Virus record (IMG/VR): IMGVR_UViG_3300022924_000206
Source of the DNA: an uncultured virus (IMG/VR IMGVR_UViG_3300022924_000206)
Taxonomy: Duplodnaviria > Heunggongvirae > Uroviricota > Caudoviricetes
Length of the DNA stretch: 64,000 nt
Strand: one strand, 5' to 3'
Part shown: positions 1 to 64,000 of the stretch, piece after piece
Layout of the letters: every line of letters starts with the position of its first letter
How positions within the stretch are numbered: the stretch's first letter is position 1
Position numbers and translations under genes: made by a program
The notes under the pieces: generated by a model
Databases searched by the model: none
What the model was told of the DNA's origin: nothing
Seen by the model: only the letters and a program-made list of their open reading frames with translations

Positions 1-12
1 TTTGAAGAGCAG

Positions 13-1146
13 ATGAAAGACGAATTGCTTTCAACTCATAAGCATGATCCAGAACTTGCTAAATCAGTACGAGAGCTTTTTGATTATCATATTCAGAACA
101 GTGATGATCCAGATGTGAAATCTCTTCTTGAGTATACTAAAGAAGAGTTAGCAACGGCCGATTCAGTGGTAAAACTCAATAGAATTTCAGCACTTTACTA
201 CAGCGCCGCCAATGACCTCGATGACGACGAGAACACAGCTGAAGCTTCGGATATGGTCGGTGTAGTCGCGGAAACGCTGAGGGAACACTATAGAGGGTTC
301 AGAACTGGTCTAATCAATAAGGACCTCCTCGAAGATGAAGAGGGCTATGTAGCCCCTCGAAGAGAGTTAACTAAACAGACCCTAGAGAAAGAAAGACAGC
401 GTAACCTAAACAATAAGCTAATAAATTCTTTAACTGAAAGCGGCCTTGTCAAAACAGAAGGCTACCAGGTCGCTATCGTTAGAAGTGACGAAAGCGAAGA
501 AACATTGGGAGAGTTTATCCGCAATACTCCCAATGATGCTGTTTTCTACGGAACCACGGGAATAGCTAAAAATGACGAAGCTAGAAAGATAGTAGAGGCT
601 AACGGCAATGCTCTTGTCAAAGCTTTCACCGTGGACGGAGAATTTTCTGCACCTTTGCAAATGTCGAGAGACACAAAAAGGTTACCGGAAGGTTTTGTCT
701 ATCTCGCCGCCGGAGCTGAGAGTAATGTATACCTCCACGAAGCCACCGGAACGGTTTATAAAATTCCCCATAGGGAAGCTATTACTAAAGATCGCTTCGC
801 CGGAGGAAACGAAGAAGACAAAGAGAGAAATTCACTCAACGCGGTTGTTTTCAATGCTGAAGCTGCCTATAAACTAATAGATAGGAAAACATTAGCGAAA
901 GATTACGGAGCTGAATATCTCACCACCTATTTCCTCTCCCTCAATGACGAATCAGGTAAATCGGTCGGAATTATCGTCCAGCCGTATCTTGACGGAGAGC
1001 GCTATATGGATTACTCATTAACCAATGAAGAGCGTTATGATCCTCAGGTAGCAGGGGTTAATGACATCCACGGTGGTAACGTAAGACTAGACAGAAAAAC
1101 AGGCAAGCTAGTATTGTTTGATTGCCTATTCCATAATGCCTTCTGA
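13..1146 (+). CDS. Protein with C-terminal protein-kinase-like (APH/Kdo-like) domain; probably 5'-truncated by the window edge
   Basis: Gly-loop-like LAAGAESNVY, VYKIP lysine, catalytic-loop-like DIHGGNV, LVLFD; the frame is open back to position 1. Confidence 0.55.
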   Translation: MKDELLSTHKHDPELAKSVRELFDYHIQNSDDPDVKSLLEYTKEELATADSVVKLNRISALYYSAANDLDDDENTAEASDMVGVVAETLREHYRGFRTGLINKDLLEDEEGYVAPRRELTKQTLEKERQRNLNNKLINSLTESGLVKTEGYQVAIVRSDESEETLGEFIRNTPNDAVFYGTTGIAKNDEARKIVEANGNALVKAFTVDGEFSAPLQMSRDTKRLPEGFVYLAAGAESNVYLHEATGTVYKIPHREAITKDRFAGGNEEDKERNSLNAVVFNAEAAYKLIDRKTLAKDYGAEYLTTYFLSLNDESGKSVGIIVQPYLDGERYMDYSLTNEERYDPQVAGVNDIHGGNVRLDRKTGKLVLFDCLFHNAF

Positions 1147-1147
1147 C

Positions 1148-1867
1148 ATGAGATACCATCTGAATGAGAAAGGCCCTGCAATTTGCAGGGCCAAAAGCGA
1201 TGATTCATGTCCCCTCGGAGCTAAGGATTCCAGTTCAATCCACTATGAGACGAAAGAACTCGCTCAAACAGCTTTCGAAGAAAAGTTAGCGCAAGAACAC
1301 GGAGGCAATCTCACAGCCTCTAAGAAAACTCCTAAAGTGATCGAAACTGAGTTTGATCCGTTCTCCCTAGTCGAGGATCCTCCCGGGGCAAAAAGCGGTA
1401 CCATCGTGAGAGCTAAAGACGGTACTCTACTAATAGTCTCCGACAATGACACTTACAATGAGTTCGGCGCCTACATGGTAGGAAATCTCACCAATGAGCC
1501 GGAAATAGCCGCAAAGCTCCATAAATTAGATCCTAGAAAGAATTACCAGGAAGGCTCATGTGATTCACTGTCATTCGCTCTGTTAGAAGCCAACGAGGAC
1601 ATCGTGGCTGTGGATGAATTAGTCAATGAGAGTGGGGAAATGTGGCATTCCATAGCTCGTCATAAAGACGGCTACTATATTGATTCCTTAGGGAAGTGGA
1701 GTGAGCAGGATCTTTACGATTATTGGGAGAGCATCGGTATTCGTGAAGACGAGGGTGAGTTCTCTTTCAAATATGATGTCCATGAAGAGCCGGGCAAAAA
1801 TCCCAATTTTGCCCCTGAAGATTCACTGAAACCTTTAGTAGTTTACTTAAATTCTCTTACTAAATAG
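1148..1867 (+). CDS. Hypothetical protein with N-terminal YH-C-CP-H module
   Basis: ATG at 1148 gives MRYHLNEKGPAICRAKSDDSCPLG...HYET, matching six other N-termini in the window. Confidence 0.75.
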   Translation: MRYHLNEKGPAICRAKSDDSCPLGAKDSSSIHYETKELAQTAFEEKLAQEHGGNLTASKKTPKVIETEFDPFSLVEDPPGAKSGTIVRAKDGTLLIVSDNDTYNEFGAYMVGNLTNEPEIAAKLHKLDPRKNYQEGSCDSLSFALLEANEDIVAVDELVNESGEMWHSIARHKDGYYIDSLGKWSEQDLYDYWESIGIREDEGEFSFKYDVHEEPGKNPNFAPEDSLKPLVVYLNSLTK

Positions 1868-1928
1868 TTCCTTTTTGAAGTGGTTCGCTTTGATATAAGA
1901 ACCGTATGAGAAACAGAAAGGCTTCGGC

Positions 1929-2048
1929 ATGAAAATCAAGTCGGCCAGGCGTATTGAGCCTGAGTTGTCCCGCTGCATTGAAGTAGACTCTCCAGATAGA
2001 CTCTTCGCAGCCGGTGGACTCTCCGGGCAGTCTTTTCTCTCTCACAAC
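1929..2048 (+). other. Split intein C-fragment (IntC, 40 aa)
   Basis: MKIKSARRI...CIEVDSPDRLFAAG...SHN followed by Ser+1; intein blocks F/G sit at the very N-terminus of the ORF. Confidence 0.85.
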
Positions 2049-3914
2049 TCTGTAGCTCAGAGAAACATTGTTTTCGGTTGTATTCTACGTCCTGACAGCT
2101 GGCGATTTCTCGGAATCGACCTTAAGCGAGTAGAGCTCTCGGTTTATCGTTCATACTCCAATGTTGTGCTCGGTATCGCCACAACACTTGAGGATGCGCT
2201 CACCGTTCTTCGATTCGCGCAACAAACAATGATGAAGCGCTACACAGAGCTTGAAACACTCGGACTCAACAACTTCCTGGATCTTCCAAATAAAGGTCAA
2301 GCATTAATGGTTATGGTGGACGAGGCCGGTGAGTTGCTCGGTTCCTCCGGTGTGAAGTCCCTTGCCGGAAGTACTTACATCCCAAATCTCAACGGCCGAC
2401 GTAACATGAGCGAAATCCAAATCGGGGATACTGTCTTCGACAATAAAGGAAACTTCACTAAAGTTCTCGACAAGTACACTCCTCTAGAGCAGGAGCAGTT
2501 CGATGTCACCATTAAGAATGCTCAATCTGTCTCTAGCGGGAAGCTAGCTAAAGAGGTTATTCGAGCAGGAGCGGATCACTACTGGGTAGTCACATGTCCT
2601 GATCCCGAGCACACTGATGACCACACACTAACCACCCGTGAACTCCTGTCAGAGCTGGAACTCACGGATCCTGACAAGACGTGGAAAATAAAGAGAGTTT
2701 TCACCGGTGTTCAGAATAACATTCAGACACTTCCGGTGGAGCCCGAAGTTTTGGGACAGTATCTCTCTGGACAAAACACTCTCTCCAACGAAGAGCTAGA
2801 ACTTCTAGGTCTCGAGAAAAATCAACGCACTCTACCGGATCTATACTTATACTCATCGGTGGATCAGAGATTAGAACTTCTCCATGGAATCTTCGGCTTC
2901 TACAGTGAAACCCCGATTTTCACCACCGAGGATCTATATCTAGTTCAAGATATTCAAAGATTGATCGTTTCACTCGGTTTCACACCTCGATTGAAAGAGA
3001 GCCCTTGGGGAATCGAAATTTCCTATGAGGATATTCAGGAGGATTGGTTCGAAATAGACAGCATCGTTCCCATCGAAAATGAAGAAAGTTTCGAGGAACT
3101 TTTTTGCCTAAGGGTAGATGCTCCGGATTCACAGTTCCTGTGCAGTGAGAATTTCGTTACTACCCACAACACCGACGAGGGTAAAGAGCAGGACATGCTC
3201 AAAGGTGAAGCCTCCATGATTATTGGTTCCGTCGCTCGTCTAGGTCGAGCCGCCGGTGTCCACTTGATTATTGCTACCCAGCGCCCTGACGCTACACTAA
3301 TCCCCGGTGAGACTAAAGCTAACCTCGGTGTTCGTCTAAACTGTGGTCGCACAGATTCCAACGCTTCATCTATGATCCTTGGTAACGGTGAGGGAAGCCG
3401 AGTGAAGGCTAACCCGCGTGGACGTTTATATCTATCTATCTACGGTAGAGGCGACCACGGACAGGGTTTCTTCGCTGATCAAACATGGATTGACGAATAT
3501 CTCGCCTCTAAGGGCCTCAACCCCGATGGTACTCCACTCTCAAGCAAGCAGTCACGACTTGCGAAGCTCACCGACTTCGGTTCCGACTTCGGAGAGGACA
3601 CCGACTTGGATGCCAAGTCTGGTATTGACAACTCGGCCATCATTGAGCAGATTCGTCAAGAAGAAGAGAACGGAATTTCTAGAGGCTCCGGTGATGAAAT
3701 CGACATTGACGAGCTTGTGGATGACGATTCAGAGGATTGGGGATTCTCCGATGACGGAGAGACTTCTGAAGAGCCGGTTGCCCGTTCTGACAATTGGGGC
3801 GGTTTAGAGCTCGGTAAGAGCACGGAAGATAAGAACAGGCGTCCGGAGGATGACTGGGATGATGAACTCGATGACCTTATCAATGACAACTTCGACGGAA
3901 AAGAACAAGAGTAA
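1929..3914 (+). CDS. FtsK/SpoIIIE-family ATPase, C-terminal half (N-terminal split-intein IntC plus internal intein; acidic tail)
   Basis: IDLKRVEL, Walker B VMVDEAGEL, ARLGRAAGVHLIIATQRPDA, GRL; Walker A absent, the extein begins at the Ser that normally follows GK. Confidence 0.85.
   Translation: MKIKSARRIEPELSRCIEVDSPDRLFAAGGLSGQSFLSHNSVAQRNIVFGCILRPDSWRFLGIDLKRVELSVYRSYSNVVLGIATTLEDALTVLRFAQQTMMKRYTELETLGLNNFLDLPNKGQALMVMVDEAGELLGSSGVKSLAGSTYIPNLNGRRNMSEIQIGDTVFDNKGNFTKVLDKYTPLEQEQFDVTIKNAQSVSSGKLAKEVIRAGADHYWVVTCPDPEHTDDHTLTTRELLSELELTDPDKTWKIKRVFTGVQNNIQTLPVEPEVLGQYLSGQNTLSNEELELLGLEKNQRTLPDLYLYSSVDQRLELLHGIFGFYSETPIFTTEDLYLVQDIQRLIVSLGFTPRLKESPWGIEISYEDIQEDWFEIDSIVPIENEESFEELFCLRVDAPDSQFLCSENFVTTHNTDEGKEQDMLKGEASMIIGSVARLGRAAGVHLIIATQRPDATLIPGETKANLGVRLNCGRTDSNASSMILGNGEGSRVKANPRGRLYLSIYGRGDHGQGFFADQTWIDEYLASKGLNPDGTPLSSKQSRLAKLTDFGSDFGEDTDLDAKSGIDNSAIIEQIRQEEENGISRGSGDEIDIDELVDDDSEDWGFSDDGETSEEPVARSDNWGGLELGKSTEDKNRRPEDDWDDELDDLINDNFDGKEQE
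2358..3170 (+). mobile_element. Cis intein (271 aa) with degenerate LAGLIDADG remnant
   Basis: Block A SLAGSTYIP..G...MSEIQIGDTVFD, block B GADHYW, RLELLHGIFG remnant, block F/G CLRVDAPDSQFL...THN, Thr+1. Confidence 0.85.
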
Positions 3915-4252
3915 GTAGTAATCGCTATCTTTTTTACGAAAAGTTACAAGAATTTCAAAAAATTTTAGCTATTCCGTTAAAAATTGACTTTCATTTCAAC
4001 CCTAAGTGAAAAGCCTAATTTTACGCGAGATTCTAAGGTTATTCATTACCAAAAATCGGTTCTAGCTACACGATTTTGGGTCTTTTTAGCGCTTTCTTTC
4101 AAAAAAGTTTGATTAAAAGTTGTATTGTTTGAACTATTCGTGCGATAATCCATATATATAGGTCTGCAACTGCGGAGCGTTTACTTCGTTTTTCGCTCAA
4201 TAGCTGCCGACAAGTATCGCCAAAAACCAACGAATTGAAGGAAATAAGAACA

Positions 4253-6331
4253 ATGAATAAGATTTTTCAGTCGGTGGCTGCTCTCACAGCTGGTGTGCTT
4301 GTCACTGCCGCTTTGACCGCAGGTGCCGTTCCCGCATTCGCCGAGGAACTCCCTCCCGAGACCGGTGAGACCACGACCACAGAGATTGTTGTCGATGAGA
4401 CTGTCCCCACAAACGAGGACACCACTGCCAACGAAGAGGTTGTAGTCCCCGAAGAGGTAATCCCGGAAGAAGCCGCTCCCGAAATTGAGGTTGCTGACGC
4501 TAACGTTCCTGGAGAAATCACGAACCTTGCTGTTTCTGTGAACCAGCTGAGCGCCACCGCAACGTGGAACGCCGCTACTGTTGACGGAGGTGACGCAGAC
4601 GCTATTCGTTATCAGGTGATTGTTTCCTCCGACACTGAGGTTGCCAACACTTTCGACACCGCTGAGACCACAATCACCGTCAATGAGCTAGTTGCGTTCT
4701 CCACCTATAACATTACAGTTATTGCTTACAACGAAGCTGGGGAGTCTCAGCCGGTTATTTCAAGCGATTTCGTTGCCGGTGATTCCGCCCCTAACGCGGT
4801 TTATAACCTAAAGGGTCTCGTGGCTTCCGGAAACTCCGGGCTAGATGTTAACGTTACTTGGGAAGCTGAAAACCCCGAGTACATGGCTGATGATGTCACT
4901 TACATTGTTGACACCTACAATGGCTCAACTCTTCTCGACAGCGCTACACTCACAGACACGAATTACACTGTGAGTGGAGTTGTTAGTGGTACAACCGTAA
5001 CCATCAATGTGACCGCAGTCTTCAATGAGCATGCCTCTGAACTACGAAGCATCAACGTGCTAGTTCAGCCCACCGTTCCCGGCTACCCCACCCTCAACGC
5101 TTACAATGAGGGAACAACAATCTACGCAGATTGGACAACCCCCAATGATGGTGGTTCTGCCATCACTGGTTATATCTTCGAGATTCTCGTCGGCAATGAG
5201 GTTGTTGTTCGTAGTGAACTAGGTGCACTATTCCACTTCCGAACTACCCCCGGTCTAGCACCCAACACGGCCTTCACCGTAAAGGTCACCGCCATCAACG
5301 CGATTGGCGCCGGCGAAGCAGATCAGGTGACAGTGGTTACTCCGGTAATCGTTCCTACGGCTGCTCGTAATGTTACCTACGCTAACGGAGCAATCAACTG
5401 GACTGCCCCCACCAGCAACGGTGGCGAGGCTGTTTCCTACGCTGTGAGTGTGTTCAACTCGGCTCAGGAACTTGTTGAGTCCGGTGATGTAACCACCACG
5501 AGCTACGCTCTCACTGAGACCTACCCGGTAGGCGATTACACCGTGAGCGTCACTGCCTCAAACAGTGCTGGTGAGGCTGACGCCGCAACCGGAAGCTTCA
5601 CGAAGATCGCTGTCCCTTCGGCACCGACTTCAGTTAAGCTAGCTGTTAGCTCCACCAATTCCCTCACCGGAACTTGGAATGCTCCAGTAAGTGGTACCGG
5701 TATCACTAAGTACATTGTTGAACTCATCAACGTGACCGCAGGAACCTCCACCGTGGTGGAGACCACCGCAACCTCTGCCAACTTCACAAACCTTGCGGCT
5801 GACAGCGAGTTCACGTTCACCGTAAAAGCAGTCAATGATGGAGGAACTAGCCTCGCTAGCGCCGCTGCTGATTCTGTATTCACCGCCCCGGCCGCATTGA
5901 GCGACCCCCTTACAGAGGAAGAGGCAAAGGAAATTGCTGCTAACACACCGATTTCTTACACCCTCGAAAACGGCATCATCTCGTTTGATGTTTCCGCTGA
6001 AGAATGGTACGCCGGTGTTGCTTACTCAACTCCCACCGCTCTCGGATGGGTTTACTCCTCGGCTACCGGCCGTGTGAGCTTCGATGTCTCTAGCCTCCCG
6101 GCTGGAAACCACACATTCCTGCTTTACAATGCAGCTGGTAATGTGGTCGGAGGAGCAAGCTTCGCTATTGCTGGAGCCGTCACCGGCACTGGAACCACCA
6201 CTGGCGCACTAGCCAGTACCGGTGTTGAGGTTGTTGGTTCAATCGCAATTGCCGTGTTCGCTCTTCTCGCAGGAGCCGCACTATTGATTGCATCACGTCG
6301 CCGTCGCGTTGCGGTCACCGTCGCCAACTAA
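4253..6331 (+). CDS. Secreted fibronectin type III repeat surface protein with LAxTG sortase anchor
   Basis: Signal peptide ending AFA; several FN3 repeats (W..P..GG..ITGY, V.A.N..G); C-terminal LASTG, hydrophobic helix and RRRR tail. Confidence 0.85.
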   Translation: MNKIFQSVAALTAGVLVTAALTAGAVPAFAEELPPETGETTTTEIVVDETVPTNEDTTANEEVVVPEEVIPEEAAPEIEVADANVPGEITNLAVSVNQLSATATWNAATVDGGDADAIRYQVIVSSDTEVANTFDTAETTITVNELVAFSTYNITVIAYNEAGESQPVISSDFVAGDSAPNAVYNLKGLVASGNSGLDVNVTWEAENPEYMADDVTYIVDTYNGSTLLDSATLTDTNYTVSGVVSGTTVTINVTAVFNEHASELRSINVLVQPTVPGYPTLNAYNEGTTIYADWTTPNDGGSAITGYIFEILVGNEVVVRSELGALFHFRTTPGLAPNTAFTVKVTAINAIGAGEADQVTVVTPVIVPTAARNVTYANGAINWTAPTSNGGEAVSYAVSVFNSAQELVESGDVTTTSYALTETYPVGDYTVSVTASNSAGEADAATGSFTKIAVPSAPTSVKLAVSSTNSLTGTWNAPVSGTGITKYIVELINVTAGTSTVVETTATSANFTNLAADSEFTFTVKAVNDGGTSLASAAADSVFTAPAALSDPLTEEEAKEIAANTPISYTLENGIISFDVSAEEWYAGVAYSTPTALGWVYSSATGRVSFDVSSLPAGNHTFLLYNAAGNVVGGASFAIAGAVTGTGTTTGALASTGVEVVGSIAIAVFALLAGAALLIASRRRRVAVTVAN

Positions 6332-6340
6332 GAACTAAAC

Positions 6341-6380
6341 AATAAAAGAGGCCCGCCAAATTTGGTGGGCCTCTTTTATT
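6341..6380. terminator. Intrinsic (bidirectional-type) terminator
   Basis: AATAAAAGAGGCCCGCCAAA-TTTGGTGGGCCTCTTTTATT hairpin after the stop codon. Confidence 0.8.
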
Positions 6381-6420
6381 TAAGCGAGTTAGATATTCTC
6401 TATAATCTTGGAGATCTCAC

Positions 6421-6912
6421 ATGGCTAAATACCACATTTCAAAAGATGGTACACCGCGTCCCTGTGGCGCCGTGAAAGGGCAATGTCCCTATGGTGAAGA
6501 AGTTCACGGTAACTTTGATAATGATGTCGAAGCTAGACAGTTCGCTGAAGAGTATCTGGAGAAGAACCACGGTCTTTTCAATGAGACTCAGCCGGTTCAT
6601 CCTAAGCCAGCGGTAACCGTCGGGGAACTAGGTGGACCATCGGCTCCAGTGTTAGCAAGATCTAGTGAATTCCCCGGAACTTTCAACGTGGATGAAAACG
6701 GACTTAACGAAGCTGGAAAACATTTCGATGAGATCACCGGCGGCACCGTTTCACCCATGATTAGAGACCTAGCACTCAACATGGCAGCGAGTGACATCCG
6801 TAACGGCCATGAAACTAGAGCCCTGAGTAACCTAACTAGTTTCATGGATCTAACAGGTGCCTACCGTATTTATGCAGCGCTAGTAGCTGGTTCAGAGGGC
6901 AATAAAGTTTAG
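6421..6912 (+). CDS. Hypothetical protein with N-terminal YH-C-CP-H module
   Basis: MAKYHISKDGTPRPCGAVKGQCPYGEEVHG; GGAG RBS. Confidence 0.8.
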   Translation: MAKYHISKDGTPRPCGAVKGQCPYGEEVHGNFDNDVEARQFAEEYLEKNHGLFNETQPVHPKPAVTVGELGGPSAPVLARSSEFPGTFNVDENGLNEAGKHFDEITGGTVSPMIRDLALNMAASDIRNGHETRALSNLTSFMDLTGAYRIYAALVAGSEGNKV

Positions 6913-7002
6913 TAGATAACCCGTGAATAACACAACTACTTTGAGCTGAGTAGTTTACTTTACGAGTTAGAAAGGGTCATTAGAATCACACTGGAGATCA
7001 CA

Positions 7003-8493
7003 ATGACCAAGTACCACATTTCAAGCGACGGCACACCACGCCCTTGCAGTGCAGATAAAGGCCACTGTCCTTACGGCGCCGAGGTCCACGGAGAGTTCGA
7101 TACTCCCAACGATGCTCGTAGATTCGCCGAGGAGTACCTCGAGCGTAACCTTGGTCTATTCGAGGCTAACTCCCGTAAAGCTGGACAGGTTGCTCGTGAG
7201 CAGTCCCAGTTTAACAAAGACGGTGGAGACGATTTCCGCTCACTATCAGAGGCTCAGATTCGTGAAGCTCTCCTAAATCCCGGTTCACCTATCGCTTTCA
7301 ACGAAGACGGTTCTCTTTCCACCCCTCCAAGTGGTTCCCTCCAGGATCCCATTGATCTAGCTAACCTCAAGCCTGAAGATGCTGAAAGACTACTCAAAGC
7401 TAACAACTACAGTGACGAGCAAATTGCTAATCTCAAACGTGACTTCGGGGATCTTGCGGATAAGGCGCTTATCACAGCCGCCACCGCCGAGCTCATGACT
7501 GGTCCTCCACAGCGCCACGTGCGTTTCAGTGAAGATCCTGACGACAACTACAGCTTCTCCATGACAAACTTTGAAGAGGTCGGACTCTCAATCGGTTTGC
7601 TCCAGGAGGACCCTAACTCTCACTTCATCGTACCAGTGAGTGACCCTAAGGCCGCTCTGTCTTGGATGCAAGTATCCAATCCGGCTAACAACGTTTTCCA
7701 GATTCAAGAGCACACCGGGACTAACCGTCTCTACATGCCTCAGACCGCCAACAAGAATGTTCAAGGTGAAGCAGGCCGTAAGCTTGCCCTTCTTTCAGAC
7801 ATCGTTGGCAATAGTTCATCTTCAATCGAAGATCTCGCTAAGAGCAACGGAGATTTCCGCCGCCTACAGCGTGATCTAAGAGTTGAATACAAGGACCTAG
7901 AAAAACTCCGTACCGGAAACTACGGTAACGGTAGAGATGGTAGCCCGCTAACTAAAGAGGCTTACGTAGCAAGCATCGAAGTCAATGGTCGCGACTGGAT
8001 GGTCCGTGATTTGAAGCAGACCGTCGGCGTTGACTCATCCGAGGAATCCTACGGTGCTGCCGAGCTCAAAGGTATGAAGCCAACTCAGTCTGGTATCAGT
8101 GTTCTTCAAGTTCAGGGTATGGCTAACGCTACCATCAAGAAGTTCGGTGACAGAGTCTTAGCTGAGAAAAGCTCACTCGAAGCACTTCCAGCAGGAGAAA
8201 GAGCAGTTCGTGTGCAGCAGCTCCTTAACGAATCCATGGGTAAGGCAACCATTGTTACTCGTGACAATTACATTCTAGATGGCCACCACGGGCTAGCCAA
8301 GGCTGCCCTAATGAACTCAGCTCTTTCCAACGGTACCGTCGCCCGTCGCCTTGAGAAAATGGGTGTAAACTTCCCGCTCCCCAGCGAGGCAAGACTTCCC
8401 GTGGTGAAGTTAGACATGGACGGTGGGCAGGGCTTTGACGCTCTCACCTACTGGACAGAAAAGAACGGATTCCCTGTTTCAGGGATGAAGTGA
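7003..8493 (+). CDS. YH-C-CP-H module protein with C-terminal ParB/Srx-like domain
   Basis: N-terminus near-identical to the 6421 gene; C-terminal MKPTQ...IVTRDNYILDGHH motif. Confidence 0.65.
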   Translation: MTKYHISSDGTPRPCSADKGHCPYGAEVHGEFDTPNDARRFAEEYLERNLGLFEANSRKAGQVAREQSQFNKDGGDDFRSLSEAQIREALLNPGSPIAFNEDGSLSTPPSGSLQDPIDLANLKPEDAERLLKANNYSDEQIANLKRDFGDLADKALITAATAELMTGPPQRHVRFSEDPDDNYSFSMTNFEEVGLSIGLLQEDPNSHFIVPVSDPKAALSWMQVSNPANNVFQIQEHTGTNRLYMPQTANKNVQGEAGRKLALLSDIVGNSSSSIEDLAKSNGDFRRLQRDLRVEYKDLEKLRTGNYGNGRDGSPLTKEAYVASIEVNGRDWMVRDLKQTVGVDSSEESYGAAELKGMKPTQSGISVLQVQGMANATIKKFGDRVLAEKSSLEALPAGERAVRVQQLLNESMGKATIVTRDNYILDGHHGLAKAALMNSALSNGTVARRLEKMGVNFPLPSEARLPVVKLDMDGGQGFDALTYWTEKNGFPVSGMK

Positions 8494-8503
8494 TAGTTTC
8501 TTT

Positions 8504-9439
8504 ATGACTGTTTACCATTTAGGCAAAGACGGTACACCTAAAGTTTGCAGAGCGTTAAAGAACACCTGCCCACTCGGCGGCACCCATTTTAATTCCCTCA
8601 CCGATGCTAGGACCTACCTAGAAGTAACCTCGGCAGCCTCTGCTGAGAGTGATCGAGAGCTCTTCGAGAATCTCTTTACTGTGGCGCAAAGACGAAGAAT
8701 GTTTGTCCAGCATCCTCCCATGTCCTACATTCACCCACTAGGCACAGTGCTAATTTCCAAACGCGGTGACCTATGGGAGCTGGTGGCAAGAGAGCAAACA
8801 GGCGGTCCGTTCTCTCATAAATTTACTCTTCGTAATAGACGCTCTCAAAAAGAGGTTGTAGTCAACACGGAATACGATAGAGGCCCGAGAGAAAAAGCTC
8901 CTAGTGATTTCGCTCAACTTCTTCCCCACTGGTTCCAAGTGGATGGCCCACCAGACGCCTCTGGACGCAATCTGGCGACCTTCCGCAACGGTAAGACAGT
9001 GCTGAACGATGTGCTTCTAGCTAAAGTTAGAGTGTATACTGTAGAAAATGAGCTTGATAAAAACCTACCACGTTTTGGTGATGGAGATTACAACGCTGAA
9101 CGTAGCGTCTACGGACGTTTACTCCAGGAGGAGAAATTCCGTTACCTAGTGGTTCCCTCATTTAAGAAAGCCGAGCTCGAAAATCCAGAGAATTTAGATA
9201 AAATTTCTTTAGCGCTCTGGAATCAAGCCGGACGAAATAAGGATTCTTGGGAGAGCCTCGGAGTAAAAGAAAAAAGGGATTTACTTTTCTCGGCCAAGGA
9301 AGTCAAGCAGGCTGAGTTCGTGACGAAAAACGGTTCAACAAGCTTCACCAATAAGGATCTACGACCGGATCAATTTGATAGTTTTCTTCTTCCCGGAGGA
9401 ATTCCATCCAGTTCAATCGCCGCTTTCAAAAACGGCTAA
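8504..9439 (+). CDS. Hypothetical protein with N-terminal YH-C-CP-H module
   Basis: MTVYHLGKDGTPKVCRALKNTCPLGGTHF. Confidence 0.75.
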   Translation: MTVYHLGKDGTPKVCRALKNTCPLGGTHFNSLTDARTYLEVTSAASAESDRELFENLFTVAQRRRMFVQHPPMSYIHPLGTVLISKRGDLWELVAREQTGGPFSHKFTLRNRRSQKEVVVNTEYDRGPREKAPSDFAQLLPHWFQVDGPPDASGRNLATFRNGKTVLNDVLLAKVRVYTVENELDKNLPRFGDGDYNAERSVYGRLLQEEKFRYLVVPSFKKAELENPENLDKISLALWNQAGRNKDSWESLGVKEKRDLLFSAKEVKQAEFVTKNGSTSFTNKDLRPDQFDSFLLPGGIPSSSIAAFKNG

Positions 9440-9442
9440 TAT

Positions 9443-9604
9443 TTGACGCAAACCTACCAAAAAGGCCTGGACAACAACTGATGAATTTTAGTTGTCCAGG
9501 CCTTTTTGGTGGTTTATTGACGCGAACCTACCATAATTTCGTATTCAATAGTTCACCCGCTATTTACTTAATGTGTTTTGGCGGTTATTTGACGTAAACC
9601 TACC
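9443..9604. repeat. Three 16-bp direct repeats TTGACGYRAACCTACC
   Basis: Copies at 9443, 9517 and 9589, between convergent genes. Confidence 0.8.
9456..9510. terminator. Long hairpin / bidirectional terminator
   Basis: ACCAAAAAGGCCTGGACAAC ... GTTGTCCAGGCCTTTTTGGT. Confidence 0.75.
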
Positions 9605-9617
9605 GTAGCCAGTTATG

Positions 9618-10484
9618 TTACTTTTCAGTACCTAAATGCTCGCGAATATTAGCAGGGATCTTGTTGAACTTATCTTCTTTTACTTTTGTGAAGTAGTCCG
9701 AATCATCCGTTTTATTGCGTTCATCGCTGTAATTTACGAGCCAAAACCAAGGCCTTTCCTCCCAGGTAGGAAGGAACTCTCCGTGAGCACGTAATTGAGA
9801 TAAAGTATGCTTCAAACCATCTCGAACATCGTGGTAGCCGGCCCAAACATCCCCGTCAGTTAGGTGTCCACTCGAGGTGTGCTGCCAAAAATTCTTTGTA
9901 TCGTTTGGCCGCCAGTTGTAGTAGATCTTGGTGTTATTCACTCTAGCACCGTTATAAGACTCAACAGTAGCTAGCACACCATCTGGATTCCAAAGAACTT
10001 TGTACTGCTCATCCACCACTTCGGAATCCGGATACCAGGCCGTGCTCTTGAAAGTTTCACTGTAAGCCTCTTCAAAACCTAGTTCTTTGTAAATAGCCAG
10101 AGTCTCATCGAAGCTAATGTTGTAGTGAGTATCGTTGGAATCCTTGAGAAGTGCCTGCTTCTTTTTATTGTGAGACATATGCAGTAGCATTCCCAAAGCT
10201 GCGGTCTCTTCATCATCCTTGTAGGATTTACCGGTGATCTTCTCAGCACCGCCTAATGGATCGAAATTCAGAGTGTTTTCAATCATATCCGCGATTGAGT
10301 TCTCTTCCTCACCTCTACTAACAAAGGACGTGAGAAGATCTAACTTCTGCTGGTTTTCAAAACCTTCACGAGCAGCTTCAACACTGTCATAGTGAATGGC
10401 GTCCTCACCGAACGGACAATTACCCTCTGAAGCTGAACAGCGTCCCGGGTTACCTGTCTTCGGATTAACATGATACTTAGCCAT
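9618..10484 (-). CDS. Hypothetical protein with N-terminal YH-C-CP-H module
   Basis: MAKYHVNPKTGNPGRCSASEGNCPFGEDAIHY; GGAGG RBS. Confidence 0.8.
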   Translation of the reverse strand: MAKYHVNPKTGNPGRCSASEGNCPFGEDAIHYDSVEAAREGFENQQKLDLLTSFVSRGEEENSIADMIENTLNFDPLGGAEKITGKSYKDDEETAALGMLLHMSHNKKKQALLKDSNDTHYNISFDETLAIYKELGFEEAYSETFKSTAWYPDSEVVDEQYKVLWNPDGVLATVESYNGARVNNTKIYYNWRPNDTKNFWQHTSSGHLTDGDVWAGYHDVRDGLKHTLSQLRAHGEFLPTWEERPWFWLVNYSDERNKTDDSDYFTKVKEDKFNKIPANIREHLGTEK

Positions 10485-10531
10485 AATCGACCTCCGCTAA
10501 AATTTCTAACTTTTCTATTTAAGTCGCGCTT

Positions 10532-12802
10532 TTACTTGACGAATTTAGCGGTGAAGCCACTCGGGCTCATAAACGTGAGTCCCAATTTGGTGGCTTTTTG
10601 AACTTTGGCGGAAGTTTCACTAGGATCACCGATCACATAGGTAGTGTCAGCCTTTGGTCCCGAGTGGAAGGTACCACCGTTAGCCTCCACGTAATCGACC
10701 CATTGACCACGATTGCCAAAACCAGGAGGAACGGAGCCGGAGATAGCAAAACTAATTCCACTTAGATCCACGGCGGTGGGTGACGGTGCCGGTTTAGCGG
10801 CTCCCTCGCCAAAGGTTACTCCTGCTGCCCGGAGCTTGTCGATGAGTGGGCGGCGCTGCTTCAAACCTGTATAGATCTTTTCGGCTTTAATCTCACCGAA
10901 CCCGTCCATGGCGGCAATCTGATCCTTAGATGCAGCAAGAATACCATCGAGGTCACCGAACTTACGCTCTAGATCCTTTGATGCGCTTCTACCGAGAAGG
11001 TCAATTGCTAGCGCCGGAAGCATTTTCGCTAACGGACGAGTTTTTGATTTCTCAATGTATTCAACAATGTGGGTAGCTCTCTTCTCTCCCAATCTACGAG
11101 GGTTACCGTTTACGGATTCTCCTAGCTGAGAATCGGCTAGCTCCTCCATGGTCAAGCTATAGAGGTCAGCCATATCTAGAACTCGCCCGATTGAGTTGAG
11201 GTACTCTAGGGAAGATTCACTCATGCCGTCAATATCCATGTAGCTCTTGCTAACGGCCGTCTTCAAAGCGAAGAATTTACGGGAATCACAGTCATTGTTT
11301 GGGCAACGAAGAGTCCGCGGAGGCCAGATCTTTTCCTCTTTATTGAAGCTCAGAAGAGTTCCACATGAGGGGCACTGATTAGGAACCTGAACCTCTTCGG
11401 TGCCTTCGGGATTTGAGATAACAACTTTGATCTGCGGAATGATCTCGTTAGCCTTCTCGATGAGAACAATGGAGCCCACGCGGATACCCTTAGTAGCTAC
11501 CAAGTTGTAGTTGTGAAGAGAGGCGTTCTGAACGGTGGAACCGTCTAGTTCCACGGCACGAACTTTCGCCACCGGAGTCACCTTACCGGAACGTCCCACC
11601 GTGATGCTAATGGAAAGCACCTCGGTGGTGGCCGTGGCAGCAGGATACTTCCAAGCTACCTGAGAGACGGGGTGGTGAGATGTGTAACCCATGGATGAAA
11701 GAAGTTCCGCCTCATTGGTGGGCTTGATGACCACACCGTCCGTGGGGAAATCGAAGTTCTCTCGAAGCTTACCGAATTCATGGACAGCCTCCATGAGCTC
11801 AGCGTTGGTGTTGAAACCACTCAAAACTAGGGTTGGGGTAGCCTTGTCAGTGAACTCATCAATGGAAACGAAACCCTGATCCCCAAGTTCAGTGAGCTCA
11901 TCCGGTTTACCGTTCTTGATAACCGAGTAGGCGGCGAAGGTGAACTCAACGGGATAGTCGACACCACTCTTAGCGGCCTTCATTAGTCCCGTGGCCGAGT
12001 TACGAGCATTCTTAAAGCGTTGGCCAGTGCTTTTGAATCTTTCTTCGTCCACGGCTTTGAACTGAGAGTTAGTGAAGAAAAGCTCACCGCGAATCTCGAG
12101 AGATTCCAACTCAGAAATAGTGTTCTCTAGCCCCTTGACTTTTACCTTGGGGTCCCGAATGAGATAAGTGGTGTCCTCACCGTGGGTACCGTCACCACGG
12201 GTGGAAAGCCTAAACAATTTTCCGTTGGCATATTCCGCAGCAACGGCCAAACCGTCCATTTTAGCCTGGAGGCGGAAGTCCTTGGCGCCCGCAGCGCGAG
12301 CTTTGTCAAGGAAAGAAATAAGGTCTCTTTCCTCTTTAGCCTTGGCGAGTGAAAGCATGGGGAGAGCATGCTCAACTGTTTCACCCTCTGCCGTGGTTCC
12401 TAGAGCCGGGTCATTCTCAAGAAGATTGAAACCCTTAGAGCCCTCGGCGAAAATATCTTCGTAAGCACCTGAATCGGCTAGCTCCTGAAGATACTCAAGT
12501 TTAGCATCGAACTCCTCGTCCGTGAGCGGGGATTCAATACCTTTTTGGTAGTAAGCATCCGAAGCTTCGTAAAGCTCATCCACCATGGACTGCACCGTCT
12601 CGGGGGGAATAGCTATGGTGTTCTTCTTCTTAGTGAGCTGACCGACTCGATACTCGTCTGCCATGAGCTCTTCTGCGGCAGTTTGAGCAGCTGCGAATGA
12701 GTCGTAGTGCTGATCGGCACCGCCTAGAGGGCAATTACGAATAGAGGCTGAGCACGGTTTAGCACCGTCAGGCGTTACATGAAAAAGGGTACTTGATGAC
12801 AC
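10532..12802 (-). CDS. ligA: NAD-dependent DNA ligase with an added N-terminal FH-C-CP-H module
   Basis: Domain Ia YY...D.EFD, PMLSL, adenylation motif KMDG, TRGDG, EIRGE, DGVVIK, OB fold GRSG, Cys4 zinc finger, HhH repeats, BRCT-like tail. Confidence 0.92.
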   Translation of the reverse strand: MSSSTLFHVTPDGAKPCSASIRNCPLGGADQHYDSFAAAQTAAEELMADEYRVGQLTKKKNTIAIPPETVQSMVDELYEASDAYYQKGIESPLTDEEFDAKLEYLQELADSGAYEDIFAEGSKGFNLLENDPALGTTAEGETVEHALPMLSLAKAKEERDLISFLDKARAAGAKDFRLQAKMDGLAVAAEYANGKLFRLSTRGDGTHGEDTTYLIRDPKVKVKGLENTISELESLEIRGELFFTNSQFKAVDEERFKSTGQRFKNARNSATGLMKAAKSGVDYPVEFTFAAYSVIKNGKPDELTELGDQGFVSIDEFTDKATPTLVLSGFNTNAELMEAVHEFGKLRENFDFPTDGVVIKPTNEAELLSSMGYTSHHPVSQVAWKYPAATATTEVLSISITVGRSGKVTPVAKVRAVELDGSTVQNASLHNYNLVATKGIRVGSIVLIEKANEIIPQIKVVISNPEGTEEVQVPNQCPSCGTLLSFNKEEKIWPPRTLRCPNNDCDSRKFFALKTAVSKSYMDIDGMSESSLEYLNSIGRVLDMADLYSLTMEELADSQLGESVNGNPRRLGEKRATHIVEYIEKSKTRPLAKMLPALAIDLLGRSASKDLERKFGDLDGILAASKDQIAAMDGFGEIKAEKIYTGLKQRRPLIDKLRAAGVTFGEGAAKPAPSPTAVDLSGISFAISGSVPPGFGNRGQWVDYVEANGGTFHSGPKADTTYVIGDPSETSAKVQKATKLGLTFMSPSGFTAKFVK

Positions 12803-12979
12803 GAATTTCTCTCCTAGAACGGTGTTTTACACATCTCTATCTTATCAAAAAACTTCATTAGAAGATATATAGGGAAAGGGCGGCGGTTACTTTCAAAAAC
12901 GGTTATATTGCGGTGATATAAGGTAATCCAACACAAATGTATGCTCGTCAAGCCAGACGTTGCTCAGGAGTTTAGTTGC

Positions 12980-14206
12980 ATGAAAAATCGAACAGTTATA
13001 GCAGTAAGTTTAGGTATAGCGTTTTCTATCCTAACGACCTCAGTGGTTCCCGTTTCCGAGGCAAATGCGGCGGACGGCCATAAACAAATCTCAGCCTCCG
13101 TAACGGCCAGCAATAAGATTAAAGTCAAATGGAAACCGACCACTGGAGTGAAATACTACCAGGTGAGAACAGCCGCCACCGCGGACGGTAAAATAGAAGT
13201 CAAGAAATACAAGACGAAGAAGACTTCACTCACTGTTAAACCCACAAAGAGCGCCTCCGCCGCCTCCGGCAACTATACTTTCGTTAGGGTTTACGCCTAT
13301 AAGAAAAACGGGAAAATAGGTATTTCTTCCTACGTGAAAATTCGATTGAATCCAACTGTTCCACAGGCCGATGCTTCCAGGACCTCCGTTGCTACTTTCA
13401 ACGTGAGGACCGCAGCTGAAGAGACCAAAGGTCACACCTGGGCACAGCGACTACCTGCCATAGCAGCGCAAATAAATTCCTCCGGTGCAGAGATTATAGC
13501 CGTTCAAGAGGCGGGAGCAGTCATGGATAAAACTATCTATGGTCCTTACAACTACGACATCGACTGGCAATTTGAGCAACTAGAAAGAGCAGTGGACTCA
13601 AAATATGAACTAACGAATAGCCAAACATACGGCGATTATGGTAAAGAAGGCACCCGAATTCTCTATGATAGCTCCAAATACACTTTAGGCGCCACCGGGG
13701 TAATTGATCCTGGACACACCACAAAGGCGCTCACCCGCTGGATTCCTTGGGCTGAACTAATTGACTCAACCGGTAAAAAGCTCTATGTTATTTCCGTTCA
13801 TCTGGATAACCGCAAAGACACAGGCAAATCCAAAAAACTCTATGAGCTCAGAAAAGAGCAAACTCGTAGCGTGGTGGAACTAGCTAAACGTCTGGGAAGC
13901 GGTGGGGCTCAAGTGATTATAGCCGGGGACTTCAATAGCAACATCTACTCAACTCCGGATAACGGAGCTCAAAAGGTCGCGGTGAATGGTGGTTTTTATG
14001 ACACCTATGCCACAAAGAACAACATCAATGAATTTTACTTCACGGCTAATCCTAAGTGGACCAAACCTAAGAAGTCGGCCTCCAGGACCGATTACATATT
14101 CACCTACGGGCTGCTGAAAGGCTCCTACTCTTATAAAAATTTCATAGTGAAAAGTGGAGTAATTCCTTCGGATCATTATATGCAGCTAGCCGTGCTTCCT
14201 TACTAA
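12980..14206 (+). CDS. Secreted endonuclease/exonuclease/phosphatase (EEP) family protein
   Basis: Signal peptide (ANA); ATFNV, AVQEA, SVHL, IIAGDFNS, DYIF, SDH motifs; AGGAG RBS before ATG 12980. Confidence 0.85.
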   Translation: MKNRTVIAVSLGIAFSILTTSVVPVSEANAADGHKQISASVTASNKIKVKWKPTTGVKYYQVRTAATADGKIEVKKYKTKKTSLTVKPTKSASAASGNYTFVRVYAYKKNGKIGISSYVKIRLNPTVPQADASRTSVATFNVRTAAEETKGHTWAQRLPAIAAQINSSGAEIIAVQEAGAVMDKTIYGPYNYDIDWQFEQLERAVDSKYELTNSQTYGDYGKEGTRILYDSSKYTLGATGVIDPGHTTKALTRWIPWAELIDSTGKKLYVISVHLDNRKDTGKSKKLYELRKEQTRSVVELAKRLGSGGAQVIIAGDFNSNIYSTPDNGAQKVAVNGGFYDTYATKNNINEFYFTANPKWTKPKKSASRTDYIFTYGLLKGSYSYKNFIVKSGVIPSDHYMQLAVLPY

Positions 14207-14234
14207 ACATGGGTGTAGATTAGGCCGTGGGAGG

Positions 14235-14323
14235 CTACAGATCAAAGCCTAAGCGAGCTCCATGGTCATAACGAACACGACCAAGGCGTAGAGCGTAGAA
14301 AGCTTAGAACGCGAACTGCAGCG
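14235..14323. repeat. ~87-bp inverted-arm intergenic element, copy 1 (divergent)
   Basis: CTACAGATCAAAGCCTAAGCGAG ... CTTAGAACGCGAACTGCAGCG. Confidence 0.5.
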
Positions 14324-14337
14324 ATGTTTTATGAAAC

Positions 14338-15846
14338 TCAGGATTCGTAAAGCTCATCGAAATAAAGCGGATTAGGTGCTTTAGAACGAGCGCTATCTAA
14401 AGAGGCAAAACCAGCTTTTACGGCTTTCACGAGCTCATGTTCCATGGTGGTGCCGGTGTCTTCCATGTACTGACGAATACCAAGCACATCGCCCTTGAGC
14501 ACCATTTGCTTCAGTTCGCTGTTGATTTCAAGAACCTCTCGAACAGCGGTACGTTTCTTCCCATCCGGAGATTTCACGAGGGTCTGAGTCATCATTCCAC
14601 GAAGGTTATCCGCGAGGGTGGCAAGAACTCTAAGCTGCTCGTCACCCTCGTACATGGAGCGAATACGGTTAATAGTAGCGGGGCAGCTCGTGGTGTGCAG
14701 AGTCGAAATAGCTAAGTGGCCGGTCTCCGCGGCACGAAGAAGCTCGTCGATCTCTTCACGGTTACGAACCTCACCCACGAGGATGATGTTAGGAGCCTGA
14801 CGCATGGCGGAGGTCAAAGCTGCGGCGAAGGTTCTAGAGTCCTTACCAACTTCACGCTGAGTAATATAAGCCTTCTGTCCGGGCTTTACCCCATAAACGT
14901 ACTCAATCGGCTTCTCAATGGTGATGACCTTCTCAGCTCTAGTCATCTGAATCTCTTGAACCAAAGAGCTCAAGGTGGTGGACTTGCCGGAACCGGTAGG
15001 ACCATTTACTAGAACCAAGCCGTTAGGAAGGTTGACCCAGTTTCTCATATTCTGAGGAATATCCAGCTCATCCGGAGTAGGCATGGTAGCGGCGATCACA
15101 CGGAACACCATGAAGATATTGCTCTCTGTTTTACCCACGGAGAGACGCAGCCGTCGCCCCTTGTACTTACCGGACTTAACAACATAGCTAGTATCGAGCT
15201 CTAGCTCCTCAACGAAACTTTGCTCAAGAACATTGGAGATAATGGTCTGCTGTAGACGAACCGTCATGTTAGAGTCTATTTCACCAAACTCAGAAATACG
15301 TCGAATCTCACCGAGGACAGTGAACGCAACTTCATCGAAGGGAGCAAGGTGGATATCCGACGCTCCGGCCTCGATAGCCATGCCAATGACAGCATCGAGA
15401 TCGAGGTTAGAACCCTCGAAATCCATCTCATCCTCGAGGGATCGTGGTGATGAATAATCATCAATGGATGCCACCGGAGCAAGGGGCTCATCCGGCTCAA
15501 GAGTTCCGAGAAGATCTTCTAACGAATCAGTAGCCTCATAGCTGTACTCGTTATCCGTTAGAAGATCCGCCGGATCAAAAACTGTCTCTGGCACCGTTAG
15601 CTCAGGAATACCGGAGCCGGTCTCCACCCCGTCATAGTCAATCTCCCCGAGAAGAGACTCAAGGTCCGGCATCTCCGGCTCCTCCTCTTTACCGCTAGGT
15701 AGAGAGGTCGGCATTGAGTCAGGAAGCGCTATTGATTCTGGAAGGTCTGAAAACTCAGGAAGTTCAGATGGACCTTTAGCCTTAGGGAAAATACCTAGCT
15801 CTTCGTCGTCATCGTCATCAAGAAGAGGATTACGATTGTCAACCAT
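14338..15846 (-). CDS. pilT: PilT/PilU-family type IV pilus ATPase with long acidic N-terminal extension
   Basis: ASDIHL, Walker A GPTGSGKST, TIEKPIEY, QREVG.D, RQAPNIILVGEVR, TGHLAISTLH. Confidence 0.85.
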   Translation of the reverse strand: MVDNRNPLLDDDDDEELGIFPKAKGPSELPEFSDLPESIALPDSMPTSLPSGKEEEPEMPDLESLLGEIDYDGVETGSGIPELTVPETVFDPADLLTDNEYSYEATDSLEDLLGTLEPDEPLAPVASIDDYSSPRSLEDEMDFEGSNLDLDAVIGMAIEAGASDIHLAPFDEVAFTVLGEIRRISEFGEIDSNMTVRLQQTIISNVLEQSFVEELELDTSYVVKSGKYKGRRLRLSVGKTESNIFMVFRVIAATMPTPDELDIPQNMRNWVNLPNGLVLVNGPTGSGKSTTLSSLVQEIQMTRAEKVITIEKPIEYVYGVKPGQKAYITQREVGKDSRTFAAALTSAMRQAPNIILVGEVRNREEIDELLRAAETGHLAISTLHTTSCPATINRIRSMYEGDEQLRVLATLADNLRGMMTQTLVKSPDGKKRTAVREVLEINSELKQMVLKGDVLGIRQYMEDTGTTMEHELVKAVKAGFASLDSARSKAPNPLYFDELYES

Positions 15847-15913
15847 GGAGTCACTTTCAAATAGGGATTAATGCAAAACCTATATCAACCCTCATACGAA
15901 AACATTGAATAGA

Positions 15914-16423
15914 TCACCGAGGAGCAAGCCACCGTTTCATGGCGCTAAATTGCTCAAAAGTCCACCCCTCAGCGGCATCCACATGAATGAGCAGAGTATT
16001 GCCTCTCTCTTCAGCCCAACTTTGCGCGTCCTCGTGGAGCTCATCATCCACCCAAATGAGTGGAGCACCACGAGCGTAATCATCCACCCAAAGCTTCACA
16101 CTAGAGAGCTTCCAGCTCCGGTCCCCGTAATCATCGAGAGGAATATGGGGAATCGGCTCTGACAAACCTATGAAATCTTTAACAAGATTAGCTTCATCCG
16201 CCCAATTGCTAACCCAGACAAATTTGGCTCCAAGGGCGAGCAATTCAGCACCCCACCGCGGATGATTCACGGAGTCAAAAAGGCCACTATTCCAATCGCC
16301 CTTAACCCCGACAAAACGCGGATCAGCTCCTAAACCGGAGGCTTTGAAACGGTTCAATGGTCCATCAATATCCCAGAGCACCAGAGGCGGTTTATGAAAC
16401 AGCCTCTTTAGACTCAATTTCAC
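15914..16423 (-). CDS. HAD-family phosphatase (RNA-repair 'Swiss army knife'-type HAD)
   Basis: LWDIDGPLN, VWVSNW, WK, IWVDDE. Confidence 0.75.
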   Translation of the reverse strand: MKLSLKRLFHKPPLVLWDIDGPLNRFKASGLGADPRFVGVKGDWNSGLFDSVNHPRWGAELLALGAKFVWVSNWADEANLVKDFIGLSEPIPHIPLDDYGDRSWKLSSVKLWVDDYARGAPLIWVDDELHEDAQSWAEERGNTLLIHVDAAEGWTFEQFSAMKRWLAPR

Positions 16424-16509
16424 GCGGACTCCAAAATAAGTAGATTACATGTAGTTCCCATATCGTAAGCTTCAGGCACCAGTTTAGAAAGCTCTTAGGA
16501 GGTACCACC

Positions 16510-17661
16510 ATGACAAAATACCACATCAACCCAAAAACGGGTAACCCCGGAGCGTGTTCAGCCGCTCCCGGAGCCTGCCCCTTCGGCGGGGAGGCCAATC
16601 ACTACGAAAGCGCTAGCGATGCCCGCAAGGCTTTCGAATCCGCGAACACCACGGCCCCGGCGCTAGCTAAGAAGCCTGGAGTACGGCTAGAGAATAGAGC
16701 AGCGAAACACACTCCGGCGGCCACCTGGTCAGCGTTCCCAGAGACCGCTACCGATGAAGAACTAAAGAACGCTTCCGCCTACGCCGTGGTAAACAACAAG
16801 TTCGTAGCCATCACCGTGAAAGATACTCGTAACCCAGAGACAGATTTCACTAATTTGAGTGACTACGATGGAGCCGACTACCTCCACGTGGGAACTAAAT
16901 CCTACCTCATAGGAACACCGCAGGGAAACTTCATCAAGGTCTCCTACACCGCCGCCGTGGACGCTCAACGAGATGACTCATGGGAATTCAGCCCGGAAAT
17001 TTCAGCCTCCTACGCCTACTACAAAACTTTGGTGGACTTGAAAGCGAACACTCCTCAGGACGAAGTGAAACACCACACGGTGGACGATGAATCCATCACT
17101 AGAGAAAAAGGGCACAACTACGAGAGAAACGCCTACGATCATTACTCAAGCTCCTCAGCCCGCTCCGTGGCCGTGAGAGCCCTCAACGAGCTACCTCGCC
17201 CCTACGACATCGCTCGAATCGCCAGCCTGAAGAACTCGGATGTGAAACTTCCCAAAGAGACTATCCTCGGTGACAAGTACTTCCGCCACGCCAACCCAGA
17301 GGTTAGAGCGGCCACCGTGGCCCGTAAAGAGTTCCCAGCTGAAGCTCAAGCAGAGGCCCTAAAAGACTCAAGTTTCACCGTGCCCATCGCTCTAGCCCAG
17401 CGCCCGGATATCCAAAAAGAGCACATCGAAACCCTGCTAGCCATGGATAACCGTTGGACTCAATCCGACAATGGTGACTACGGAACCCCGAGATACCACC
17501 TGGTGAAGAACGAGAAACTACCTCTACGACTAATGAATAAGCTAGTCAAGGAAGGAACAGTTATAGACATGAGAGCCCTCCACAACAATAGAGGCCTTCC
17601 ACCGAAAGTTCGTGAGGCACTCGAGGCAAGAGCTAAAGGGCTAGCTCTCCGCCTGTGGTAA
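16510..17661 (+). CDS. YH-C-CP-H module protein with C-terminal helical (LRV/HEAT-like) repeats
   Basis: MTKYHINPKTGNPGACSAAPGACPFGGEANHY; AGGAGG RBS. Confidence 0.75.
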   Translation: MTKYHINPKTGNPGACSAAPGACPFGGEANHYESASDARKAFESANTTAPALAKKPGVRLENRAAKHTPAATWSAFPETATDEELKNASAYAVVNNKFVAITVKDTRNPETDFTNLSDYDGADYLHVGTKSYLIGTPQGNFIKVSYTAAVDAQRDDSWEFSPEISASYAYYKTLVDLKANTPQDEVKHHTVDDESITREKGHNYERNAYDHYSSSSARSVAVRALNELPRPYDIARIASLKNSDVKLPKETILGDKYFRHANPEVRAATVARKEFPAEAQAEALKDSSFTVPIALAQRPDIQKEHIETLLAMDNRWTQSDNGDYGTPRYHLVKNEKLPLRLMNKLVKEGTVIDMRALHNNRGLPPKVREALEARAKGLALRLW

Positions 17662-17674
17662 ACTCCCATCAATA

Positions 17675-17715
17675 AGTAAAAGCCCGGTGATCGTGGTACT
17701 CACCGGGCTTTTACT
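17675..17715. terminator. Bidirectional terminator
   Basis: AGTAAAAGCCCGGTGA...TCACCGGGCTTTTACT between convergent genes. Confidence 0.8.
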
Positions 17716-17730
17716 ATTAACGGACCTCTA

Positions 17731-19812
17731 CTAGATGGTCCACAAATCCCGGCCTTTGAACACACCATCGTTGGTCCAAATCGGCACAATCTTCAGCTTA
17801 CCACTCTGGTAAATACCAAGCTCCTTAGCCACTTTCTCAAGCTTCTTAGCCGGACCAATGGTCTTACACACCCAGATAACCTTTTCAAAGATTCGTTTAT
17901 CCGCCGCATAAGCCGCCAATGTCTTCTGGTATGAACTAATGGGCTTATTGTTGATCTCGATCTCCACAGCGATGGACCGCGGCGCACCATCGGTACCACG
18001 TGGACGCTTCACAACCAGGTCCGGTACGTGGTACGCGATACCAACGGACAACGGTGGGAACAACGTGAACATCCACTCGTTACCATAGATCAATTCCGGT
18101 GATGGCACCGCGTTGCGGTCCGCATCCGCCCACTGCTTGAACTGCACATCCATAATATTCATGAGCTTCGGACGGAACGATGCCGCATCCTCAAACAACT
18201 TCATCTTAGCGAAGCTTGAAAGAATCTCCAACTCGGAGGTCAACTGCTCTCCCTGGATAGGAACACCTTTCATATTCACTCGGTTCTTCTCAGGGAAGTC
18301 CGGAAGGTTCAACACATTGAGCTTACCACCCCAGAGATTAGCTGCCACGTGGTTCACCGTGAACTGGTGAGGGAACATGGAATAGGTCAACCGTGAGTCC
18401 GTCACCTTACGCACATCGTAACCGGACACAATCAACCCGGGCTCAGTCAAGAACCAGATAGCATGCTGAGCATAGATCTTCCGTGAGTCCACCAGCCCGT
18501 TAGCTTGCATCCGGTGGAGGCGGTCCAAAGTGGTCCGCGGAGACTCACCGAACAACCGCGCCATGTGGGAATGGGTACCATAGCGGAACAGTGCCAGGAA
18601 GGAGAGCATCTCAGTCATCTTCTCATTCAAAATGAAATTGGCACCGGAACGGTAGGCCACTCGAGAATCGAACACTCGTTCCAAACGGTCCAAACGCTCC
18701 TTCTTCTCAGCCGGTGTGGCAAACTGATTCATGGGCCCACCGAGAAGATCAGTGGTCCTCAACCCCTCACTATAGGCAGCTTTACGACTCCCCATGTTCT
18801 TGAAGAACTCAACTTCCTTACCAGCAAGTTTACCGGAGGGACCAGCCTTAGTAAGACGCTTACGATCCTTTCCCTGCTCAGTCCGAGTTTCCCCGAGCTC
18901 ATTGACATTCACCGTTTCAATCGGCTTCTTAACAAACTCGGACTTGAACTCCTTAGCATCCGATTTAGCGGCCTCCCGCACACGGATCTGGCCCTCACGC
19001 TCAGCCGCCACAACCTCTTTTGTAGAGGGGGCATAGACCACTCTCTTGTCGAACTCCGGATCCAACCCCTCCGGAAAGAACCTACGAGGCTCAGCATTAG
19101 CCGCTATCTTATCCTGTAACTCCGAAAGAGAAGGCTTATCAGCAGGAGCTGGAACCGCCGTATAATCCTCTTCATCATCCTCAAGTAGTGGATTAACTAC
19201 AGAGGCTGGATACTCATCATCGTCATCCAGCAGTGGATTAGCCGCCCCTGAACCATCGAAACCCTCGAACGGAGCGAAGTCGCTCTCATCTAAATCATCC
19301 CGATCCATGATCTCCCCGGTGACTCCGCGAATCAATTCCGTCTTCGAAATCTCCTCAGAGGCACCCTCCCACACCTCTTCATCATCCTCAAGCAGTGGAT
19401 TAACTACCTCGTCCAACCCCAACTCGTCATCCGGGAATAGGTCACCCAATTCAGATTCCGTGTCAACTTCTGTTGATACGACCTCCGCCGACGAGGGTTT
19501 GCTCACAGGTTCAGGAACATTTTGCACAGTACCCGCTTGCGTTTCCTCCTTTTCCTCGGAGGTCCCCTCCCCCTCCGCCGCGGGAGAGGGCGCGGCGTTC
19601 TCATCACTCGGTGATTCCAAAGAGGGCTTACGCAGGACGAACGGAGTGCGGATCAACCCGGGACCCGAGGACTCTGACTCCTCGGACTCTTCTAAAATCA
19701 ACTCATTTTCAAAATCATCCACCGAATCGAACTCATCAAAATCATCGCCCGCGGGGGCCTCAGATTCTGAATTGACTGGTTTTCTGAAATTGAGATTACT
19801 AAAATCGGCCAT
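17731..19812 (-). CDS. Replication-relaxation (Replic_Relax-like) protein: acidic N-terminus, wHTH and PD-(D/E)xK-like domain; candidate initiator
   Basis: wHTH LFRYGTHSHMARLF...LHRMQANGLV...WFLTEPG, PHQFTVNHV, VPDLVV...AVEIEINNK; adjacent to the repeat array; start uncertain (19812 or 19905). Confidence 0.65.
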   Translation of the reverse strand: MADFSNLNFRKPVNSESEAPAGDDFDEFDSVDDFENELILEESEESESSGPGLIRTPFVLRKPSLESPSDENAAPSPAAEGEGTSEEKEETQAGTVQNVPEPVSKPSSAEVVSTEVDTESELGDLFPDDELGLDEVVNPLLEDDEEVWEGASEEISKTELIRGVTGEIMDRDDLDESDFAPFEGFDGSGAANPLLDDDDEYPASVVNPLLEDDEEDYTAVPAPADKPSLSELQDKIAANAEPRRFFPEGLDPEFDKRVVYAPSTKEVVAAEREGQIRVREAAKSDAKEFKSEFVKKPIETVNVNELGETRTEQGKDRKRLTKAGPSGKLAGKEVEFFKNMGSRKAAYSEGLRTTDLLGGPMNQFATPAEKKERLDRLERVFDSRVAYRSGANFILNEKMTEMLSFLALFRYGTHSHMARLFGESPRTTLDRLHRMQANGLVDSRKIYAQHAIWFLTEPGLIVSGYDVRKVTDSRLTYSMFPHQFTVNHVAANLWGGKLNVLNLPDFPEKNRVNMKGVPIQGEQLTSELEILSSFAKMKLFEDAASFRPKLMNIMDVQFKQWADADRNAVPSPELIYGNEWMFTLFPPLSVGIAYHVPDLVVKRPRGTDGAPRSIAVEIEINNKPISSYQKTLAAYAADKRIFEKVIWVCKTIGPAKKLEKVAKELGIYQSGKLKIVPIWTNDGVFKGRDLWTI

Positions 19813-19905
19813 GGGAGCCACCACCAAACTGTCCGAAGTTGTAGAAGGATGGATGAAACCGGGTGGGTCTTCGGAACAAATCGGTGTCCATACCCCTTTA
19901 AACAC

Positions 19906-21480
19906 CTGAGAACTATATCGGATCTACACCATAGAAAACGCTGCGCGTAACTTTCTACGTGGTTCTAAAGCATAGAAAGGGCGTTCCTAATGCAGAACCA
20001 GCTTGTTTCGACCTATACCTATATATACTGAAAGCGCGCGTATGCGAACAACTAAAGAACCAAAAGAACCTCCAGTATGTTCCAACTGGACTCTCGCTAA
20101 CGCTCGAGTCCCCTCCTCGCTAACGCTCGTCGGTAGTAGTGGGAGCTAGCGCTCCCAAGTCTGTGGTAACGTTCTCAAAGTTAGGGAAACCACTACCGTG
20201 GTGCAGGACCCCGCAGCGCCGCTGCGGCCCTCGCTGGCGCTCGGGGCTCGAGCCGGTGCTCAAGGGTCGCTGGACGCTCCCCTCGAGACTCCGCCTCATC
20301 GCTCTCGCAGCGTAGCTGCGACCGACTCCGTCGGAGGCCAGAGACCCCAGTGCGACACGCACTTAAGGAAACCTCTGGAAGCTGCTGGAAGTTAACTGTG
20401 TGACGCACGTAGTGCTCCTCGGCGAAGCCGACTCACCGACGCGGACCACCCGCGACAAGGGAAGTGACACACGTAGGCTGAGAGTGAACATGAACAGTGT
20501 GTGACACGGGAGCGTAACGCGACGGGAATCCTAGCGTGGAGTGAGTGCGACACACACTCGAATAAAGCGAGCAGGTGGAGTGTGACACGTAGCTGAAAGC
20601 GGAGTGGCAAGGAGTGTGACACTCGGATACCGAAAGGAGTAGAGAGTGTGTGACACGTAGAATCCAATCGAGCATCAGAGAAGTGTGACACGTAGAGTAG
20701 CGGGAGCACGAGGTGCGACACGTACAGCTGTGAGAGGCTGCCCGAAGTGAGAGAAGCAGAGTGTGACACGAGAGGTCCAATACCAGGGGCGAAGCCCCTC
20801 CAACCCCCGGCGGAGCCGCCACGGCGAAGCCGTCCAAGGAGAGAGGCAGTGAAGAGGAGAGCAGGTCTACTACCGAGAGACGGTACCACGAAAAACTGTC
20901 AACATGTGTATACGGGAGAGTCAGAGGCTGTGGTGCGGTTCAGGTGACAGGCGTGAGGAAGAGATTGGGTCAGGGCGGAGCCCTCCGAGGTTAAGGTGAG
21001 TAGGGAGAGGAGAAAAAAGGGTGAGTGAGTGGAAGGGAGGTGGAGGCTGGTGGCGGGTTGGAAAAGTTGGGGAGGCCCGGGCGGTGGCTCTTTCTTTTTT
21101 CGAGGCGGAGGATGAGTCTCCACAGTGATGGAGAGACGCTGAGCGCGAGCGATGAGTCCTGGTGACCTCAATTTTAGGAAGCTTTCAGCGGTGGGTGGGG
21201 TGGTTTCATAGCGGAGCTATCCAGGGGTCCAGGAGTCGCTTGGTGGGTGACGGGGAATCCGTCTGGGAGGAGACCGTGCCCCAGTGCACGGCCGGTCCGC
21301 GGGGGACGCGAGAAGGTTCTCTCAGCTGCTTGCAGTCTGAGACCTCTTCGAGCTAACGTAGTATATTTGGTTGGGTGACTGTTCATCGGTAGATGGATAG
21401 TTGCCTAGTGTTTAGGGGATTATCCTCTACTGTGAAGTGGTGCTAGGAGAAGTGCTAGTGGTTTTCTGTAGGGAGGTTTT
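19906..21480. other. Putative replication origin region
   Basis: ~1.5 kb without credible ORFs; iteron-like array, GC-rich hairpins and a strand composition switch. Confidence 0.65.
20350..20769 (+). repeat. Array of ~11 GTG(T/C)GACAC iteron-like repeats
   Basis: Copies at ~20350, 20398 (variant), 20462 (variant), 20499, 20545, 20580, 20614, 20648, 20683, 20713, 20761; often extended to AGTGTGACACGTAG. Confidence 0.85.
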
Positions 21481-21505
21481 TCGGATTATTCTGCTACTGG
21501 GAGGA

Positions 21506-21620
21506 GCGCATTCATCGGCACGGTGAGTTGGTTTGGCGAGGAAGGCCAGGGAGGTAGTTCTTTTTCTTTTTGGTTTGGTTCTTGGGGGCGCTGTTTCTTA
21601 TCATGGGTTGGCAAGTCCCC
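21506..21620 (+). repeat. ~115-bp imperfect direct repeat, copy 1
   Basis: GCGCATTCATCGGCACGGTGAGTT...TATCATGGGTTGGCAAGTCCC, matching 22316-22430. Confidence 0.85.
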
Positions 21621-21780
21621 ATCTAAAAGGATTATGGTCTTCCTTTTACGGGTTGTGGTTGAGGAAGAAATTATTGAATAATGTTTGACTAGTACAGTAC
21701 TTCCATGTATAGTTGGTTGTGCGAATGATTCGCAAGTGGCCTTATCCGTTTTGAAAGGTAGTATTGTGGTTATCCCTATT

Positions 21781-22251
21781 ATGGTTCCGATGCCGACGAG
21801 TGGCTTTGATGGGCCGTTGCCGGACCGTCCGAGTCGTGGGTTGACCGTGGCGGGGGTGGTGGCCATGGGCCTCTATGGAGCGGCGCCGTGGACCGGTGGA
21901 TTCTTCGCGGTGACTGTGCCTGGGCTGTTGGGGTTGACTCTCGATGGTTGGGAGGTTGGACTGGTTGTTTCGAGTTTTGCTTTTCTTTTTGGGCTCGTCG
22001 CTGTTGCGAGTTTGGTCACTGCTCACATTGCTGGTGGGGTTGCTTGGTGGCGCTGGGTGCTAGTGGCCCTCGCGGTGGTGCTCATGGTGTTCTGGGCTCC
22101 GACGGTGATGGCGGCCTCGAGTCAGCTTTCCGGTTGCGTGGATCAGTTGAGTAGTTCATCCTACGAGAACTATTTGCCCGCGTTCAACGAGACCATCGTT
22201 GCGGCGGATGCTCGGGAGAGCTTCGTGTGTGCTGCTGTCCGCGGTGAGTAG
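21781..22251 (+). CDS. Membrane protein
   Basis: Three to four hydrophobic segments; start codon uncertain. Confidence 0.6.
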   Translation: MVPMPTSGFDGPLPDRPSRGLTVAGVVAMGLYGAAPWTGGFFAVTVPGLLGLTLDGWEVGLVVSSFAFLFGLVAVASLVTAHIAGGVAWWRWVLVALAVVLMVFWAPTVMAASSQLSGCVDQLSSSSYENYLPAFNETIVAADARESFVCAAVRGE

Positions 22252-22279
22252 GTAGTTTCCGTTTCCTAACCCTGTAAGT

Positions 22280-22315
22280 GAAGCCCGGTCCCGATTGTTT
22301 TTGGGACCGGGCTTC
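22280..22315. terminator. Hairpin terminator
   Basis: GAAGCCCGGTCCC...GGGACCGGGCTTC. Confidence 0.7.
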
Positions 22316-22430
22316 GCGCATTCATCGGCACGGTGAGTTTGGTGCGGCGAGTGAGGCCGTGGTGAGGTTCTTTCTTTTTCTTTTGGCTTGGCTCTTGGGG
22401 ACGTATTCCTATCATGCGTTGGCGAGTCCC
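22316..22430 (+). repeat. ~115-bp imperfect direct repeat, copy 2
   Basis: Matches 21506-21620. Confidence 0.85.
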
Positions 22431-22589
22431 TCCCCCGTGTAGTTGTTTGCGTTGCTTAGGTTTGCCCCTGGCTACAAGTGGTTCTAGCTCTATTGGATAT
22501 TTGTATTATATAGTGTACGCTTTCATGGGAATGTGTGTTAGGGTTTCTCCAGCGGTTGCCACGGGGGCGACCCAGGAGGAGGTATTGCT

Positions 22590-22799
22590 ATGAGTGTGGA
22601 TGAGCTGTTGGAGTTGCCGGTGGGCTCTCTCGTGCGCTGTGAGTTTGTTGAGGAGTCCGGCTCCGTGCTGGTGGAGCATTTCATGCGGAGTGGGGATTTG
22701 TATTTCCACGATTTCGTGGGGAGTGTGAGTCCCGGTGAAGCGGATGCTCATCAGTTGCGCGGGGAGATTACTCTTGTTCATCGTGCTGTAAGTGCCTGA
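22590..22799 (+). CDS. Hypothetical protein
   Basis: AGGAGG RBS; 69 aa. Confidence 0.6.
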   Translation: MSVDELLELPVGSLVRCEFVEESGSVLVEHFMRSGDLYFHDFVGSVSPGEADAHQLRGEITLVHRAVSA

Positions 22800-22875
22800 G
22801 CTAAATTTCCGGGCGGCGGCCGGTTATTGTGCGGATTTTATTGACTCCGAGGTGGTTATGGTGTAGAGTGGTCCT

Positions 22876-23283
22876 ATGACTATTCGTGTGCCTTTGACTG
22901 TTGAGCAGCTTGAGTTGCTCCCGGTGTATTCTCAGCTCCATGAGTCCCTGGTGGACATTTTGACGGAGCATGGGAGTGCCATGGAGGCTTCGGCTGTGTT
23001 TGCTTTGGAGGATGCTCTCCTGGCGGCGTTGAAGCCGAGTGAGTCTCGAAGTGATTTCGTGGAGTTGTCCATGCTTTCCTCTGGCGTGCCTCATTTGATT
23101 CGGGCGGTGGAGCGCACTTGGGCTAATTCTCGAGTGTTCGTGGATCAGTTCCAGAATCCCGAGTCCCTCGGTGTGAGCCTCTCCATGGTTATCCATGAGG
23201 ATACTGCTACCTGGCCTTCCCTTGCGGATTCCGTGTTGGATTCCTCCGGAAAGATCGTTGACCCGCTGGTGGTGAAGGGGTAG
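22876..23283 (+). CDS. Hypothetical protein
   Basis: First gene of a tightly coupled + strand run. Confidence 0.6.
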   Translation: MTIRVPLTVEQLELLPVYSQLHESLVDILTEHGSAMEASAVFALEDALLAALKPSESRSDFVELSMLSSGVPHLIRAVERTWANSRVFVDQFQNPESLGVSLSMVIHEDTATWPSLADSVLDSSGKIVDPLVVKG

Positions 23284-23498
23284 TGGCTGGGCGTCATCGG
23301 GCTCCCACGGTGGGAGATGTGATTCGTTTCGGGGATCGGGTTCTCGTGCTGCAGAGCAACGGCGCCTCGGTGGCCGGGGTTTCGCCGCATGACTCCTGGC
23401 AACCTACTATTGTAATTGGTGATTTTTCGAAGTGCGAGGTCCTGGCGACTTCGCTGGATGCCTACCGTTTGATTGAAGGGGAGGACTCCCATGAGTGA
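23283..23498 (+). CDS. Hypothetical protein
   Basis: Stop/start overlap with the upstream gene. Confidence 0.55.
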   Translation: MAGRHRAPTVGDVIRFGDRVLVLQSNGASVAGVSPHDSWQPTIVIGDFSKCEVLATSLDAYRLIEGEDSHE

Positions 23499-23796
23499 AG
23501 TTTTTACCGTGGAGGCGGCCGCTGCCGTGGTGCGGAAGCCGGAGGTTTTCGAGAACGAGACCACCATCTTCTTTACTCACGAGGTTGATACGGCTTACGA
23601 GCCCATTGTGCTTGCCATGGCTCGGGCTATCTACCAGCACGATACGAACCGTGAGCATGAGTTCCCCACCGGGAACGTGGAGGTGGATGACCCTTATCTG
23701 TGTCGGGCTGACGATGCTCTTCGGGAGGCGATTCCTCTGTTCCGCGAGAAGATTGCGGGGGAGCTTCGTGAAGCGTTTCCCGGGGAGGCGAAGTAG
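23491..23796 (+). CDS. Hypothetical protein
   Basis: GGAGG RBS before ATG 23491. Confidence 0.6.
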   Translation: MSEVFTVEAAAAVVRKPEVFENETTIFFTHEVDTAYEPIVLAMARAIYQHDTNREHEFPTGNVEVDDPYLCRADDALREAIPLFREKIAGELREAFPGEAK

Positions 23797-23798
23797 CC

Positions 23799-24185
23799 AT
23801 GGGCAGGAAGAACACGCTGGCTGAGGCTCCCTATAAGGAGGTCATCACCTATGTGGATGAAGCTGGAAACCATGGGAATACTCCTCGGTATCTCCACCAT
23901 GAGCTGGTCTCCTATGTGAATCCCGGGTCCACGGTGGAGTGGCGCCCCAATGTGCCGTTCGTGGCTGAGCTGGAGCTGGTGCGCTCTGCTCGTGGGCGCA
24001 GTTCGGTGACTTTCATCTACAGGGATGTGGTGAGTGGTATCCACTATCCGCTGTTTGTTTCGGCGGTGGAGGATGTGCTTCGTAATTGTGCCATCGCTAA
24101 TGGACGGGTCACCGGCTCCTGGTGGGTTGTGAAGCGTGGGACTAACTACGGTCTCGAGCTCCAAGAAGCCGCGGTGAGTGGGTGA
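23799..24185 (+). CDS. Hypothetical phage-like protein
   Basis: Coupled ORF; C-terminal VKRGTNYGL. Confidence 0.6.
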   Translation: MGRKNTLAEAPYKEVITYVDEAGNHGNTPRYLHHELVSYVNPGSTVEWRPNVPFVAELELVRSARGRSSVTFIYRDVVSGIHYPLFVSAVEDVLRNCAIANGRVTGSWWVVKRGTNYGLELQEAAVSG

Positions 24186-24586
24186 CCATGGCGTTCCATG
24201 AGCAGATTGTTTCGAGTCGTGGGTTCGAGGTCGATGGCGGTTTGGCGCCGCTGTTGGAGGTGCTCTGGGCTCGCGGGTTCGAGACACTGTTCTCCTGCGA
24301 GGGGGCTACTCCCCACGCGAAGTTTGGTTACATTAGTTTTCAAGCCCCGGCTCTTCAGGAGTACCGAGCAGTTCGTGCTCTGTTTGCTCAGTTCGTGGAA
24401 GCCCAGGAGCTCGGTGTTATCAAGATGCGTAGGGCCTCGGCCGGTACCATCGAGGCCGCTGAGCATGTGGCCAAGCGCTGGCGCGTTCATATTGAGCTTT
24501 GGGATGAGCGGCCTGAAGTTGTGACTGTTCGGTTCCATCCAGATGTTTTAGCTAAACTGACGAAATGGGCTTCGGACTCCGTTTGA
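24182..24586 (+). CDS. Hypothetical protein (VD..LAPLLEVLWARGFETLFSCEG motif)
   Basis: GTGA overlap; motif reminiscent of TYW3-like phage/plasmid proteins. Confidence 0.55.
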   Translation: MTMAFHEQIVSSRGFEVDGGLAPLLEVLWARGFETLFSCEGATPHAKFGYISFQAPALQEYRAVRALFAQFVEAQELGVIKMRRASAGTIEAAEHVAKRWRVHIELWDERPEVVTVRFHPDVLAKLTKWASDSV

Positions 24587-24623
24587 AGTTATAGTGCTGT
24601 TGTGATTATTAGGAGGTTATGCC

Positions 24624-24761
24624 ATGCGTGGTTCTAATGTTGTGCTGGTGGGAGTCGCCGTGGTGGCGGCTGGGCTACTGGTTACCGGGTTCTTGAAGCG
24701 TGCTCTCATCTTCGAGGCGGCCGATGGTATCGGTGAGTTCTCTGAAGAAGATTTCGACTGA
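24624..24761 (+). CDS. Small single-pass membrane protein (45 aa, not in ORF track)
   Basis: AGGAGG RBS; MRGSNVVLVGVAVVAAGLLVTGFLKR... Confidence 0.55.
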   Translation: MRGSNVVLVGVAVVAAGLLVTGFLKRALIFEAADGIGEFSEEDFD

Positions 24762-24772
24762 GACTGAACCCC

Positions 24773-25327
24773 ATGGCCCCGTTTGCGATTGGCTGCATCC
24801 GCTTTGCATTGAGAAAGCCCTCCGAGGTTTCTCACGAGGTGGCGCTCTTCGTGAACGGTGGGGTTCGGGCTGAGCGGGTGCTCTATAAGTTTTTGAAGCG
24901 ACGTGCGGTTTCGGTGCTCAAGGAGGAGCAGGAGCCACGCCGGGTGGCTGAGCTTTTAGTGGCGGCGGCTGCGGAGCGTTATCCTAAGCTGGTCATGCCG
25001 CTTAGTGTTGATCCGGCTGGGGAGGCGGCCGTTCGTAAAACCTTCAGGAACGCTAAGCCGTTGGAGTTCCGCTACGGTGCTCCGGCTTTAGCTACCTCCT
25101 ATCATCGGGCTGCCGTGCGTAGTGTTCATCCGTGGGGTTTTCGTGTGCGCTTGGTGGAGGGTGTTCGCTCATTCTCCTGGGAGCGTCTGCACAGGGTGGA
25201 GGATCACCGTGGGCTGGGTCCTTTCGTGCGGGAGGGTTTTGTGAGTATTGGTTTTCCACGCGGTGAAAGTGTTTTGGAGCTGAAGCTCTATTCGATTGAG
25301 GGAATGCTCACTAAGGCTTGGGGTTGA
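24773..25327 (+). CDS. Divergent WYL-like domain protein
   Basis: PLEFRYG...YHRAAVRSV...GVRSFSWERL. Confidence 0.5.
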   Translation: MAPFAIGCIRFALRKPSEVSHEVALFVNGGVRAERVLYKFLKRRAVSVLKEEQEPRRVAELLVAAAAERYPKLVMPLSVDPAGEAAVRKTFRNAKPLEFRYGAPALATSYHRAAVRSVHPWGFRVRLVEGVRSFSWERLHRVEDHRGLGPFVREGFVSIGFPRGESVLELKLYSIEGMLTKAWG

Positions 25328-26202
25328 TTGTGGCTATTGCTAAAGATTTACGTTTGAAGCCGATCGTGGCTTTCGATGTGGATGGAGTCCTGCGAGTAGG
25401 TAAGATCCAGGGGTTCGCTCAGGATTTGATCTCATTCCCGGTCACCATGGATGAGCGTGAGTATCCAACCCTGTTCCACGGGAGTCCGAAGTGGGATGCG
25501 GAGGGGTTGAGCCCACGGGAGGAACATTTCTCTAGACCGGGGGTTGAGCTCCTGAGGAGTCTCGTTGATGATCCTTCCATGGAGCCGGTTTGGGCGACTA
25601 CCTGGCAGCGCTGGGCTAACTACTATTTTGCTAAGCCTTTGGGGATTCCTGAGCTTCCGGTGGCGGTTGAGTCGGAGGATGACGGTGCTTGGTATTCGAG
25701 TTCCCCGAGTTGGAAGGTTCAGCAGTTGGCTCGCAAATTTCCCGGGCGCCCGTTGCTCTGGCTGGATGACAATCTCCCGGACCGTGGGCCTTCCTTGGAG
25801 GCGCTGCGGCGGCCGAGTGATTATGCCATCACTTTGAGCTTCTCCGTGAATCCTTGGAATGGTTTGACCGAGGCCAATGTGGAGTTCATTCGTGAGTGGC
25901 TTGCCTTGGCTTCGAGTGAGGAGGGGCAGAAGGAGCTTCGTGCTCGCCGCTCCGAGGATTTGAAAGAGCAGCGAGCCTACCGTGCCACTAGGAAACGCCA
26001 GGATAAGCGCCGGCGCGAGGTCCTGGAAGCCACTAAGGGTGTGGTGGAGGAGCTATTCCCGGCTCACGAAGAGTTCGTGTGGGAGGTTGCTAACCTTGCC
26101 TCCCGCGGTGTCCTCGATGGTCGCACACTTGCGGCGGCTGCTCAGCGCGCTGAACTAACAGATGTGAGTGAACTCGCTAAACGGCTCCGTGTGAAGCTTT
26201 GA
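25318..26202 (+). CDS. HAD-family phosphatase (RNA-repair-type HAD) with coiled-coil tail
   Basis: AFDVDGVL, VWATTW, WK, LWLDD. Confidence 0.75.
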   Translation: MGLIVAIAKDLRLKPIVAFDVDGVLRVGKIQGFAQDLISFPVTMDEREYPTLFHGSPKWDAEGLSPREEHFSRPGVELLRSLVDDPSMEPVWATTWQRWANYYFAKPLGIPELPVAVESEDDGAWYSSSPSWKVQQLARKFPGRPLLWLDDNLPDRGPSLEALRRPSDYAITLSFSVNPWNGLTEANVEFIREWLALASSEEGQKELRARRSEDLKEQRAYRATRKRQDKRRREVLEATKGVVEELFPAHEEFVWEVANLASRGVLDGRTLAAAAQRAELTDVSELAKRLRVKL

Positions 26203-26280
26203 GCGCTATTGCGCGTCTCATGGTTTCATGTTAGGATTGGTTATGCTATAACAATATAGTCTTAACCTAAGGTTTTCATA

Positions 26281-27147
26281 ATGGTTGCCATCGACGCTAT
26301 GAATCAGCTCCTGGTTGTGAGCCCCTCTAGTCGCGCTTTGCAGAACTTCACTTCGGTGATCTCAAGCGGGGACCGTGAAGTGTGGTTCTCCTACGGTGAG
26401 TTTATCCCGGCCCTGGAGGATGGTTTTCTTTTTTGGGGCGCCGGTAAGTTTGCCTTGTCTTTGAAGCAGCTGTTTCCTGAGCGCAGCTTCAGCTCTCCGG
26501 GAGCGGAATGGTTGGGCCTGGTACCACCGGAGCTCTCGGGGCGTTCGGTGATTTGCGAATCGTTCCTGGATGCCGTGGCTCACGTGGATGAGCCGGTGTG
26601 GTTCAAGTTCGCTGAGCTGAAGCACGACGGTGTGAAGCCACGAAGTTATCGGCCCGAGGAGCTCCTGGCTCTTTTAGTGGCCATGCCTGAATTGGCCGAG
26701 GTGAAGAGTCAGTGGACTACAAGCCATCTACGTCTGAATTTCGAGCATCGTTTCTTCGTGGTTGAGGGGGAGGTCCTCACCGGGTCTCCTTATCATGTGG
26801 ACGCGGTTGTGGGTTTTGAACCCGGTGCCGCCTGGCGCATGTTCTCGGAGGCTGAAGAGTTTGCTCGGTTCGCGGCAAGGGAGCTCGTGGACCAGTCTCC
26901 ACGGGCCTACACTTTGGATGTGGCTTTGAATGAGGCCACCGGGAAGTGGTTCATCGTGGAGGCGAACCGGGCCTGGTCCTCTGGTCTGTATGGTTGTGAC
27001 CCGGGCCGGGCACTGGTCGCGGTCCAGGCGAGTTTGACGCCGGATGCGTGGTCCTGGTTACCGGACTCGGTTGTTGGTTCCTATGTGAGTCCACTCACGG
27101 TGGTCCAGGAACCGGAGTTTGTGCCGGGGATTTTGAGGGTCTCGTGA
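26281..27147 (+). CDS. ATP-grasp domain protein (R2K-like)
   Basis: WFKFAELK, EHRFFVVEGEVLTGSPY, YTLDVA, WFIVEANRAWSSGLY. Confidence 0.7.
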   Translation: MVAIDAMNQLLVVSPSSRALQNFTSVISSGDREVWFSYGEFIPALEDGFLFWGAGKFALSLKQLFPERSFSSPGAEWLGLVPPELSGRSVICESFLDAVAHVDEPVWFKFAELKHDGVKPRSYRPEELLALLVAMPELAEVKSQWTTSHLRLNFEHRFFVVEGEVLTGSPYHVDAVVGFEPGAAWRMFSEAEEFARFAARELVDQSPRAYTLDVALNEATGKWFIVEANRAWSSGLYGCDPGRALVAVQASLTPDAWSWLPDSVVGSYVSPLTVVQEPEFVPGILRVS

Positions 27148-27180
27148 GTCCGTTTATGAATGTTTTGAGAGGTTCTAACC

Positions 27181-27906
27181 ATGGGTAAGATCACTTCTGT
27201 TTTACGGCGTAGCGGCGGAGGACCGGTTCCGGAAGGAGTCGGGGATAAACTGGCCGATGCCGTGAGGAATGCCTATTGGTGCACCTATCTCGTGGAGGGC
27301 TCCGGGGTCCAGCTCGGGGAGGCTCTCTCGGATTATTTGAATGAGCATGAGGCGCCCGGTGCTCACGAGCGCCATAAGGTCCTGGTGGTGGCACCACCCA
27401 TCGGAGCGAGAGATTATTCTCGTGGGCGGTTGCTCGATTTCAGTAATCTACGGGATGACCCATTCCATAGGAGTTCCTACAAGCAGTTGACTCGCACTAC
27501 CTCCTGGAACCGTCAGCGGGTGCTCTGGGAGATCGCGGTGTATGAGTTCGTAGCCGGCCTATTCTCCGGTGAGCCATGGGAACAGAAGCACCTCGGTGAT
27601 TATTGGCTGTTCAACCGTAAGCGCTTCGAGAAGATTCTCATGAGTGAGGACCTCACTCCGGTGCCCCAGGTCCCCGGGGTTGACAACGTGGATATTATCC
27701 CGCTAGTGGAACTCCACGAACTTGTTTTCGGTGAGTTGCACTATCGAGCTCTCGGGTATCGTCGCACCATGATTCAAGAGGTCGGTGATTTGACTCGCGA
27801 GCAGGTGTTCGAACTTTTGAATGAGCACTTTTCTCAGGATCGCTCTCGTGGTAATTTGGGTGTGGGTGGCTATATTCGTACTCGTTTTCCGGGGAACTTC
27901 TCGTGA
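27181..27906 (+). CDS. Hypothetical protein
   Basis: GAGG RBS; 241 aa. Confidence 0.6.
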   Translation: MGKITSVLRRSGGGPVPEGVGDKLADAVRNAYWCTYLVEGSGVQLGEALSDYLNEHEAPGAHERHKVLVVAPPIGARDYSRGRLLDFSNLRDDPFHRSSYKQLTRTTSWNRQRVLWEIAVYEFVAGLFSGEPWEQKHLGDYWLFNRKRFEKILMSEDLTPVPQVPGVDNVDIIPLVELHELVFGELHYRALGYRRTMIQEVGDLTREQVFELLNEHFSQDRSRGNLGVGGYIRTRFPGNFS

Positions 27907-28793
27907 GCACATGGTTCGGACTTGATTCGGAGATTGTTGAACCACTGGAGGAGCGCTATTTTACGGTGACAATTCCGGTCTATGGTTCACCGCCAAGTTT
28001 CTTCAATAAGATTTCCAACGGCAATGGGCTTTCGGAGCTCACCGAGCTGCGCCCCGAGCGCCTGGTGAAACAACTCGCCGCTTTGTCTACTAAGAGTGTT
28101 GTCCATGCCACGGCTGAGGAACTCATCGAATGGTTTCTTTTGAAGACCGCCTTAGGTCAAGCTCGCGGCTATTCTTTAGTGGCTAACGGTGTTGGGCTCT
28201 ATGAGTTCCGTCGAGGAAATTATGTTAGTGATTTGGAATCCAAAGCTAAGCGCATAGGAGTCGGCTTCGAGCTAGAGATCGGATATCCTTCGGTCCGAGC
28301 AGATGCGGAGGGGTTGATCGAGCGACGGATTGTTGCCTACGCCGGTACCGTTCATAGCGTTAGAGCTAATTTCATCACGGTGAAGTTGGGAAACGGAATC
28401 TATCGAAATTTCTCTTTAGCTAAAATGGCATGGTTCTCCGTGGTGAGTGAACGTGACTTAGAGCAGGGACATTTTCATCACGAGTTTATCAAGATCGGTT
28501 TGGCTCGCGGTGTTCGTGACCGCCTTCATATGAAAGTGACTGCTCTTACCGGAGACGATGCTTTAACCCACATCCGCTCTTTGGGTCATTTTGATCTCGA
28601 GGAGGATGAAAAGCTCGAGGCTTTGGCCGCCATTGCTCAGCGGGAACGGAAGGCTTGGTTGCTCATGGAGGAGCTTCGAGAGTCTTTAACTAATGGGATG
28701 AGTGAACTGGGCATGGAGGCTAATGATGAGTTCACTAAGCTAGATTCTCATTTGGTTAGGTTACGTGATTCCTACGGGAATAGCAAAGATTAA
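27903..28793 (+). CDS. Divergent WYL-like domain protein
   Basis: LEIGY...GTVHSV...GIYRNFSLAKM. Confidence 0.45.
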   Translation: MSTWFGLDSEIVEPLEERYFTVTIPVYGSPPSFFNKISNGNGLSELTELRPERLVKQLAALSTKSVVHATAEELIEWFLLKTALGQARGYSLVANGVGLYEFRRGNYVSDLESKAKRIGVGFELEIGYPSVRADAEGLIERRIVAYAGTVHSVRANFITVKLGNGIYRNFSLAKMAWFSVVSERDLEQGHFHHEFIKIGLARGVRDRLHMKVTALTGDDALTHIRSLGHFDLEEDEKLEALAAIAQRERKAWLLMEELRESLTNGMSELGMEANDEFTKLDSHLVRLRDSYGNSKD

Positions 28794-28907
28794 AAGTTTG
28801 AACGGTTTATGAAATACTATGGCTACGCTAGTTATAGTTCATTGTGTTCTCGTTTCGACTTGCTGCTTAACCTAAGCGGCTCACGAGGACACAGATTGAG
28901 AGTAACT

Positions 28908-29219
28908 ATGGGTTCACCCCGTCCGCAGCCTGAAGTAGCGAAGTCAGTGTATGGTGGCGACTCGATTATGACGCTGATCTCACTCACTGTCGGTGTGATA
29001 CTCCTGGTCACAGGTATAGTAACTATGCCAGCCCTTGTAAAGAACGCCAAGGCAACTGAGGTGTCCTCTTACGTTTCCGATACCTATCATGTAACCCTCA
29101 AACCTACCGAGCTCGATGCTCTTGTGGATGGACAGGTTGTGACCGTGGCTGGTAAAAGTTTGAAGCTCTCTGGGAACAATGATCGCAATGCTCCCCCACT
29201 AATAGAAGTGTATCGTTAA
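28908..29219 (+). CDS. Single-pass membrane protein
   Basis: Hydrophobic LISLTVGVILLVTGIV; start uncertain. Confidence 0.5.
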   Translation: MGSPRPQPEVAKSVYGGDSIMTLISLTVGVILLVTGIVTMPALVKNAKATEVSSYVSDTYHVTLKPTELDALVDGQVVTVAGKSLKLSGNNDRNAPPLIEVYR

Positions 29220-29226
29220 GGTAACT

Positions 29227-29421
29227 ATGTCTTTGAAGAAATTGACCGTGCTAGCCGGAATCCTTGGGTTCGTCGCTGGCCTCCTGCTAAATGATTTTGT
29301 TTTGCTCCCAGCTATCGGTTGGGGAGTGGCTGGATTTCTCGGATTCGGCATCGTGATCGCCGTTGTGAGCAGCATTCGTGAGAGAATAGCTAAAAGAAAA
29401 ACCTCAGTTTCTGCAAAGTAA
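29227..29421 (+). CDS. Small membrane protein (2 TM)
   Basis: Two hydrophobic helices and a basic tail. Confidence 0.6.
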   Translation: MSLKKLTVLAGILGFVAGLLLNDFVLLPAIGWGVAGFLGFGIVIAVVSSIRERIAKRKTSVSAK

Positions 29422-29461
29422 ACTGTCAGACCTCATTGGTTGTTTGACACCGTTTGAGCGG

Positions 29462-29548
29462 CGCCAGGATTGAGTCTAAGCGGGCTTCGGCCTTCTTTCG
29501 TAACGTTGTGTGGGTTGTCTGGACTTTAGTAGAAACGACGAGCTATCG
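29462..29548. repeat. ~87-bp inverted-arm intergenic element, copy 2
   Basis: CGCCAGGATTGAGTCTAAGCGGG ... GTAACGTTGTGTGG ... TAGAAACGACGAGCTATCG. Confidence 0.6.
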
Positions 29549-29581
29549 AAGGTCATCCTAGCGGAGCTTTAGGTATCATAT

Positions 29582-29704
29582 ATTGAGCTTCACTGAAGGC
29601 TCAATGTTCGCTATCCCCGCACGGATTGATTTGCATGAAGGTTCAACGAATCTCAGTGGTTGTTTTTACTGTTTAGGTTGTTCACCTTTCTTTTGCATGT
29701 GCGG
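29582..29704 (+). ncRNA. Putative structured 5' leader RNA, copy A
   Basis: Hairpin ATTGAGC/GCTCAAT, then CCGCAC/GTGCGG enclosing AAGGTTCA..GAATC...GTTG..CACCTT; a similar layout occurs upstream of 34887(-). Confidence 0.45.
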
Positions 29705-29732
29705 ATGCAGCTATTAAAGAATGGATTTGAAA

Positions 29733-30560
29733 ATGACTGAAAACAATTCCCTCAAGAAGATCGTTCGAGCTCGCATGGCTATCCTCGGCGAAAATTACAC
29801 CACGGCTAAGGTAAATCTTTACAATGGTGAGCCGCAAACACTTAGAGCACTTTTTGGTGAGAGTGGGCTAGCGCAGCTTCAATCCTCAGCGCTCAAGGAT
29901 AATCCCGGTTTGATTGTAGTTTGTGGTAAATCGGGGGCGGGTAAAACCTCTACGGTTGCCTCATTGATCCGACACTATGAAGAGGCAGGAGCTACAGCCC
30001 ATGCCCGAACAGTGATTCTAGAAAATGATTTAGAGCTTGCCCCGCTCGTTAACGGGAGTGGTGAACAGTTACCTTTGACATCAATGGTTCCTAAAGGGGA
30101 TGTGACACTGGAACAGCTGCTCCGTGCAGCCCTTAGGACGCGGCCCGATCTCATCGTTGTGGGCGAAATTCGTTCCGCATCTGTTCTTCAGCCTTTCATT
30201 CGCTCACTAAGCAGCGGCTATAGCGGGATCACCACTTTACATGGGAACGGACTTCGTCAAATCTTCGGAAGATTATCGGCGCTAAGTTCTTCTAAGGAAT
30301 CTACTCATGGACTAATCGACTCGCTAGCGGTTATTGTGGAACAGAGTAGGATCTCGGTGGATAATGACTCAGTTGTACTCACCGCCGTAATTCCCATGGG
30401 AGACGAGCTTCGTAAACTCGCTAAAACCGGGGCCACCGATGAACAATACCAGCTCACATTGGAATCCCTAGGTATCGAATCGTTAGCTATGAAGCTAGCG
30501 ACCCTCCAGGCAGCCGGTCTCGTTAAATCAGTTGAGGGAAAACTTATTTACATGAGCTGA
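29733..30560 (+). CDS. T2SS/T4P/T4SS-family (GspE/PilT-like) ATPase with N-terminal K..R.RMA..GE.Y peptide
   Basis: GKSGAGKTS, ILENDLEL, ALRTRPDLIVVGEIR, TTLH. Confidence 0.75.
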   Translation: MTENNSLKKIVRARMAILGENYTTAKVNLYNGEPQTLRALFGESGLAQLQSSALKDNPGLIVVCGKSGAGKTSTVASLIRHYEEAGATAHARTVILENDLELAPLVNGSGEQLPLTSMVPKGDVTLEQLLRAALRTRPDLIVVGEIRSASVLQPFIRSLSSGYSGITTLHGNGLRQIFGRLSALSSSKESTHGLIDSLAVIVEQSRISVDNDSVVLTAVIPMGDELRKLAKTGATDEQYQLTLESLGIESLAMKLATLQAAGLVKSVEGKLIYMS

Positions 30561-30602
30561 GTCTCTATTCTCGGGTACAATGAATTGTAGATAGGAGTCC
30601 CC

Positions 30603-30992
30603 ATGAAAACTTTTCAGGTTGAGCTGCCAAATATTTTTGCTGAACATTTGAACTCGTTGGAGACCCTCGAGGCTCATCGAGCAGTGCTCAACGGTGGGAG
30701 TAGAGACGGCTCCTACGAGCTCGAAGACGACAAGATTATCCATGTGACCTACCGTTCAGCCTACGGAGATTCCGTAGATGAGTTTCGGAGGCCTTTAGTC
30801 GGGCTCGATACCTGGGTTGTTTGGAGCTCATCGAAACCGAGAGGCTTTCACTACGTGACCGGCTTAGGGGCTATGTTCCTGGCTGAGTCAGTACCTAATG
30901 AGCTTTTAGCTGATCTACTTCCGGTGATTGCTGTTCCTGGGCCACCTAAAGTTCGTGAGCGTGTTCATTCGACGGATGAGACCCTCTGGTGA
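30603..30992 (+). CDS. Hypothetical protein
   Basis: AGGAG RBS. Confidence 0.6.
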   Translation: MKTFQVELPNIFAEHLNSLETLEAHRAVLNGGSRDGSYELEDDKIIHVTYRSAYGDSVDEFRRPLVGLDTWVVWSSSKPRGFHYVTGLGAMFLAESVPNELLADLLPVIAVPGPPKVRERVHSTDETLW

Positions 30993-31001
30993 GTTTCCTA
31001 A

Positions 31002-31772
31002 ATGGCTAAGTTTCGCGGAGCAGTGGTAAAGAGTATCTCCTCCGAGGTTGGTGTTGAATCTCGCGGCCATGGTTCCTCTATGCAAGCATCTTTCAAAGGG
31101 CGTTTAGAGGAGGTTGAGCATCATAGTCTTTTACTTGGCCGGGTCTCATTGGATAGAGCCTTCGGGGTAAGAGATTTCATACATAGCGCTTTGAATAATC
31201 GTAAGGAGCGCTCTCGTTTTCAATTGTCGCCGAAGAATGTGCTCCAACGTCCTGCGGTGACCATACCTCAAGCTGTTCTAGCTGAAGCATTTGGACTATT
31301 TCAAGTGAGCTATGTGAGTGATCAGTTCCCTCGGCGAGGTATCGTGGGAGTGGATGAGCTCACTAGTGAACTTCGGGTTGGCGTTGAAGAGGCCTGGGGC
31401 ACCGAGCTTGGTAAAACCGGAGCCATTGATTTTGCCAGCACTAATAATGTGCCGTTGATGATCGGTTATGAGCCGCAGGATAGACCGCTGGTTGTTCGAG
31501 AATTTTTGATAGAGCGAACGGATCCATTAGCTTTGATGGCTCGGCATAGCTACGGCGTCCGAAGGTATTTGAGAGAACGTATTCGTTGGGCTGCTCCCAT
31601 TGGTAAACATCCCGAGGCCGTTGTGCCTGAGCTGGCTTTACGCTTCACTTTTGAGAGCAAAATCTCTCTTGTCCAGGTCACTATTTCAGTTTGCGAAAAT
31701 CTTGGAAGCGGTAAATTCGGCCCTCCTATGAGAAAGCCGATGAGTCTTTCAATGGTGAGGACTTTAGGTTAA
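31002..31772 (+). CDS. Divergent WYL-like domain protein
   Basis: AIDFA...PLMIGY...VREFLI...ARHSYGVRRYLRERI. Confidence 0.5.
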   Translation: MAKFRGAVVKSISSEVGVESRGHGSSMQASFKGRLEEVEHHSLLLGRVSLDRAFGVRDFIHSALNNRKERSRFQLSPKNVLQRPAVTIPQAVLAEAFGLFQVSYVSDQFPRRGIVGVDELTSELRVGVEEAWGTELGKTGAIDFASTNNVPLMIGYEPQDRPLVVREFLIERTDPLALMARHSYGVRRYLRERIRWAAPIGKHPEAVVPELALRFTFESKISLVQVTISVCENLGSGKFGPPMRKPMSLSMVRTLG

Positions 31773-31773
31773 G

Positions 31774-31826
31774 CTTAAATGAGTGAGCCCGCAACTTTTA
31801 TTTGGTTGCGGGCTCACTCATTTAAG
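31774..31826. terminator. Bidirectional terminator
   Basis: CTTAAATGAGTGAGCCCGCAAC ... GTTGCGGGCTCACTCATTTAAG. Confidence 0.8.
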
Positions 31827-32216
31827 TTACCGAGTTGCCGCTGATGGCCAATTACAGTCCGGAGCCACCACGCCGCCGGAGTACTTGGACCCCACACACA
31901 CGACCGTATAGCCATCCTTGGTTGTCACCGTGTAGCTCAGCAGGCTACCGGGATTGAGGCTAGCCGGCTCCGCTGTGAAAATATTGTCCCAGTTACAGTC
32001 GGGAATGACGGAGCCTCCACTGTACTTTGAACCAATACATTCCACGGCTTCACCGTTGGAGAGGCCAACAGTGTAAGAGACCAGAGTATCGGTGGTCTGT
32101 TCGGGGACCACTACCTCTGGTACCGATTCATTTTCGAGGGACGGAGGTGACGCACAGGCGATAAGTGCGATTGCCAGAGCCATCACGGTCATTGAGCTTG
32201 CGAGGATATTCTTCAT
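31827..32216 (-). CDS. Lipoprotein with two internal Cys-containing repeats
   Basis: Lipobox LIAC; CIGSKYSGGSVIPDCNW / CVGSKYSGGVVAPDCNW. Confidence 0.7.
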   Translation of the reverse strand: MKNILASSMTVMALAIALIACASPPSLENESVPEVVVPEQTTDTLVSYTVGLSNGEAVECIGSKYSGGSVIPDCNWDNIFTAEPASLNPGSLLSYTVTTKDGYTVVCVGSKYSGGVVAPDCNWPSAATR

Positions 32217-32408
32217 GGGTTAATTATACATGAACTAATGCACCCTTGTATATAAGGTGGTGAGGTCATTATTACGTGAGTAATTCGCAAGTAATTTGGT
32301 AGGATTGCTTTCGACCGACAAAGTTGGTGTCACTTTAGGCAGGTTTGTAACAGTTCTTGTTACTGTGTTGTCAAAACTGACACTCGATTTAGTGAAAGAG
32401 AATAAACC

Positions 32409-32624
32409 ATGACTGAAGCGCGTTTATCCTATTACGAGGAGCTCATCCGAGCTTTAGAGATTTTCCGCACTTACGGAGGTGACGAGTTCATGTCAGCCTC
32501 CCATGACATCGTTTACGCGGGTCCGGAACCTAAACGTGTTTCAGCGGAGCACCTTGTTGAATTGGAAGAACTCGGTTGGCACCCGGATGGTGACACTGAA
32601 AGCTCGTTCTACCATTTCGTTTGA
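32409..32624 (+). CDS. Small phage-like hypothetical protein
   Basis: 71 aa; AG-rich RBS. Confidence 0.6.
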   Translation: MTEARLSYYEELIRALEIFRTYGGDEFMSASHDIVYAGPEPKRVSAEHLVELEELGWHPDGDTESSFYHFV

Positions 32625-32697
32625 TGCACGATCTCGGTGAGTTAGATCATTGATATTTTGATTAATGTAAGTGAACTAAAATCAAGGATACTTGTCG

Positions 32698-33111
32698 ATG
32701 AAAAAGATTCAAAAAAGATTCGCTAAAAGAGACGAGCGAGGGTTCACTCTCATCGAACTTGTAATAGTTGTTGCACTCATCGGTATTCTCACCGCCATCG
32801 CAATTCCCGCCTACGGAGCCATTCAACATACTGCTCGCGTGAATGCTGTAGAGCTAGCTGCTTCAAAGGCCTATACTGCCGGATTGGTTACCATAGCTAA
32901 CGATGAACCTTTCCTCAACACTGCAGGTCAAGTTATCCCCGATTGCCATAGTGGGGTTGTGAGTGAACCGGCTGTAGGTGACGCCGGCCCCATTGTGGTG
33001 GCGCAGCCCAACGGAGAGACACTGTTTCTTTACGCTAGGTGGATTTACGCAGACGGAACTGAGGCCGAAGGTACTGACACTAACAAACCAAATGATCAGA
33101 ATAACTGCTGA
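32698..33111 (+). CDS. Type IV pilin / prepilin-type N-terminal methylation domain protein
   Basis: Class III signal ERG|FTLIELVIVVALIGILTAIAIP. Confidence 0.9.
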   Translation: MKKIQKRFAKRDERGFTLIELVIVVALIGILTAIAIPAYGAIQHTARVNAVELAASKAYTAGLVTIANDEPFLNTAGQVIPDCHSGVVSEPAVGDAGPIVVAQPNGETLFLYARWIYADGTEAEGTDTNKPNDQNNC

Positions 33112-33148
33112 GGAGATTTCTCGTGATTCCATGTGATATAATCGTTTC

Positions 33149-33290
33149 ATGGATACTCCTCGCATGCTCGTAGAGCGTGAGTTTAGCAACCCGACCGTTT
33201 CAGCGGTTCGGGTACTTTAAGCACGGGTTGAGTACAAGAACATAACGGTCGGGATACTACCTATCCTTTGAACCCGGCATCTTCGTAAAG
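33149..33290 (+). promoter_or_regulatory. Putative leaderless leader peptide (33149-33220, 23 aa) plus alternative-hairpin attenuator
   Basis: TGnTATAAT 6 nt before ATG; CCCGACCGTT can pair with either CGGTTCGGGT or AACGGTCGGG. Confidence 0.5.
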
Positions 33291-34433
33291 GTGTCTGTTA
33301 TGTCTAATCCAATTATTCCTATCTCTTCAATTGAGCTTCAGCGAGCGCTGGCTCTTCGTGACCTGAGTGACCCTAGTCAAGGTGCTCACGGTATTCAACT
33401 AATCCTCAATGAGCTCACCGTGGGGATTGCCGATAAGATTCAAACGTCTCTCCGAGTGGAGCGCCCTCACCCTGTGGTTACGGTGGAAAGTAACTACGAT
33501 GCTTTACTAATTCCTGAGGGGGTTGCGACTCGGGAGGCTCGTTATACTCGCTATGTGAACGAAACTCACATGCTACGCTCCCACACCTCAGCTGCGCTTC
33601 CTCCGCTGTTGAAAAAGTACGCTGAGCTCGAATCATCGGTGGATGTGCTTTTGGCGGTGCCGGGGCTTGTGTATCGCCGAGATCAGGTTGATCGAACCCA
33701 TGTGGGTGAACCGCATCAATTGGATCTTTGGCGTTTGTCATCCAACAAAGACCTAACCGGTGAGAGACTTCTGGAGCTCATGGGCTCGGTAGCTCATGCG
33801 GTGCTCCCATCGGCCGAGTGGAGAACGATTCCTGCTGTTCATCCGTACACGGTGGAGGGGCTCCAGTTGGAAGTACGTCTCCACGGTGAATGGTTAGAGC
33901 TCGGGGAGGGAGGTTTGATTCATCCTCAGCTCATGAGAGCGGCAGGACTTCCGGATACCTACAGTGGGTTAGCCATGGGCCTGGGTCTAGATAGAGCACT
34001 GATGCTTCGAAAAGGCTTGACGGATATTCGCTACCTACGTTCAAGCGTTCCAGCGGTAATGGAACAATTGAATACTTTAGAGCCCTGGATTCCTGTGAGT
34101 CAACAGCCGGCCGCTAAACGAGATGTGAGTATCGCTCGGAATGATCTTTTAGATGACGAGATTCTTGGGGATTTGTGCCGCCAGGCTCTTGGCGATGATT
34201 CCTCTTTGTTGGAGGAGGCGGTCATAGTTTCCACCGCAACCCACGAAGAGCTCCCGAAAGCCGCCCATGAGCGCTTGGGTATGACAACGGAACAAACTAA
34301 TGTTCTTATCCGCTTGACACTTCGCTCGCTAGAGCACACCCTCACCGCGGAAGAGACTAACGAGCTTCGTGATCGGATCTATCTAAGTATCCATCAGGGA
34401 AGCAATATCTCAGAGCTTACCGTTACTAAATAA
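33291..34433 (+). CDS. Monomeric PheS-like class II ligase with FDX-ACB domain (resembles the SrmL-type 'PheS-related' family)
   Basis: LRSHTSA, motif 2 VYRRDQVDRTH...HQLD, HPYT, ELGEGG, motif 3 GLAMGLGLDR, DIRYL; C-terminal RDVS...RSLEHTLT.EE. Confidence 0.8.
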   Translation: MSVMSNPIIPISSIELQRALALRDLSDPSQGAHGIQLILNELTVGIADKIQTSLRVERPHPVVTVESNYDALLIPEGVATREARYTRYVNETHMLRSHTSAALPPLLKKYAELESSVDVLLAVPGLVYRRDQVDRTHVGEPHQLDLWRLSSNKDLTGERLLELMGSVAHAVLPSAEWRTIPAVHPYTVEGLQLEVRLHGEWLELGEGGLIHPQLMRAAGLPDTYSGLAMGLGLDRALMLRKGLTDIRYLRSSVPAVMEQLNTLEPWIPVSQQPAAKRDVSIARNDLLDDEILGDLCRQALGDDSSLLEEAVIVSTATHEELPKAAHERLGMTTEQTNVLIRLTLRSLEHTLTAEETNELRDRIYLSIHQGSNISELTVTK

Positions 34434-34435
34434 GT

Positions 34436-34474
34436 AATGAGGCTGAGCGAGGTAAGTTATCGCTCAGCCTCATT
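34436..34474. terminator. Hairpin terminator between convergent genes
   Basis: AATGAGGCTGAGCGA...TCGCTCAGCCTCATT. Confidence 0.75.
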
Positions 34475-34479
34475 GCTTT

Positions 34480-34887
34480 TTAGCTGAAGTGAATTCCGGT
34501 GAAGAGGTCCTGACGAGCATATTCTGATCCGTGTTGCGTTTTATTTCTTAGCACCGCGTCATCATGAGGGTATTCCGCGAAGAGCGGGCGCCAGAACCAA
34601 TCGTAGCGCACATCCGCTTTTGAATCGGCGAGCACCTCAAGAGATTCGGGAAGCCAATCATCATCACCTTGGTAGTACCCTTCGAGGGTGGTTTTTATAG
34701 CTGCACGAGCTTTCTCGATGTCGATGGTTCCTTCCACGAACCAAGCGTCACCGTCTTCACCAAGATCAATAACATTGATCGGAGTTTCAGTGAATTGTCT
34801 GTGATTACGTGCAGCTACAGAGTACGGTTCTTCTGTGATAGCCATGCGCTCGCGAATAGCTTTTTTAGTGGCATTGTCTTTAGTCAT
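34480..34887 (-). CDS. Hypothetical protein with N-terminal K..R.RMA...E.Y peptide
   Basis: MTKDNATKKAIRERMAITEEPYSVAAR, similar to the N-terminus of 29733. Confidence 0.7.
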   Translation of the reverse strand: MTKDNATKKAIRERMAITEEPYSVAARNHRQFTETPINVIDLGEDGDAWFVEGTIDIEKARAAIKTTLEGYYQGDDDWLPESLEVLADSKADVRYDWFWRPLFAEYPHDDAVLRNKTQHGSEYARQDLFTGIHFS

Positions 34888-34906
34888 GAGTTGCTTCCTG
34901 TAAATT

Positions 34907-35031
34907 ACCCACAGTCATTTACTTTGTTCTAAGGTGCAACATGGAAAGTAATCAGGATTCAATGAACCTTGCTCTAATGGTTTTCACTCTGTGGGTGTGT
35001 CAACCTAGACGGGCCGCTGTCTCAGCCGTGA
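34907..35031 (-). ncRNA. Putative structured 5' leader RNA, copy B
   Basis: On the minus strand ACCCACAG/CTGTGGGT encloses AAGGTTCA..GAATC...GTTGCACCTT. Confidence 0.45.
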
Positions 35032-35259
35032 TTGTTATATCACAGGAGGTAATCAACTCAACATGAAGGGTGAACTGGCTCGTAGTGAGGACAGTTGAAG
35101 TAATGGTATATGACCGAATTGAGTGCAGATGCTTGACACTGTGAACACATATTTATTCCTTTTTTAGCTACGCTGCTAGTGGTGGAGCCTTCCTATAGAT
35201 TATTTCTATCATAATTTGCGATTATTGATGTCTAATGGTTAATGATGTAGAATACACTT

Positions 35260-35655
35260 ATGCCTTCTTACACAGTAGATCCGTTTATCTTGCTAAGTGA
35301 GCTCGGTTCCTCTGCTGCTGAGTTGAATGACTCTTTTCTTCCCGGCCTTTCAGTGCAATTTTCGAGACCGGTTGAGTTCGAGGACTATGCTTTGCTTGGA
35401 TTTGAATATTCATTCTCCATGCTTGCACAAGCGAATAAGAGCTGGAGTGAGATTGACGAGGACGGTAACCCGAGCCTTGTGTTTACTGGTGATGTGTCAA
35501 CCTATGTGGTAGGCACCGTAATCGAATTTTTTGAAAACGAACTAGGCCTGTTTGTGCGGTTCGAGGAGTGGTTCAAGACTCCGCAGGGCGAGGTGGTTTC
35601 CAACTGCTGGAAGCTTCCGTCGGAGACTAAGTTTTATTTGAGCGAAGAGGAATGA
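35260..35655 (+). CDS. Hypothetical protein
   Basis: TAGAAT -10 shortly before ATG (leaderless-like). Confidence 0.6.
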   Translation: MPSYTVDPFILLSELGSSAAELNDSFLPGLSVQFSRPVEFEDYALLGFEYSFSMLAQANKSWSEIDEDGNPSLVFTGDVSTYVVGTVIEFFENELGLFVRFEEWFKTPQGEVVSNCWKLPSETKFYLSEEE

Positions 35656-35658
35656 TCT

Positions 35659-36573
35659 ATGAGCGTTTTACCGGATGATAACCAAGCTAGACGCTATGCT
35701 GAAGCTATCGGAGGACATCGTGGTCCTGCTATCCCAGCTGCAGAACTTTTGAAGATCTACGAGCTCTTCGGTGGGCTCGATTCTTTCAAAGAGCTAAATC
35801 TTAGCCACGGTTGGAGATATCTTCGTCGCGAGCTCACCGGTGCGGTAAACTTTCCCGTTGAGAAATACCGAGAGCTTGTCAATAGCATTACAAAGTTCTC
35901 TCGTGATGATGTGAAGGATTTTGCTTCAAGCCCTCACTCCGTTGGCGATTGGGTCACCTTCGAACGTCTTTGGTCATCTTTCAAAGATTCGTTTATCTGG
36001 GGACTATCTCATGCGGAAACTTTCGCTCTAGTAAGGCACCCAAAATGGGCTAATAGTTTTTCCGAAGAATTACCCATGGTTCACCATGACAATTGCCTCG
36101 CGGGCCAAGGACAGAATCACTACTGGTGTTATAAGCCGGTAATCACTCATGGAGATAAGCTTAGAGAGTTCTACAAAGAATTCAAAGCTGAGTATGAAGC
36201 TCGATTTGATCCGGATGTGCTAGCTACCATTCGAGGAGAGGTTCTTTCCCTCACCGAGCGTAGTCGAGAAACCTACGCTAAAAGCGTGCTGGTCTCAGAT
36301 ATTCATTGGGAAACTCTATTGACGGGTAAACGACCTATATTGAACGCGGTCTCTCAGAATAGATTGCTTCCGGAGGAGTTCGCCTACGAGATCATCAAGG
36401 CTCACAAGACCGGCTCTCTTCGAATTGACATCGCTCGCAATGCTGGAAGTAAAGAGCTCCTGGAATATATCTGGGCTGGCACTACCTCTAAGGATATTCG
36501 CTCCGCCGTGGCTGGTAATGCTCTCGCCGAGCGCTACGAGACCCATGCTGAGCTTCTCTCTCCTTGGGGATGA
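35659..36573 (+). CDS. Hypothetical protein with C-terminal helical repeats
   Basis: 304 aa; GAGG RBS. Confidence 0.6.
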   Translation: MSVLPDDNQARRYAEAIGGHRGPAIPAAELLKIYELFGGLDSFKELNLSHGWRYLRRELTGAVNFPVEKYRELVNSITKFSRDDVKDFASSPHSVGDWVTFERLWSSFKDSFIWGLSHAETFALVRHPKWANSFSEELPMVHHDNCLAGQGQNHYWCYKPVITHGDKLREFYKEFKAEYEARFDPDVLATIRGEVLSLTERSRETYAKSVLVSDIHWETLLTGKRPILNAVSQNRLLPEEFAYEIIKAHKTGSLRIDIARNAGSKELLEYIWAGTTSKDIRSAVAGNALAERYETHAELLSPWG

Positions 36574-36651
36574 TTTCATATAGTTGTTGTGCTGGCTCCC
36601 TAGTCGTGTTACGATTAATATAAGCTTCACTAACCTAAAGGAAAATCCATT

Positions 36652-37098
36652 ATGAAGAAGTTTCTTGTTGAGCTCGTCAACCGTTCGGGCTTTCTCGCCC
36701 CGCTAGTCGGCGTGCTTGTTGTAGTGCTGGCTTTCGGCGGAATCGCACTTACCACCTTCGTCGGGGCTTCGGCTCCCGAGGTCACTGTAACCTCCGAGCC
36801 CGTGGTTGAGAAGACCGTTTCCGAAACCTCCGCGCCGGTCGTGGCTGAGCCTCACTGGGTTTCTTTCTCCACCTCCCTCGGCTATGGCCTCGTGTGTCTT
36901 TTTGAGACCGATTCACTCACCGAGTCTTCTCGTGAGTGTGTGCTCACCGAGGGCATCGAGGTCGGGGCTCTTGATCTCACCGAGGCGTTCTCTTCCGTGA
37001 CGCTTCTCACCACCGCCGACGGCGAGGTCCTTCACCTTACCTATGGTGCCGAAGAGGAGCTCTACGTGCCGATCGGTGATGAGTGGATCGCTGACTAA
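36652..37098 (+). CDS. Membrane-anchored/secreted protein
   Basis: N-terminal hydrophobic helix. Confidence 0.6.
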   Translation: MKKFLVELVNRSGFLAPLVGVLVVVLAFGGIALTTFVGASAPEVTVTSEPVVEKTVSETSAPVVAEPHWVSFSTSLGYGLVCLFETDSLTESSRECVLTEGIEVGALDLTEAFSSVTLLTTADGEVLHLTYGAEEELYVPIGDEWIAD

Positions 37099-37373
37099 TG
37101 ACCTCAGTTTTAACCGATGAGCTTCAGTGCTCTGCCCTTAGCGATTCAGCTGTTTCCTGTGTGAAGCCGCTTTATCGTTCGAGCGGCGGGGAGATTTGGG
37201 ACCATGCTGGAGGCCACGTTTTCGCCTCTCGTGAGACCATGGCCAAACTGGATACTTGGCACTACGATGCCGGAGCTCTGCTCGCTGGAGAGGCTACAAC
37301 CATGCACGCTCCGCAGGATTGTCCTGGTATCGAACTGTGTACTGCGGCTCCGCTACTCCTGAACCACCGCTAG
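37098..37373 (+). CDS. Hypothetical Cys/His-containing protein
   Basis: TAATG overlap with the upstream gene. Confidence 0.55.
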   Translation: MTSVLTDELQCSALSDSAVSCVKPLYRSSGGEIWDHAGGHVFASRETMAKLDTWHYDAGALLAGEATTMHAPQDCPGIELCTAAPLLLNHR

Positions 37374-37505
37374 GACCAATTGGTATCGAGATACCGTGGT
37401 CCACGCGTAGTTTCAATGTTTTATTGTGGTACCGGTTCTATTGAAACCACCGGACCGCATAATTTGGACCGATTTTGGTCCAAAGTAATAACCATGATTT
37501 GAGAG

Positions 37506-37841
37506 GTGAAACCAATGAGTGATGAACTGGACCAGGACATCCGCGAAGTGCTCTTGGAGGTAACCTCTGAGGCTATCGGTGGCGATTTGAGCTGGTGGAA
37601 CGATCTCGATAAGCTCGTTGAGCTCTACGATCTTAAAGAATTGGACCCACTAGCTTGGAATGCTCCGCTTGGCTCATTCCAGCGTGAAGTGTTTGAAATT
37701 TCCAATAGGGAATACATCAAAGCCCTTGCTCGCTGGGAGAAAATTTGGAGTATCGTGATTGGGAATCACCAAAAAGGAAACCCAGTCACCTACGAGATGA
37801 TTTCGGATATGCTCATCGTTAATGAGTTGAAAAAGGCTTAG
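37506..37841 (+). CDS. Hypothetical protein
   Basis: GAGG RBS. Confidence 0.6.
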   Translation: MKPMSDELDQDIREVLLEVTSEAIGGDLSWWNDLDKLVELYDLKELDPLAWNAPLGSFQREVFEISNREYIKALARWEKIWSIVIGNHQKGNPVTYEMISDMLIVNELKKA

Positions 37842-37873
37842 CTGTAAGAGCTATTTAAAGCCTCGTGGGAGGT

Positions 37874-37959
37874 CACCAGTTCGATTATGGTCGACTTTTG
37901 AGGCGTTTATGTAACGTTGTGTGGTCATCATCCTTAGCCGCTTAGAAGCGATTCTAGCG
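37874..37959. repeat. ~87-bp inverted-arm intergenic element, copy 3
   Basis: Shares the exact 14-mer GTAACGTTGTGTGG with copy 2; ends TTAGAAGCGATTCTAGCG. Confidence 0.55.
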
Positions 37960-37982
37960 CTCAACTTCTGAACAGAAAGACA

Positions 37983-38666
37983 ATGATAGTGAATCAAATA
38001 CTTCCCACCCGGGATCATTTGTCCACGGATGGTCTATTCAATCTGGTCCATGAGATCGGAAAGGTTGAGCCCGAGGATAAAGAACTTGTGATTAGGATTA
38101 AACTGATTGATCTTTCCAACGATGAAATCAATAAATCTCTTCGGAGCCTCCTAATCCATCTTCTCGCAAAAAGTGAAGAAAATCGTTGGCGCGGAGACCC
38201 GATCACCAACACCTTCTCTTCAGCCCTTGAATTCCTAGGTAATGAAATGGGTGGTATTCTCGCGGTGGAGGAGAATTGGAAATATTTCACTTTAGAGCCG
38301 CCGCAGAAGGAACAAAGTTCCGGCAAATTCCGAGGGGAGCTCAAGCGAGCCTGGTGGGGAAATAAGAGTGTTTCTTTCTTCTACGGAGGTCAGCCCTACG
38401 GTAAGAAATTCCATAGGGGAATCTTGAAAGGCTACACGGCTACCCATGCTCGCGTGCTTACTGAGAGCGGGGTTAGATGTTTTCATCTTTCAAAGATGTC
38501 CCATGTGAATTACAAAAAGTACTCAGTATTCTACTCGGCTAGAGTTTTGGTCCTTCGAACGGTAATCAAAAAAGGGAAAGCGACCCTCTTTGGAACGGTT
38601 GAGTACGAGCACAAGGAGCGAAAGCGTGCTCCCCTGGTGCTTAGCTTGAAAACTGCTTGGGGGTAA
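37983..38666 (+). CDS. Divergent WYL-like domain protein
   Basis: VSFFYG...FHRGIL...SGVRCFHLSKM. Confidence 0.5.
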   Translation: MIVNQILPTRDHLSTDGLFNLVHEIGKVEPEDKELVIRIKLIDLSNDEINKSLRSLLIHLLAKSEENRWRGDPITNTFSSALEFLGNEMGGILAVEENWKYFTLEPPQKEQSSGKFRGELKRAWWGNKSVSFFYGGQPYGKKFHRGILKGYTATHARVLTESGVRCFHLSKMSHVNYKKYSVFYSARVLVLRTVIKKGKATLFGTVEYEHKERKRAPLVLSLKTAWG

Positions 38667-38724
38667 GCCGATAGCGGTCTCATGGTAAGATATGCTTTTA
38701 TGATCGCGGAGGCCGCTTTAGTCC

Positions 38725-39528
38725 ATGGGTAATTTTAGTCTCAAAGCTAAGGTGATCGCCTACGGAGCCACCCTACGTGGTCGTCTTCGTCGGCCCAAAT
38801 TCTGGCTCGTGATCCTCTCGGCGGTACTTCTGTTCTCGCTAATCATAAACGTGGCGGCGCTCATTGGTGTGCGTTCAGTGATCGAACCTCCAGCCTCAGG
38901 TCAATTCGCAAAACTTCTACAGAAGGCGCCGATTGAAAAACCAACCAATGTGACCCAAACTCTCTTTGAGCACACGGTAGATGAGCTAAGTGGCGGTGTC
39001 GTCCCAGTGCTTCTCTTCCCGAACATGTCTCAATTCTGTGGTGACGATAGCGCTTTCGAGTTGAATATAGCTGCCTGTGTGGATAGATTCGATGCTACTT
39101 ACATCGCTGTTTCGGAGGAGCTCACTCTAGATTGGAATAAATCCTACCAATCGGCTCAGGAGGAGGGTCTCGACGCCGAGGCTGAGCTAATCAATCAATG
39201 GGAGCGCCACGTGGCTGCCCATGAGTTCGGGCATATTCTTCAATACAACTACCGCACCATCACCTTGCCTTTTCAAGAGAACTTTGAAAATGGCCTGCTC
39301 CATAGATCCAATGAGGATATGGCGGAGTGCTATGCTCAACTTCAGCAACCCCTAACGGATACCGTGGCTAAAAAAGAGGGGGATTATGTTGATCTCTCAT
39401 TCTACGGGTTCAAACAAAAACAGCGTTTTGCTCTTTGTACAGAAGATCAACTCCAGGTTATTCGTGATTGGTTAGCAGCTATTCCCTATCCCGAAGCCAA
39501 CAGGGTAGAAATTCCAATCGCAGATTAA
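38725..39528 (+). CDS. Membrane-anchored HExxH zincin-like protein (paralog of 43321)
   Basis: TM helix; AAHEFGHILQY, EDMAECYA. Confidence 0.7.
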   Translation: MGNFSLKAKVIAYGATLRGRLRRPKFWLVILSAVLLFSLIINVAALIGVRSVIEPPASGQFAKLLQKAPIEKPTNVTQTLFEHTVDELSGGVVPVLLFPNMSQFCGDDSAFELNIAACVDRFDATYIAVSEELTLDWNKSYQSAQEEGLDAEAELINQWERHVAAHEFGHILQYNYRTITLPFQENFENGLLHRSNEDMAECYAQLQQPLTDTVAKKEGDYVDLSFYGFKQKQRFALCTEDQLQVIRDWLAAIPYPEANRVEIPIAD

Positions 39529-39585
39529 CCGATAATTTGGTAAAATCTTTACGAATGCGTTACCTCTTTCAACGGTTGGGATCAT

Positions 39586-40053
39586 GTGATGATTGACGTT
39601 TATATTGTTATCCACAGAAGCACCTGGGAGGGCTACGATGTTTCGGTTGAGCGCTTCGATTCATATAAGAAGGTCGTTGAGCGTTTGACTAAACTTCTTC
39701 ACACTAGTGGCCAATCGGTCTCGGATGTTTTTGATTTCTCTGAGCACAACGGTGTTTGGCCTTTGGCCGTGGTGCAGAAATACTTCGGCGCCGTCGCCAA
39801 GGATTACAACTTTGTCAATGAGCTGTTCGTGAACAAAAGCAACTATGTTGGCCACGAAAAGATCTCTGTCAAGGCGGTTGATGAAGGCTCGGCAAGAGAT
39901 GCTTGGTTAGTGTTTCAATTTCAGAAGCGACTATTCAAACTCAAGGGGACTCGCAACGGAAACTATGTTACTTGGGATAAAGTTTCAAACTTGACAGAAG
40001 TTGAAGAGACGGTTGTTACTGGGCCCGCTGTTTCCGTGTTCAACGAAAAATAA
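39586..40053 (+). CDS. Hypothetical protein
   Basis: 155-aa ORF in the + strand run. Confidence 0.55.
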   Translation: MMIDVYIVIHRSTWEGYDVSVERFDSYKKVVERLTKLLHTSGQSVSDVFDFSEHNGVWPLAVVQKYFGAVAKDYNFVNELFVNKSNYVGHEKISVKAVDEGSARDAWLVFQFQKRLFKLKGTRNGNYVTWDKVSNLTEVEETVVTGPAVSVFNEK

Positions 40054-40097
40054 CAGAAATGGTTGAATCCTAAGGCTTCTGGGTATACTATTGTCTT

Positions 40098-40394
40098 ATG
40101 ACAACCCGCGAGAACGCCCAGGCCCTTGACGCTCAGCTCACCCAGTGCCTCACCGTGGTAAACGGCCTCCTCTACGGAGAGACCTTCGGAGCTACCGAGC
40201 TCGTCTCTGTTCGTGTGTATCTGAGCATGGCAATCGGCATGACCGCCGGTTTCGCTCCGATTCAGTCAGCTTACAACACTTTCGCCTACGCCGAGGCCGT
40301 TGCTGGCGCTTCCACGGTGGATGAGCTCGCTTCGGTGCAGCGTGCCATTTTCGATGGAGCCTACGCTCATTTGAATGCTGCTCTTTATGCATGA
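40098..40394 (+). CDS. Hypothetical protein
   Basis: TTGAAT-17-TATACT promoter just before ATG (leaderless-like). Confidence 0.6.
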   Translation: MTTRENAQALDAQLTQCLTVVNGLLYGETFGATELVSVRVYLSMAIGMTAGFAPIQSAYNTFAYAEAVAGASTVDELASVQRAIFDGAYAHLNAALYA

Positions 40395-40538
40395 GTGACT
40401 GAACTGCTCGACTCTTTGAGCTAGCCCACTATTGCGTCACTTTGTCGCAATATTTGTCGTGATACCTACTTTCGTTGACTAGTGAAAGTAATCCTCCAAT
40501 GAAAGTAGGTATCATTGATGTGAGAGGGGTTATAGCGA

Positions 40539-40883
40539 ATGCGTAATTTAGTCAAACACGGTGATGGTTACATAAACCTTGAAGAAGTTTCTAAGTTTGA
40601 TCTTGTGGAACAGCAAGTAACTGGCTTATATCGAGATCTCTATGGTGAGAAACGCCAGGTGCTTTACTACCTCTACTACAAAGGTGAAACCTCCCCTAAG
40701 ATTTCGATCAATAAAAAAGACGCTCCCGATGCTTTTTACATAATCGAGGACTGGATTAAGGCTCATACCATTAGGCCTCGCCAGCGACCGGTTACTGCGG
40801 AGGATGCGGAATCAGAAGACGACGGCGGAAGTGCGCTTGTGGATAGATTATTAGCTGATCTTGAGGAAGAAGATTATGAGTAA
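40539..40883 (+). CDS. Hypothetical protein (paralog of 63726-63992)
   Basis: MRNLV...INLEEVSKF...AFYIIEDWIKAHTIRPR. Confidence 0.65.
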   Translation: MRNLVKHGDGYINLEEVSKFDLVEQQVTGLYRDLYGEKRQVLYYLYYKGETSPKISINKKDAPDAFYIIEDWIKAHTIRPRQRPVTAEDAESEDDGGSALVDRLLADLEEEDYE

Positions 40884-41469
40884 CTCCGTTGAGAGCCTAT
40901 TCAGTGGCAACAAAACAACCATAATCGCTAAGGTTGGTCATGAGCCTAGGATTTACACCGTGGGCTGGGGCGAACCTCCCACCTATTACAGCGAATGCAC
41001 CTGCGGCTGGCGTGGACGCACTATTGAGACCAACGTTCCTGAAATGTTGATCGCTCCGCTAAAAGAGCTAGTAAGACTCCATGGAGACGAGGCCGTCCTC
41101 GGGCCCGATGCTGTTTTTGGTACTGGCCGCTCAGCCGTGCGTGAAGTACTCGCACATCTTGACCTCCCTCTTGACAAAATCATCTCCTCGACTCGTAAAG
41201 AGATAAATGAACTGAGCAGTAATCTAGGAACAGCGGAGGCATGGAGATTTGATTCATCCGGGGCCCTGCAAAAGAAATTAGCTGATTTGGATCTCCTTAT
41301 AAAAGTGAAGGTTTTTATGGAGATCGAACCATTGGCGACTAGAGCGGTGCCTTTCGATGAATCAGTTTATGTTGAGGTTCAAAAAGCGATTCAATCTCTA
41401 CATATTCGCATTCCTGAGTCGGATGCCGAGGTAGCTGAAGTGCTTAGAGATTTAGGGATTGACGGTTGA
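40876..41469 (+). CDS. Hypothetical protein with H...CxCGW motif
   Basis: GHEP...ECTCGWRG...H putative metal site. Confidence 0.6.
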   Translation: MSNSVESLFSGNKTTIIAKVGHEPRIYTVGWGEPPTYYSECTCGWRGRTIETNVPEMLIAPLKELVRLHGDEAVLGPDAVFGTGRSAVREVLAHLDLPLDKIISSTRKEINELSSNLGTAEAWRFDSSGALQKKLADLDLLIKVKVFMEIEPLATRAVPFDESVYVEVQKAIQSLHIRIPESDAEVAEVLRDLGIDG

Positions 41470-41900
41470 CATTAGCTCCTATTATTCGCGCTTTCAATAT
41501 GAATGATGCCGCGGCAGCAAAAGCTCTTTATCTGCGTTCCTGGAGTGAATTGTGTATTAGGCTCGGTATTGATGTCACCACCGTGGATACCTCCGATTGG
41601 GTCGTAACCGCCGACTGGGTAGCCGTGGGAGATTCCGGTAAACTTCTAGGTTTTGTTCTACTCAAGGATAAGCTCATTGATCGTCTTTACGTGGATGTAG
41701 ATGAACAAAGAGCCGGGGTGGGAAAACTTCTCATGGCGAAAGCCATGGCGGAAGGTGGAAATCATCTCTGGGTAGACGAGGGAAGCTCCCGAGGACGGGC
41801 GTTCTATGAAAGCCTAGGCTTCGCGTGGAGTGGAGTCACTAAATCCGGTTATAACTTCCCACAGTTCACCATGCTCGAGTACCGACTCGGTTCGGCCTGA
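41466..41900 (+). CDS. GNAT-family N-acetyltransferase
   Basis: LLGFV, RLYVDVDEQRAGVGKLL, AFYESLGF. Confidence 0.85.
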   Translation: MTLAPIIRAFNMNDAAAAKALYLRSWSELCIRLGIDVTTVDTSDWVVTADWVAVGDSGKLLGFVLLKDKLIDRLYVDVDEQRAGVGKLLMAKAMAEGGNHLWVDEGSSRGRAFYESLGFAWSGVTKSGYNFPQFTMLEYRLGSA

Positions 41901-41903
41901 ACC

Positions 41904-41948
41904 AACTAAAAAGGTGAGGATCTCAAACGGATCCTCACCTTTTTAGTT
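41904..41948. terminator. Bidirectional terminator
   Basis: AACTAAAAAGGTGAGGATC...GATCCTCACCTTTTTAGTT. Confidence 0.8.
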
Positions 41949-41953
41949 TACGG

Positions 41954-42301
41954 TTAGTAGGTAGCCGCGTAGGCAGGCGGGTTCACCACGAGGGCGGCGA
42001 ACTTGTGGCTCTCCCCGTTGTAATAGTGACCGGTGTAGTGGGAGCCCTCTCGAGAGAAGTAATCGTAGACACCGAAGGTGAGTGAATCCTGCGAAAGGCT
42101 CGACTCATCAGCATCTTCATAGGTGAAGTCGTTACCACCGTTGGAGGCGTGCTGACTACCGTTCACATCATCGTTGGTCGCCGTAGGTGTGAGAATGGAG
42201 CTGTGAGCGTCGATGGAGTACTCGCTCTCGAGGATGTCGATGAGCTGATGCTTCACATGGCTCGGCACCTCACGTGAGGTGAGAGCGTCAATGATGTCCA
42301 T
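41954..42301 (-). CDS. Hypothetical protein
   Basis: 115 aa; host-like codon usage. Confidence 0.6.
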   Translation of the reverse strand: MDIIDALTSREVPSHVKHQLIDILESEYSIDAHSSILTPTATNDDVNGSQHASNGGNDFTYEDADESSLSQDSLTFGVYDYFSREGSHYTGHYYNGESHKFAALVVNPPAYAATY

Positions 42302-42304
42302 TGT

Positions 42305-42442
42305 TTAATCTTCTTTCGGTTCGTCGCATGAGGCGGGGCACGCTTGAATTGTAATCGTCTTATCCTTCGCGGGACAGCGGCACTGAGTCAAAATGATTCC
42401 GTGCTTACACTTCACTATTGAATGACTGGTAGTTGAGAGCAT
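42305..42442 (-). CDS. Small Cys-rich protein (45 aa, not in ORF track)
   Basis: MLSTTSHSIVKCKHGIILTQCRCPAKDKTITIQACPASCDEPKED; AAGG RBS; abuts the next gene. Confidence 0.5.
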   Translation of the reverse strand: MLSTTSHSIVKCKHGIILTQCRCPAKDKTITIQACPASCDEPKED

Positions 42443-42594
42443 TATGCTTTACCTTTATTTAGTGAATCATGGAATAGCCACTCTATAACATGGCATTCCA
42501 CAAGTCAATAATTGTTTGAAACAAGTGTCAACACTAGTTGATCGCTCAACAAAACTAACGTAGTATACTTACATAGTTTAGTTAGGATACTTCC

Positions 42595-42966
42595 ATGGGA
42601 TTCTCAGATTTTCGTGCTCAGCTCGTTCAGATCATCCATGACCGTGATGACATGCCCTTAGAGCGAGTGAAAGCATTCTCCCGCAAGCGTTTCTGGGCCT
42701 ATAGAGCCATCGCGGCTGGGGAACTCACCGGAGAAGATTTGAGCTTCTTGATCGAGGTTGAGAAGGAACCGGCGGTGATTCGTCAGCTCGGGTTCAATCC
42801 AGATGCCACTAGCGAACATCTTGAGAGACTAGCTGATCTTTGGCTAACCGATCCTGCTGTCATCGAGAGCAACGGTAATTTCGCGGATCTTCGCTACGCT
42901 ATCGCCATGCATGAGAACGTCTCCGATGAACTCCGTAGGAAAATCGCGCCGGATTGGAAGTTCTAA
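42595..42966 (+). CDS. Helical-repeat (LRV-like) protein
   Basis: NPDATSEHLERLA; TATACT promoter. Confidence 0.6.
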   Translation: MGFSDFRAQLVQIIHDRDDMPLERVKAFSRKRFWAYRAIAAGELTGEDLSFLIEVEKEPAVIRQLGFNPDATSEHLERLADLWLTDPAVIESNGNFADLRYAIAMHENVSDELRRKIAPDWKF

Positions 42967-43020
42967 ACTTTTAGCGGTATTATTTCCTTGAACTAAAGTA
43001 GTTTTTGGGAAGGTGACACG

Positions 43021-43311
43021 ATGAACAACGAGACTGCCATTATGGCTGATCCTGAAAGAGCAGCGGCTCTAGTCAACCTTCGATTACAGTTCTACGGCCT
43101 CGCGGTGGTGAACAGCTTAGCATTTGCCTTCATCGGCATGCTTATACTTGCCGCAGTGTTTCCACTCATAGGATTACGAGCCGCCGAAGGATCAACGTTT
43201 GCGGAAAATCCGACGGAGGGATTCACCACACTCATCATCACCGCTATTGTTTTTAGCTTATTCGCTTTGATCCTCGATATTCGACACATTCGCGAGTATA
43301 GACGTATCTAA
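43021..43311 (+). CDS. Small membrane protein (2 TM)
   Basis: Hydrophobic segments. Confidence 0.6.
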   Translation: MNNETAIMADPERAAALVNLRLQFYGLAVVNSLAFAFIGMLILAAVFPLIGLRAAEGSTFAENPTEGFTTLIITAIVFSLFALILDIRHIREYRRI

Positions 43312-43320
43312 GGAGCTCCG

Positions 43321-44127
43321 GTGAGCAGTGAGTCCACTGAAGAGGTAGTTACCACCCGGTGGCCCATTCTAAGAGCTTTTCGTGAGCGTTTGAAGAGTCC
43401 TAGGTTTTGGATACTACTACTTTCATTCTCTTTAGCCACCGCAATTCTAATCGCCGGTGTTGCTCTTGCTGGGGTGAAAAACCTAACAACCCCTCCTGCG
43501 GTTGGTGAGTTTAGTAAAGTGCTCTTAGGTGAGCCACAAGTGAGCCCAACCAACATTACTGACACACTCTTCGAAGACACGGTGGATAAGCTTAGCGGCG
43601 GCGGAATTCCTGTACTACTATTTCCCAATTCCACTAATTTCTGTGGTGACAATGAAGAGGAGTGGGATAAGGGTTTACGGAGCGGTGCCTGTGTTGATCC
43701 GTTCAATCCAACCCACATAGCTCTTTCCGAGGAGCTCTCTCAAAACTTCGATAGGAATTACTTCGCTGCTCTAGAGGCCGGATTAACACCTGAAGCTGAA
43801 CTTATAAATCAGTGGGAGCGACACATTGCTGCCCATGAATTTGCCCATGTGCTTCAGTACAATTTTCAAGAGATCTCACTTCCCTATGAGAAATCCTTTG
43901 AGGGTGGTTTCCTCGGAAGAACATATGAGGATATGGCCGAGTGCTATGCTCAACTTCTCTATCCCATGAACGATGAGATCGCCAGTAAAAATGGTGAACA
44001 GTTCTCGGTTGAGTTCTACAACTTCCCAGAGGCCGAGCGTTTCGCACTTTGTACACCGAAACAGCTCTCCACAATAGAGAAGTGGCTTCAGGCAATTCCG
44101 TATCCGCAGGGTGTTCATACTAACTAA
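43321..44127 (+). CDS. Membrane-anchored HExxH zincin-like protein (paralog of 38725)
   Basis: AAHEFAHVLQY, EDMAECYA. Confidence 0.7.
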   Translation: MSSESTEEVVTTRWPILRAFRERLKSPRFWILLLSFSLATAILIAGVALAGVKNLTTPPAVGEFSKVLLGEPQVSPTNITDTLFEDTVDKLSGGGIPVLLFPNSTNFCGDNEEEWDKGLRSGACVDPFNPTHIALSEELSQNFDRNYFAALEAGLTPEAELINQWERHIAAHEFAHVLQYNFQEISLPYEKSFEGGFLGRTYEDMAECYAQLLYPMNDEIASKNGEQFSVEFYNFPEAERFALCTPKQLSTIEKWLQAIPYPQGVHTN

Positions 44128-44200
44128 CCTATTGTGTCTTAGGTTCTTTTTGTGTTACTATTTAGGTATATAGCTCTATTCTTTCACCTTAAGGATTATC

Positions 44201-44476
44201 ATGGCCTCGAAGTCGATTAGTCGCCTAAAGAACTTCTCCAACGTGGAGGAAGTGTTTGACAAGCTTCTTGAGCTCGGCTTCTTTCCGGATGACGCTGCCC
44301 GCTCTAAGGCAGTGGAGGCTCTCCCTAGTCTCCACGAGCACCGTTTTACCAACGGAGATGTGTCTATCAAGGTTTTCCGTAACCTCTTCGGCTCCTACGA
44401 GCTTTGCAATTTCTACGAGGCTACATCCCCTGAGCTCGAGGAGCTCTTCGCGGTGGCTAAGCTTCCGAAGCTCTAA
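44201..44476 (+). CDS. Hypothetical protein
   Basis: AAGGA RBS. Confidence 0.6.
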   Translation: MASKSISRLKNFSNVEEVFDKLLELGFFPDDAARSKAVEALPSLHEHRFTNGDVSIKVFRNLFGSYELCNFYEATSPELEELFAVAKLPKL

Positions 44477-44730
44477 TGGCTCGTAAGATCGCGGTGCTAC
44501 GGCACGGCATTCAGGTGAACCTCGAGCTTGTTGAGGCTTTTAACCTCTTCGGGGATAAAGTGGGCTTCCGTGGCTGTCTTATGAAATTCCCCGGCCGTAC
44601 GGTTGAGGTCTACGAGAGCAGTGATCCTGAAGGGTACGAGGTTATTCTCAATTGGCTCAAGCTGAATAGATTACATGTCCTGAATAAGAAATCACCAGCT
44701 AAAATAGCTGATGTGATATGTCTCCCATGA
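44476..44730 (+). CDS. Hypothetical protein (distant paralog of 40539)
   Basis: HGIQVNLELVEAF...PEGYEVILNWLK. Confidence 0.55.
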   Translation: MARKIAVLRHGIQVNLELVEAFNLFGDKVGFRGCLMKFPGRTVEVYESSDPEGYEVILNWLKLNRLHVLNKKSPAKIADVICLP

Positions 44731-45050
44731 AATGGGACTGGACCGCCGAACGATTTGAAAACTCTCTAAAGGTCTCATTGACCAACACGGGGAACCTTCC
44801 GCAGTTACTAAGTATTAGTTTTGTCACTAGTGTAACTTTCTGCCATAGCGAGGGGAAAGATTTCCAAATATTCCTCGATTCATCTACACCGTGGGCTAAC
44901 CCTGGTGACACTGTGGACCTCAGGATCGAATTGAGTTCCCCGCTAAGTGAGTATCCCGAAAGGGCGGCTTTAAAACTTATCCTAGTCTCATTGGATGACA
45001 GTGCTCCCTACGGGATAGTTGTCCCTTTGGTTGAATCAGAAAGTCAATAG
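44718..45050 (+). CDS. Hypothetical protein
   Basis: Overlapping coupled ORF. Confidence 0.5.
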   Translation: MSPMKWDWTAERFENSLKVSLTNTGNLPQLLSISFVTSVTFCHSEGKDFQIFLDSSTPWANPGDTVDLRIELSSPLSEYPERAALKLILVSLDDSAPYGIVVPLVESESQ

Positions 45051-45121
45051 GCTGTTCATCAGAGCGTAATCTTCTCACGGTACAATCCACTAAGTTTAGT
45101 TTTGCTAGAGAGGAGTCGCTC

Positions 45122-46312
45122 ATGAGTATCGGCAAGTTGAAAGTGCTGTCCCTGTACGAAGGATTTTTCGTTGGCGGAGCGCGCATTATTCACTCGGAGA
45201 CACTCAAAGCTCTTCATCTAGAGGGCCAGGAACACAGCGTTCTTTCACTCACCAATAGGTTGGTGAAAGAGGCCGGGATCCAGTGGGCCCATGAGAATTT
45301 TCTTTGGCAATCACTCACAGAGGCCGGTGTCACTCTCTATGCTCTAGACCGCGATGGTTCCTCACCACTCACTGAAGAGGAATTGGCCTTCGCTGAACAG
45401 CTCATCGAGGACGCGGATGTGGTTTGGGCATTGAAAGAGCAATCCCTAGAAGGTTTACAGAGTGTTTTGAAAGAAACCAAGCCTCTCGTGGTTAGCCTCC
45501 ACCGAAGTGATCCTGAAAATCAAGGTGCAGGGCCAAGTACTCTCCTAGGCTTCCAAGAGGCCGCAAAGTTGAAAACGTTAGTATTCTGTGCCGAAGCTTC
45601 AAAAGATGCCTACGGCGCCGTAGGTTTGAAAGAGGAGCTCTTCGCGGTTATTCCCAACGGGATCTCACTGAGTAGATTCAAACGTGATGACGAGGCGAGA
45701 GTCCGAGTGAGAGATGAGCTCGGTATCGCGGAGGACGCTCCGACCGTTATGCTGGCCGCTCGTTTCGATGCCATGAAGAACGTTCCTCTATTTTTACAGG
45801 CGGCAGCTCAATTCCTCGCGATGGAACCTAGAGCTCAGTTTATCCTGTGTGGCACCGGTTTGACTTGGGAGAACAAAGATTTTCGTGAGACCGTCAACGA
45901 ATTCTTCGGTGAGTTCAATCAAGAGCATATTCATCCACTGGGGGTTATTCTTCCTATGGAGGAATACTACAGTGCTACGGACATTATAGCCCTCACCTCG
46001 GCCTGGGGTGAAGCTGCTCCCCTGTGTCTTTTAGAGGGGATGGCCTGCGGCGCTGTGCCGGTCGCCACGGCGGTGGGCGACACCTCTATTCTAGTGGCTA
46101 GCGAGGGGCTCATAGTAGAGCCGATCCCCGAAGCTGTGGCTGCTGGCTGGGGAAAAGTATTCAATGAGCTTCCGGAGTTTCAGGAGCGAGTGCGAATTAG
46201 ACGCGAAACATTGAGCAACCAGCTCATGGTCACAAGTTATCGAGCTCTCTTCGAGACTGTTACGAGTCCGATCAAAATAATTACCGATGAAATGCTTGCG
46301 GAATACTCGTGA
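45122..46312 (+). CDS. Glycosyltransferase family 4 (GT-B)
   Basis: GGARIIH, VIPNGI, ARFDAMKN, SAWGEAAPLCLLEGMACG..PVATAVGD. Confidence 0.88.
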   Translation: MSIGKLKVLSLYEGFFVGGARIIHSETLKALHLEGQEHSVLSLTNRLVKEAGIQWAHENFLWQSLTEAGVTLYALDRDGSSPLTEEELAFAEQLIEDADVVWALKEQSLEGLQSVLKETKPLVVSLHRSDPENQGAGPSTLLGFQEAAKLKTLVFCAEASKDAYGAVGLKEELFAVIPNGISLSRFKRDDEARVRVRDELGIAEDAPTVMLAARFDAMKNVPLFLQAAAQFLAMEPRAQFILCGTGLTWENKDFRETVNEFFGEFNQEHIHPLGVILPMEEYYSATDIIALTSAWGEAAPLCLLEGMACGAVPVATAVGDTSILVASEGLIVEPIPEAVAAGWGKVFNELPEFQERVRIRRETLSNQLMVTSYRALFETVTSPIKIITDEMLAEYS

Positions 46313-46364
46313 AATAAAGTCACCGGTTTAGTGTATAATTGATAGGACCATAAGAGGAGCTATC

Positions 46365-46832
46365 ATGGAACCGATCCCGAGCAATTACACCTATGAACTA
46401 GGTGAGAACGGTCGTTCCATCTCTGTCACCGGAACAAGTGATCTCGGTCAAGAGGTTCGTCTATTCATGGAGTGGAACACCGCCGAACTCATGGATAAGA
46501 ATCTTTCAAAGAGTCTCTCTTCCATAGAAAAGGCCATCGCTAACTTTGCCCCGCAGGATCAGAACGTTGCGGGAGACGCCGCTCCGGGAGCCTCCTCAAA
46601 CATCAAGCGATTCAACCTGCCTTTCGGTCGCAAGCTCTCCTACAGTCATTTCAAAAACCACGAATACGATGAAGCGGCCTTAGTTCTCGGACCAATCAAA
46701 TTCGTTGTGCAGCTCACGGCTGCCGGAACTCTTCGTTGGAAAACCCTCACTGTGAAAAAGAGAGAGCCGAAAGAGAACATAACCCTCGGAATCGGTGGCG
46801 CCCGTAGCGCATGGTTCATCGCACTTAGCTAA
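46365..46832 (+). CDS. Hypothetical protein
   Basis: TATAAT promoter; GAGGAG RBS. Confidence 0.6.
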   Translation: MEPIPSNYTYELGENGRSISVTGTSDLGQEVRLFMEWNTAELMDKNLSKSLSSIEKAIANFAPQDQNVAGDAAPGASSNIKRFNLPFGRKLSYSHFKNHEYDEAALVLGPIKFVVQLTAAGTLRWKTLTVKKREPKENITLGIGGARSAWFIALS

Positions 46833-46857
46833 ATAAAAGCTCCGATAGAACGTTCTT

Positions 46858-47133
46858 ATGAACGTCACTATTGAAGCGATTGAGCTGGAGTCTCTCCTAG
46901 AGGAATCGTCTCTACAGTGCCTGTGTAATCATCGCAGTAATCCGCTAGTGCCTGGAAATCATTACCTCGACGGAATCAACCATGAAGATGGAAATTCTTG
47001 TGAAGGCAATGCCGTGTGGATTTGCTTTGAAGCTGAAGCGCGTGAGAATAAAAGGCCGGTGTATCTCTGTGAGGACTGCATGAGGTTCTGGCATGCGCCT
47101 CCGTTTAGCCTGCTAAGGGAACCTCTTAAATAA
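46858..47133 (+). CDS. Small Cys-rich (zinc-binding?) protein
   Basis: CxC...C...LCEDC. Confidence 0.55.
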   Translation: MNVTIEAIELESLLEESSLQCLCNHRSNPLVPGNHYLDGINHEDGNSCEGNAVWICFEAEARENKRPVYLCEDCMRFWHAPPFSLLREPLK

Positions 47134-47203
47134 CTGCGTTCTTTCCTGACTTTTCGTTACAGTATAGCAAATAAGCTTCTTTCAATGTTTCGGAACGGCT
47201 CTC

Positions 47204-47575
47204 ATGGTCAAATCATTAGGTTGGTTGGGTAAAGCTTTTTCGCGTGTTAAAACACCTCACGAGGGTCAAATCCTTTTGGAAAAACTCGAGGCTGAGCTAG
47301 CAAAGGCCGTTGATGACTATTCCGGTCACTCCTATAGTGGACACCCTGAAGAGCAGCTTGAACTCATTGAGCAACGTAAGTTCTGGGTGGATAGATGTCT
47401 CGCCGCTAAAGTTCGAGGATGGACGGTGAGTCCGGAATCTCTCGAAGACGCTGAGACCAATATTCGACTTTGGGAAGAAACTCTTCCGGATTACCGCGGT
47501 TCAAGTGCGGATAGAGATCGCCTTACTAAATTTTTCATTGCTCGACTAGAATGGGCCGAAAAGGGTCTAGTATAA
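47204..47575 (+). CDS. Hypothetical protein
   Basis: 123-aa ORF. Confidence 0.55.
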   Translation: MVKSLGWLGKAFSRVKTPHEGQILLEKLEAELAKAVDDYSGHSYSGHPEEQLELIEQRKFWVDRCLAAKVRGWTVSPESLEDAETNIRLWEETLPDYRGSSADRDRLTKFFIARLEWAEKGLV

Positions 47576-47612
47576 GCGTTACTGTAACCCACGGCCATTG
47601 TGTCGTAGGAAT

Positions 47613-47699
47613 CGCTGGCTTACGTTCTGCGCGAGTTTTGTGATGATTGTGAGCGTTTGTGTGTGGTAACTGTCATTTAGTAGAGATCGTTTTCTAGCG
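47613..47699. repeat. ~87-bp inverted-arm intergenic element, copy 4
   Basis: CGCTGGCTTACGTTCTGCGCGAGTTTT ... TAGAGATCGTTTTCTAGCG. Confidence 0.6.
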
Positions 47700-47712
47700 A
47701 ACCGTACTATAA

Positions 47713-48261
47713 GTGCCCAAAAGAAACATTTCTAACAAGAATGATAGTTTCTTCATGCCTCAGAAATACTATGAACTACTTTTTGCTAAGGAGTCCCTCA
47801 ATTGGGATCTAGGCACCTGGCTTCCTGAAGCTAAGTTTAGGTTCCCAAACGATGCTGAACGGAAGGCATCCGGTAGAACTTATTTAGCAGAACTCTATTA
47901 CGCTCAAGAGGGGTTCAAAATACTCGCTGCGGAGCTAGAGACCTTAGATAAAACCCCGAAACTTTTCAAGCGAACATTGATTGAGCTTCAAATAATGAAC
48001 GATTCATTAATCGCAACCGTGACAGATAAAGCAATTGAGCTCGAACGTTTGTTGCTCCTCTTCGATAGGGAGTTCTTGAGCCTTCATAAGAGCGAACCAG
48101 AAGATTTCATTAGTGAGCTATTAGAGGATGATTTGTCCACAGCGGAAGTAATTCAACGATTGAATAATCTCTATAACGCCTATGTGCTCATCGAAGTATC
48201 GAAAGATGAACTCGATGGAATCTTCGGCGCTATCAAAGGGTTTGAAGTTTACTACGAGTGA
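47713..48261 (+). CDS. Hypothetical protein (paralog of 49268)
   Basis: LIATVTDKAIELERLLLLF vs LLASITSEAIALERIILMF. Confidence 0.6.
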   Translation: MPKRNISNKNDSFFMPQKYYELLFAKESLNWDLGTWLPEAKFRFPNDAERKASGRTYLAELYYAQEGFKILAAELETLDKTPKLFKRTLIELQIMNDSLIATVTDKAIELERLLLLFDREFLSLHKSEPEDFISELLEDDLSTAEVIQRLNNLYNAYVLIEVSKDELDGIFGAIKGFEVYYE

Positions 48262-48301
48262 TCTTGTTGCGTAACTTCTCATTGTGTTATACAGTTGACT
48301 T

Positions 48302-48715
48302 ATGACCATCCTCACCTCTTCGCGTTCTGATCGGCTGACTCGTCAGCAGCAGTCGTTTCTCACGCGGGCGGCTCGATTCGCTCAGGATTCTCGAGTGAGT
48401 CAGCGCCATGGAGCTCTAGTGGTAAAGGGCGGCTCCGTTCTCTCATACGGCATCAATTCCTACACGAATAATCCTCGCATGTTTCCGGTGGATCATTTCG
48501 CCAAGGGTAAGCTTCGTCACCGCGACCGAGCTAAGAGCATCTCTGTCCACGCTGAGATCGCAGCCATGCGCGGCGTCTCTCCCGATCAGCTCCGCGGCGC
48601 TATTATCTACGTGGCGAGAATCACTGCTTCGGATGAGCTCGGTAATAGTGCTCCCTGTGAAAACTGTGCAGATGAGCTGCTCAAGGCCGGAGTCAAGCGA
48701 GTGATCTTCACCTAA
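48302..48715 (+). CDS. Cytidine/dCMP deaminase-like zinc protein
   Basis: HGALVV, HAEIAA, PCENC, GVKRVIF. Confidence 0.85.
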   Translation: MTILTSSRSDRLTRQQQSFLTRAARFAQDSRVSQRHGALVVKGGSVLSYGINSYTNNPRMFPVDHFAKGKLRHRDRAKSISVHAEIAAMRGVSPDQLRGAIIYVARITASDELGNSAPCENCADELLKAGVKRVIFT

Positions 48716-48801
48716 GTATTGCGATGAATCCCGTGAAGGTGTATAATTAGCTGTACGTGTGTACTAGCTCTCGTACACCTTCATTTTAGATTGGGGATTT
48801 C

Positions 48802-49260
48802 GTGGCTACTTCCGTCACCCATCTCTTGGATTTCGTATGTGAAGGCTACGTTGGAAACTTCGAAGTTGAGTTCGCCAGCTATGTTTTCAATTTTCCTCCC
48901 GAGTATGACAATCGGGATTTCAGCATCTACCTCACCGAAAAAGAACGGGAAGCCATCGAGCAGGAGCTTGACGAAGATTTCCTAGAGGGTTTCTACACTG
49001 AATACGGCTGGCGTTTCGTGGAGCTTGGCTATGGAAAACGACCAGGAACCGATGAGCAGCTTTTCACGGTGCAAGTCCACGTGAGTGATGAAATATGGAA
49101 AACGGTTACTCCTGAGCTCATCGAAAATCTCAAAATCCGAGCCGTGAAATTCTTTGAGGTTTACGAAGCAAATCTGCCCACATATCGCACTTCAGATGGT
49201 GCGTTTGTGGGCTTGGTGCACACAACCATCGAGAGCACCTCCACGAAAGAGCTCCTCTAG
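48802..49260 (+). CDS. Hypothetical protein
   Basis: 152-aa ORF. Confidence 0.55.
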   Translation: MATSVTHLLDFVCEGYVGNFEVEFASYVFNFPPEYDNRDFSIYLTEKEREAIEQELDEDFLEGFYTEYGWRFVELGYGKRPGTDEQLFTVQVHVSDEIWKTVTPELIENLKIRAVKFFEVYEANLPTYRTSDGAFVGLVHTTIESTSTKELL

Positions 49261-49267
49261 GAAAGCC

Positions 49268-49852
49268 ATGGCAATCAACATTTCGCAAAATTTCTTTGGA
49301 GAAGTTCTCCAGCTCAAAAATAGGATGCTAAAATCAGAAGTTTTGAGTAGCATTCCACGTTCCGCCTATTTCGCTTCCGTCGAGCACCCCGAAGCTTATT
49401 TTGAGCGCTTGTATTTCCTTCAAAAAAGATTCCTTAGTCTACTTCAAGGCTCTGAGTTTCAAAGAGGATTAGCTCAAACGGACATTGCGCTCGCTGAGCT
49501 TTATCTCTTTGAGAAAGATGTCCAGAGCCTTCAAACTACCCTCAATGAGCTATTGGCTTCCATTACCTCTGAGGCGATTGCTTTAGAGCGCATTATTCTA
49601 ATGTTCCGCAAGGGATTTCTCGCTAGCATCAATGTCGAACCTAGTCAGCTAGTGAGCAAGTTGATGGTTGACGATTGGCCCGTAGAATTGGCTGCTGAAA
49701 AGCTCAATTCTCTTCTCCCCATTTATGAAAATGCTGGCTGTGCTCCCGAGGATTTAAGTGCCATAGTTTCCGCAATAGATACCTTTGAGGTGCTCTACTG
49801 TCATAAACAAAAACCAGAGATTCCCCTTCCGGAAGGGCTAATCTACCTGTAA
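49268..49852 (+). CDS. Hypothetical protein (paralog of 47713)
   Basis: AGGA RBS before ATG 49268. Confidence 0.6.
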   Translation: MAINISQNFFGEVLQLKNRMLKSEVLSSIPRSAYFASVEHPEAYFERLYFLQKRFLSLLQGSEFQRGLAQTDIALAELYLFEKDVQSLQTTLNELLASITSEAIALERIILMFRKGFLASINVEPSQLVSKLMVDDWPVELAAEKLNSLLPIYENAGCAPEDLSAIVSAIDTFEVLYCHKQKPEIPLPEGLIYL

Positions 49853-49917
49853 TATTTCATTGTGCTATTGAACTTCCTAATATACAATATAACTATACTT
49901 CTAATTGAGAGGCTCCC

Positions 49918-50535
49918 ATGAGCGCGCACACCATTGATGAAATTCTTACTGTCACCACGGCGGAGCTTCTCCGAGCTGGCGGAGTAGATAACTGGGAGTG
50001 GTACGGTGATTCTCTAGAGGATTACGTTCGTTCCGATGATGAGCTTGAGGATGCCGAGAGCTTCCTTTCCTCACTTGCCTCCGGAGGCGTAGACAACTGG
50101 GACTGGTATGGCGCAAGCCTCGAAGGTCTCGATGAGTACGAAGAGTACCTCAACTCGCTTAGCGATGTCGCCACCGCTGACAGCTTCTATGCGTGGAAGA
50201 ACGCGGCCGAGACGGCTGCCGCAGCAATTGTGGTGGTTCCGGAGCCGGCTGTTGTCGTGGTGGAGAAGCGTCTTGTCAAGGGGGATACTGAGAAGAAGCT
50301 TCACGAATACATCTCCGCAAAGTACGGTGAGGCTCGTGCTGACGAGATTTTTGAGAAGGCTATCGAGGCAGGTTTCTGGAAGTACTCCAACTTCCAGAAG
50401 GAGTACGCCAAGGCAGTGAAGGTCATCGTGGAGGGACTCGAGAATCCCCTTGAGCACGCTCGCGCTGCACTGTTCGCCGCCGTTGTGAAGAACAAGAAGA
50501 TTGACGGATTCCTTGACACCGTAGCCACGAGCTAA
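49918..50535 (+). CDS. Phage-like protein with duplicated GGVDNWxWYG motif
   Basis: GGVDNWEWYG and GGVDNWDWYG. Confidence 0.7.
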   Translation: MSAHTIDEILTVTTAELLRAGGVDNWEWYGDSLEDYVRSDDELEDAESFLSSLASGGVDNWDWYGASLEGLDEYEEYLNSLSDVATADSFYAWKNAAETAAAAIVVVPEPAVVVVEKRLVKGDTEKKLHEYISAKYGEARADEIFEKAIEAGFWKYSNFQKEYAKAVKVIVEGLENPLEHARAALFAAVVKNKKIDGFLDTVATS

Positions 50536-50593
50536 GGTTTGATTTAGGTATAAGGTACCTAACTAATTCCTAAAAGAATCAAGAGAGCTACTC

Positions 50594-51454
50594 ATGAGAA
50601 ACTTCGTATTCGGAGATACCGGAGGTCACGGTAATCAGCTTTTGAGTAGCCTCTTTGCTATTGGACTAGATAAGGAATCTTTAAAACTCCCTGAAGATGT
50701 GCGTATTATCCATCTCGGGGATCTCATCCATAAAGGACCCGACTCCAATGTGCTAGTTCATTTCGTCAATGAGATAATGGCGGCAAATCCCGGACAATGG
50801 ATTCAACTCTTCGGTAATCACGAGCTACACCATGTCCCAGATGCGCCTAAGTTTTGGCGTTGCGACTGCGATCTGCATACGATTACAATGCTCAACGGCT
50901 GGCTAGATTCCGGTAAAGCTCGTATCACCTGGGGGCTCGATGAGTTCTCTGAGATTCCTCGTAAGGAAGCCGACGGTGGAAAAATTTCAACCAGGACCAA
51001 AGGTATTTTCTTCTCTCACGCGGGACTCACAAGGATGTTTTGGAAAGAGGTAGGTGCTTTAGCTTCCGCAGAGAAAACAGCCGAAGCGATAAACGCTCTT
51101 CCACTGGTCGATGCCGCAAGACCCGGTGTGATGCTCTTTGATCCTTTTGCTCCAAAAGATAGAATTCAGCGACCGGGGCCTGCCTGGGCGTTAGGTCATA
51201 GCGAAGTTTTTGAAAGCTGGACGGATACTGAACTTCCGTTCTCGCAAGTTCACGGACACACTACGGCTTTCAGTTGGCCTCACAACGCCTGGTACGAAGG
51301 TGTAACTAAAGTTTACCGAGATGCCACAGTTCTTTATCCCATCATTAGAGCTTCGGTCACCGATGTGGACGGGAATGTTCTCATCGGGGTAGATCCCGGT
51401 TTCGATAAGACCGTTGATCTGGACAAACAGCCGTACCTCACAATTATTTCTTAG
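50594..51454 (+). CDS. Calcineurin-like metallophosphoesterase
   Basis: FGDTGG, HLGDLIHKGPDS, GNHE, SHAG, VHGHT. Confidence 0.85.
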   Translation: MRNFVFGDTGGHGNQLLSSLFAIGLDKESLKLPEDVRIIHLGDLIHKGPDSNVLVHFVNEIMAANPGQWIQLFGNHELHHVPDAPKFWRCDCDLHTITMLNGWLDSGKARITWGLDEFSEIPRKEADGGKISTRTKGIFFSHAGLTRMFWKEVGALASAEKTAEAINALPLVDAARPGVMLFDPFAPKDRIQRPGPAWALGHSEVFESWTDTELPFSQVHGHTTAFSWPHNAWYEGVTKVYRDATVLYPIIRASVTDVDGNVLIGVDPGFDKTVDLDKQPYLTIIS

Positions 51455-51501
51455 TAAAAGTTGCGTTTCCTTGCGGTATCGTATAGAGTCGTATTGTTGA
51501 C

Positions 51502-51837
51502 TTGAACGATTCATTAGGAGAAAAAGTGACTGAGCTGGCTAACAAGGGCGCTCTTATCGAGGACCTCTACGAGGTGCTTTCGGAGTGCACCACCCTTGAG
51601 CTTGACACAACCGTTTTCGAGATTCTTTTCGACGGTGAGGCTGTCCTCCAAGAGGTTGCCCAGTGGGGCGCCAGCGACACCGTTGTCCGCGAGCAGGGCA
51701 TGAACGTGCTCATCAACAAGCTCATCGGCATGGATTGGCCCACCTACGGGGACGGCGCCACCGCCGAGGAGATCGACTGTCTCGTGGAGTCCATGCAGAA
51801 CGCTCACGACAAGCTCATGACGGCGGTGCTCTCCTAA
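51502..51837 (+). CDS. Hypothetical protein
   Basis: AGGAG RBS (true start probably GTG ~51526). Confidence 0.6.
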   Translation: MNDSLGEKVTELANKGALIEDLYEVLSECTTLELDTTVFEILFDGEAVLQEVAQWGASDTVVREQGMNVLINKLIGMDWPTYGDGATAEEIDCLVESMQNAHDKLMTAVLS

Positions 51838-52112
51838 TGACGACTAAAACTTTTGCTAGGCAAAAAGAGGATGATTCCGCTTTTTATGCGGGACTCAGCC
51901 TCGTGTGGGTGTTTGCTAGCATCCTTCATCTCATTGCTCAACTTGACCCAAGCTCCGAGGCTCCCAGCTGGGGCCTCTATGTATGGCTCATCGTTTTTCC
52001 GTACTGGAGTGTGTCTCTGGTAATCACCGGGCGCCGCTGGCTTCGCTTGCGTAAAGCGAGACTTGCTACATCCATCGCTAAAGAGGAGACAGCTAGTGTC
52101 AACCACAGCTAA
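51837..52112 (+). CDS. Small membrane protein
   Basis: TAATG overlap; two hydrophobic helices. Confidence 0.55.
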   Translation: MTTKTFARQKEDDSAFYAGLSLVWVFASILHLIAQLDPSSEAPSWGLYVWLIVFPYWSVSLVITGRRWLRLRKARLATSIAKEETASVNHS

Positions 52113-52851
52113 AGAAAACATCGAAGAGACCAAGGTTCTCCTCAGCCTGATTACACTTGCTGGACCCAATTCTCCTCGGCGTCGGAATTACGTGGATGCT
52201 CTCGCAGCGATTCCACTCACGGACGGCGAGCATAGCGCCGATGACGATGAGTTCTACCGTCTCGGTGTTAGGGATCTTATCCTAGCGGCTGAGGCGGCTA
52301 ACCAGCTCACGAAGATCGAAGCGGACAGACTCGTCGGAGTCAAGGAGCCGATCACCAATGAGGAGCGGGACGCTCGTTTCGTGGAGCTTCTAGCGGTTGA
52401 CGGTAACGGAGCTGTAGAGGCATTCCTTCCAAGTACTACCCCGCTTCGTGTGGTGCTCATCGGTCCCATCAAGACCTGGTGGGGACGCCTGGAATCCGAC
52501 GAATATAAGGAGTACTCTGCCTGGCGAGACGCCGTGCGAGCCGCTCTAATCTACCACGGCTCACTGGTTTATGCTCCCCACCGTGCCTGGTCCGGTGGCT
52601 GGCACGAGAGTGCTCAGCTGGTCAACGACCTTGCCATCAAGGAATCTGACCTCGTGGTCACCATCACTCCTCCGGGAGTTGAATCCGTAGGAACCGATGC
52701 TGAAGAGGCTGTCGCTGCCTCTTACGGTATTCCGGTTTACCACGCCCCGCCGGCCGGCAAGGACGGAATCGACAAGCTTCTAGCTGTGCTTGGTTCCATT
52801 TCCTTGGCTTTCCTAAGTGAAGAGACAAAAGGCTTGAGAGCAAGCAAGTAA
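52096..52851 (+). CDS. Protein with C-terminal nucleoside 2-deoxyribosyltransferase-like (flavodoxin-fold) domain
   Basis: VVLIGPI, VYAPH, NDLAIKESDLVV, SVGTDAE...A...GIPV. Confidence 0.55.
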   Translation: MSTTAKENIEETKVLLSLITLAGPNSPRRRNYVDALAAIPLTDGEHSADDDEFYRLGVRDLILAAEAANQLTKIEADRLVGVKEPITNEERDARFVELLAVDGNGAVEAFLPSTTPLRVVLIGPIKTWWGRLESDEYKEYSAWRDAVRAALIYHGSLVYAPHRAWSGGWHESAQLVNDLAIKESDLVVTITPPGVESVGTDAEEAVAASYGIPVYHAPPAGKDGIDKLLAVLGSISLAFLSEETKGLRASK

Positions 52852-53160
52852 ATGACTGAGTTAACCCCCATCGTAGAGCTGATGGAATCCAACGAGCTTT
52901 TTACCTGGCTCAGGGATCAGACATTATCCGAATCCCGCACTGATGAAGAGCATGAATTAGTTATAGCCGCTGTCGAAAAGCGCTATATTGAACTCATGAA
53001 GCTCCGGCCGGAGCTTATTACAATTCAGGAAAATCTTGCAGATGCGATAGAGCTAGCTTTCGGAGAACCTTCGGAAACTAACGTGGCTCTCGTACGATCA
53101 ATAACTGAGAAACAAAATCTACTTTGGCGGGAAGCGTTAGCATTGGAGACTGGACAATGA
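52852..53160 (+). CDS. Hypothetical protein
   Basis: Coupled ORF. Confidence 0.55.
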   Translation: MTELTPIVELMESNELFTWLRDQTLSESRTDEEHELVIAAVEKRYIELMKLRPELITIQENLADAIELAFGEPSETNVALVRSITEKQNLLWREALALETGQ

Positions 53161-53348
53161 CAGCTCGAGATGAATATGGCCGCCCGCTTCCGGAGAGCAT
53201 TTGTAAAAACTGTGGTGATGCTATTCACCTAGTTCCGGAGATGCATTTTGGAAGTGCCTGGTTCCACATTGAATCACGTTCAATGGCATGCTACGGCGTG
53301 GTCGCTGAACCAATTGAAGAGACAGAACAAACGGAGGATCAACCATGA
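53157..53348 (+). CDS. Small zinc-finger-like protein
   Basis: CKNCG...WFH...C. Confidence 0.55.
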   Translation: MTARDEYGRPLPESICKNCGDAIHLVPEMHFGSAWFHIESRSMACYGVVAEPIEETEQTEDQP

Positions 53349-53527
53349 GCGATTACTACAGCACCGGTAAGAAATCAAAGCGTAAGCTCAAGCAGGTCGA
53401 GGTCAAGGCAGCCGCTGCCATCGAGATTGCTCGTTACCAGGCAATCGCTGCGGTAGCCAAGAGCGATGAACTAAGCACCTCTGACATTAGAGCCGTGCTT
53501 ACTCATCTCGGGGTTGTTCTCAAGTAA
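53345..53527 (+). CDS. Small hypothetical protein
   Basis: GGAGG RBS; ATGA overlap. Confidence 0.55.
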   Translation: MSDYYSTGKKSKRKLKQVEVKAAAAIEIARYQAIAAVAKSDELSTSDIRAVLTHLGVVLK

Positions 53528-53539
53528 TTCAAACTAAAT

Positions 53540-53596
53540 GGTGGTCCATAGAACCGGTTCTAATCAATAGATAGCACACTGGTTCTATGGACCACC
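53540..53596. terminator. Long hairpin (terminator or operator)
   Basis: GGTGGTCCATAGAACC ... GGTTCTATGGACCACC. Confidence 0.55.
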
Positions 53597-53661
53597 GTTT
53601 GTGGTTTCATGAGACATGTGTTAGATTTGATCCGTGGACCAGGCTATGAATCCACCCACTA

Positions 53662-54471
53662 GTGGACCAAGTGGCACCGACTATAGGAAAGAGAGTTGCG
53701 GACCGGGTGAGTGATTTTAATACACTTTTGTCTTCGCGAGAGATCGGCGTAGCGCGAGCCACTGAACCTCAGAAGAGACAGTCACTTGACGGGGTTCGGG
53801 TGGTTCACGATTATCACAGCGATGCCTACTTTCTTGGCTATTACGAATTCTCTCTTCTTCTCGGAGGAATGAGTGGGGACGCGGCTCTCTCGATTGCTCA
53901 TTCCATCGCTAAACATTTCGAAGCCGGAGCGCCTCTCTGGGCACTCTCGTTGGAGCAGGCTTTTGATTTTATTCTCACGGCTTCCCTCAATAAGCAACTT
54001 CCCAATAGCGCTTTTCACTGTGGTGAACCCGGCCTTTTGGAGCTTCACTATGCTCCGACGGATTCATTCAGCCAGCAGGCGATTCTTGATGCTGTTTCAA
54101 ACTCCTACAATAACGGAGTTCCACTTGAGTTTAGCTACACAGCTCATCGAGAAGATGAAGATGGTGAGCTAAAAGAGGAAACTCATATCCGTAGAGTGAA
54201 TGTGACCTCCATGGATGGCTTAGGGTTCAACGGGCGTCACAGTAGAGGAACTAGACGGTTTAGTCTCTCATCCGTAAACTGGGCGTTGAACAATAGCGTT
54301 ATTCCTCACGAGGTTCAACCGGAGCCTCTAGTTCACTTCTCATTGGAAGAGCATGAGGGAAGAAAGCGCTTCGTTATGGAGTTCGGCCGCTGGGGAGATA
54401 ACGGGAAGCTTCTCCTAGGACCTGATCGACGCTACGAGTTCGAAACTCGATCAGAGAATCTACCCTGGTAG
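53662..54471 (+). CDS. Divergent WYL-like domain protein
   Basis: PLEFSY...HIRRVNV...FNGRHSRGTRRFSLSSV...EPLV. Confidence 0.55.
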   Translation: MDQVAPTIGKRVADRVSDFNTLLSSREIGVARATEPQKRQSLDGVRVVHDYHSDAYFLGYYEFSLLLGGMSGDAALSIAHSIAKHFEAGAPLWALSLEQAFDFILTASLNKQLPNSAFHCGEPGLLELHYAPTDSFSQQAILDAVSNSYNNGVPLEFSYTAHREDEDGELKEETHIRRVNVTSMDGLGFNGRHSRGTRRFSLSSVNWALNNSVIPHEVQPEPLVHFSLEEHEGRKRFVMEFGRWGDNGKLLLGPDRRYEFETRSENLPW

Positions 54472-54852
54472 TTAGGCCTCTCCAGGAAGCTTGTCAGCTT
54501 TAGCCTCATTGCACGGACTACACATGGTGGCGTAGTTCTCGTGAGCATTGGCTCCACCCTTGCTCTTCGGCTGGATGTGATCCTTGGTCATGAGCACGAG
54601 CTTGTTGTCGCCGTTGAGCGCGTAAAGGTTCAGGTGAGGGACAGTTTCAAGATTGTGAGTCTCGAAGATGTAAACTGAACCCTCGATACCGCAGGTAACG
54701 CAAGTTAGACCCTTTTCTTTGAAAAGGCGAAGGCGCTGACTCGTGTAATTGAACTTCTCGCCATCCGGAAGCAGTGCGCGCTTCCTATCCAGTCGGGTAT
54801 TCTCCATGGCGAAGTGAACGTCTTCAACTGAATAGTACTTGAGGCGAATCAT
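54472..54852 (-). CDS. HNH endonuclease
   Basis: CVTCG, TKDHIQPKSKGGAN...NY..MCSPCNEAK. Confidence 0.88.
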   Translation of the reverse strand: MIRLKYYSVEDVHFAMENTRLDRKRALLPDGEKFNYTSQRLRLFKEKGLTCVTCGIEGSVYIFETHNLETVPHLNLYALNGDNKLVLMTKDHIQPKSKGGANAHENYATMCSPCNEAKADKLPGEA

Positions 54853-54957
54853 GGTTTAATCATACGCTATATTGTAGAATTACGCAAACATTACGTGCGA
54901 TATGCCCATGGCCATGTTTGAGCTGGCGTTGGTAGGATACTCTCCGGAGGTTTTACT

Positions 54958-55752
54958 GTGGTTCTTTATGGTGCTCATCTTTCTCGTAGAACAATTGTCG
55001 AAGGGGTAAAAGCGACAGGGGCTCAGGCTGCTCAAGTATTTCTTGGAAGCCCGAAAAGCTGGGCAGCCCCAGCTAAGCTCCCCGAAACTGATCTAAAATT
55101 CTGGGCTGATTACAAATTGCCGGTCTATGTTCATAGTTCATATTTAGTGAACCCAGCTGGAAATACCGAGGATTTCAGAGCTAAGACAATCAAATCCCTC
55201 AACGATCAATTCTCCGCAGCTGCTGACATCAAGTCTAGCGGCCTTGTGGTGCACGGAGGCCACGCCTCAGGCCAGACGTTAGATGTGGCGGTAGCTCGTT
55301 GGAAAGAGTGTTTAGCTCAGGTGGATATGCGAGGAGTCCAACTCTTAGTGGAAAATACCGCTGGGGGCTCCAATGCTCCCGGGCGCTCTTTAGAGGGCTT
55401 ACAAAAACTCTGGGAAGCAATCGGTGATTACTCTCCGAAGCTCTGTCTCGACACCTGCCACGCTTGGACCGGTAACGTGTTGGATGCTGAACTCCCGGCA
55501 GACGAAGCCTTCCATAAGTTCATGGATGAACTGGATGCGAGTGGAATCGAAATTGCACTTACTCATTTGAACGGTTCAATGGATCCAAGGAGAGGCGGAA
55601 GAGATCATCATAGCAATCTCACCGCTTCGCTTTACTCTATTGAGGTGTCGAAATCGGTTGCTGAACGAGCTAATGTTCCAGCTATTCTTGAGACTCCGGG
55701 ACCGCTAGCTGTTTTGAAAGCTGAGCTGGATGCTTTGAGAATCGGCAATTGA
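54958..55752 (+). CDS. nfo: Endonuclease IV (AP endonuclease family 2)
   Basis: GAHLS, QVFLGSP, VHSSYLVN, VVHGG, VENTAG, CLDTCH, HLN, DHH, ILETP. Confidence 0.85.
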   Translation: MVLYGAHLSRRTIVEGVKATGAQAAQVFLGSPKSWAAPAKLPETDLKFWADYKLPVYVHSSYLVNPAGNTEDFRAKTIKSLNDQFSAAADIKSSGLVVHGGHASGQTLDVAVARWKECLAQVDMRGVQLLVENTAGGSNAPGRSLEGLQKLWEAIGDYSPKLCLDTCHAWTGNVLDAELPADEAFHKFMDELDASGIEIALTHLNGSMDPRRGGRDHHSNLTASLYSIEVSKSVAERANVPAILETPGPLAVLKAELDALRIGN

Positions 55753-55776
55753 CTTTAACTTTTTGATAGTGACTCA

Positions 55777-56283
55777 ATGAAAACACTTGAAATAGCTCAG
55801 TTAGAGACTCGACCTAAGGCGGTCCTAACATTGGGAATTATGGCTTTAGCTGTTTCGTCAATAGTAACCCTCATAGCATTTTCTCAAATCCCAAATGAAA
55901 CCATGGTGATTAGCCTTCCAGGTAAACGAAGCAGCTTAGATATTGGTGAAGTCAACGCCGCCGGTTTCGGTTTAGCCTCTCTCCTCCTAGTTGCAACTAG
56001 TATTTGGTGGATTCTTCTAACTAGTAGAGCTCAACGAGTAAATCAGTTTCAAGTAATCTGGGTTCCAATAATTGCTCTTTTCGTGGTCGGTGGTTTCATC
56101 ACCCTCCTACTCAGCCTTGAACCAGCCACCAACGGTTGGGGTATAGCTGGTGGGGCTTTCGGCACAGTTCTATATTCTGGGGCCATAGCTCTTTTGAGCA
56201 GCATCGCTTGGAAAACTATTAGATTAGAACTAATAAAAGAAGAGCTCTTAAGAAATTCAATCATCACTAGCAGAGGTCAGTAA
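55777..56283 (+). CDS. Membrane protein (4 TM)
   Basis: Four hydrophobic segments. Confidence 0.65.
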   Translation: MKTLEIAQLETRPKAVLTLGIMALAVSSIVTLIAFSQIPNETMVISLPGKRSSLDIGEVNAAGFGLASLLLVATSIWWILLTSRAQRVNQFQVIWVPIIALFVVGGFITLLLSLEPATNGWGIAGGAFGTVLYSGAIALLSSIAWKTIRLELIKEELLRNSIITSRGQ

Positions 56284-56297
56284 ACCTGTCTAGCACA

Positions 56298-56384
56298 CGC
56301 TGGATCGCAGTCTAAACGAGTTTTATACGAGGTACTAACATTCGTGTGTAAACCCGGACGTACTCCTTAGACTACATAGCAGCG
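56298..56384. repeat. ~87-bp inverted-arm intergenic element, copy 5
   Basis: CGCTG-N6-AGTCTAA ... TTAGACT-N6-CAGCG. Confidence 0.65.
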
Positions 56385-56494
56385 CCTCGCCTTTACCAGA
56401 GGTTCTATTGCGTATTTCAGCTTTTTCATGTAGAATTTTCAGGAAACGCTACATTTTATTTTAGGTAGCCCTTAGCGCATAATGGAAGTTAATC

Positions 56495-57271
56495 ATGGGG
56501 ATCTCGAGTTACGAATACCCTCCAAAGTATGAAAAAGCGGTGAAGTCTACCGATGCTGTTACCTTCACAAAAACCTGGTATATGAGAAACCCTCTTCCGA
56601 TTTGGGAGCATAGGATCATCCTGGGCGGTTTGGATTTTTCCGATGCGAAAATCTTCGGTGAAAAGCTTCACAATACTCTAGCAAAAATTCTCGTTGATCG
56701 TTCAAAAGCACACTATGAAGAGGTTTTGACTGCCGTCCTTAGCGATCTGAATAGCCTAATTCCTCATAAAAAGTTCATCATCCCCAATGCCTCGACCCAT
56801 GAGCTCAGTTCAACTTTGGACTATGTGAATAAGGATCCGCTTTACATCAAAAATCTCATAGATTACTCATTTACGAACTCTAAACAAATCGAGTTTGCCT
56901 ATCGTTCTTTGCGAAGAGGTTCGGACGGAAGCGAAAACGAAGAGTTACACATGCGGCGCGTGATAGTCACCTCCTATGATCCAAAAGGCTTTCAGGCAAA
57001 GCACTCTCGTGGAAGTCGAAGGTTCAATAATTCTTCTGTAGCTTGGGCGGCTATGGATAACGGTCGCTATGTTAGTTTTAGACACAGTGAACCGCTAGCT
57101 GAACCATTAATAGTGCTTTCAATAGAAAATGCGGATTCCGTTAATAAGCTAGTGACCACCGTAGGCTATGTGGGGGATAATGGTGCCCTTGTGATGAAAT
57201 CACCGATACCAGAAGAGCATGACTTTTTCGCCCTGGAAGCAAGTCGTTTTATGATTGCGAGTGACCGATGA
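56495..57271 (+). CDS. Divergent WYL-like domain protein
   Basis: IEFAY...HMRRVIV...FQAKHSRGSRRFNNSSV...EPLI. Confidence 0.55.
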   Translation: MGISSYEYPPKYEKAVKSTDAVTFTKTWYMRNPLPIWEHRIILGGLDFSDAKIFGEKLHNTLAKILVDRSKAHYEEVLTAVLSDLNSLIPHKKFIIPNASTHELSSTLDYVNKDPLYIKNLIDYSFTNSKQIEFAYRSLRRGSDGSENEELHMRRVIVTSYDPKGFQAKHSRGSRRFNNSSVAWAAMDNGRYVSFRHSEPLAEPLIVLSIENADSVNKLVTTVGYVGDNGALVMKSPIPEEHDFFALEASRFMIASDR

Positions 57272-58068
57272 GCCGCAAGAAAAAAGAATCGTTCATAGCT
57301 AAGAGAACGAGAGCTAAATACACCTACAGAGAACGGGTGATTAGCGATAACGAGCTCACTACCCTTGCTCCCGTTAGACTAGATGAATACAGTGAAGACT
57401 TCCAAACCATCTCTTTGAGCGGTTTTATGGACAGGCCGGAGGCGGCACTATTAGGAGAACACACGTTACTACTAAACGGAATTTCGTTAGAGCAGGCTAA
57501 ACGTTTTGGCTACTCTCTTGGCCGAGCTATCGTGAATGCTCCGGCTGATCGAAACTATACATATAACTTTGAAAAGATTTTGGAAGAAGCTCTATATCCC
57601 CTAAGTGGCCGCGAGTGGTTCCCCTCCATCGAGGGGAATTATTACCTATGCTATGAGCAATTCCCGTTCTACAGTGGAAAGAAAAACATCAGAAATGCTG
57701 TGGAAGATGCGTTTGACGAGGGAATCGTCCTTGAATTTGGTTACAAAGCTAGTCGTAATGGAGTCATCGTTCCTCATGTTCGTAGAGTGAATGTGGTTGC
57801 CATCACAGAAGATGGTTTTATGGGTTCCCATGGCCGCGGAGTGAGACGATTCAAATTTTCTAAAGTTCTCTTTGCGGCGACCGCGAGCGAATTTGCCCCG
57901 TCAGCAACCTATGAGCCTCAAGTAAAGGTGACTTTTACCTTGACCGACAATGAGCTAGTGGTTCGAACTCAAGTCGGCTGGCAGGGGAGTAAAGGCGGCT
58001 TCGCTAAGGATGAGATCCCCGATAGCTGGGGTAGTCTAGCAAAAAGATTAATAAGTAAGTTCAGATAA
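57268..58068 (+). CDS. Divergent WYL-like domain protein
   Basis: LEFGY...HVRRVNV...FMGSHGRGVRRFKFSKV...EPQV. Confidence 0.55.
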   Translation: MSRKKKESFIAKRTRAKYTYRERVISDNELTTLAPVRLDEYSEDFQTISLSGFMDRPEAALLGEHTLLLNGISLEQAKRFGYSLGRAIVNAPADRNYTYNFEKILEEALYPLSGREWFPSIEGNYYLCYEQFPFYSGKKNIRNAVEDAFDEGIVLEFGYKASRNGVIVPHVRRVNVVAITEDGFMGSHGRGVRRFKFSKVLFAATASEFAPSATYEPQVKVTFTLTDNELVVRTQVGWQGSKGGFAKDEIPDSWGSLAKRLISKFR

Positions 58069-58129
58069 TCATCTGATTCGGGTAAAATCCTCCTCATTCA
58101 TCGCTTCACAAGAAGGCACAAGGTTCATC

Positions 58130-59533
58130 ATGAGATCCCAAGACATACGGGAAGCTTTCCTCAAGCATCAGCAAAACCAGGGCCATGTTGAAATAGCTCG
58201 AGCTAACCTGGTACCGAATAAGGATGAGAGCACTCTTTTTACCGGAAGTGGAATGCAAGCTATTCTTCCTTACCTTCTAGGGGAAAGCCATCCCGATGGA
58301 GAACGTCTGAGCAACAGTCAACCGTGTCTGCGCTCTCAAGATATTGAAGAGGTCGGGGATAATCGCCACACCACATTCTTTGAAATGCTCGGTAATTGGA
58401 GCCTAGGTGATTATTTCAAGGAGCAGCAAATTCGCTCGTTTTTCACATTTCTTGTTGACGATGTAGGAATTGACCCTACGAAAATCTATGTAACCTGTTT
58501 CATGGGAGATGAAGAGCACGGTTTACCGCGTGATACTGAAGCCGCTGAAATCTGGCAAAGAGTATTCACCGAGTATGGTATTCAAGCTGACGTGGCTACA
58601 ATCGGAAGCCAAGCGAATGGGAATTCTCGTGGAATCAATCCCGGGGAGCGTATTTTCTTCTATGATTCGGATGAGAACTGGTGGAGTCGTGGAGGAAGTC
58701 TCTTGGGAACGCCGTTCGGAGATCCTTGTGGACCAGATAGCGAAGTGTTCTACGATTTCGGTCCAGATAGCCATGATGAAACCTACGGTAAAGCTCATCC
58801 GGCGAGCGATAGCGGCCAATTCATGGAAATAGGTAATCAAGTTTTCATGCAGTATCGCCGGGAGCTCGATGGCACATTTTCTCAATTGGAGAAAAGAAAT
58901 GTCGACTTCGGTGGAGGACTAGAACGGATTACCGCGGCTTCGCTAAACAATCCCGATGTTTACGTTGGCAGTTTACTCTGGCCAATAGTTGAGCTCCTGA
59001 GTGATCTTTCAAACAGCCCGTACGAGTCACATCGAACATCGTTGCGGATTATCGCGGATCACCTTAGAGGCGCCGTTTTCCTCACGGCTGACGGAGTAGT
59101 TCCCAGTAATAAAGAGCAAGGCTATGTCCTTCGAAGACTCCTAAGGCGATCAATAACGACCGCGAGAGCTATGGGCTTCACCGATTCATTCTTTGAACCG
59201 GTGGTAAAACTCATCTCTGATCTTTACGAGAGCGATTATCCTGAAATTAGATTGAACCGAGAGAAGATTCTTGGGATCTTAACAAAAGAGGAAACCGTAT
59301 TCCGTCGGACTCTTGACGCTGGTATAAGAGTTCTAGAGAGACATGACGGAGTGCTCACCGGTAAGGACATCTTCAAACTAAGCGATACTAAAGGTTTTCC
59401 GAAGGAGCTCAGTATAGAGGAGGCTCACAGGTTAGGGCTATCAATTGATCCGCAATGGGAAATCGTCTATGCTGCTGAGCTCGATGAACAAAAGTCTCGC
59501 TCTCGCGCTAAGCAAAGGTCCGCTCAGCAATAA
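58130..59533 (+). CDS. alaS: Alanyl-tRNA synthetase, aminoacylation module only (no editing or C-Ala domains)
   Basis: LFTGSGMQ, QPCLR, HTTFFEMLGNWS.GDYFK, GPDSEVF, EIGNQVFMQY, DFGGGLER, ADHLR, GYVLRRLLRR, DTKGFP; ends at 467 aa. Confidence 0.88.
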   Translation: MRSQDIREAFLKHQQNQGHVEIARANLVPNKDESTLFTGSGMQAILPYLLGESHPDGERLSNSQPCLRSQDIEEVGDNRHTTFFEMLGNWSLGDYFKEQQIRSFFTFLVDDVGIDPTKIYVTCFMGDEEHGLPRDTEAAEIWQRVFTEYGIQADVATIGSQANGNSRGINPGERIFFYDSDENWWSRGGSLLGTPFGDPCGPDSEVFYDFGPDSHDETYGKAHPASDSGQFMEIGNQVFMQYRRELDGTFSQLEKRNVDFGGGLERITAASLNNPDVYVGSLLWPIVELLSDLSNSPYESHRTSLRIIADHLRGAVFLTADGVVPSNKEQGYVLRRLLRRSITTARAMGFTDSFFEPVVKLISDLYESDYPEIRLNREKILGILTKEETVFRRTLDAGIRVLERHDGVLTGKDIFKLSDTKGFPKELSIEEAHRLGLSIDPQWEIVYAAELDEQKSRSRAKQRSAQQ

Positions 59534-59757
59534 CTATTGCTAGAGAAAAACTCAATAGAGTTATGGGTTTCTAGTGGAAGCTATAACCTAAACCACAGGT
59601 TAGTTATAGTTTCAGTAATTCGTCAAAATATTTGAGTAAAGTGGTTGCGCTTTGCTAAAACGCCATGTATGGTCATTTATAGGTTGATTTGCCCTTGCGG
59701 GAGCTATCGCAAGAGCCCACCTGAAACTTTCATAAAAGCTGACTAGGAGCAATAAAA

Positions 59758-60126
59758 ATGGCTGAAATCCTTACTCTCGATGACTTCGAACAGGAACTCG
59801 AAGGAATGCTCCACCCCCGTCCGAAGTGGGCGAAGCTCGAGGAGCTCGCTGAGAGCCTCGGCGAGGCAAGCCAGGTGGATGCCCTCCGTGAGGCCCTTGA
59901 GTTCGGTGCCGAGGATGACGAGGACCCGGTTGACGAGTTCTTCAGCGAGTTTGTCGGCATCGTGAGCGACAACGGCTTCCTGCTTGTTCCGGTCGGCCAG
60001 GACTCCTATGAGATCACCGAGCTCTCCGGCCGCTTCGTGGGCACCGTGCTCCCCGAGTTCAGCTCCGACTTCCAGCAGGTCACCCTCGATGGAGTCACTT
60101 ACGCCATCGTGACGGACATTCGCTAA
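59758..60126 (+). CDS. Acidic hypothetical protein
   Basis: AGGAG RBS; strongly biased codon usage. Confidence 0.65.
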   Translation: MAEILTLDDFEQELEGMLHPRPKWAKLEELAESLGEASQVDALREALEFGAEDDEDPVDEFFSEFVGIVSDNGFLLVPVGQDSYEITELSGRFVGTVLPEFSSDFQQVTLDGVTYAIVTDIR

Positions 60127-60133
60127 CCGTAAA

Positions 60134-60904
60134 GTGGTCACCCTAAAGCGCTTTGGCCCCGTTCAAGCGCTCGCTAGCTTCTCAGCAATTCTAGGAGCCG
60201 GTTTTCCTCTCCATAAGCCCCTATTTCGCGGGCACAATGAGAAAATCATTTGGGAGGATTTCGAGAGCGCTTACGAGGGATTCACCTCCCACAGTAAGCC
60301 CTGGACTCATGAGGCTATCCTCTTCGGTGCCTCGGAGGCTCAGAGCGAAGAGTTCTTCAAAAAGTTTCGCTCATGCATGCTCCATGGGCCTGAGACTAAA
60401 CATGACTCCTATCAAGAGGCATTCACCATTCTCCTTGGTGAATTAGCGGAAGAGTTGTTTCCTGAGCGTGAGTTTCACTCGCCAGCGTTTCGCACCCATG
60501 AGCTGTATCCTAAGAATAGGAATGCGGAAATTCCTGAGAAGATCAGAGAAGCCGTAGTTTTCGCTTTGAAATACGGTGCGCCGTTGATCTTCAAATACGA
60601 ATCGGTTAGATTCGCCCGCAATGGTCGCCAGGAGAAGCAGGTCCACGTTCATAGGATGAATGTGCGCTCAGTATCGGACACATGGTTTAGAGCTGAACAT
60701 ACTCATGGGATCAAGAGTTTTAGTTTTTCTAAGGTCATTTCGGCTGGAGTCGAAGGAACGTCTCCTCAGGTAGTAGGTGAAGAACCCGTGGTGAGCATTG
60801 TAATCACGACTAACTCCATGGCCAATAGCTTCAAGCTTCGCCGACGAGGCAAAGGCTCTAGTTTCATAAAGTTTGCTCCAGAAAAAGGTAAGCAATTTTC
60901 TTGA
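60134..60904 (+). CDS. Divergent WYL-like domain protein
   Basis: PLIFKY...HVHRMNV...FRAEHTHGIKSFSFSKV...EPVV. Confidence 0.55.
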   Translation: MVTLKRFGPVQALASFSAILGAGFPLHKPLFRGHNEKIIWEDFESAYEGFTSHSKPWTHEAILFGASEAQSEEFFKKFRSCMLHGPETKHDSYQEAFTILLGELAEELFPEREFHSPAFRTHELYPKNRNAEIPEKIREAVVFALKYGAPLIFKYESVRFARNGRQEKQVHVHRMNVRSVSDTWFRAEHTHGIKSFSFSKVISAGVEGTSPQVVGEEPVVSIVITTNSMANSFKLRRRGKGSSFIKFAPEKGKQFS

Positions 60905-60946
60905 GGTAACCGATAGGATCCATGACCTCTTCCATATTTAGGAGCC

Positions 60947-61597
60947 ATAATCTCTTCCTCACTGTATTTCGCCTACGGTTCCTGTATGAACCTCGAAGAT
61001 CTCCATCGAACAACTCCGGAGGCTGAAGCCTACGCCGTGGGAAAGCTAAAAGGCTACACGGTGGATTTCTCATTGAATTCCTACCAGCGCAACGGTGGTG
61101 TAGCGGATCTTGTTGCATATGAGCCCGCCACCATTTACGGCGTACTCTGGAAAGTACCTAATTTCAAGAGTCTAGATAAACGGGAATGCGCTCCTTTAGT
61201 CTACGAGCGCATTTCCATAGCTGTTGAACTTGAAACCGGGGAAATGGTCGATGCTCAAACCTACGTGGTGCGACATAAAGAGAATCCGGTGAAACCGGCA
61301 GATGACTACATAAGCCTTTTCGATAAGCCCGCCTTGGCGGTGCCGAATGATTATCTAGATGAACTTAGAGCCTACGCAAGCTCTCTCCCGTGGGAGCGTA
61401 AAGTCTCCCCGGATTGGCGCGTAGAGACTGAACTCCCGGGGGAAAGAAAACCGACCACGAGAACGTTTTACAATCCTTGGGAGGCCGTTGCGGTGTTCCG
61501 TAACTCATTCGTCCTTGGCGGCTCTAGCAAGCTTTACCATCAATCATCTAGAACATTAGAGTGGGATTCTATAGAGGACCTAGATAAGCTAGGATAG
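60947..61597 (+). CDS. Gamma-glutamylcyclotransferase (AIG2-like) family protein; non-canonical start or frameshift
   Basis: In-frame LYFAYGSCMN lies upstream of the first ATG (60986); IYGVLW, LDKREC..Y. Confidence 0.7.
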   Translation: MISSSLYFAYGSCMNLEDLHRTTPEAEAYAVGKLKGYTVDFSLNSYQRNGGVADLVAYEPATIYGVLWKVPNFKSLDKRECAPLVYERISIAVELETGEMVDAQTYVVRHKENPVKPADDYISLFDKPALAVPNDYLDELRAYASSLPWERKVSPDWRVETELPGERKPTTRTFYNPWEAVAVFRNSFVLGGSSKLYHQSSRTLEWDSIEDLDKLG

Positions 61598-61635
61598 ATC
61601 GTGGCTATGACGGTGGTCTACCCCGGACGGCTCGT

Positions 61636-61721
61636 CACTGGACGCCGTCTCCGCGAGTTTCTAGGTGGTTCGCAGCGTGTGTATGTAAGTTCTAACTGAG
61701 CCAGTAGAACGCAAGCCAGCG
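61636..61721. repeat. ~87-bp inverted-arm intergenic element, copy 6
   Basis: CACTGGACGCCGTCTCCGCGAGTTT ... AGTAGAACGCAAGCCAGCG. Confidence 0.6.
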
Positions 61722-61793
61722 CCGATGTTGACAGTGAATACATAGGTGTGTATTATTGACCTAAGTTAAGTCAAACTTAGGAATCGGAACATA

Positions 61794-62327
61794 ATGGTTT
61801 TTTGGATTGTAACGGCACTGGTCATACTCGGTACCGGTTATTGGATTGTTGCAACTATCCTAGATGAGTGGGCAGAAACCATCATCGGAGCTATTTTCAC
61901 TGTTCTTGGCCAGCTCGTTGTGGGATTCATCGTTTGGATCCTTTTAGCGGGAGCCCTCCTAAGTGGAATCGTTTATGCGACCTCGAAGGATGAGTTTGTT
62001 GAGACAACCTCCGAAAACCTCATTGCTCTTCAGACTCGCGATTCCATCGAAGGCAGAACAGCTGGGATCTTCGCTTCAACCGGCTACGTCGAGGGCGTCC
62101 GCGTTATCTCCTACGTCACTAAGGACTCCGATGGTGGAATTCGTACCGGTTATGTTCCCGCCAAGGATTCGGTGATCTACGAGGGTGATTCAACACCGAC
62201 TCTTGAAACTCATCACTGGAAGCGTGAAAACGGGTGGATTGCCCCTTGGGCAGCTTCAAGGGCTGAAACCTACACGATTAACGTTCCCGAGGGAAGTGTC
62301 GTGGAGTCGTTCGAGGTTGCTCCGTAA
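61794..62327 (+). CDS. Phage-like membrane protein
   Basis: Two N-terminal TM helices; TTGACA-17-TATTAT promoter upstream. Confidence 0.65.
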   Translation: MVFWIVTALVILGTGYWIVATILDEWAETIIGAIFTVLGQLVVGFIVWILLAGALLSGIVYATSKDEFVETTSENLIALQTRDSIEGRTAGIFASTGYVEGVRVISYVTKDSDGGIRTGYVPAKDSVIYEGDSTPTLETHHWKRENGWIAPWAASRAETYTINVPEGSVVESFEVAP

Positions 62328-62331
62328 AACA

Positions 62332-62378
62332 AAACTAAGAAAGCCTGGGATGTAAGTTGTCCCAGGCTTTCTTAGTTT
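62332..62378. terminator. Bidirectional terminator
   Basis: AAACTAAGAAAGCCTGGGA...TCCCAGGCTTTCTTAGTTT. Confidence 0.8.
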
Positions 62379-62856
62379 AATCCTCTTTCAGGAAGTCCTC
62401 TAGCTTTTTCCAGGTTTCAAGCATGGTTCCTTCACCGAGTACATCCTCAGCTTTGACATTACCGTGGAGTATCTCCGGCCCGCGAGATAAAAAGGCTTGC
62501 ACCCAGATTGCGAAAAACTCAGAGGCTTGAAGAACCTTGCCGTCGATCTCTGGTTTCAGGCTAGCCCGTAAGGTACCGGTCACAAAACGGGAGGCTAGCA
62601 TATTGATTGCTTTAGGATTTAGTTTCCTTTTCGCCACGAATATCTCGGCCACCTCGAGTTGCATGGAATCACAGATGTTACAGCGATGGTACTTCAAGCT
62701 ATGGAGTAGTTCTCTTCCTAAAACCGACTGAACAAATGAAATGCCTTTTTGAATCAGTAAAACCTGATCCTCCGGAGACCGATCGAAACGATAGGGCTCA
62801 CCCTCTAAATATAGCTCCGTGAGGTCGTTCACGTCCATCCCGAAGATCTTTTCCAT
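62377..62856 (-). CDS. Hypothetical protein
   Basis: 159-aa ORF. Confidence 0.55.
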   Translation of the reverse strand: MEKIFGMDVNDLTELYLEGEPYRFDRSPEDQVLLIQKGISFVQSVLGRELLHSLKYHRCNICDSMQLEVAEIFVAKRKLNPKAINMLASRFVTGTLRASLKPEIDGKVLQASEFFAIWVQAFLSRGPEILHGNVKAEDVLGEGTMLETWKKLEDFLKED

Positions 62857-63100
62857 GAACCTATGGTACCAAAACTCATGGAGACAAGGCTAGCTTCTCT
62901 TTGTTTTATTGTGAGGAAACTCTTGTTCTTAAATTTTTAAAAGGGTTTCTTAACCCCTCCCCTTACCTTCACAAGTATTATGATCTATGCCAAGTACGGA
63001 TCTCCTTCTATGCCAAGTATAAATTGGTCATTTTCAGCCACACCCGTAAAAGACGAGAGGCCCGCAACCAAATCTGGTTGCGGGCCTCTCGCAAGGACTT

Positions 63101-63733
63101 TTAGCGGGTTGTCTTACTATAGAGCAGATTGTATTTGGCTAAGAACTGGTAGTGCTTCATAACACTAGGCATCTCATTCACATGCTCCCGAATGAGGTCA
63201 TCGGCGAGCACTAGGCGGGAGAACCATTCAACATTGTCAGAGAACTTCGAATAGTATTCGTGCTCTTTTTCACGTTTAGTCGGCTTGAAAATCCTATGAT
63301 CCTGAAACGCTGAAATGGCGTTCTTGGGGTTATAGATGTAACTAGCAACATCCACGAACCATGCGGAGCGGCGATCTTTCTCGGTGGTCAAATCGTAAAG
63401 GAATTGGGAGAATTCCTTATCCTCTGCCACGAAGGTATACACGTTGGAGAAATCAACTAGGAATTGGGAGCGCTGTAGGAGCTTCCTCAAGAGAGCCGGC
63501 TTACCTTCAGTATCGAGGATACCTTTCATCTTCCAAAGGATTTCGTCCCAGTAGTAGGCGTTTGGCCCCTCGAAAGCGTAGCGCTCATATTTCTTACGGA
63601 GGTCTTCATCCGGGATAGTCTCGCTACGTTTTAGCTCTACCGGACTAAGAGCTTGAGGAAGAATAGTTTCACGAAGAGCTTTAGTTATTCCTTCATCGTA
63701 ATCAAAATCCTCAGAAGTTACTTCATCACTCAT
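63101..63733 (-). CDS. Hypothetical protein
   Basis: GGAGG RBS before ATG 63733; overlaps the upstream gene. Confidence 0.6.
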   Translation of the reverse strand: MSDEVTSEDFDYDEGITKALRETILPQALSPVELKRSETIPDEDLRKKYERYAFEGPNAYYWDEILWKMKGILDTEGKPALLRKLLQRSQFLVDFSNVYTFVAEDKEFSQFLYDLTTEKDRRSAWFVDVASYIYNPKNAISAFQDHRIFKPTKREKEHEYYSKFSDNVEWFSRLVLADDLIREHVNEMPSVMKHYQFLAKYNLLYSKTTR

Positions 63734-63992
63734 AATTTTCTTCCTCCTCCGGCTGTTCAATAATTGGTCGAGGCCTAACAGTATGTCCGCTGACCCAATC
63801 CTCTATAACTTGGAATGCTTCCGGTTCCGCCTCTTTATTAACGGTAACCTTTGAATTGTTCGGATCTCCACTTGATAAGTGAAGAACATAATTTATAGAA
63901 GGGCCGAAAACTGTCTCGTATTCGAGTAAAGAGAACTTCACAACATACTCAAGGTTAACTGAATCCTGCTTAGTTCGCACTAAAGAACGCAC
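63726..63992 (-). CDS. Hypothetical protein (paralog of 40539-40883)
   Basis: MRSLV...VNLEYVVKF...AFQVIEDWVSGHTVRPR...EEENYE. Confidence 0.65.
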   Translation of the reverse strand: MRSLVRTKQDSVNLEYVVKFSLLEYETVFGPSINYVLHLSSGDPNNSKVTVNKEAEPEAFQVIEDWVSGHTVRPRPIIEQPEEEENYE

Positions 63993-64000
63993 TCGAAACC

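Follow-up and report, generated by a model that had tools for sequence, protein, structure and literature searches.

A candidate three-piece split intein at the P-loop of an FtsK/SpoIIIE-like ATPase in huge phages

The C-terminal half of an FtsK/SpoIIIE-like ATPase

The window, a stretch of 64,000 nucleotides from an uncultured virus of the Caudoviricetes (IMG/VR IMGVR_UViG_3300022924_000206), carries an open reading frame of 661 aa at positions 1929..3914 of the plus strand, identical to protein P0001, whose first residues read MKIKSARRIEPELSRCIEVDSPDRLFAAGGLSGQSFLSHN↓SVAQRNIVFG (arrows mark intein–extein junctions). The ORF is part of an FtsK/SpoIIIE ATPase. Its residues 41–120 matched positions 53–134 of the 221 positions of the Pfam profile FtsK_SpoIIIE (PF01580; 36.2 bits, cut-off 24), PHROG 1358 (FtsK/SpoIIIE-like) matched it at 1.8e-26, and the Walker B motif MVMVDEAGE and the downstream ATQRPD were both present. 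Since the PF01580 match opens at profile position 53, it begins directly 3' of the P-loop. The ORF has no upstream extension because an in-frame TAA lies at 1896–1898, 33 nt 5' of it (the translation of 1896–1940 is a stop followed by EPYEKQKGFGMKIK). No match to GenBank phages was found with positions 1–6000 of the window (megablast).

Table 1. Features in and directly upstream of the C-half ORF, in window coordinates.
Feature	Position	Strand	Description
Shine-Dalgarno-like AGAAAGG	1915..1921	+	Purine-rich; 7 nt 5' of the C-half ATG
IntC, 40 aa	1929..2048	+	Block F/C2 with Cys16 (RCIEV); block G/C1 leading to Ser38-His39-Asn40
Ser+1 codon	2049..2051	+	First C-extein residue, the Ser of Walker A GxxGxGK[S/T]; P0091 GGATGGGKSVVQRNI; S41 invariant
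C-extein part 1 (residues 41–143)	2049..2357	+	FtsK/SpoIIIE ATPase core from after the P-loop through Walker B (MVMVDEAGE) to SSGVK; PF01580
Putative second, contiguous intein (residues 144–414, 271 aa)	2358..3170	+	SLAGSTYIP...ADHYW...LFCLRVDA...VTTHN↓T
C-extein part 2 (residues 415–661 and stop)	3171..3914	+	Rest of the FtsK ATPase (GSVARLGRAAGVHLIIATQRPD...), acidic C-terminal tail; PHROG 1358 at residues 421–522

An earlier note on this DNA, made from the sequence alone, had read the start of the ORF as 40 residues of intein blocks F and G ending in His-Asn, followed by Ser at +1, and this reading is borne out. Residues 1–41 show blocks F and G ending in His-Asn and then Ser, and C16, H39, N40, S41, and V42 were invariant in an alignment of 51 C-half relatives. 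Among the 120 best relatives listed, 108 carried C[IL]xV...[S/T]HN↓S[VIM]xQ near their start, 74 of them with Asn at position 40. The extein of P0091, a relative without the intein at this site, runs uninterrupted through GGATGGGK↓SVVQRNI, so the break is exactly at GK↓S, inside Walker A, where the note had placed it.

The same note had considered an assembly artefact as a possible cause of the break. This was ruled out because contigs from two further sequencing runs of other studies bridge the break with 0 differences (X2 record 3, 1802–2014; X3 record 11, 1822–1972), covering the stop of the upstream gene, the spacer, and the ATG.

An N-terminal half ending in block A

The Walker A motif GxxGxGK[S/T] is not intact in one chain: the window ORF supplies the final Ser only, and GGTGGGK lies on a separate protein, P0204, so that the motif would be restored by ligation only. 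P0204 (348 aa) has a membrane-anchored N-extein that ends in GGTGGGK and is followed by a 15-residue block-A tail, ALSADTLVRVLDEEK, and a stop, with Ala as the first intein residue. In each of the 120 N-halves listed, the P-loop leads into [S/A]L[S/A]xDTxVxV.. and then a stop; position 1 is Ser (82) or Ala (38), residues 5–6 of the tail are DT, NT, or ET in 107, and the tail is no longer than 25 aa in 98. The N-extein genes typically add ~11–20 intein residues after GGGK (median tail 17 aa), with [S/A]L[S/A]xDTLVxV corresponding to block A (x-L-x-x-D-T-x-V), and finish in variable, non-conserved extensions before the stop.

Together, the 15 residues of this tail and the 40 of IntC make 55 residues without block B, and therefore no HINT fold is possible from the extein-linked fragments. 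The earlier note had proposed a motor assembled from two separated genes and had called for a search for an IntN-bearing partner. Such a partner exists elsewhere on the replicon, ending as expected in GGTGGGK, intein residues, and a stop, but it holds block A alone and no block B; the two-gene reading thus holds only in part, since the intein has three pieces, the middle one being P0262. The arrangement differs from a two-fragment split intein, in which each fragment is fused to an extein and the two make up a whole HINT domain: here the extein-fused fragments amount to ~55 aa, and a third gene carries no extein.

The note was also correct that no N-half lies near the window ORF. Neither FtsK nor intein matches were found among the 78 other ORFs of the window (Pfam), and tblastn of P0204 against the 64-kb window gave chance matches only (best E 0.13). 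Searches of the window with the middle gene, ORF A, and the N-half (tblastn) returned nothing, the block-B-containing IntC sequences of P0097 and P0104 found the known IntC only (tblastn, E 0.001) and no middle piece, and a BLASTP comparison of the window ORF, second intein included, with the middle piece gave nothing significant.

A free-standing middle gene

P0262 encodes 203 aa, stands free without any extein, and spans the gap from block A to block F, including block B (SGNHLW). It comprises blocks N2/B, a conserved helical insert of ~110 aa, and the strand and helix that precede the usual homing-endonuclease insertion point. The gene was first located through a Pfam Intein_splicing match that covered model positions 38–135 only; on the middle piece, this model stays below its cut-off (12.4 bits vs 35.8). 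In an alignment of 13 middle-gene sequences, S50, G51, N52, and H53 were invariant and W55 was at least 90% conserved; SGNH aligns to block B of solved inteins and thus supplies the conserved His of block B/N3. A profile of the middle gene matched the solved inteins 6rix_A and 6riy_A (E 3.2e-6), gp41-1 (6riz_A, 3.1e-5), and 6bs8_A (1.4e-4), and the match opens at chain residue 17 and therefore begins right after block A.

Free-standing genes of the middle family are widespread: 78 cluster representatives match it at E ≤ 1e-30, 106 of the 109 middle-gene relatives examined (P0241–P0349) are 180–260 aa long, and the corresponding ORFs in related records have 210–220 aa. When the middle piece, modelled with AlphaFold (mean pLDDT 77.3), was compared with the PDB by Foldseek, nothing reached E ≤ 0.001, and the top-ranking structures were MarR-type winged-helix proteins at E 0.05–1. 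A complex prediction for the N-half tail (290–348), the C-half head (1–110), and the middle piece, each entered as an alignment and run without controls, gave no answer (score 0.15, mark 0.32) and counts neither for nor against the proposal.

Genome arrangement of the three genes

All three genes were found in 5/5 related huge-phage records, on one strand and in the order N, middle, C. The N-part of P0091 as query recovered the N-half in each record (E 4e-70 to 2.5e-55), as two identical copies in G004 and as one copy in each of the others, and the middle gene was likewise present in each (E 9.4e-98 to 3.4e-70). The N-half and middle genes are 0.9–8.4 kb apart in these relatives, and ~89–117 kb separate the middle gene from the C-half. 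Besides the C-half genes, the PF01580 matches inspected in the five relatives as candidate N-halves were ClpB-like and PilB-like P-loop ATPases only, and these were rejected; the N-part of P0091 was the only query that recovered the N-extein. In G001 and G002, a gene 3' of the N-half has a region (...EVNGLYWHS...) that looks endonuclease-like by eye and has no significant Pfam match.

P0001, P0204, and P0262 each occurred on a single contig, in every case one of 683,316 bp; equal length and contig count, rather than coordinates, thus suggest that the three share one contig. The window's own lineage has no middle gene in the 10 kb downstream of the N-half (tblastn, N-half loci), so the linkage looks looser there than in the five relatives.

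Contiguous and two-piece alleles of the same insertion

Among 40 long matches found with the middle-piece profile, ten are FtsK-like and contain a single intein at G[ST]GK↓...C..V...THN↓S[VT]xQR. One contiguous-intein protein, P0365, is interrupted at this GK↓...HN↓SV site by one LAGLIDADG intein, and the window genome's three proteins are collinear on P0365: P0204 aligns to residues 15–268 (E 4e-13), P0262 to 277–430 (E 3e-9), and P0001 from residue 882 on (E 4e-40), with IntC at 882–920. The last 41–47 aa of P0262 align further along, to residues 621–661 of P0365 (z 7.0, score reached in 0/200 shuffles). This tail was significant against two of the five contiguous alleles tried, P0365 and P0412 (z 5.3), and marginal against P0375 (z 3.4, 2/200 shuffles); it gave no alignment with P0383 or P0394.

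P0397 is a two-piece intermediate, in which a single chain holds GGGK, block A, and the middle part. At a neighbouring site, THN↓TGGGKS, P0097-type relatives have an IntC of 101 aa. The FtsK insertion is thus extant in contiguous, two-piece, and three-piece form, indicating that inteins can fragment further than had been thought.

Class-3 residue pattern

Class 3 inteins are defined by the absence of Cys at position 1, a Cys at C2:4, and a WCT triplet (PMC7891396). The earlier note had likened IntC to DnaE and gp41-1, which are class 1 split inteins, and this comparison has to be amended: as judged from the aligned sequences, the FtsK-site intein has a class-3 pattern, with Ser or Ala at position 1, a block-B Trp, Cys at C2:4, and Ser/Thr-His-Asn. 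Position 1 is never Cys in the 120 N-halves listed, and Cys16 (RCIEV) occupies position 4 of block F/C2, as assigned by eye from alignment to contiguous class-3-type inteins, namely P0365 and a DnaB intein of relative G001 (start ALSLDTPIPT, end VRCIQVD...THN↓T, at its own GK↓T site). Position 12 of block B/N3 is the Trp of SGNHLW in P0262; across the 109 middle-gene relatives examined, this residue is Trp in 78, Phe in 13, and a different one in 11, and the remaining 7 gave no match to the motif. At C1:5 in block G, where the class-3 consensus is Thr, the window has Ser38 and the relatives have Ser (63/108) or Thr (45/108). Ser here is a conservative variant, and rare deviations at C1 position 5 are reported for class 3 inteins (PMC7891396).

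Proposed mechanism and alternative explanations

We consider it probable (roughly 70%) that the three genes encode one FtsK/SpoIIIE-like ATPase whose GGGK↓S is interrupted by an intein of class-3 type with two breaks. Such an intein would be the first natural one known to be split in three. From the architecture, homology, co-occurrence, and conserved catalytic residues, we infer that the three pieces splice. The middle piece would pair with IntC at the canonical split site, and the short N tail would dock as the first strands to complete the HINT fold. Cys16 of IntC (C2:4) would attack the Lys–Ala bond of the N junction to form a branched thioester, the acyl group would be transferred to Ser+1, and cyclisation of Asn40 and an O–N shift would restore GGGKS; the second, contiguous intein would splice in cis.

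The three fragments might instead fold together without splicing, as a non-covalent clamp for the ATPase halves and their split P-loop. The deviations from the class-3 consensus described above, namely Ser at C1:5 and a block-B Trp that is replaced or not found in 31/109 relatives, would sit well with a clamp, but the residues required for chemistry only (Cys16, His39, Asn40, Ser+1, and the block-B His) are invariant or nearly so at an overall identity of 50–60%. A clamp would need neither the terminal His-Asn nor the +1 nucleophile, and an unspliced Walker A would carry 15 + 40 foreign residues between Lys and Ser; we regard this explanation as unlikely. Considerably less probable still is a conventional two-piece split intein, with an N-intein of ~100 aa on an N-extein elsewhere and a middle gene that is unrelated or belongs to another split gene. 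Relatives do have two-piece forms of the same intein (P0397), but the only N-half on a contig of 683,316 bp ends 15 aa past GGGK, the tails are short in all 120 N-halves listed, and the middle gene accompanies the N-half in 5/5 relatives. Moreover, the closest embedded homologues of the middle gene are FtsK inteins at the same site, and Pfam Intein_splicing, a model that also missed IntC, detected no other orphan intein fragment in the five related records.

It is equally hard to believe that the pieces are functionless remnants of a decayed gene. Decay could account for the fragmentation and for the poor score of each piece against standard intein models, but all three ORFs are intact, have their own starts, and are conserved over hundreds of clusters (601, 184, and 589 matches), the extein ATPase motifs are retained, and independent runs gave the same structure. 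The segments could also be joined before they are translated, in DNA or in RNA, for instance through excision of the intervening DNA; this would yield a contiguous intein and would suit the collinear N-middle-C order on one strand in 5/5 relatives. Against it, each segment has its own start, the window ORF having a Shine-Dalgarno-like site and an in-frame stop 33 nt upstream; the N tails end in variable, non-conserved extensions and a stop; the gaps of ~1–8 kb and 89–117 kb consist of ordinary phage genes; and no joint was seen in the contigs examined, all of them DNA contigs; the sequencing runs listed included no RNA holder. Such joining appears very improbable.

Relation to known inteins and possible significance

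According to a 2023 preprint, which also reports engineered three-fragment versions of Npu DnaE and gp41-1, natural inteins are known only as products of one gene or two (bioRxiv 10.1101/2023.01.30.526203). A synthetic Ssp DnaB intein split into three pieces at S1 and S0 has been reported earlier (Sun, Yang and Liu 2004). The synthetic inteins share the topology proposed here (a very short block-A N piece, an extein-free middle, and a short C piece with blocks F and G) and the same breaks, one S1-like, behind the first strands, and one at S0, the canonical site, where endonucleases are inserted. They are, however, engineered from class 1, whereas the FtsK intein is natural, widespread in huge phages, and has class-3 residues, and its middle piece carries the conserved extra domain of ~110 aa. 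Our literature search, which reached few subscription journals and in which absence is no proof, found no natural three-piece intein and no FtsK split intein.

The sole natural split class 3 intein that we found in print is AceL NrdHF, the first one reported (Hoffmann et al. 2020, PMC7891396). It resembles the present intein in its natural split, the absence of Cys at position 1, the block-F (C2:4) Cys, and its metagenomic origin, but it has two pieces of canonical length in a ribonucleotide reductase-related gene, in contrast to three pieces in the P-loop of an FtsK-like ATPase. 'Fractured genes' have split inteins whose halves flank a free-standing endonuclease gene (Dassa et al. 2009, PMC2677866). 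There, as here, the interrupted gene is of phage or metagenomic origin and breaks at an intein, and in G001 and G002 the gene after the N-half looks endonuclease-like, but the fractured genes have two intein pieces close together, whereas here there are three, the last ~89–117 kb away.

Contiguous class-3 DnaB inteins at the P-loop (6rix, 6riy, and 6bs8, 'Replicative DNA helicase') likewise lie between the Walker A Lys and Ser/Thr. We take these three structures to be class-3 inteins of M. chimaera and M. smegmatis (in part from an abstract, PMC7664689). In phages and mycobacteria, the contiguous class-3 DnaB inteins consist of one polypeptide each and splice in cis. Atypical split inteins of the AceL-TerL / VidaL type have a very short N-intein, with block A only, and the remaining ~100 aa fused to the C-extein. 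The FtsK C-extein differs in carrying just 40 aa, the remainder being a separate gene, and the P0097-type relatives with their 101-aa IntC look closer to the AceL-TerL / VidaL type.

Beyond the splicing proposed above, a more doubtful possibility is that the middle piece acts in trans as a separately expressed splicing co-factor. The two halves of the membrane-anchored motor would then be made in inert form, the active motor being assembled only when and where the middle protein appears. The conserved insert of ~110 aa in this protein, possibly winged-helix-like, may then serve as a sensor or localiser. If true, huge phages would have a natural three-input protein switch and, with it, a new layer of gene control after translation. 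A related question is whether these phages time the assembly of a DNA translocase through the middle piece. Split inteins hold a central place among the tools for protein ligation, labelling, and logic gates, and their three-piece versions have so far been engineered. A natural three-piece family under selection would offer ready-made orthogonal parts, namely a tag of ~11–15 aa for one partner and one of 40 aa for the other, with junctions that are Cys-free on both sides (Ala/Ser at position 1, Ser at +1) and a separate protein that would gate the reaction.

A second, contiguous intein in the C-half

The second intein of the window ORF also appears to follow the class-3 pattern, with Ser1, Trp, Cys, and Thr. 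By eye, its centre resembles a decayed LAGLIDADG region; Pfam gave no LAGLIDADG match in the window ORF. Alignment to P0365 shows the extein resuming at residue 415, and relatives of ~380 aa, P0019 among them, that do not have this second intein read SGVK↓TDEGK at the corresponding site.

Three pieces of one intein

The FtsK-like ATPase of this huge phage carries in its P-loop what we take, with a probability of about 0.7, to be a natural class-3-type split intein in three pieces, its splicing being predicted from sequence. The C-terminal half of the ATPase is encoded in the window, and its ORF begins MKIKSARRIEPELSRCIEVDSPDRLFAAGGLSGQSFLSHN|SVAQRNIVFG; translation bears out this start, as read in the earlier note. 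An in-frame TAA lies 5' of the ATG, so that no start farther upstream is available, and a purine-rich AGAAAGG is located 7 nt before the ATG. Residues 41-120 correspond to positions 53-134 of the 221 in the Pfam FtsK_SpoIIIE profile (36.2 bits, cut-off 24), and PHROG 1358 (FtsK/SpoIIIE-like) matches the ORF with an E-value of 1.8e-26. A relative of 813 aa, P0091, has no insertion at GK|S and reads ...GGATGGGK|SVVQRNI... across the site. The C-half is therefore broken off directly after the Walker A Lys, its Ser+1 being the Ser of that motif.

A protein search with the C-half found 601 relatives at E<=1e-3. The motif C[IL]xV...[S/T]HN|S[VIM]xQ was present near the N-terminus in 108 of the best 120, which were examined, with the intein-terminal Asn at position 40 in 74 of these 108. 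The 12 relatives without the motif were of five kinds: truncated start calls (P0002, P0077), the intein-free form (P0091), a tandem FtsK without inteins (P0116), an odd fragment (P0117), and seven proteins with an intein at a different site (P0097, P0099-P0101, P0103, P0104, P0118). In a 51-sequence alignment (51%-80% identity to the window protein), C16, I17, V19, L25, H39, N40, S41, and V42 were invariant. The intein end is not due to chance. Nor is the break an assembly artefact, which the earlier note had named as an alternative: contigs of two sequencing runs from other studies, X2 (spanning 1802-2014) and X3 (1822-1972), bridge the upstream gene stop, the spacer, and the C-half ATG with 0 differences. 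A third run, X1, was left out of this count as the possible source of the window.

Positions of features in the window and, where a locus is named, in loci from related phages
Feature	Position	Strand	Remark
In-frame stop TAA	1896-1898		5' of the C-half ATG
C-half ORF	1929-3914	+	661 aa
Ser+1 of the C-half	2049-2051		
Second, contiguous intein in the C-half ORF	2358-3170	+	residues 144-414, 271 aa, between SSGVK and TDEGK
NAD-dependent DNA ligase, two PilB/T2SSE-like ATPases, prepilin-type N-methylation motif protein, PheRS-alpha-like, AlaRS-like, T7 gp5.9-like RecBCD-inhibitor domain	10532-12802 (-), 14338-15846 (-), 29721-30560 (+), 32692-33111 (+), 33291-34433 (+), 49918-50535 (+), 58130-59533 (+)		Pfam
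ORFs with a similar N-terminal motif	1118-1867, 6421-6912, 7003-8493, 16510-17661	+	
ORF upstream of the C-half	13-1146	+	
Three-gene block with the middle gene	L035:635-2919, L036:647-2920, L037:636-2962		
N-half with mini-intein	L027:1492-2916		G001
Gene just 3' of the N-half	L028:2828-3958		G002
Gene just 3' of the N-half	L027:2983-3927		G001
DnaB-like helicase	L041:760-3060		G001
PilB/T2SSE-like ATPase	L042:208-3186		G005
ORF starting with a similar N-terminal motif	L034:2924-4387		

The N-half gene

That no partner lies nearby, as noted earlier, holds for the whole 64 kb: Pfam identified no FtsK-like or intein-like ORF among the 78 other ORFs of the window (0/78), and the true N-half, P0204, used as query, had no match there. 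In five related IMG/VR records (189-438 kb), the Pfam FtsK search gave, besides C-half genes, other P-loop ATPases only. With the N-terminal part of P0091 (329 residues) as query, one N-half gene was found in each of the five (E 4e-70 to 2.5e-55); it shows up twice in G004, a record that is duplicated in inverted form. In these genes, ...GGGTGGGK is separated from the stop by a very short tail only, as in SWDSNTLIEVLNADKTPSQS and SLSVDTLVEIINKEQ. A search with one N-half found 184 relatives; in all 120 among the matches listed, the P-loop is followed by [S/A]L[S/A]xDTxVxV..., and the intein tail has a median length of 17 aa (<=25 aa in 98 of the 120) and starts with Ser (82) or Ala (38). One of them, P0204 (348 aa, tail ALSADTLVRVLDEEK), is almost certainly the N-half of the window genome itself. 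P0204, P0001 (identical to the window ORF), and the middle piece P0262 were each observed on a single contig, 683,316 bp in length, and their placement on the same contig rests on these equal lengths. The IntN-bearing FtsK N-half expected elsewhere was thus found, ending in GGGK, but its intein part is a short block-A tail only.

In some N-halves, an extra contiguous mini-intein (CLTGDTKV...VHN|C) lies 11 residues upstream of the split junction, so that two inteins flank the P-loop sequence CFIGGGTGGGK; these were one N-half of G001 and 15 of the 120 listed (471-487 aa). The genes just 3' of the N-half in G002 and G001 have HTH-like regions and only weak Pfam hits, and their segments ...EVNGLYWHS... 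and ...EFNGLYWHS..., respectively, recall free-standing homing endonucleases of the Vsr/PD-(D/E)xK type.

A middle gene

Block A (15 residues) and blocks F/G (40 residues) make up 55 extein-linked intein residues without block B, from which no HINT domain can form. The earlier two-gene model of trans-splicing therefore fails as stated; the C-intein half at the FtsK Walker A motif is confirmed, but with three pieces instead of two genes. A search of the five records with Pfam Intein_splicing yielded two matches in short frames, both mid-model only: positions 38-135 in a 267-aa open frame ~1 kb 3' of the N-half in G004, and positions 37-86 in a 211-aa open frame in G001. The corresponding ORFs (220 and 210 aa) start with ...FGDLxxGDxIxG..., contain ...KASGNHLWYVE..., end with ...VGRIMNTEQMIEYGDGLEIP..., and lack blocks A, F, and G. 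A search with one middle gene found 30 relatives, including P0262 (203 aa), and in a 13-sequence alignment S50, G51, N52, and H53 were invariant and W55 was at least 90% conserved. The middle-gene profile matched inteins of known structure, starting at their residue 17 (6rix_A and 6riy_A, E 3.2e-6; 6riz_A, gp41-1, E 3.1e-5; 6bs8_A, E 1.4e-4), which indicates that the middle gene starts where the N-half tail ends.

The profile detected the middle gene in all five related records (E 9.4e-98 to 3.4e-70), always on the N-half strand and 0.9-8.4 kb downstream of the N-half, with the C-half ~89-117 kb downstream of the middle gene. Among 1.84 billion cluster representatives it matched 589 at E<=1e-3 and 78 at E<=1e-30, and 106 of the 109 relatives examined (P0241-P0349) were 180-260 aa long. 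An AlphaFold model of the middle piece (mean pLDDT 77.3) contained a confidently folded insert (~residues 60-130 and 150-180) and poorly defined intein-derived ends, as one would expect for an incomplete fold. The insert had no significant structural match, the best being weak winged-helix rows at E 0.05 or worse.

The middle gene lies within a conserved three-gene block. The upstream ORF (281-291 aa, no Pfam hit) has a stop overlapping the middle-gene start, and the downstream gene encodes a membrane protein of 222-233 aa whose end, by eye, is like that of Bax-inhibitor-1/YccA proteins.

Collinearity with contiguous alleles

Forty of the long proteins matched by the middle-piece profile were examined. 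Ten of these were FtsK-like and had one uninterrupted intein each at the GK|S site, G[ST]GK|...C..V...THN|S[VT]xQR (P0365, P0368, P0375, P0383, P0384, P0389, P0394, P0399, P0409, P0412); in the other 30, the related intein sat in a different host protein or no such motif was seen. The three pieces were collinear without overlap on P0365 (1385 aa), in whose intein LAGLIDADG motifs are visible: P0204 at 15-268, including GGGK and block A (E 4e-13), P0262 at 277-430 (E 3e-9), and P0001 from 882 onward (E 4e-40). The C-terminal 41-47 residues of P0262 were compared with five contiguous alleles, using 200 shuffles each. They aligned to P0365 at 621-661 (z 7.0) and P0412 at 536-582 (z 5.3), scores reached by 0/200 shuffles in both cases, and to P0375 at 587-625 (z 3.4, 2/200); nothing significant was obtained for P0383 (z 0.8, 41/200) or P0394 (z -0.9, 170/200). 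In P0375 the first LAGLIDADG-like motif is at residue 654, after the aligned region. From these alignments, the middle gene ends about where the homing-endonuclease domain starts, the canonical position for a split. P0397 (360 aa), with GGGK, block A, and the middle part on a single chain, is a two-piece intermediate, and the insertion therefore still exists in contiguous, two-piece, and three-piece form. There is good support for the architecture of the three pieces and for their common origin.

Class, predicted mechanism, and known inteins

Class 3 inteins are described by Hoffmann et al. (PMC7891396) as having no Cys at position 1, a Cys at C2:4, and a W/C/T triplet. In the split FtsK intein, position 1 is Ser or Ala (Ala in the window genome), Cys16 (RCIEV) is invariant in the IntC, a Trp stands after the block-B His in 78 of the 109 middle-gene relatives, and position C1:5 is occupied by Thr in 45 of the 108 C-half relatives and by Ser in 63. 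The second intein of the C-half ORF shows the class-3 pattern in one piece (Ser1 in SLAGST..., ADHYW, LFCLRVD, TTHN|T), as does a contiguous DnaB intein in G001. In the predicted reaction, the N-half tail, middle piece, and IntC would assemble into a HINT fold, the bond between Lys and Ala at the N junction would be attacked by Cys16 and the acyl group handed on to Ser+1, and cyclisation of Asn40 with an O-N shift would restore GGGKS.

The centre of the second intein resembles a decayed LAGLIDADG region (LPVEPEVLGQYLSGQ..., LLHGIFGFYSE) without a Pfam hit, and this intein is absent from ~380-aa relatives.

The three-piece split of Ssp DnaB reportedly goes back to Sun et al. 2004. Three-piece inteins have been engineered, whereas that of FtsK would be natural; the sources describe Ssp DnaB split at S1 and S0 (review PMC11766414) and Npu DnaE and gp41-1 engineered as three fragments (bioRxiv 10.1101/2023.01.30.526203). 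According to the same preprint, natural inteins had been found as one gene or two only; PMC7891396 reports that none of the 1701 class 3 inteins in nr was split and describes AceL NrdHF as the first split intein of this class. In passages of a huge gut phage paper, inteins are mentioned in general terms only. Neither a natural three-piece intein nor a split FtsK intein was found in the full-text literature searched, a coverage outside which most subscription journals fall.

Other P-loop inteins and genome setting

The sister FtsK-like C-halves (P0097, P0099-P0101, P0103, P0104, P0118) are interrupted five residues farther upstream by another split intein (...THN|TGGGKS). Its IntC, seen in full in P0097 and P0104, is ~101-118 aa with block B (GRVHCDGRHIW) and the block-F Cys, and the arrangement resembles an 'atypical' split with a short N fragment, located at a second site of the P-loop. 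In related records, the Walker A GK|T sites of a DnaB-like helicase and of a PilB/T2SSE-like ATPase each hold a contiguous class-3-type intein of their own. In these phages, P-loops look like a preferred insertion site of class-3-type inteins.

The window belongs to the genome of a huge phage, and its set of ligase, PilB-like, and tRNA-synthetase-like genes is typical for a huge phage. Four ORFs begin with (M)xKYHIxxDGTPRPC...G.CPYG.EVHG or a variant, which resembles a small Cys-rich module at the N-terminus, common to otherwise different proteins; an ORF of a related locus starts similarly. The ORF upstream of the C-half matches the 'Kinase-PolyVal' polyvalent-protein family weakly (E 0.014, below cut-off).
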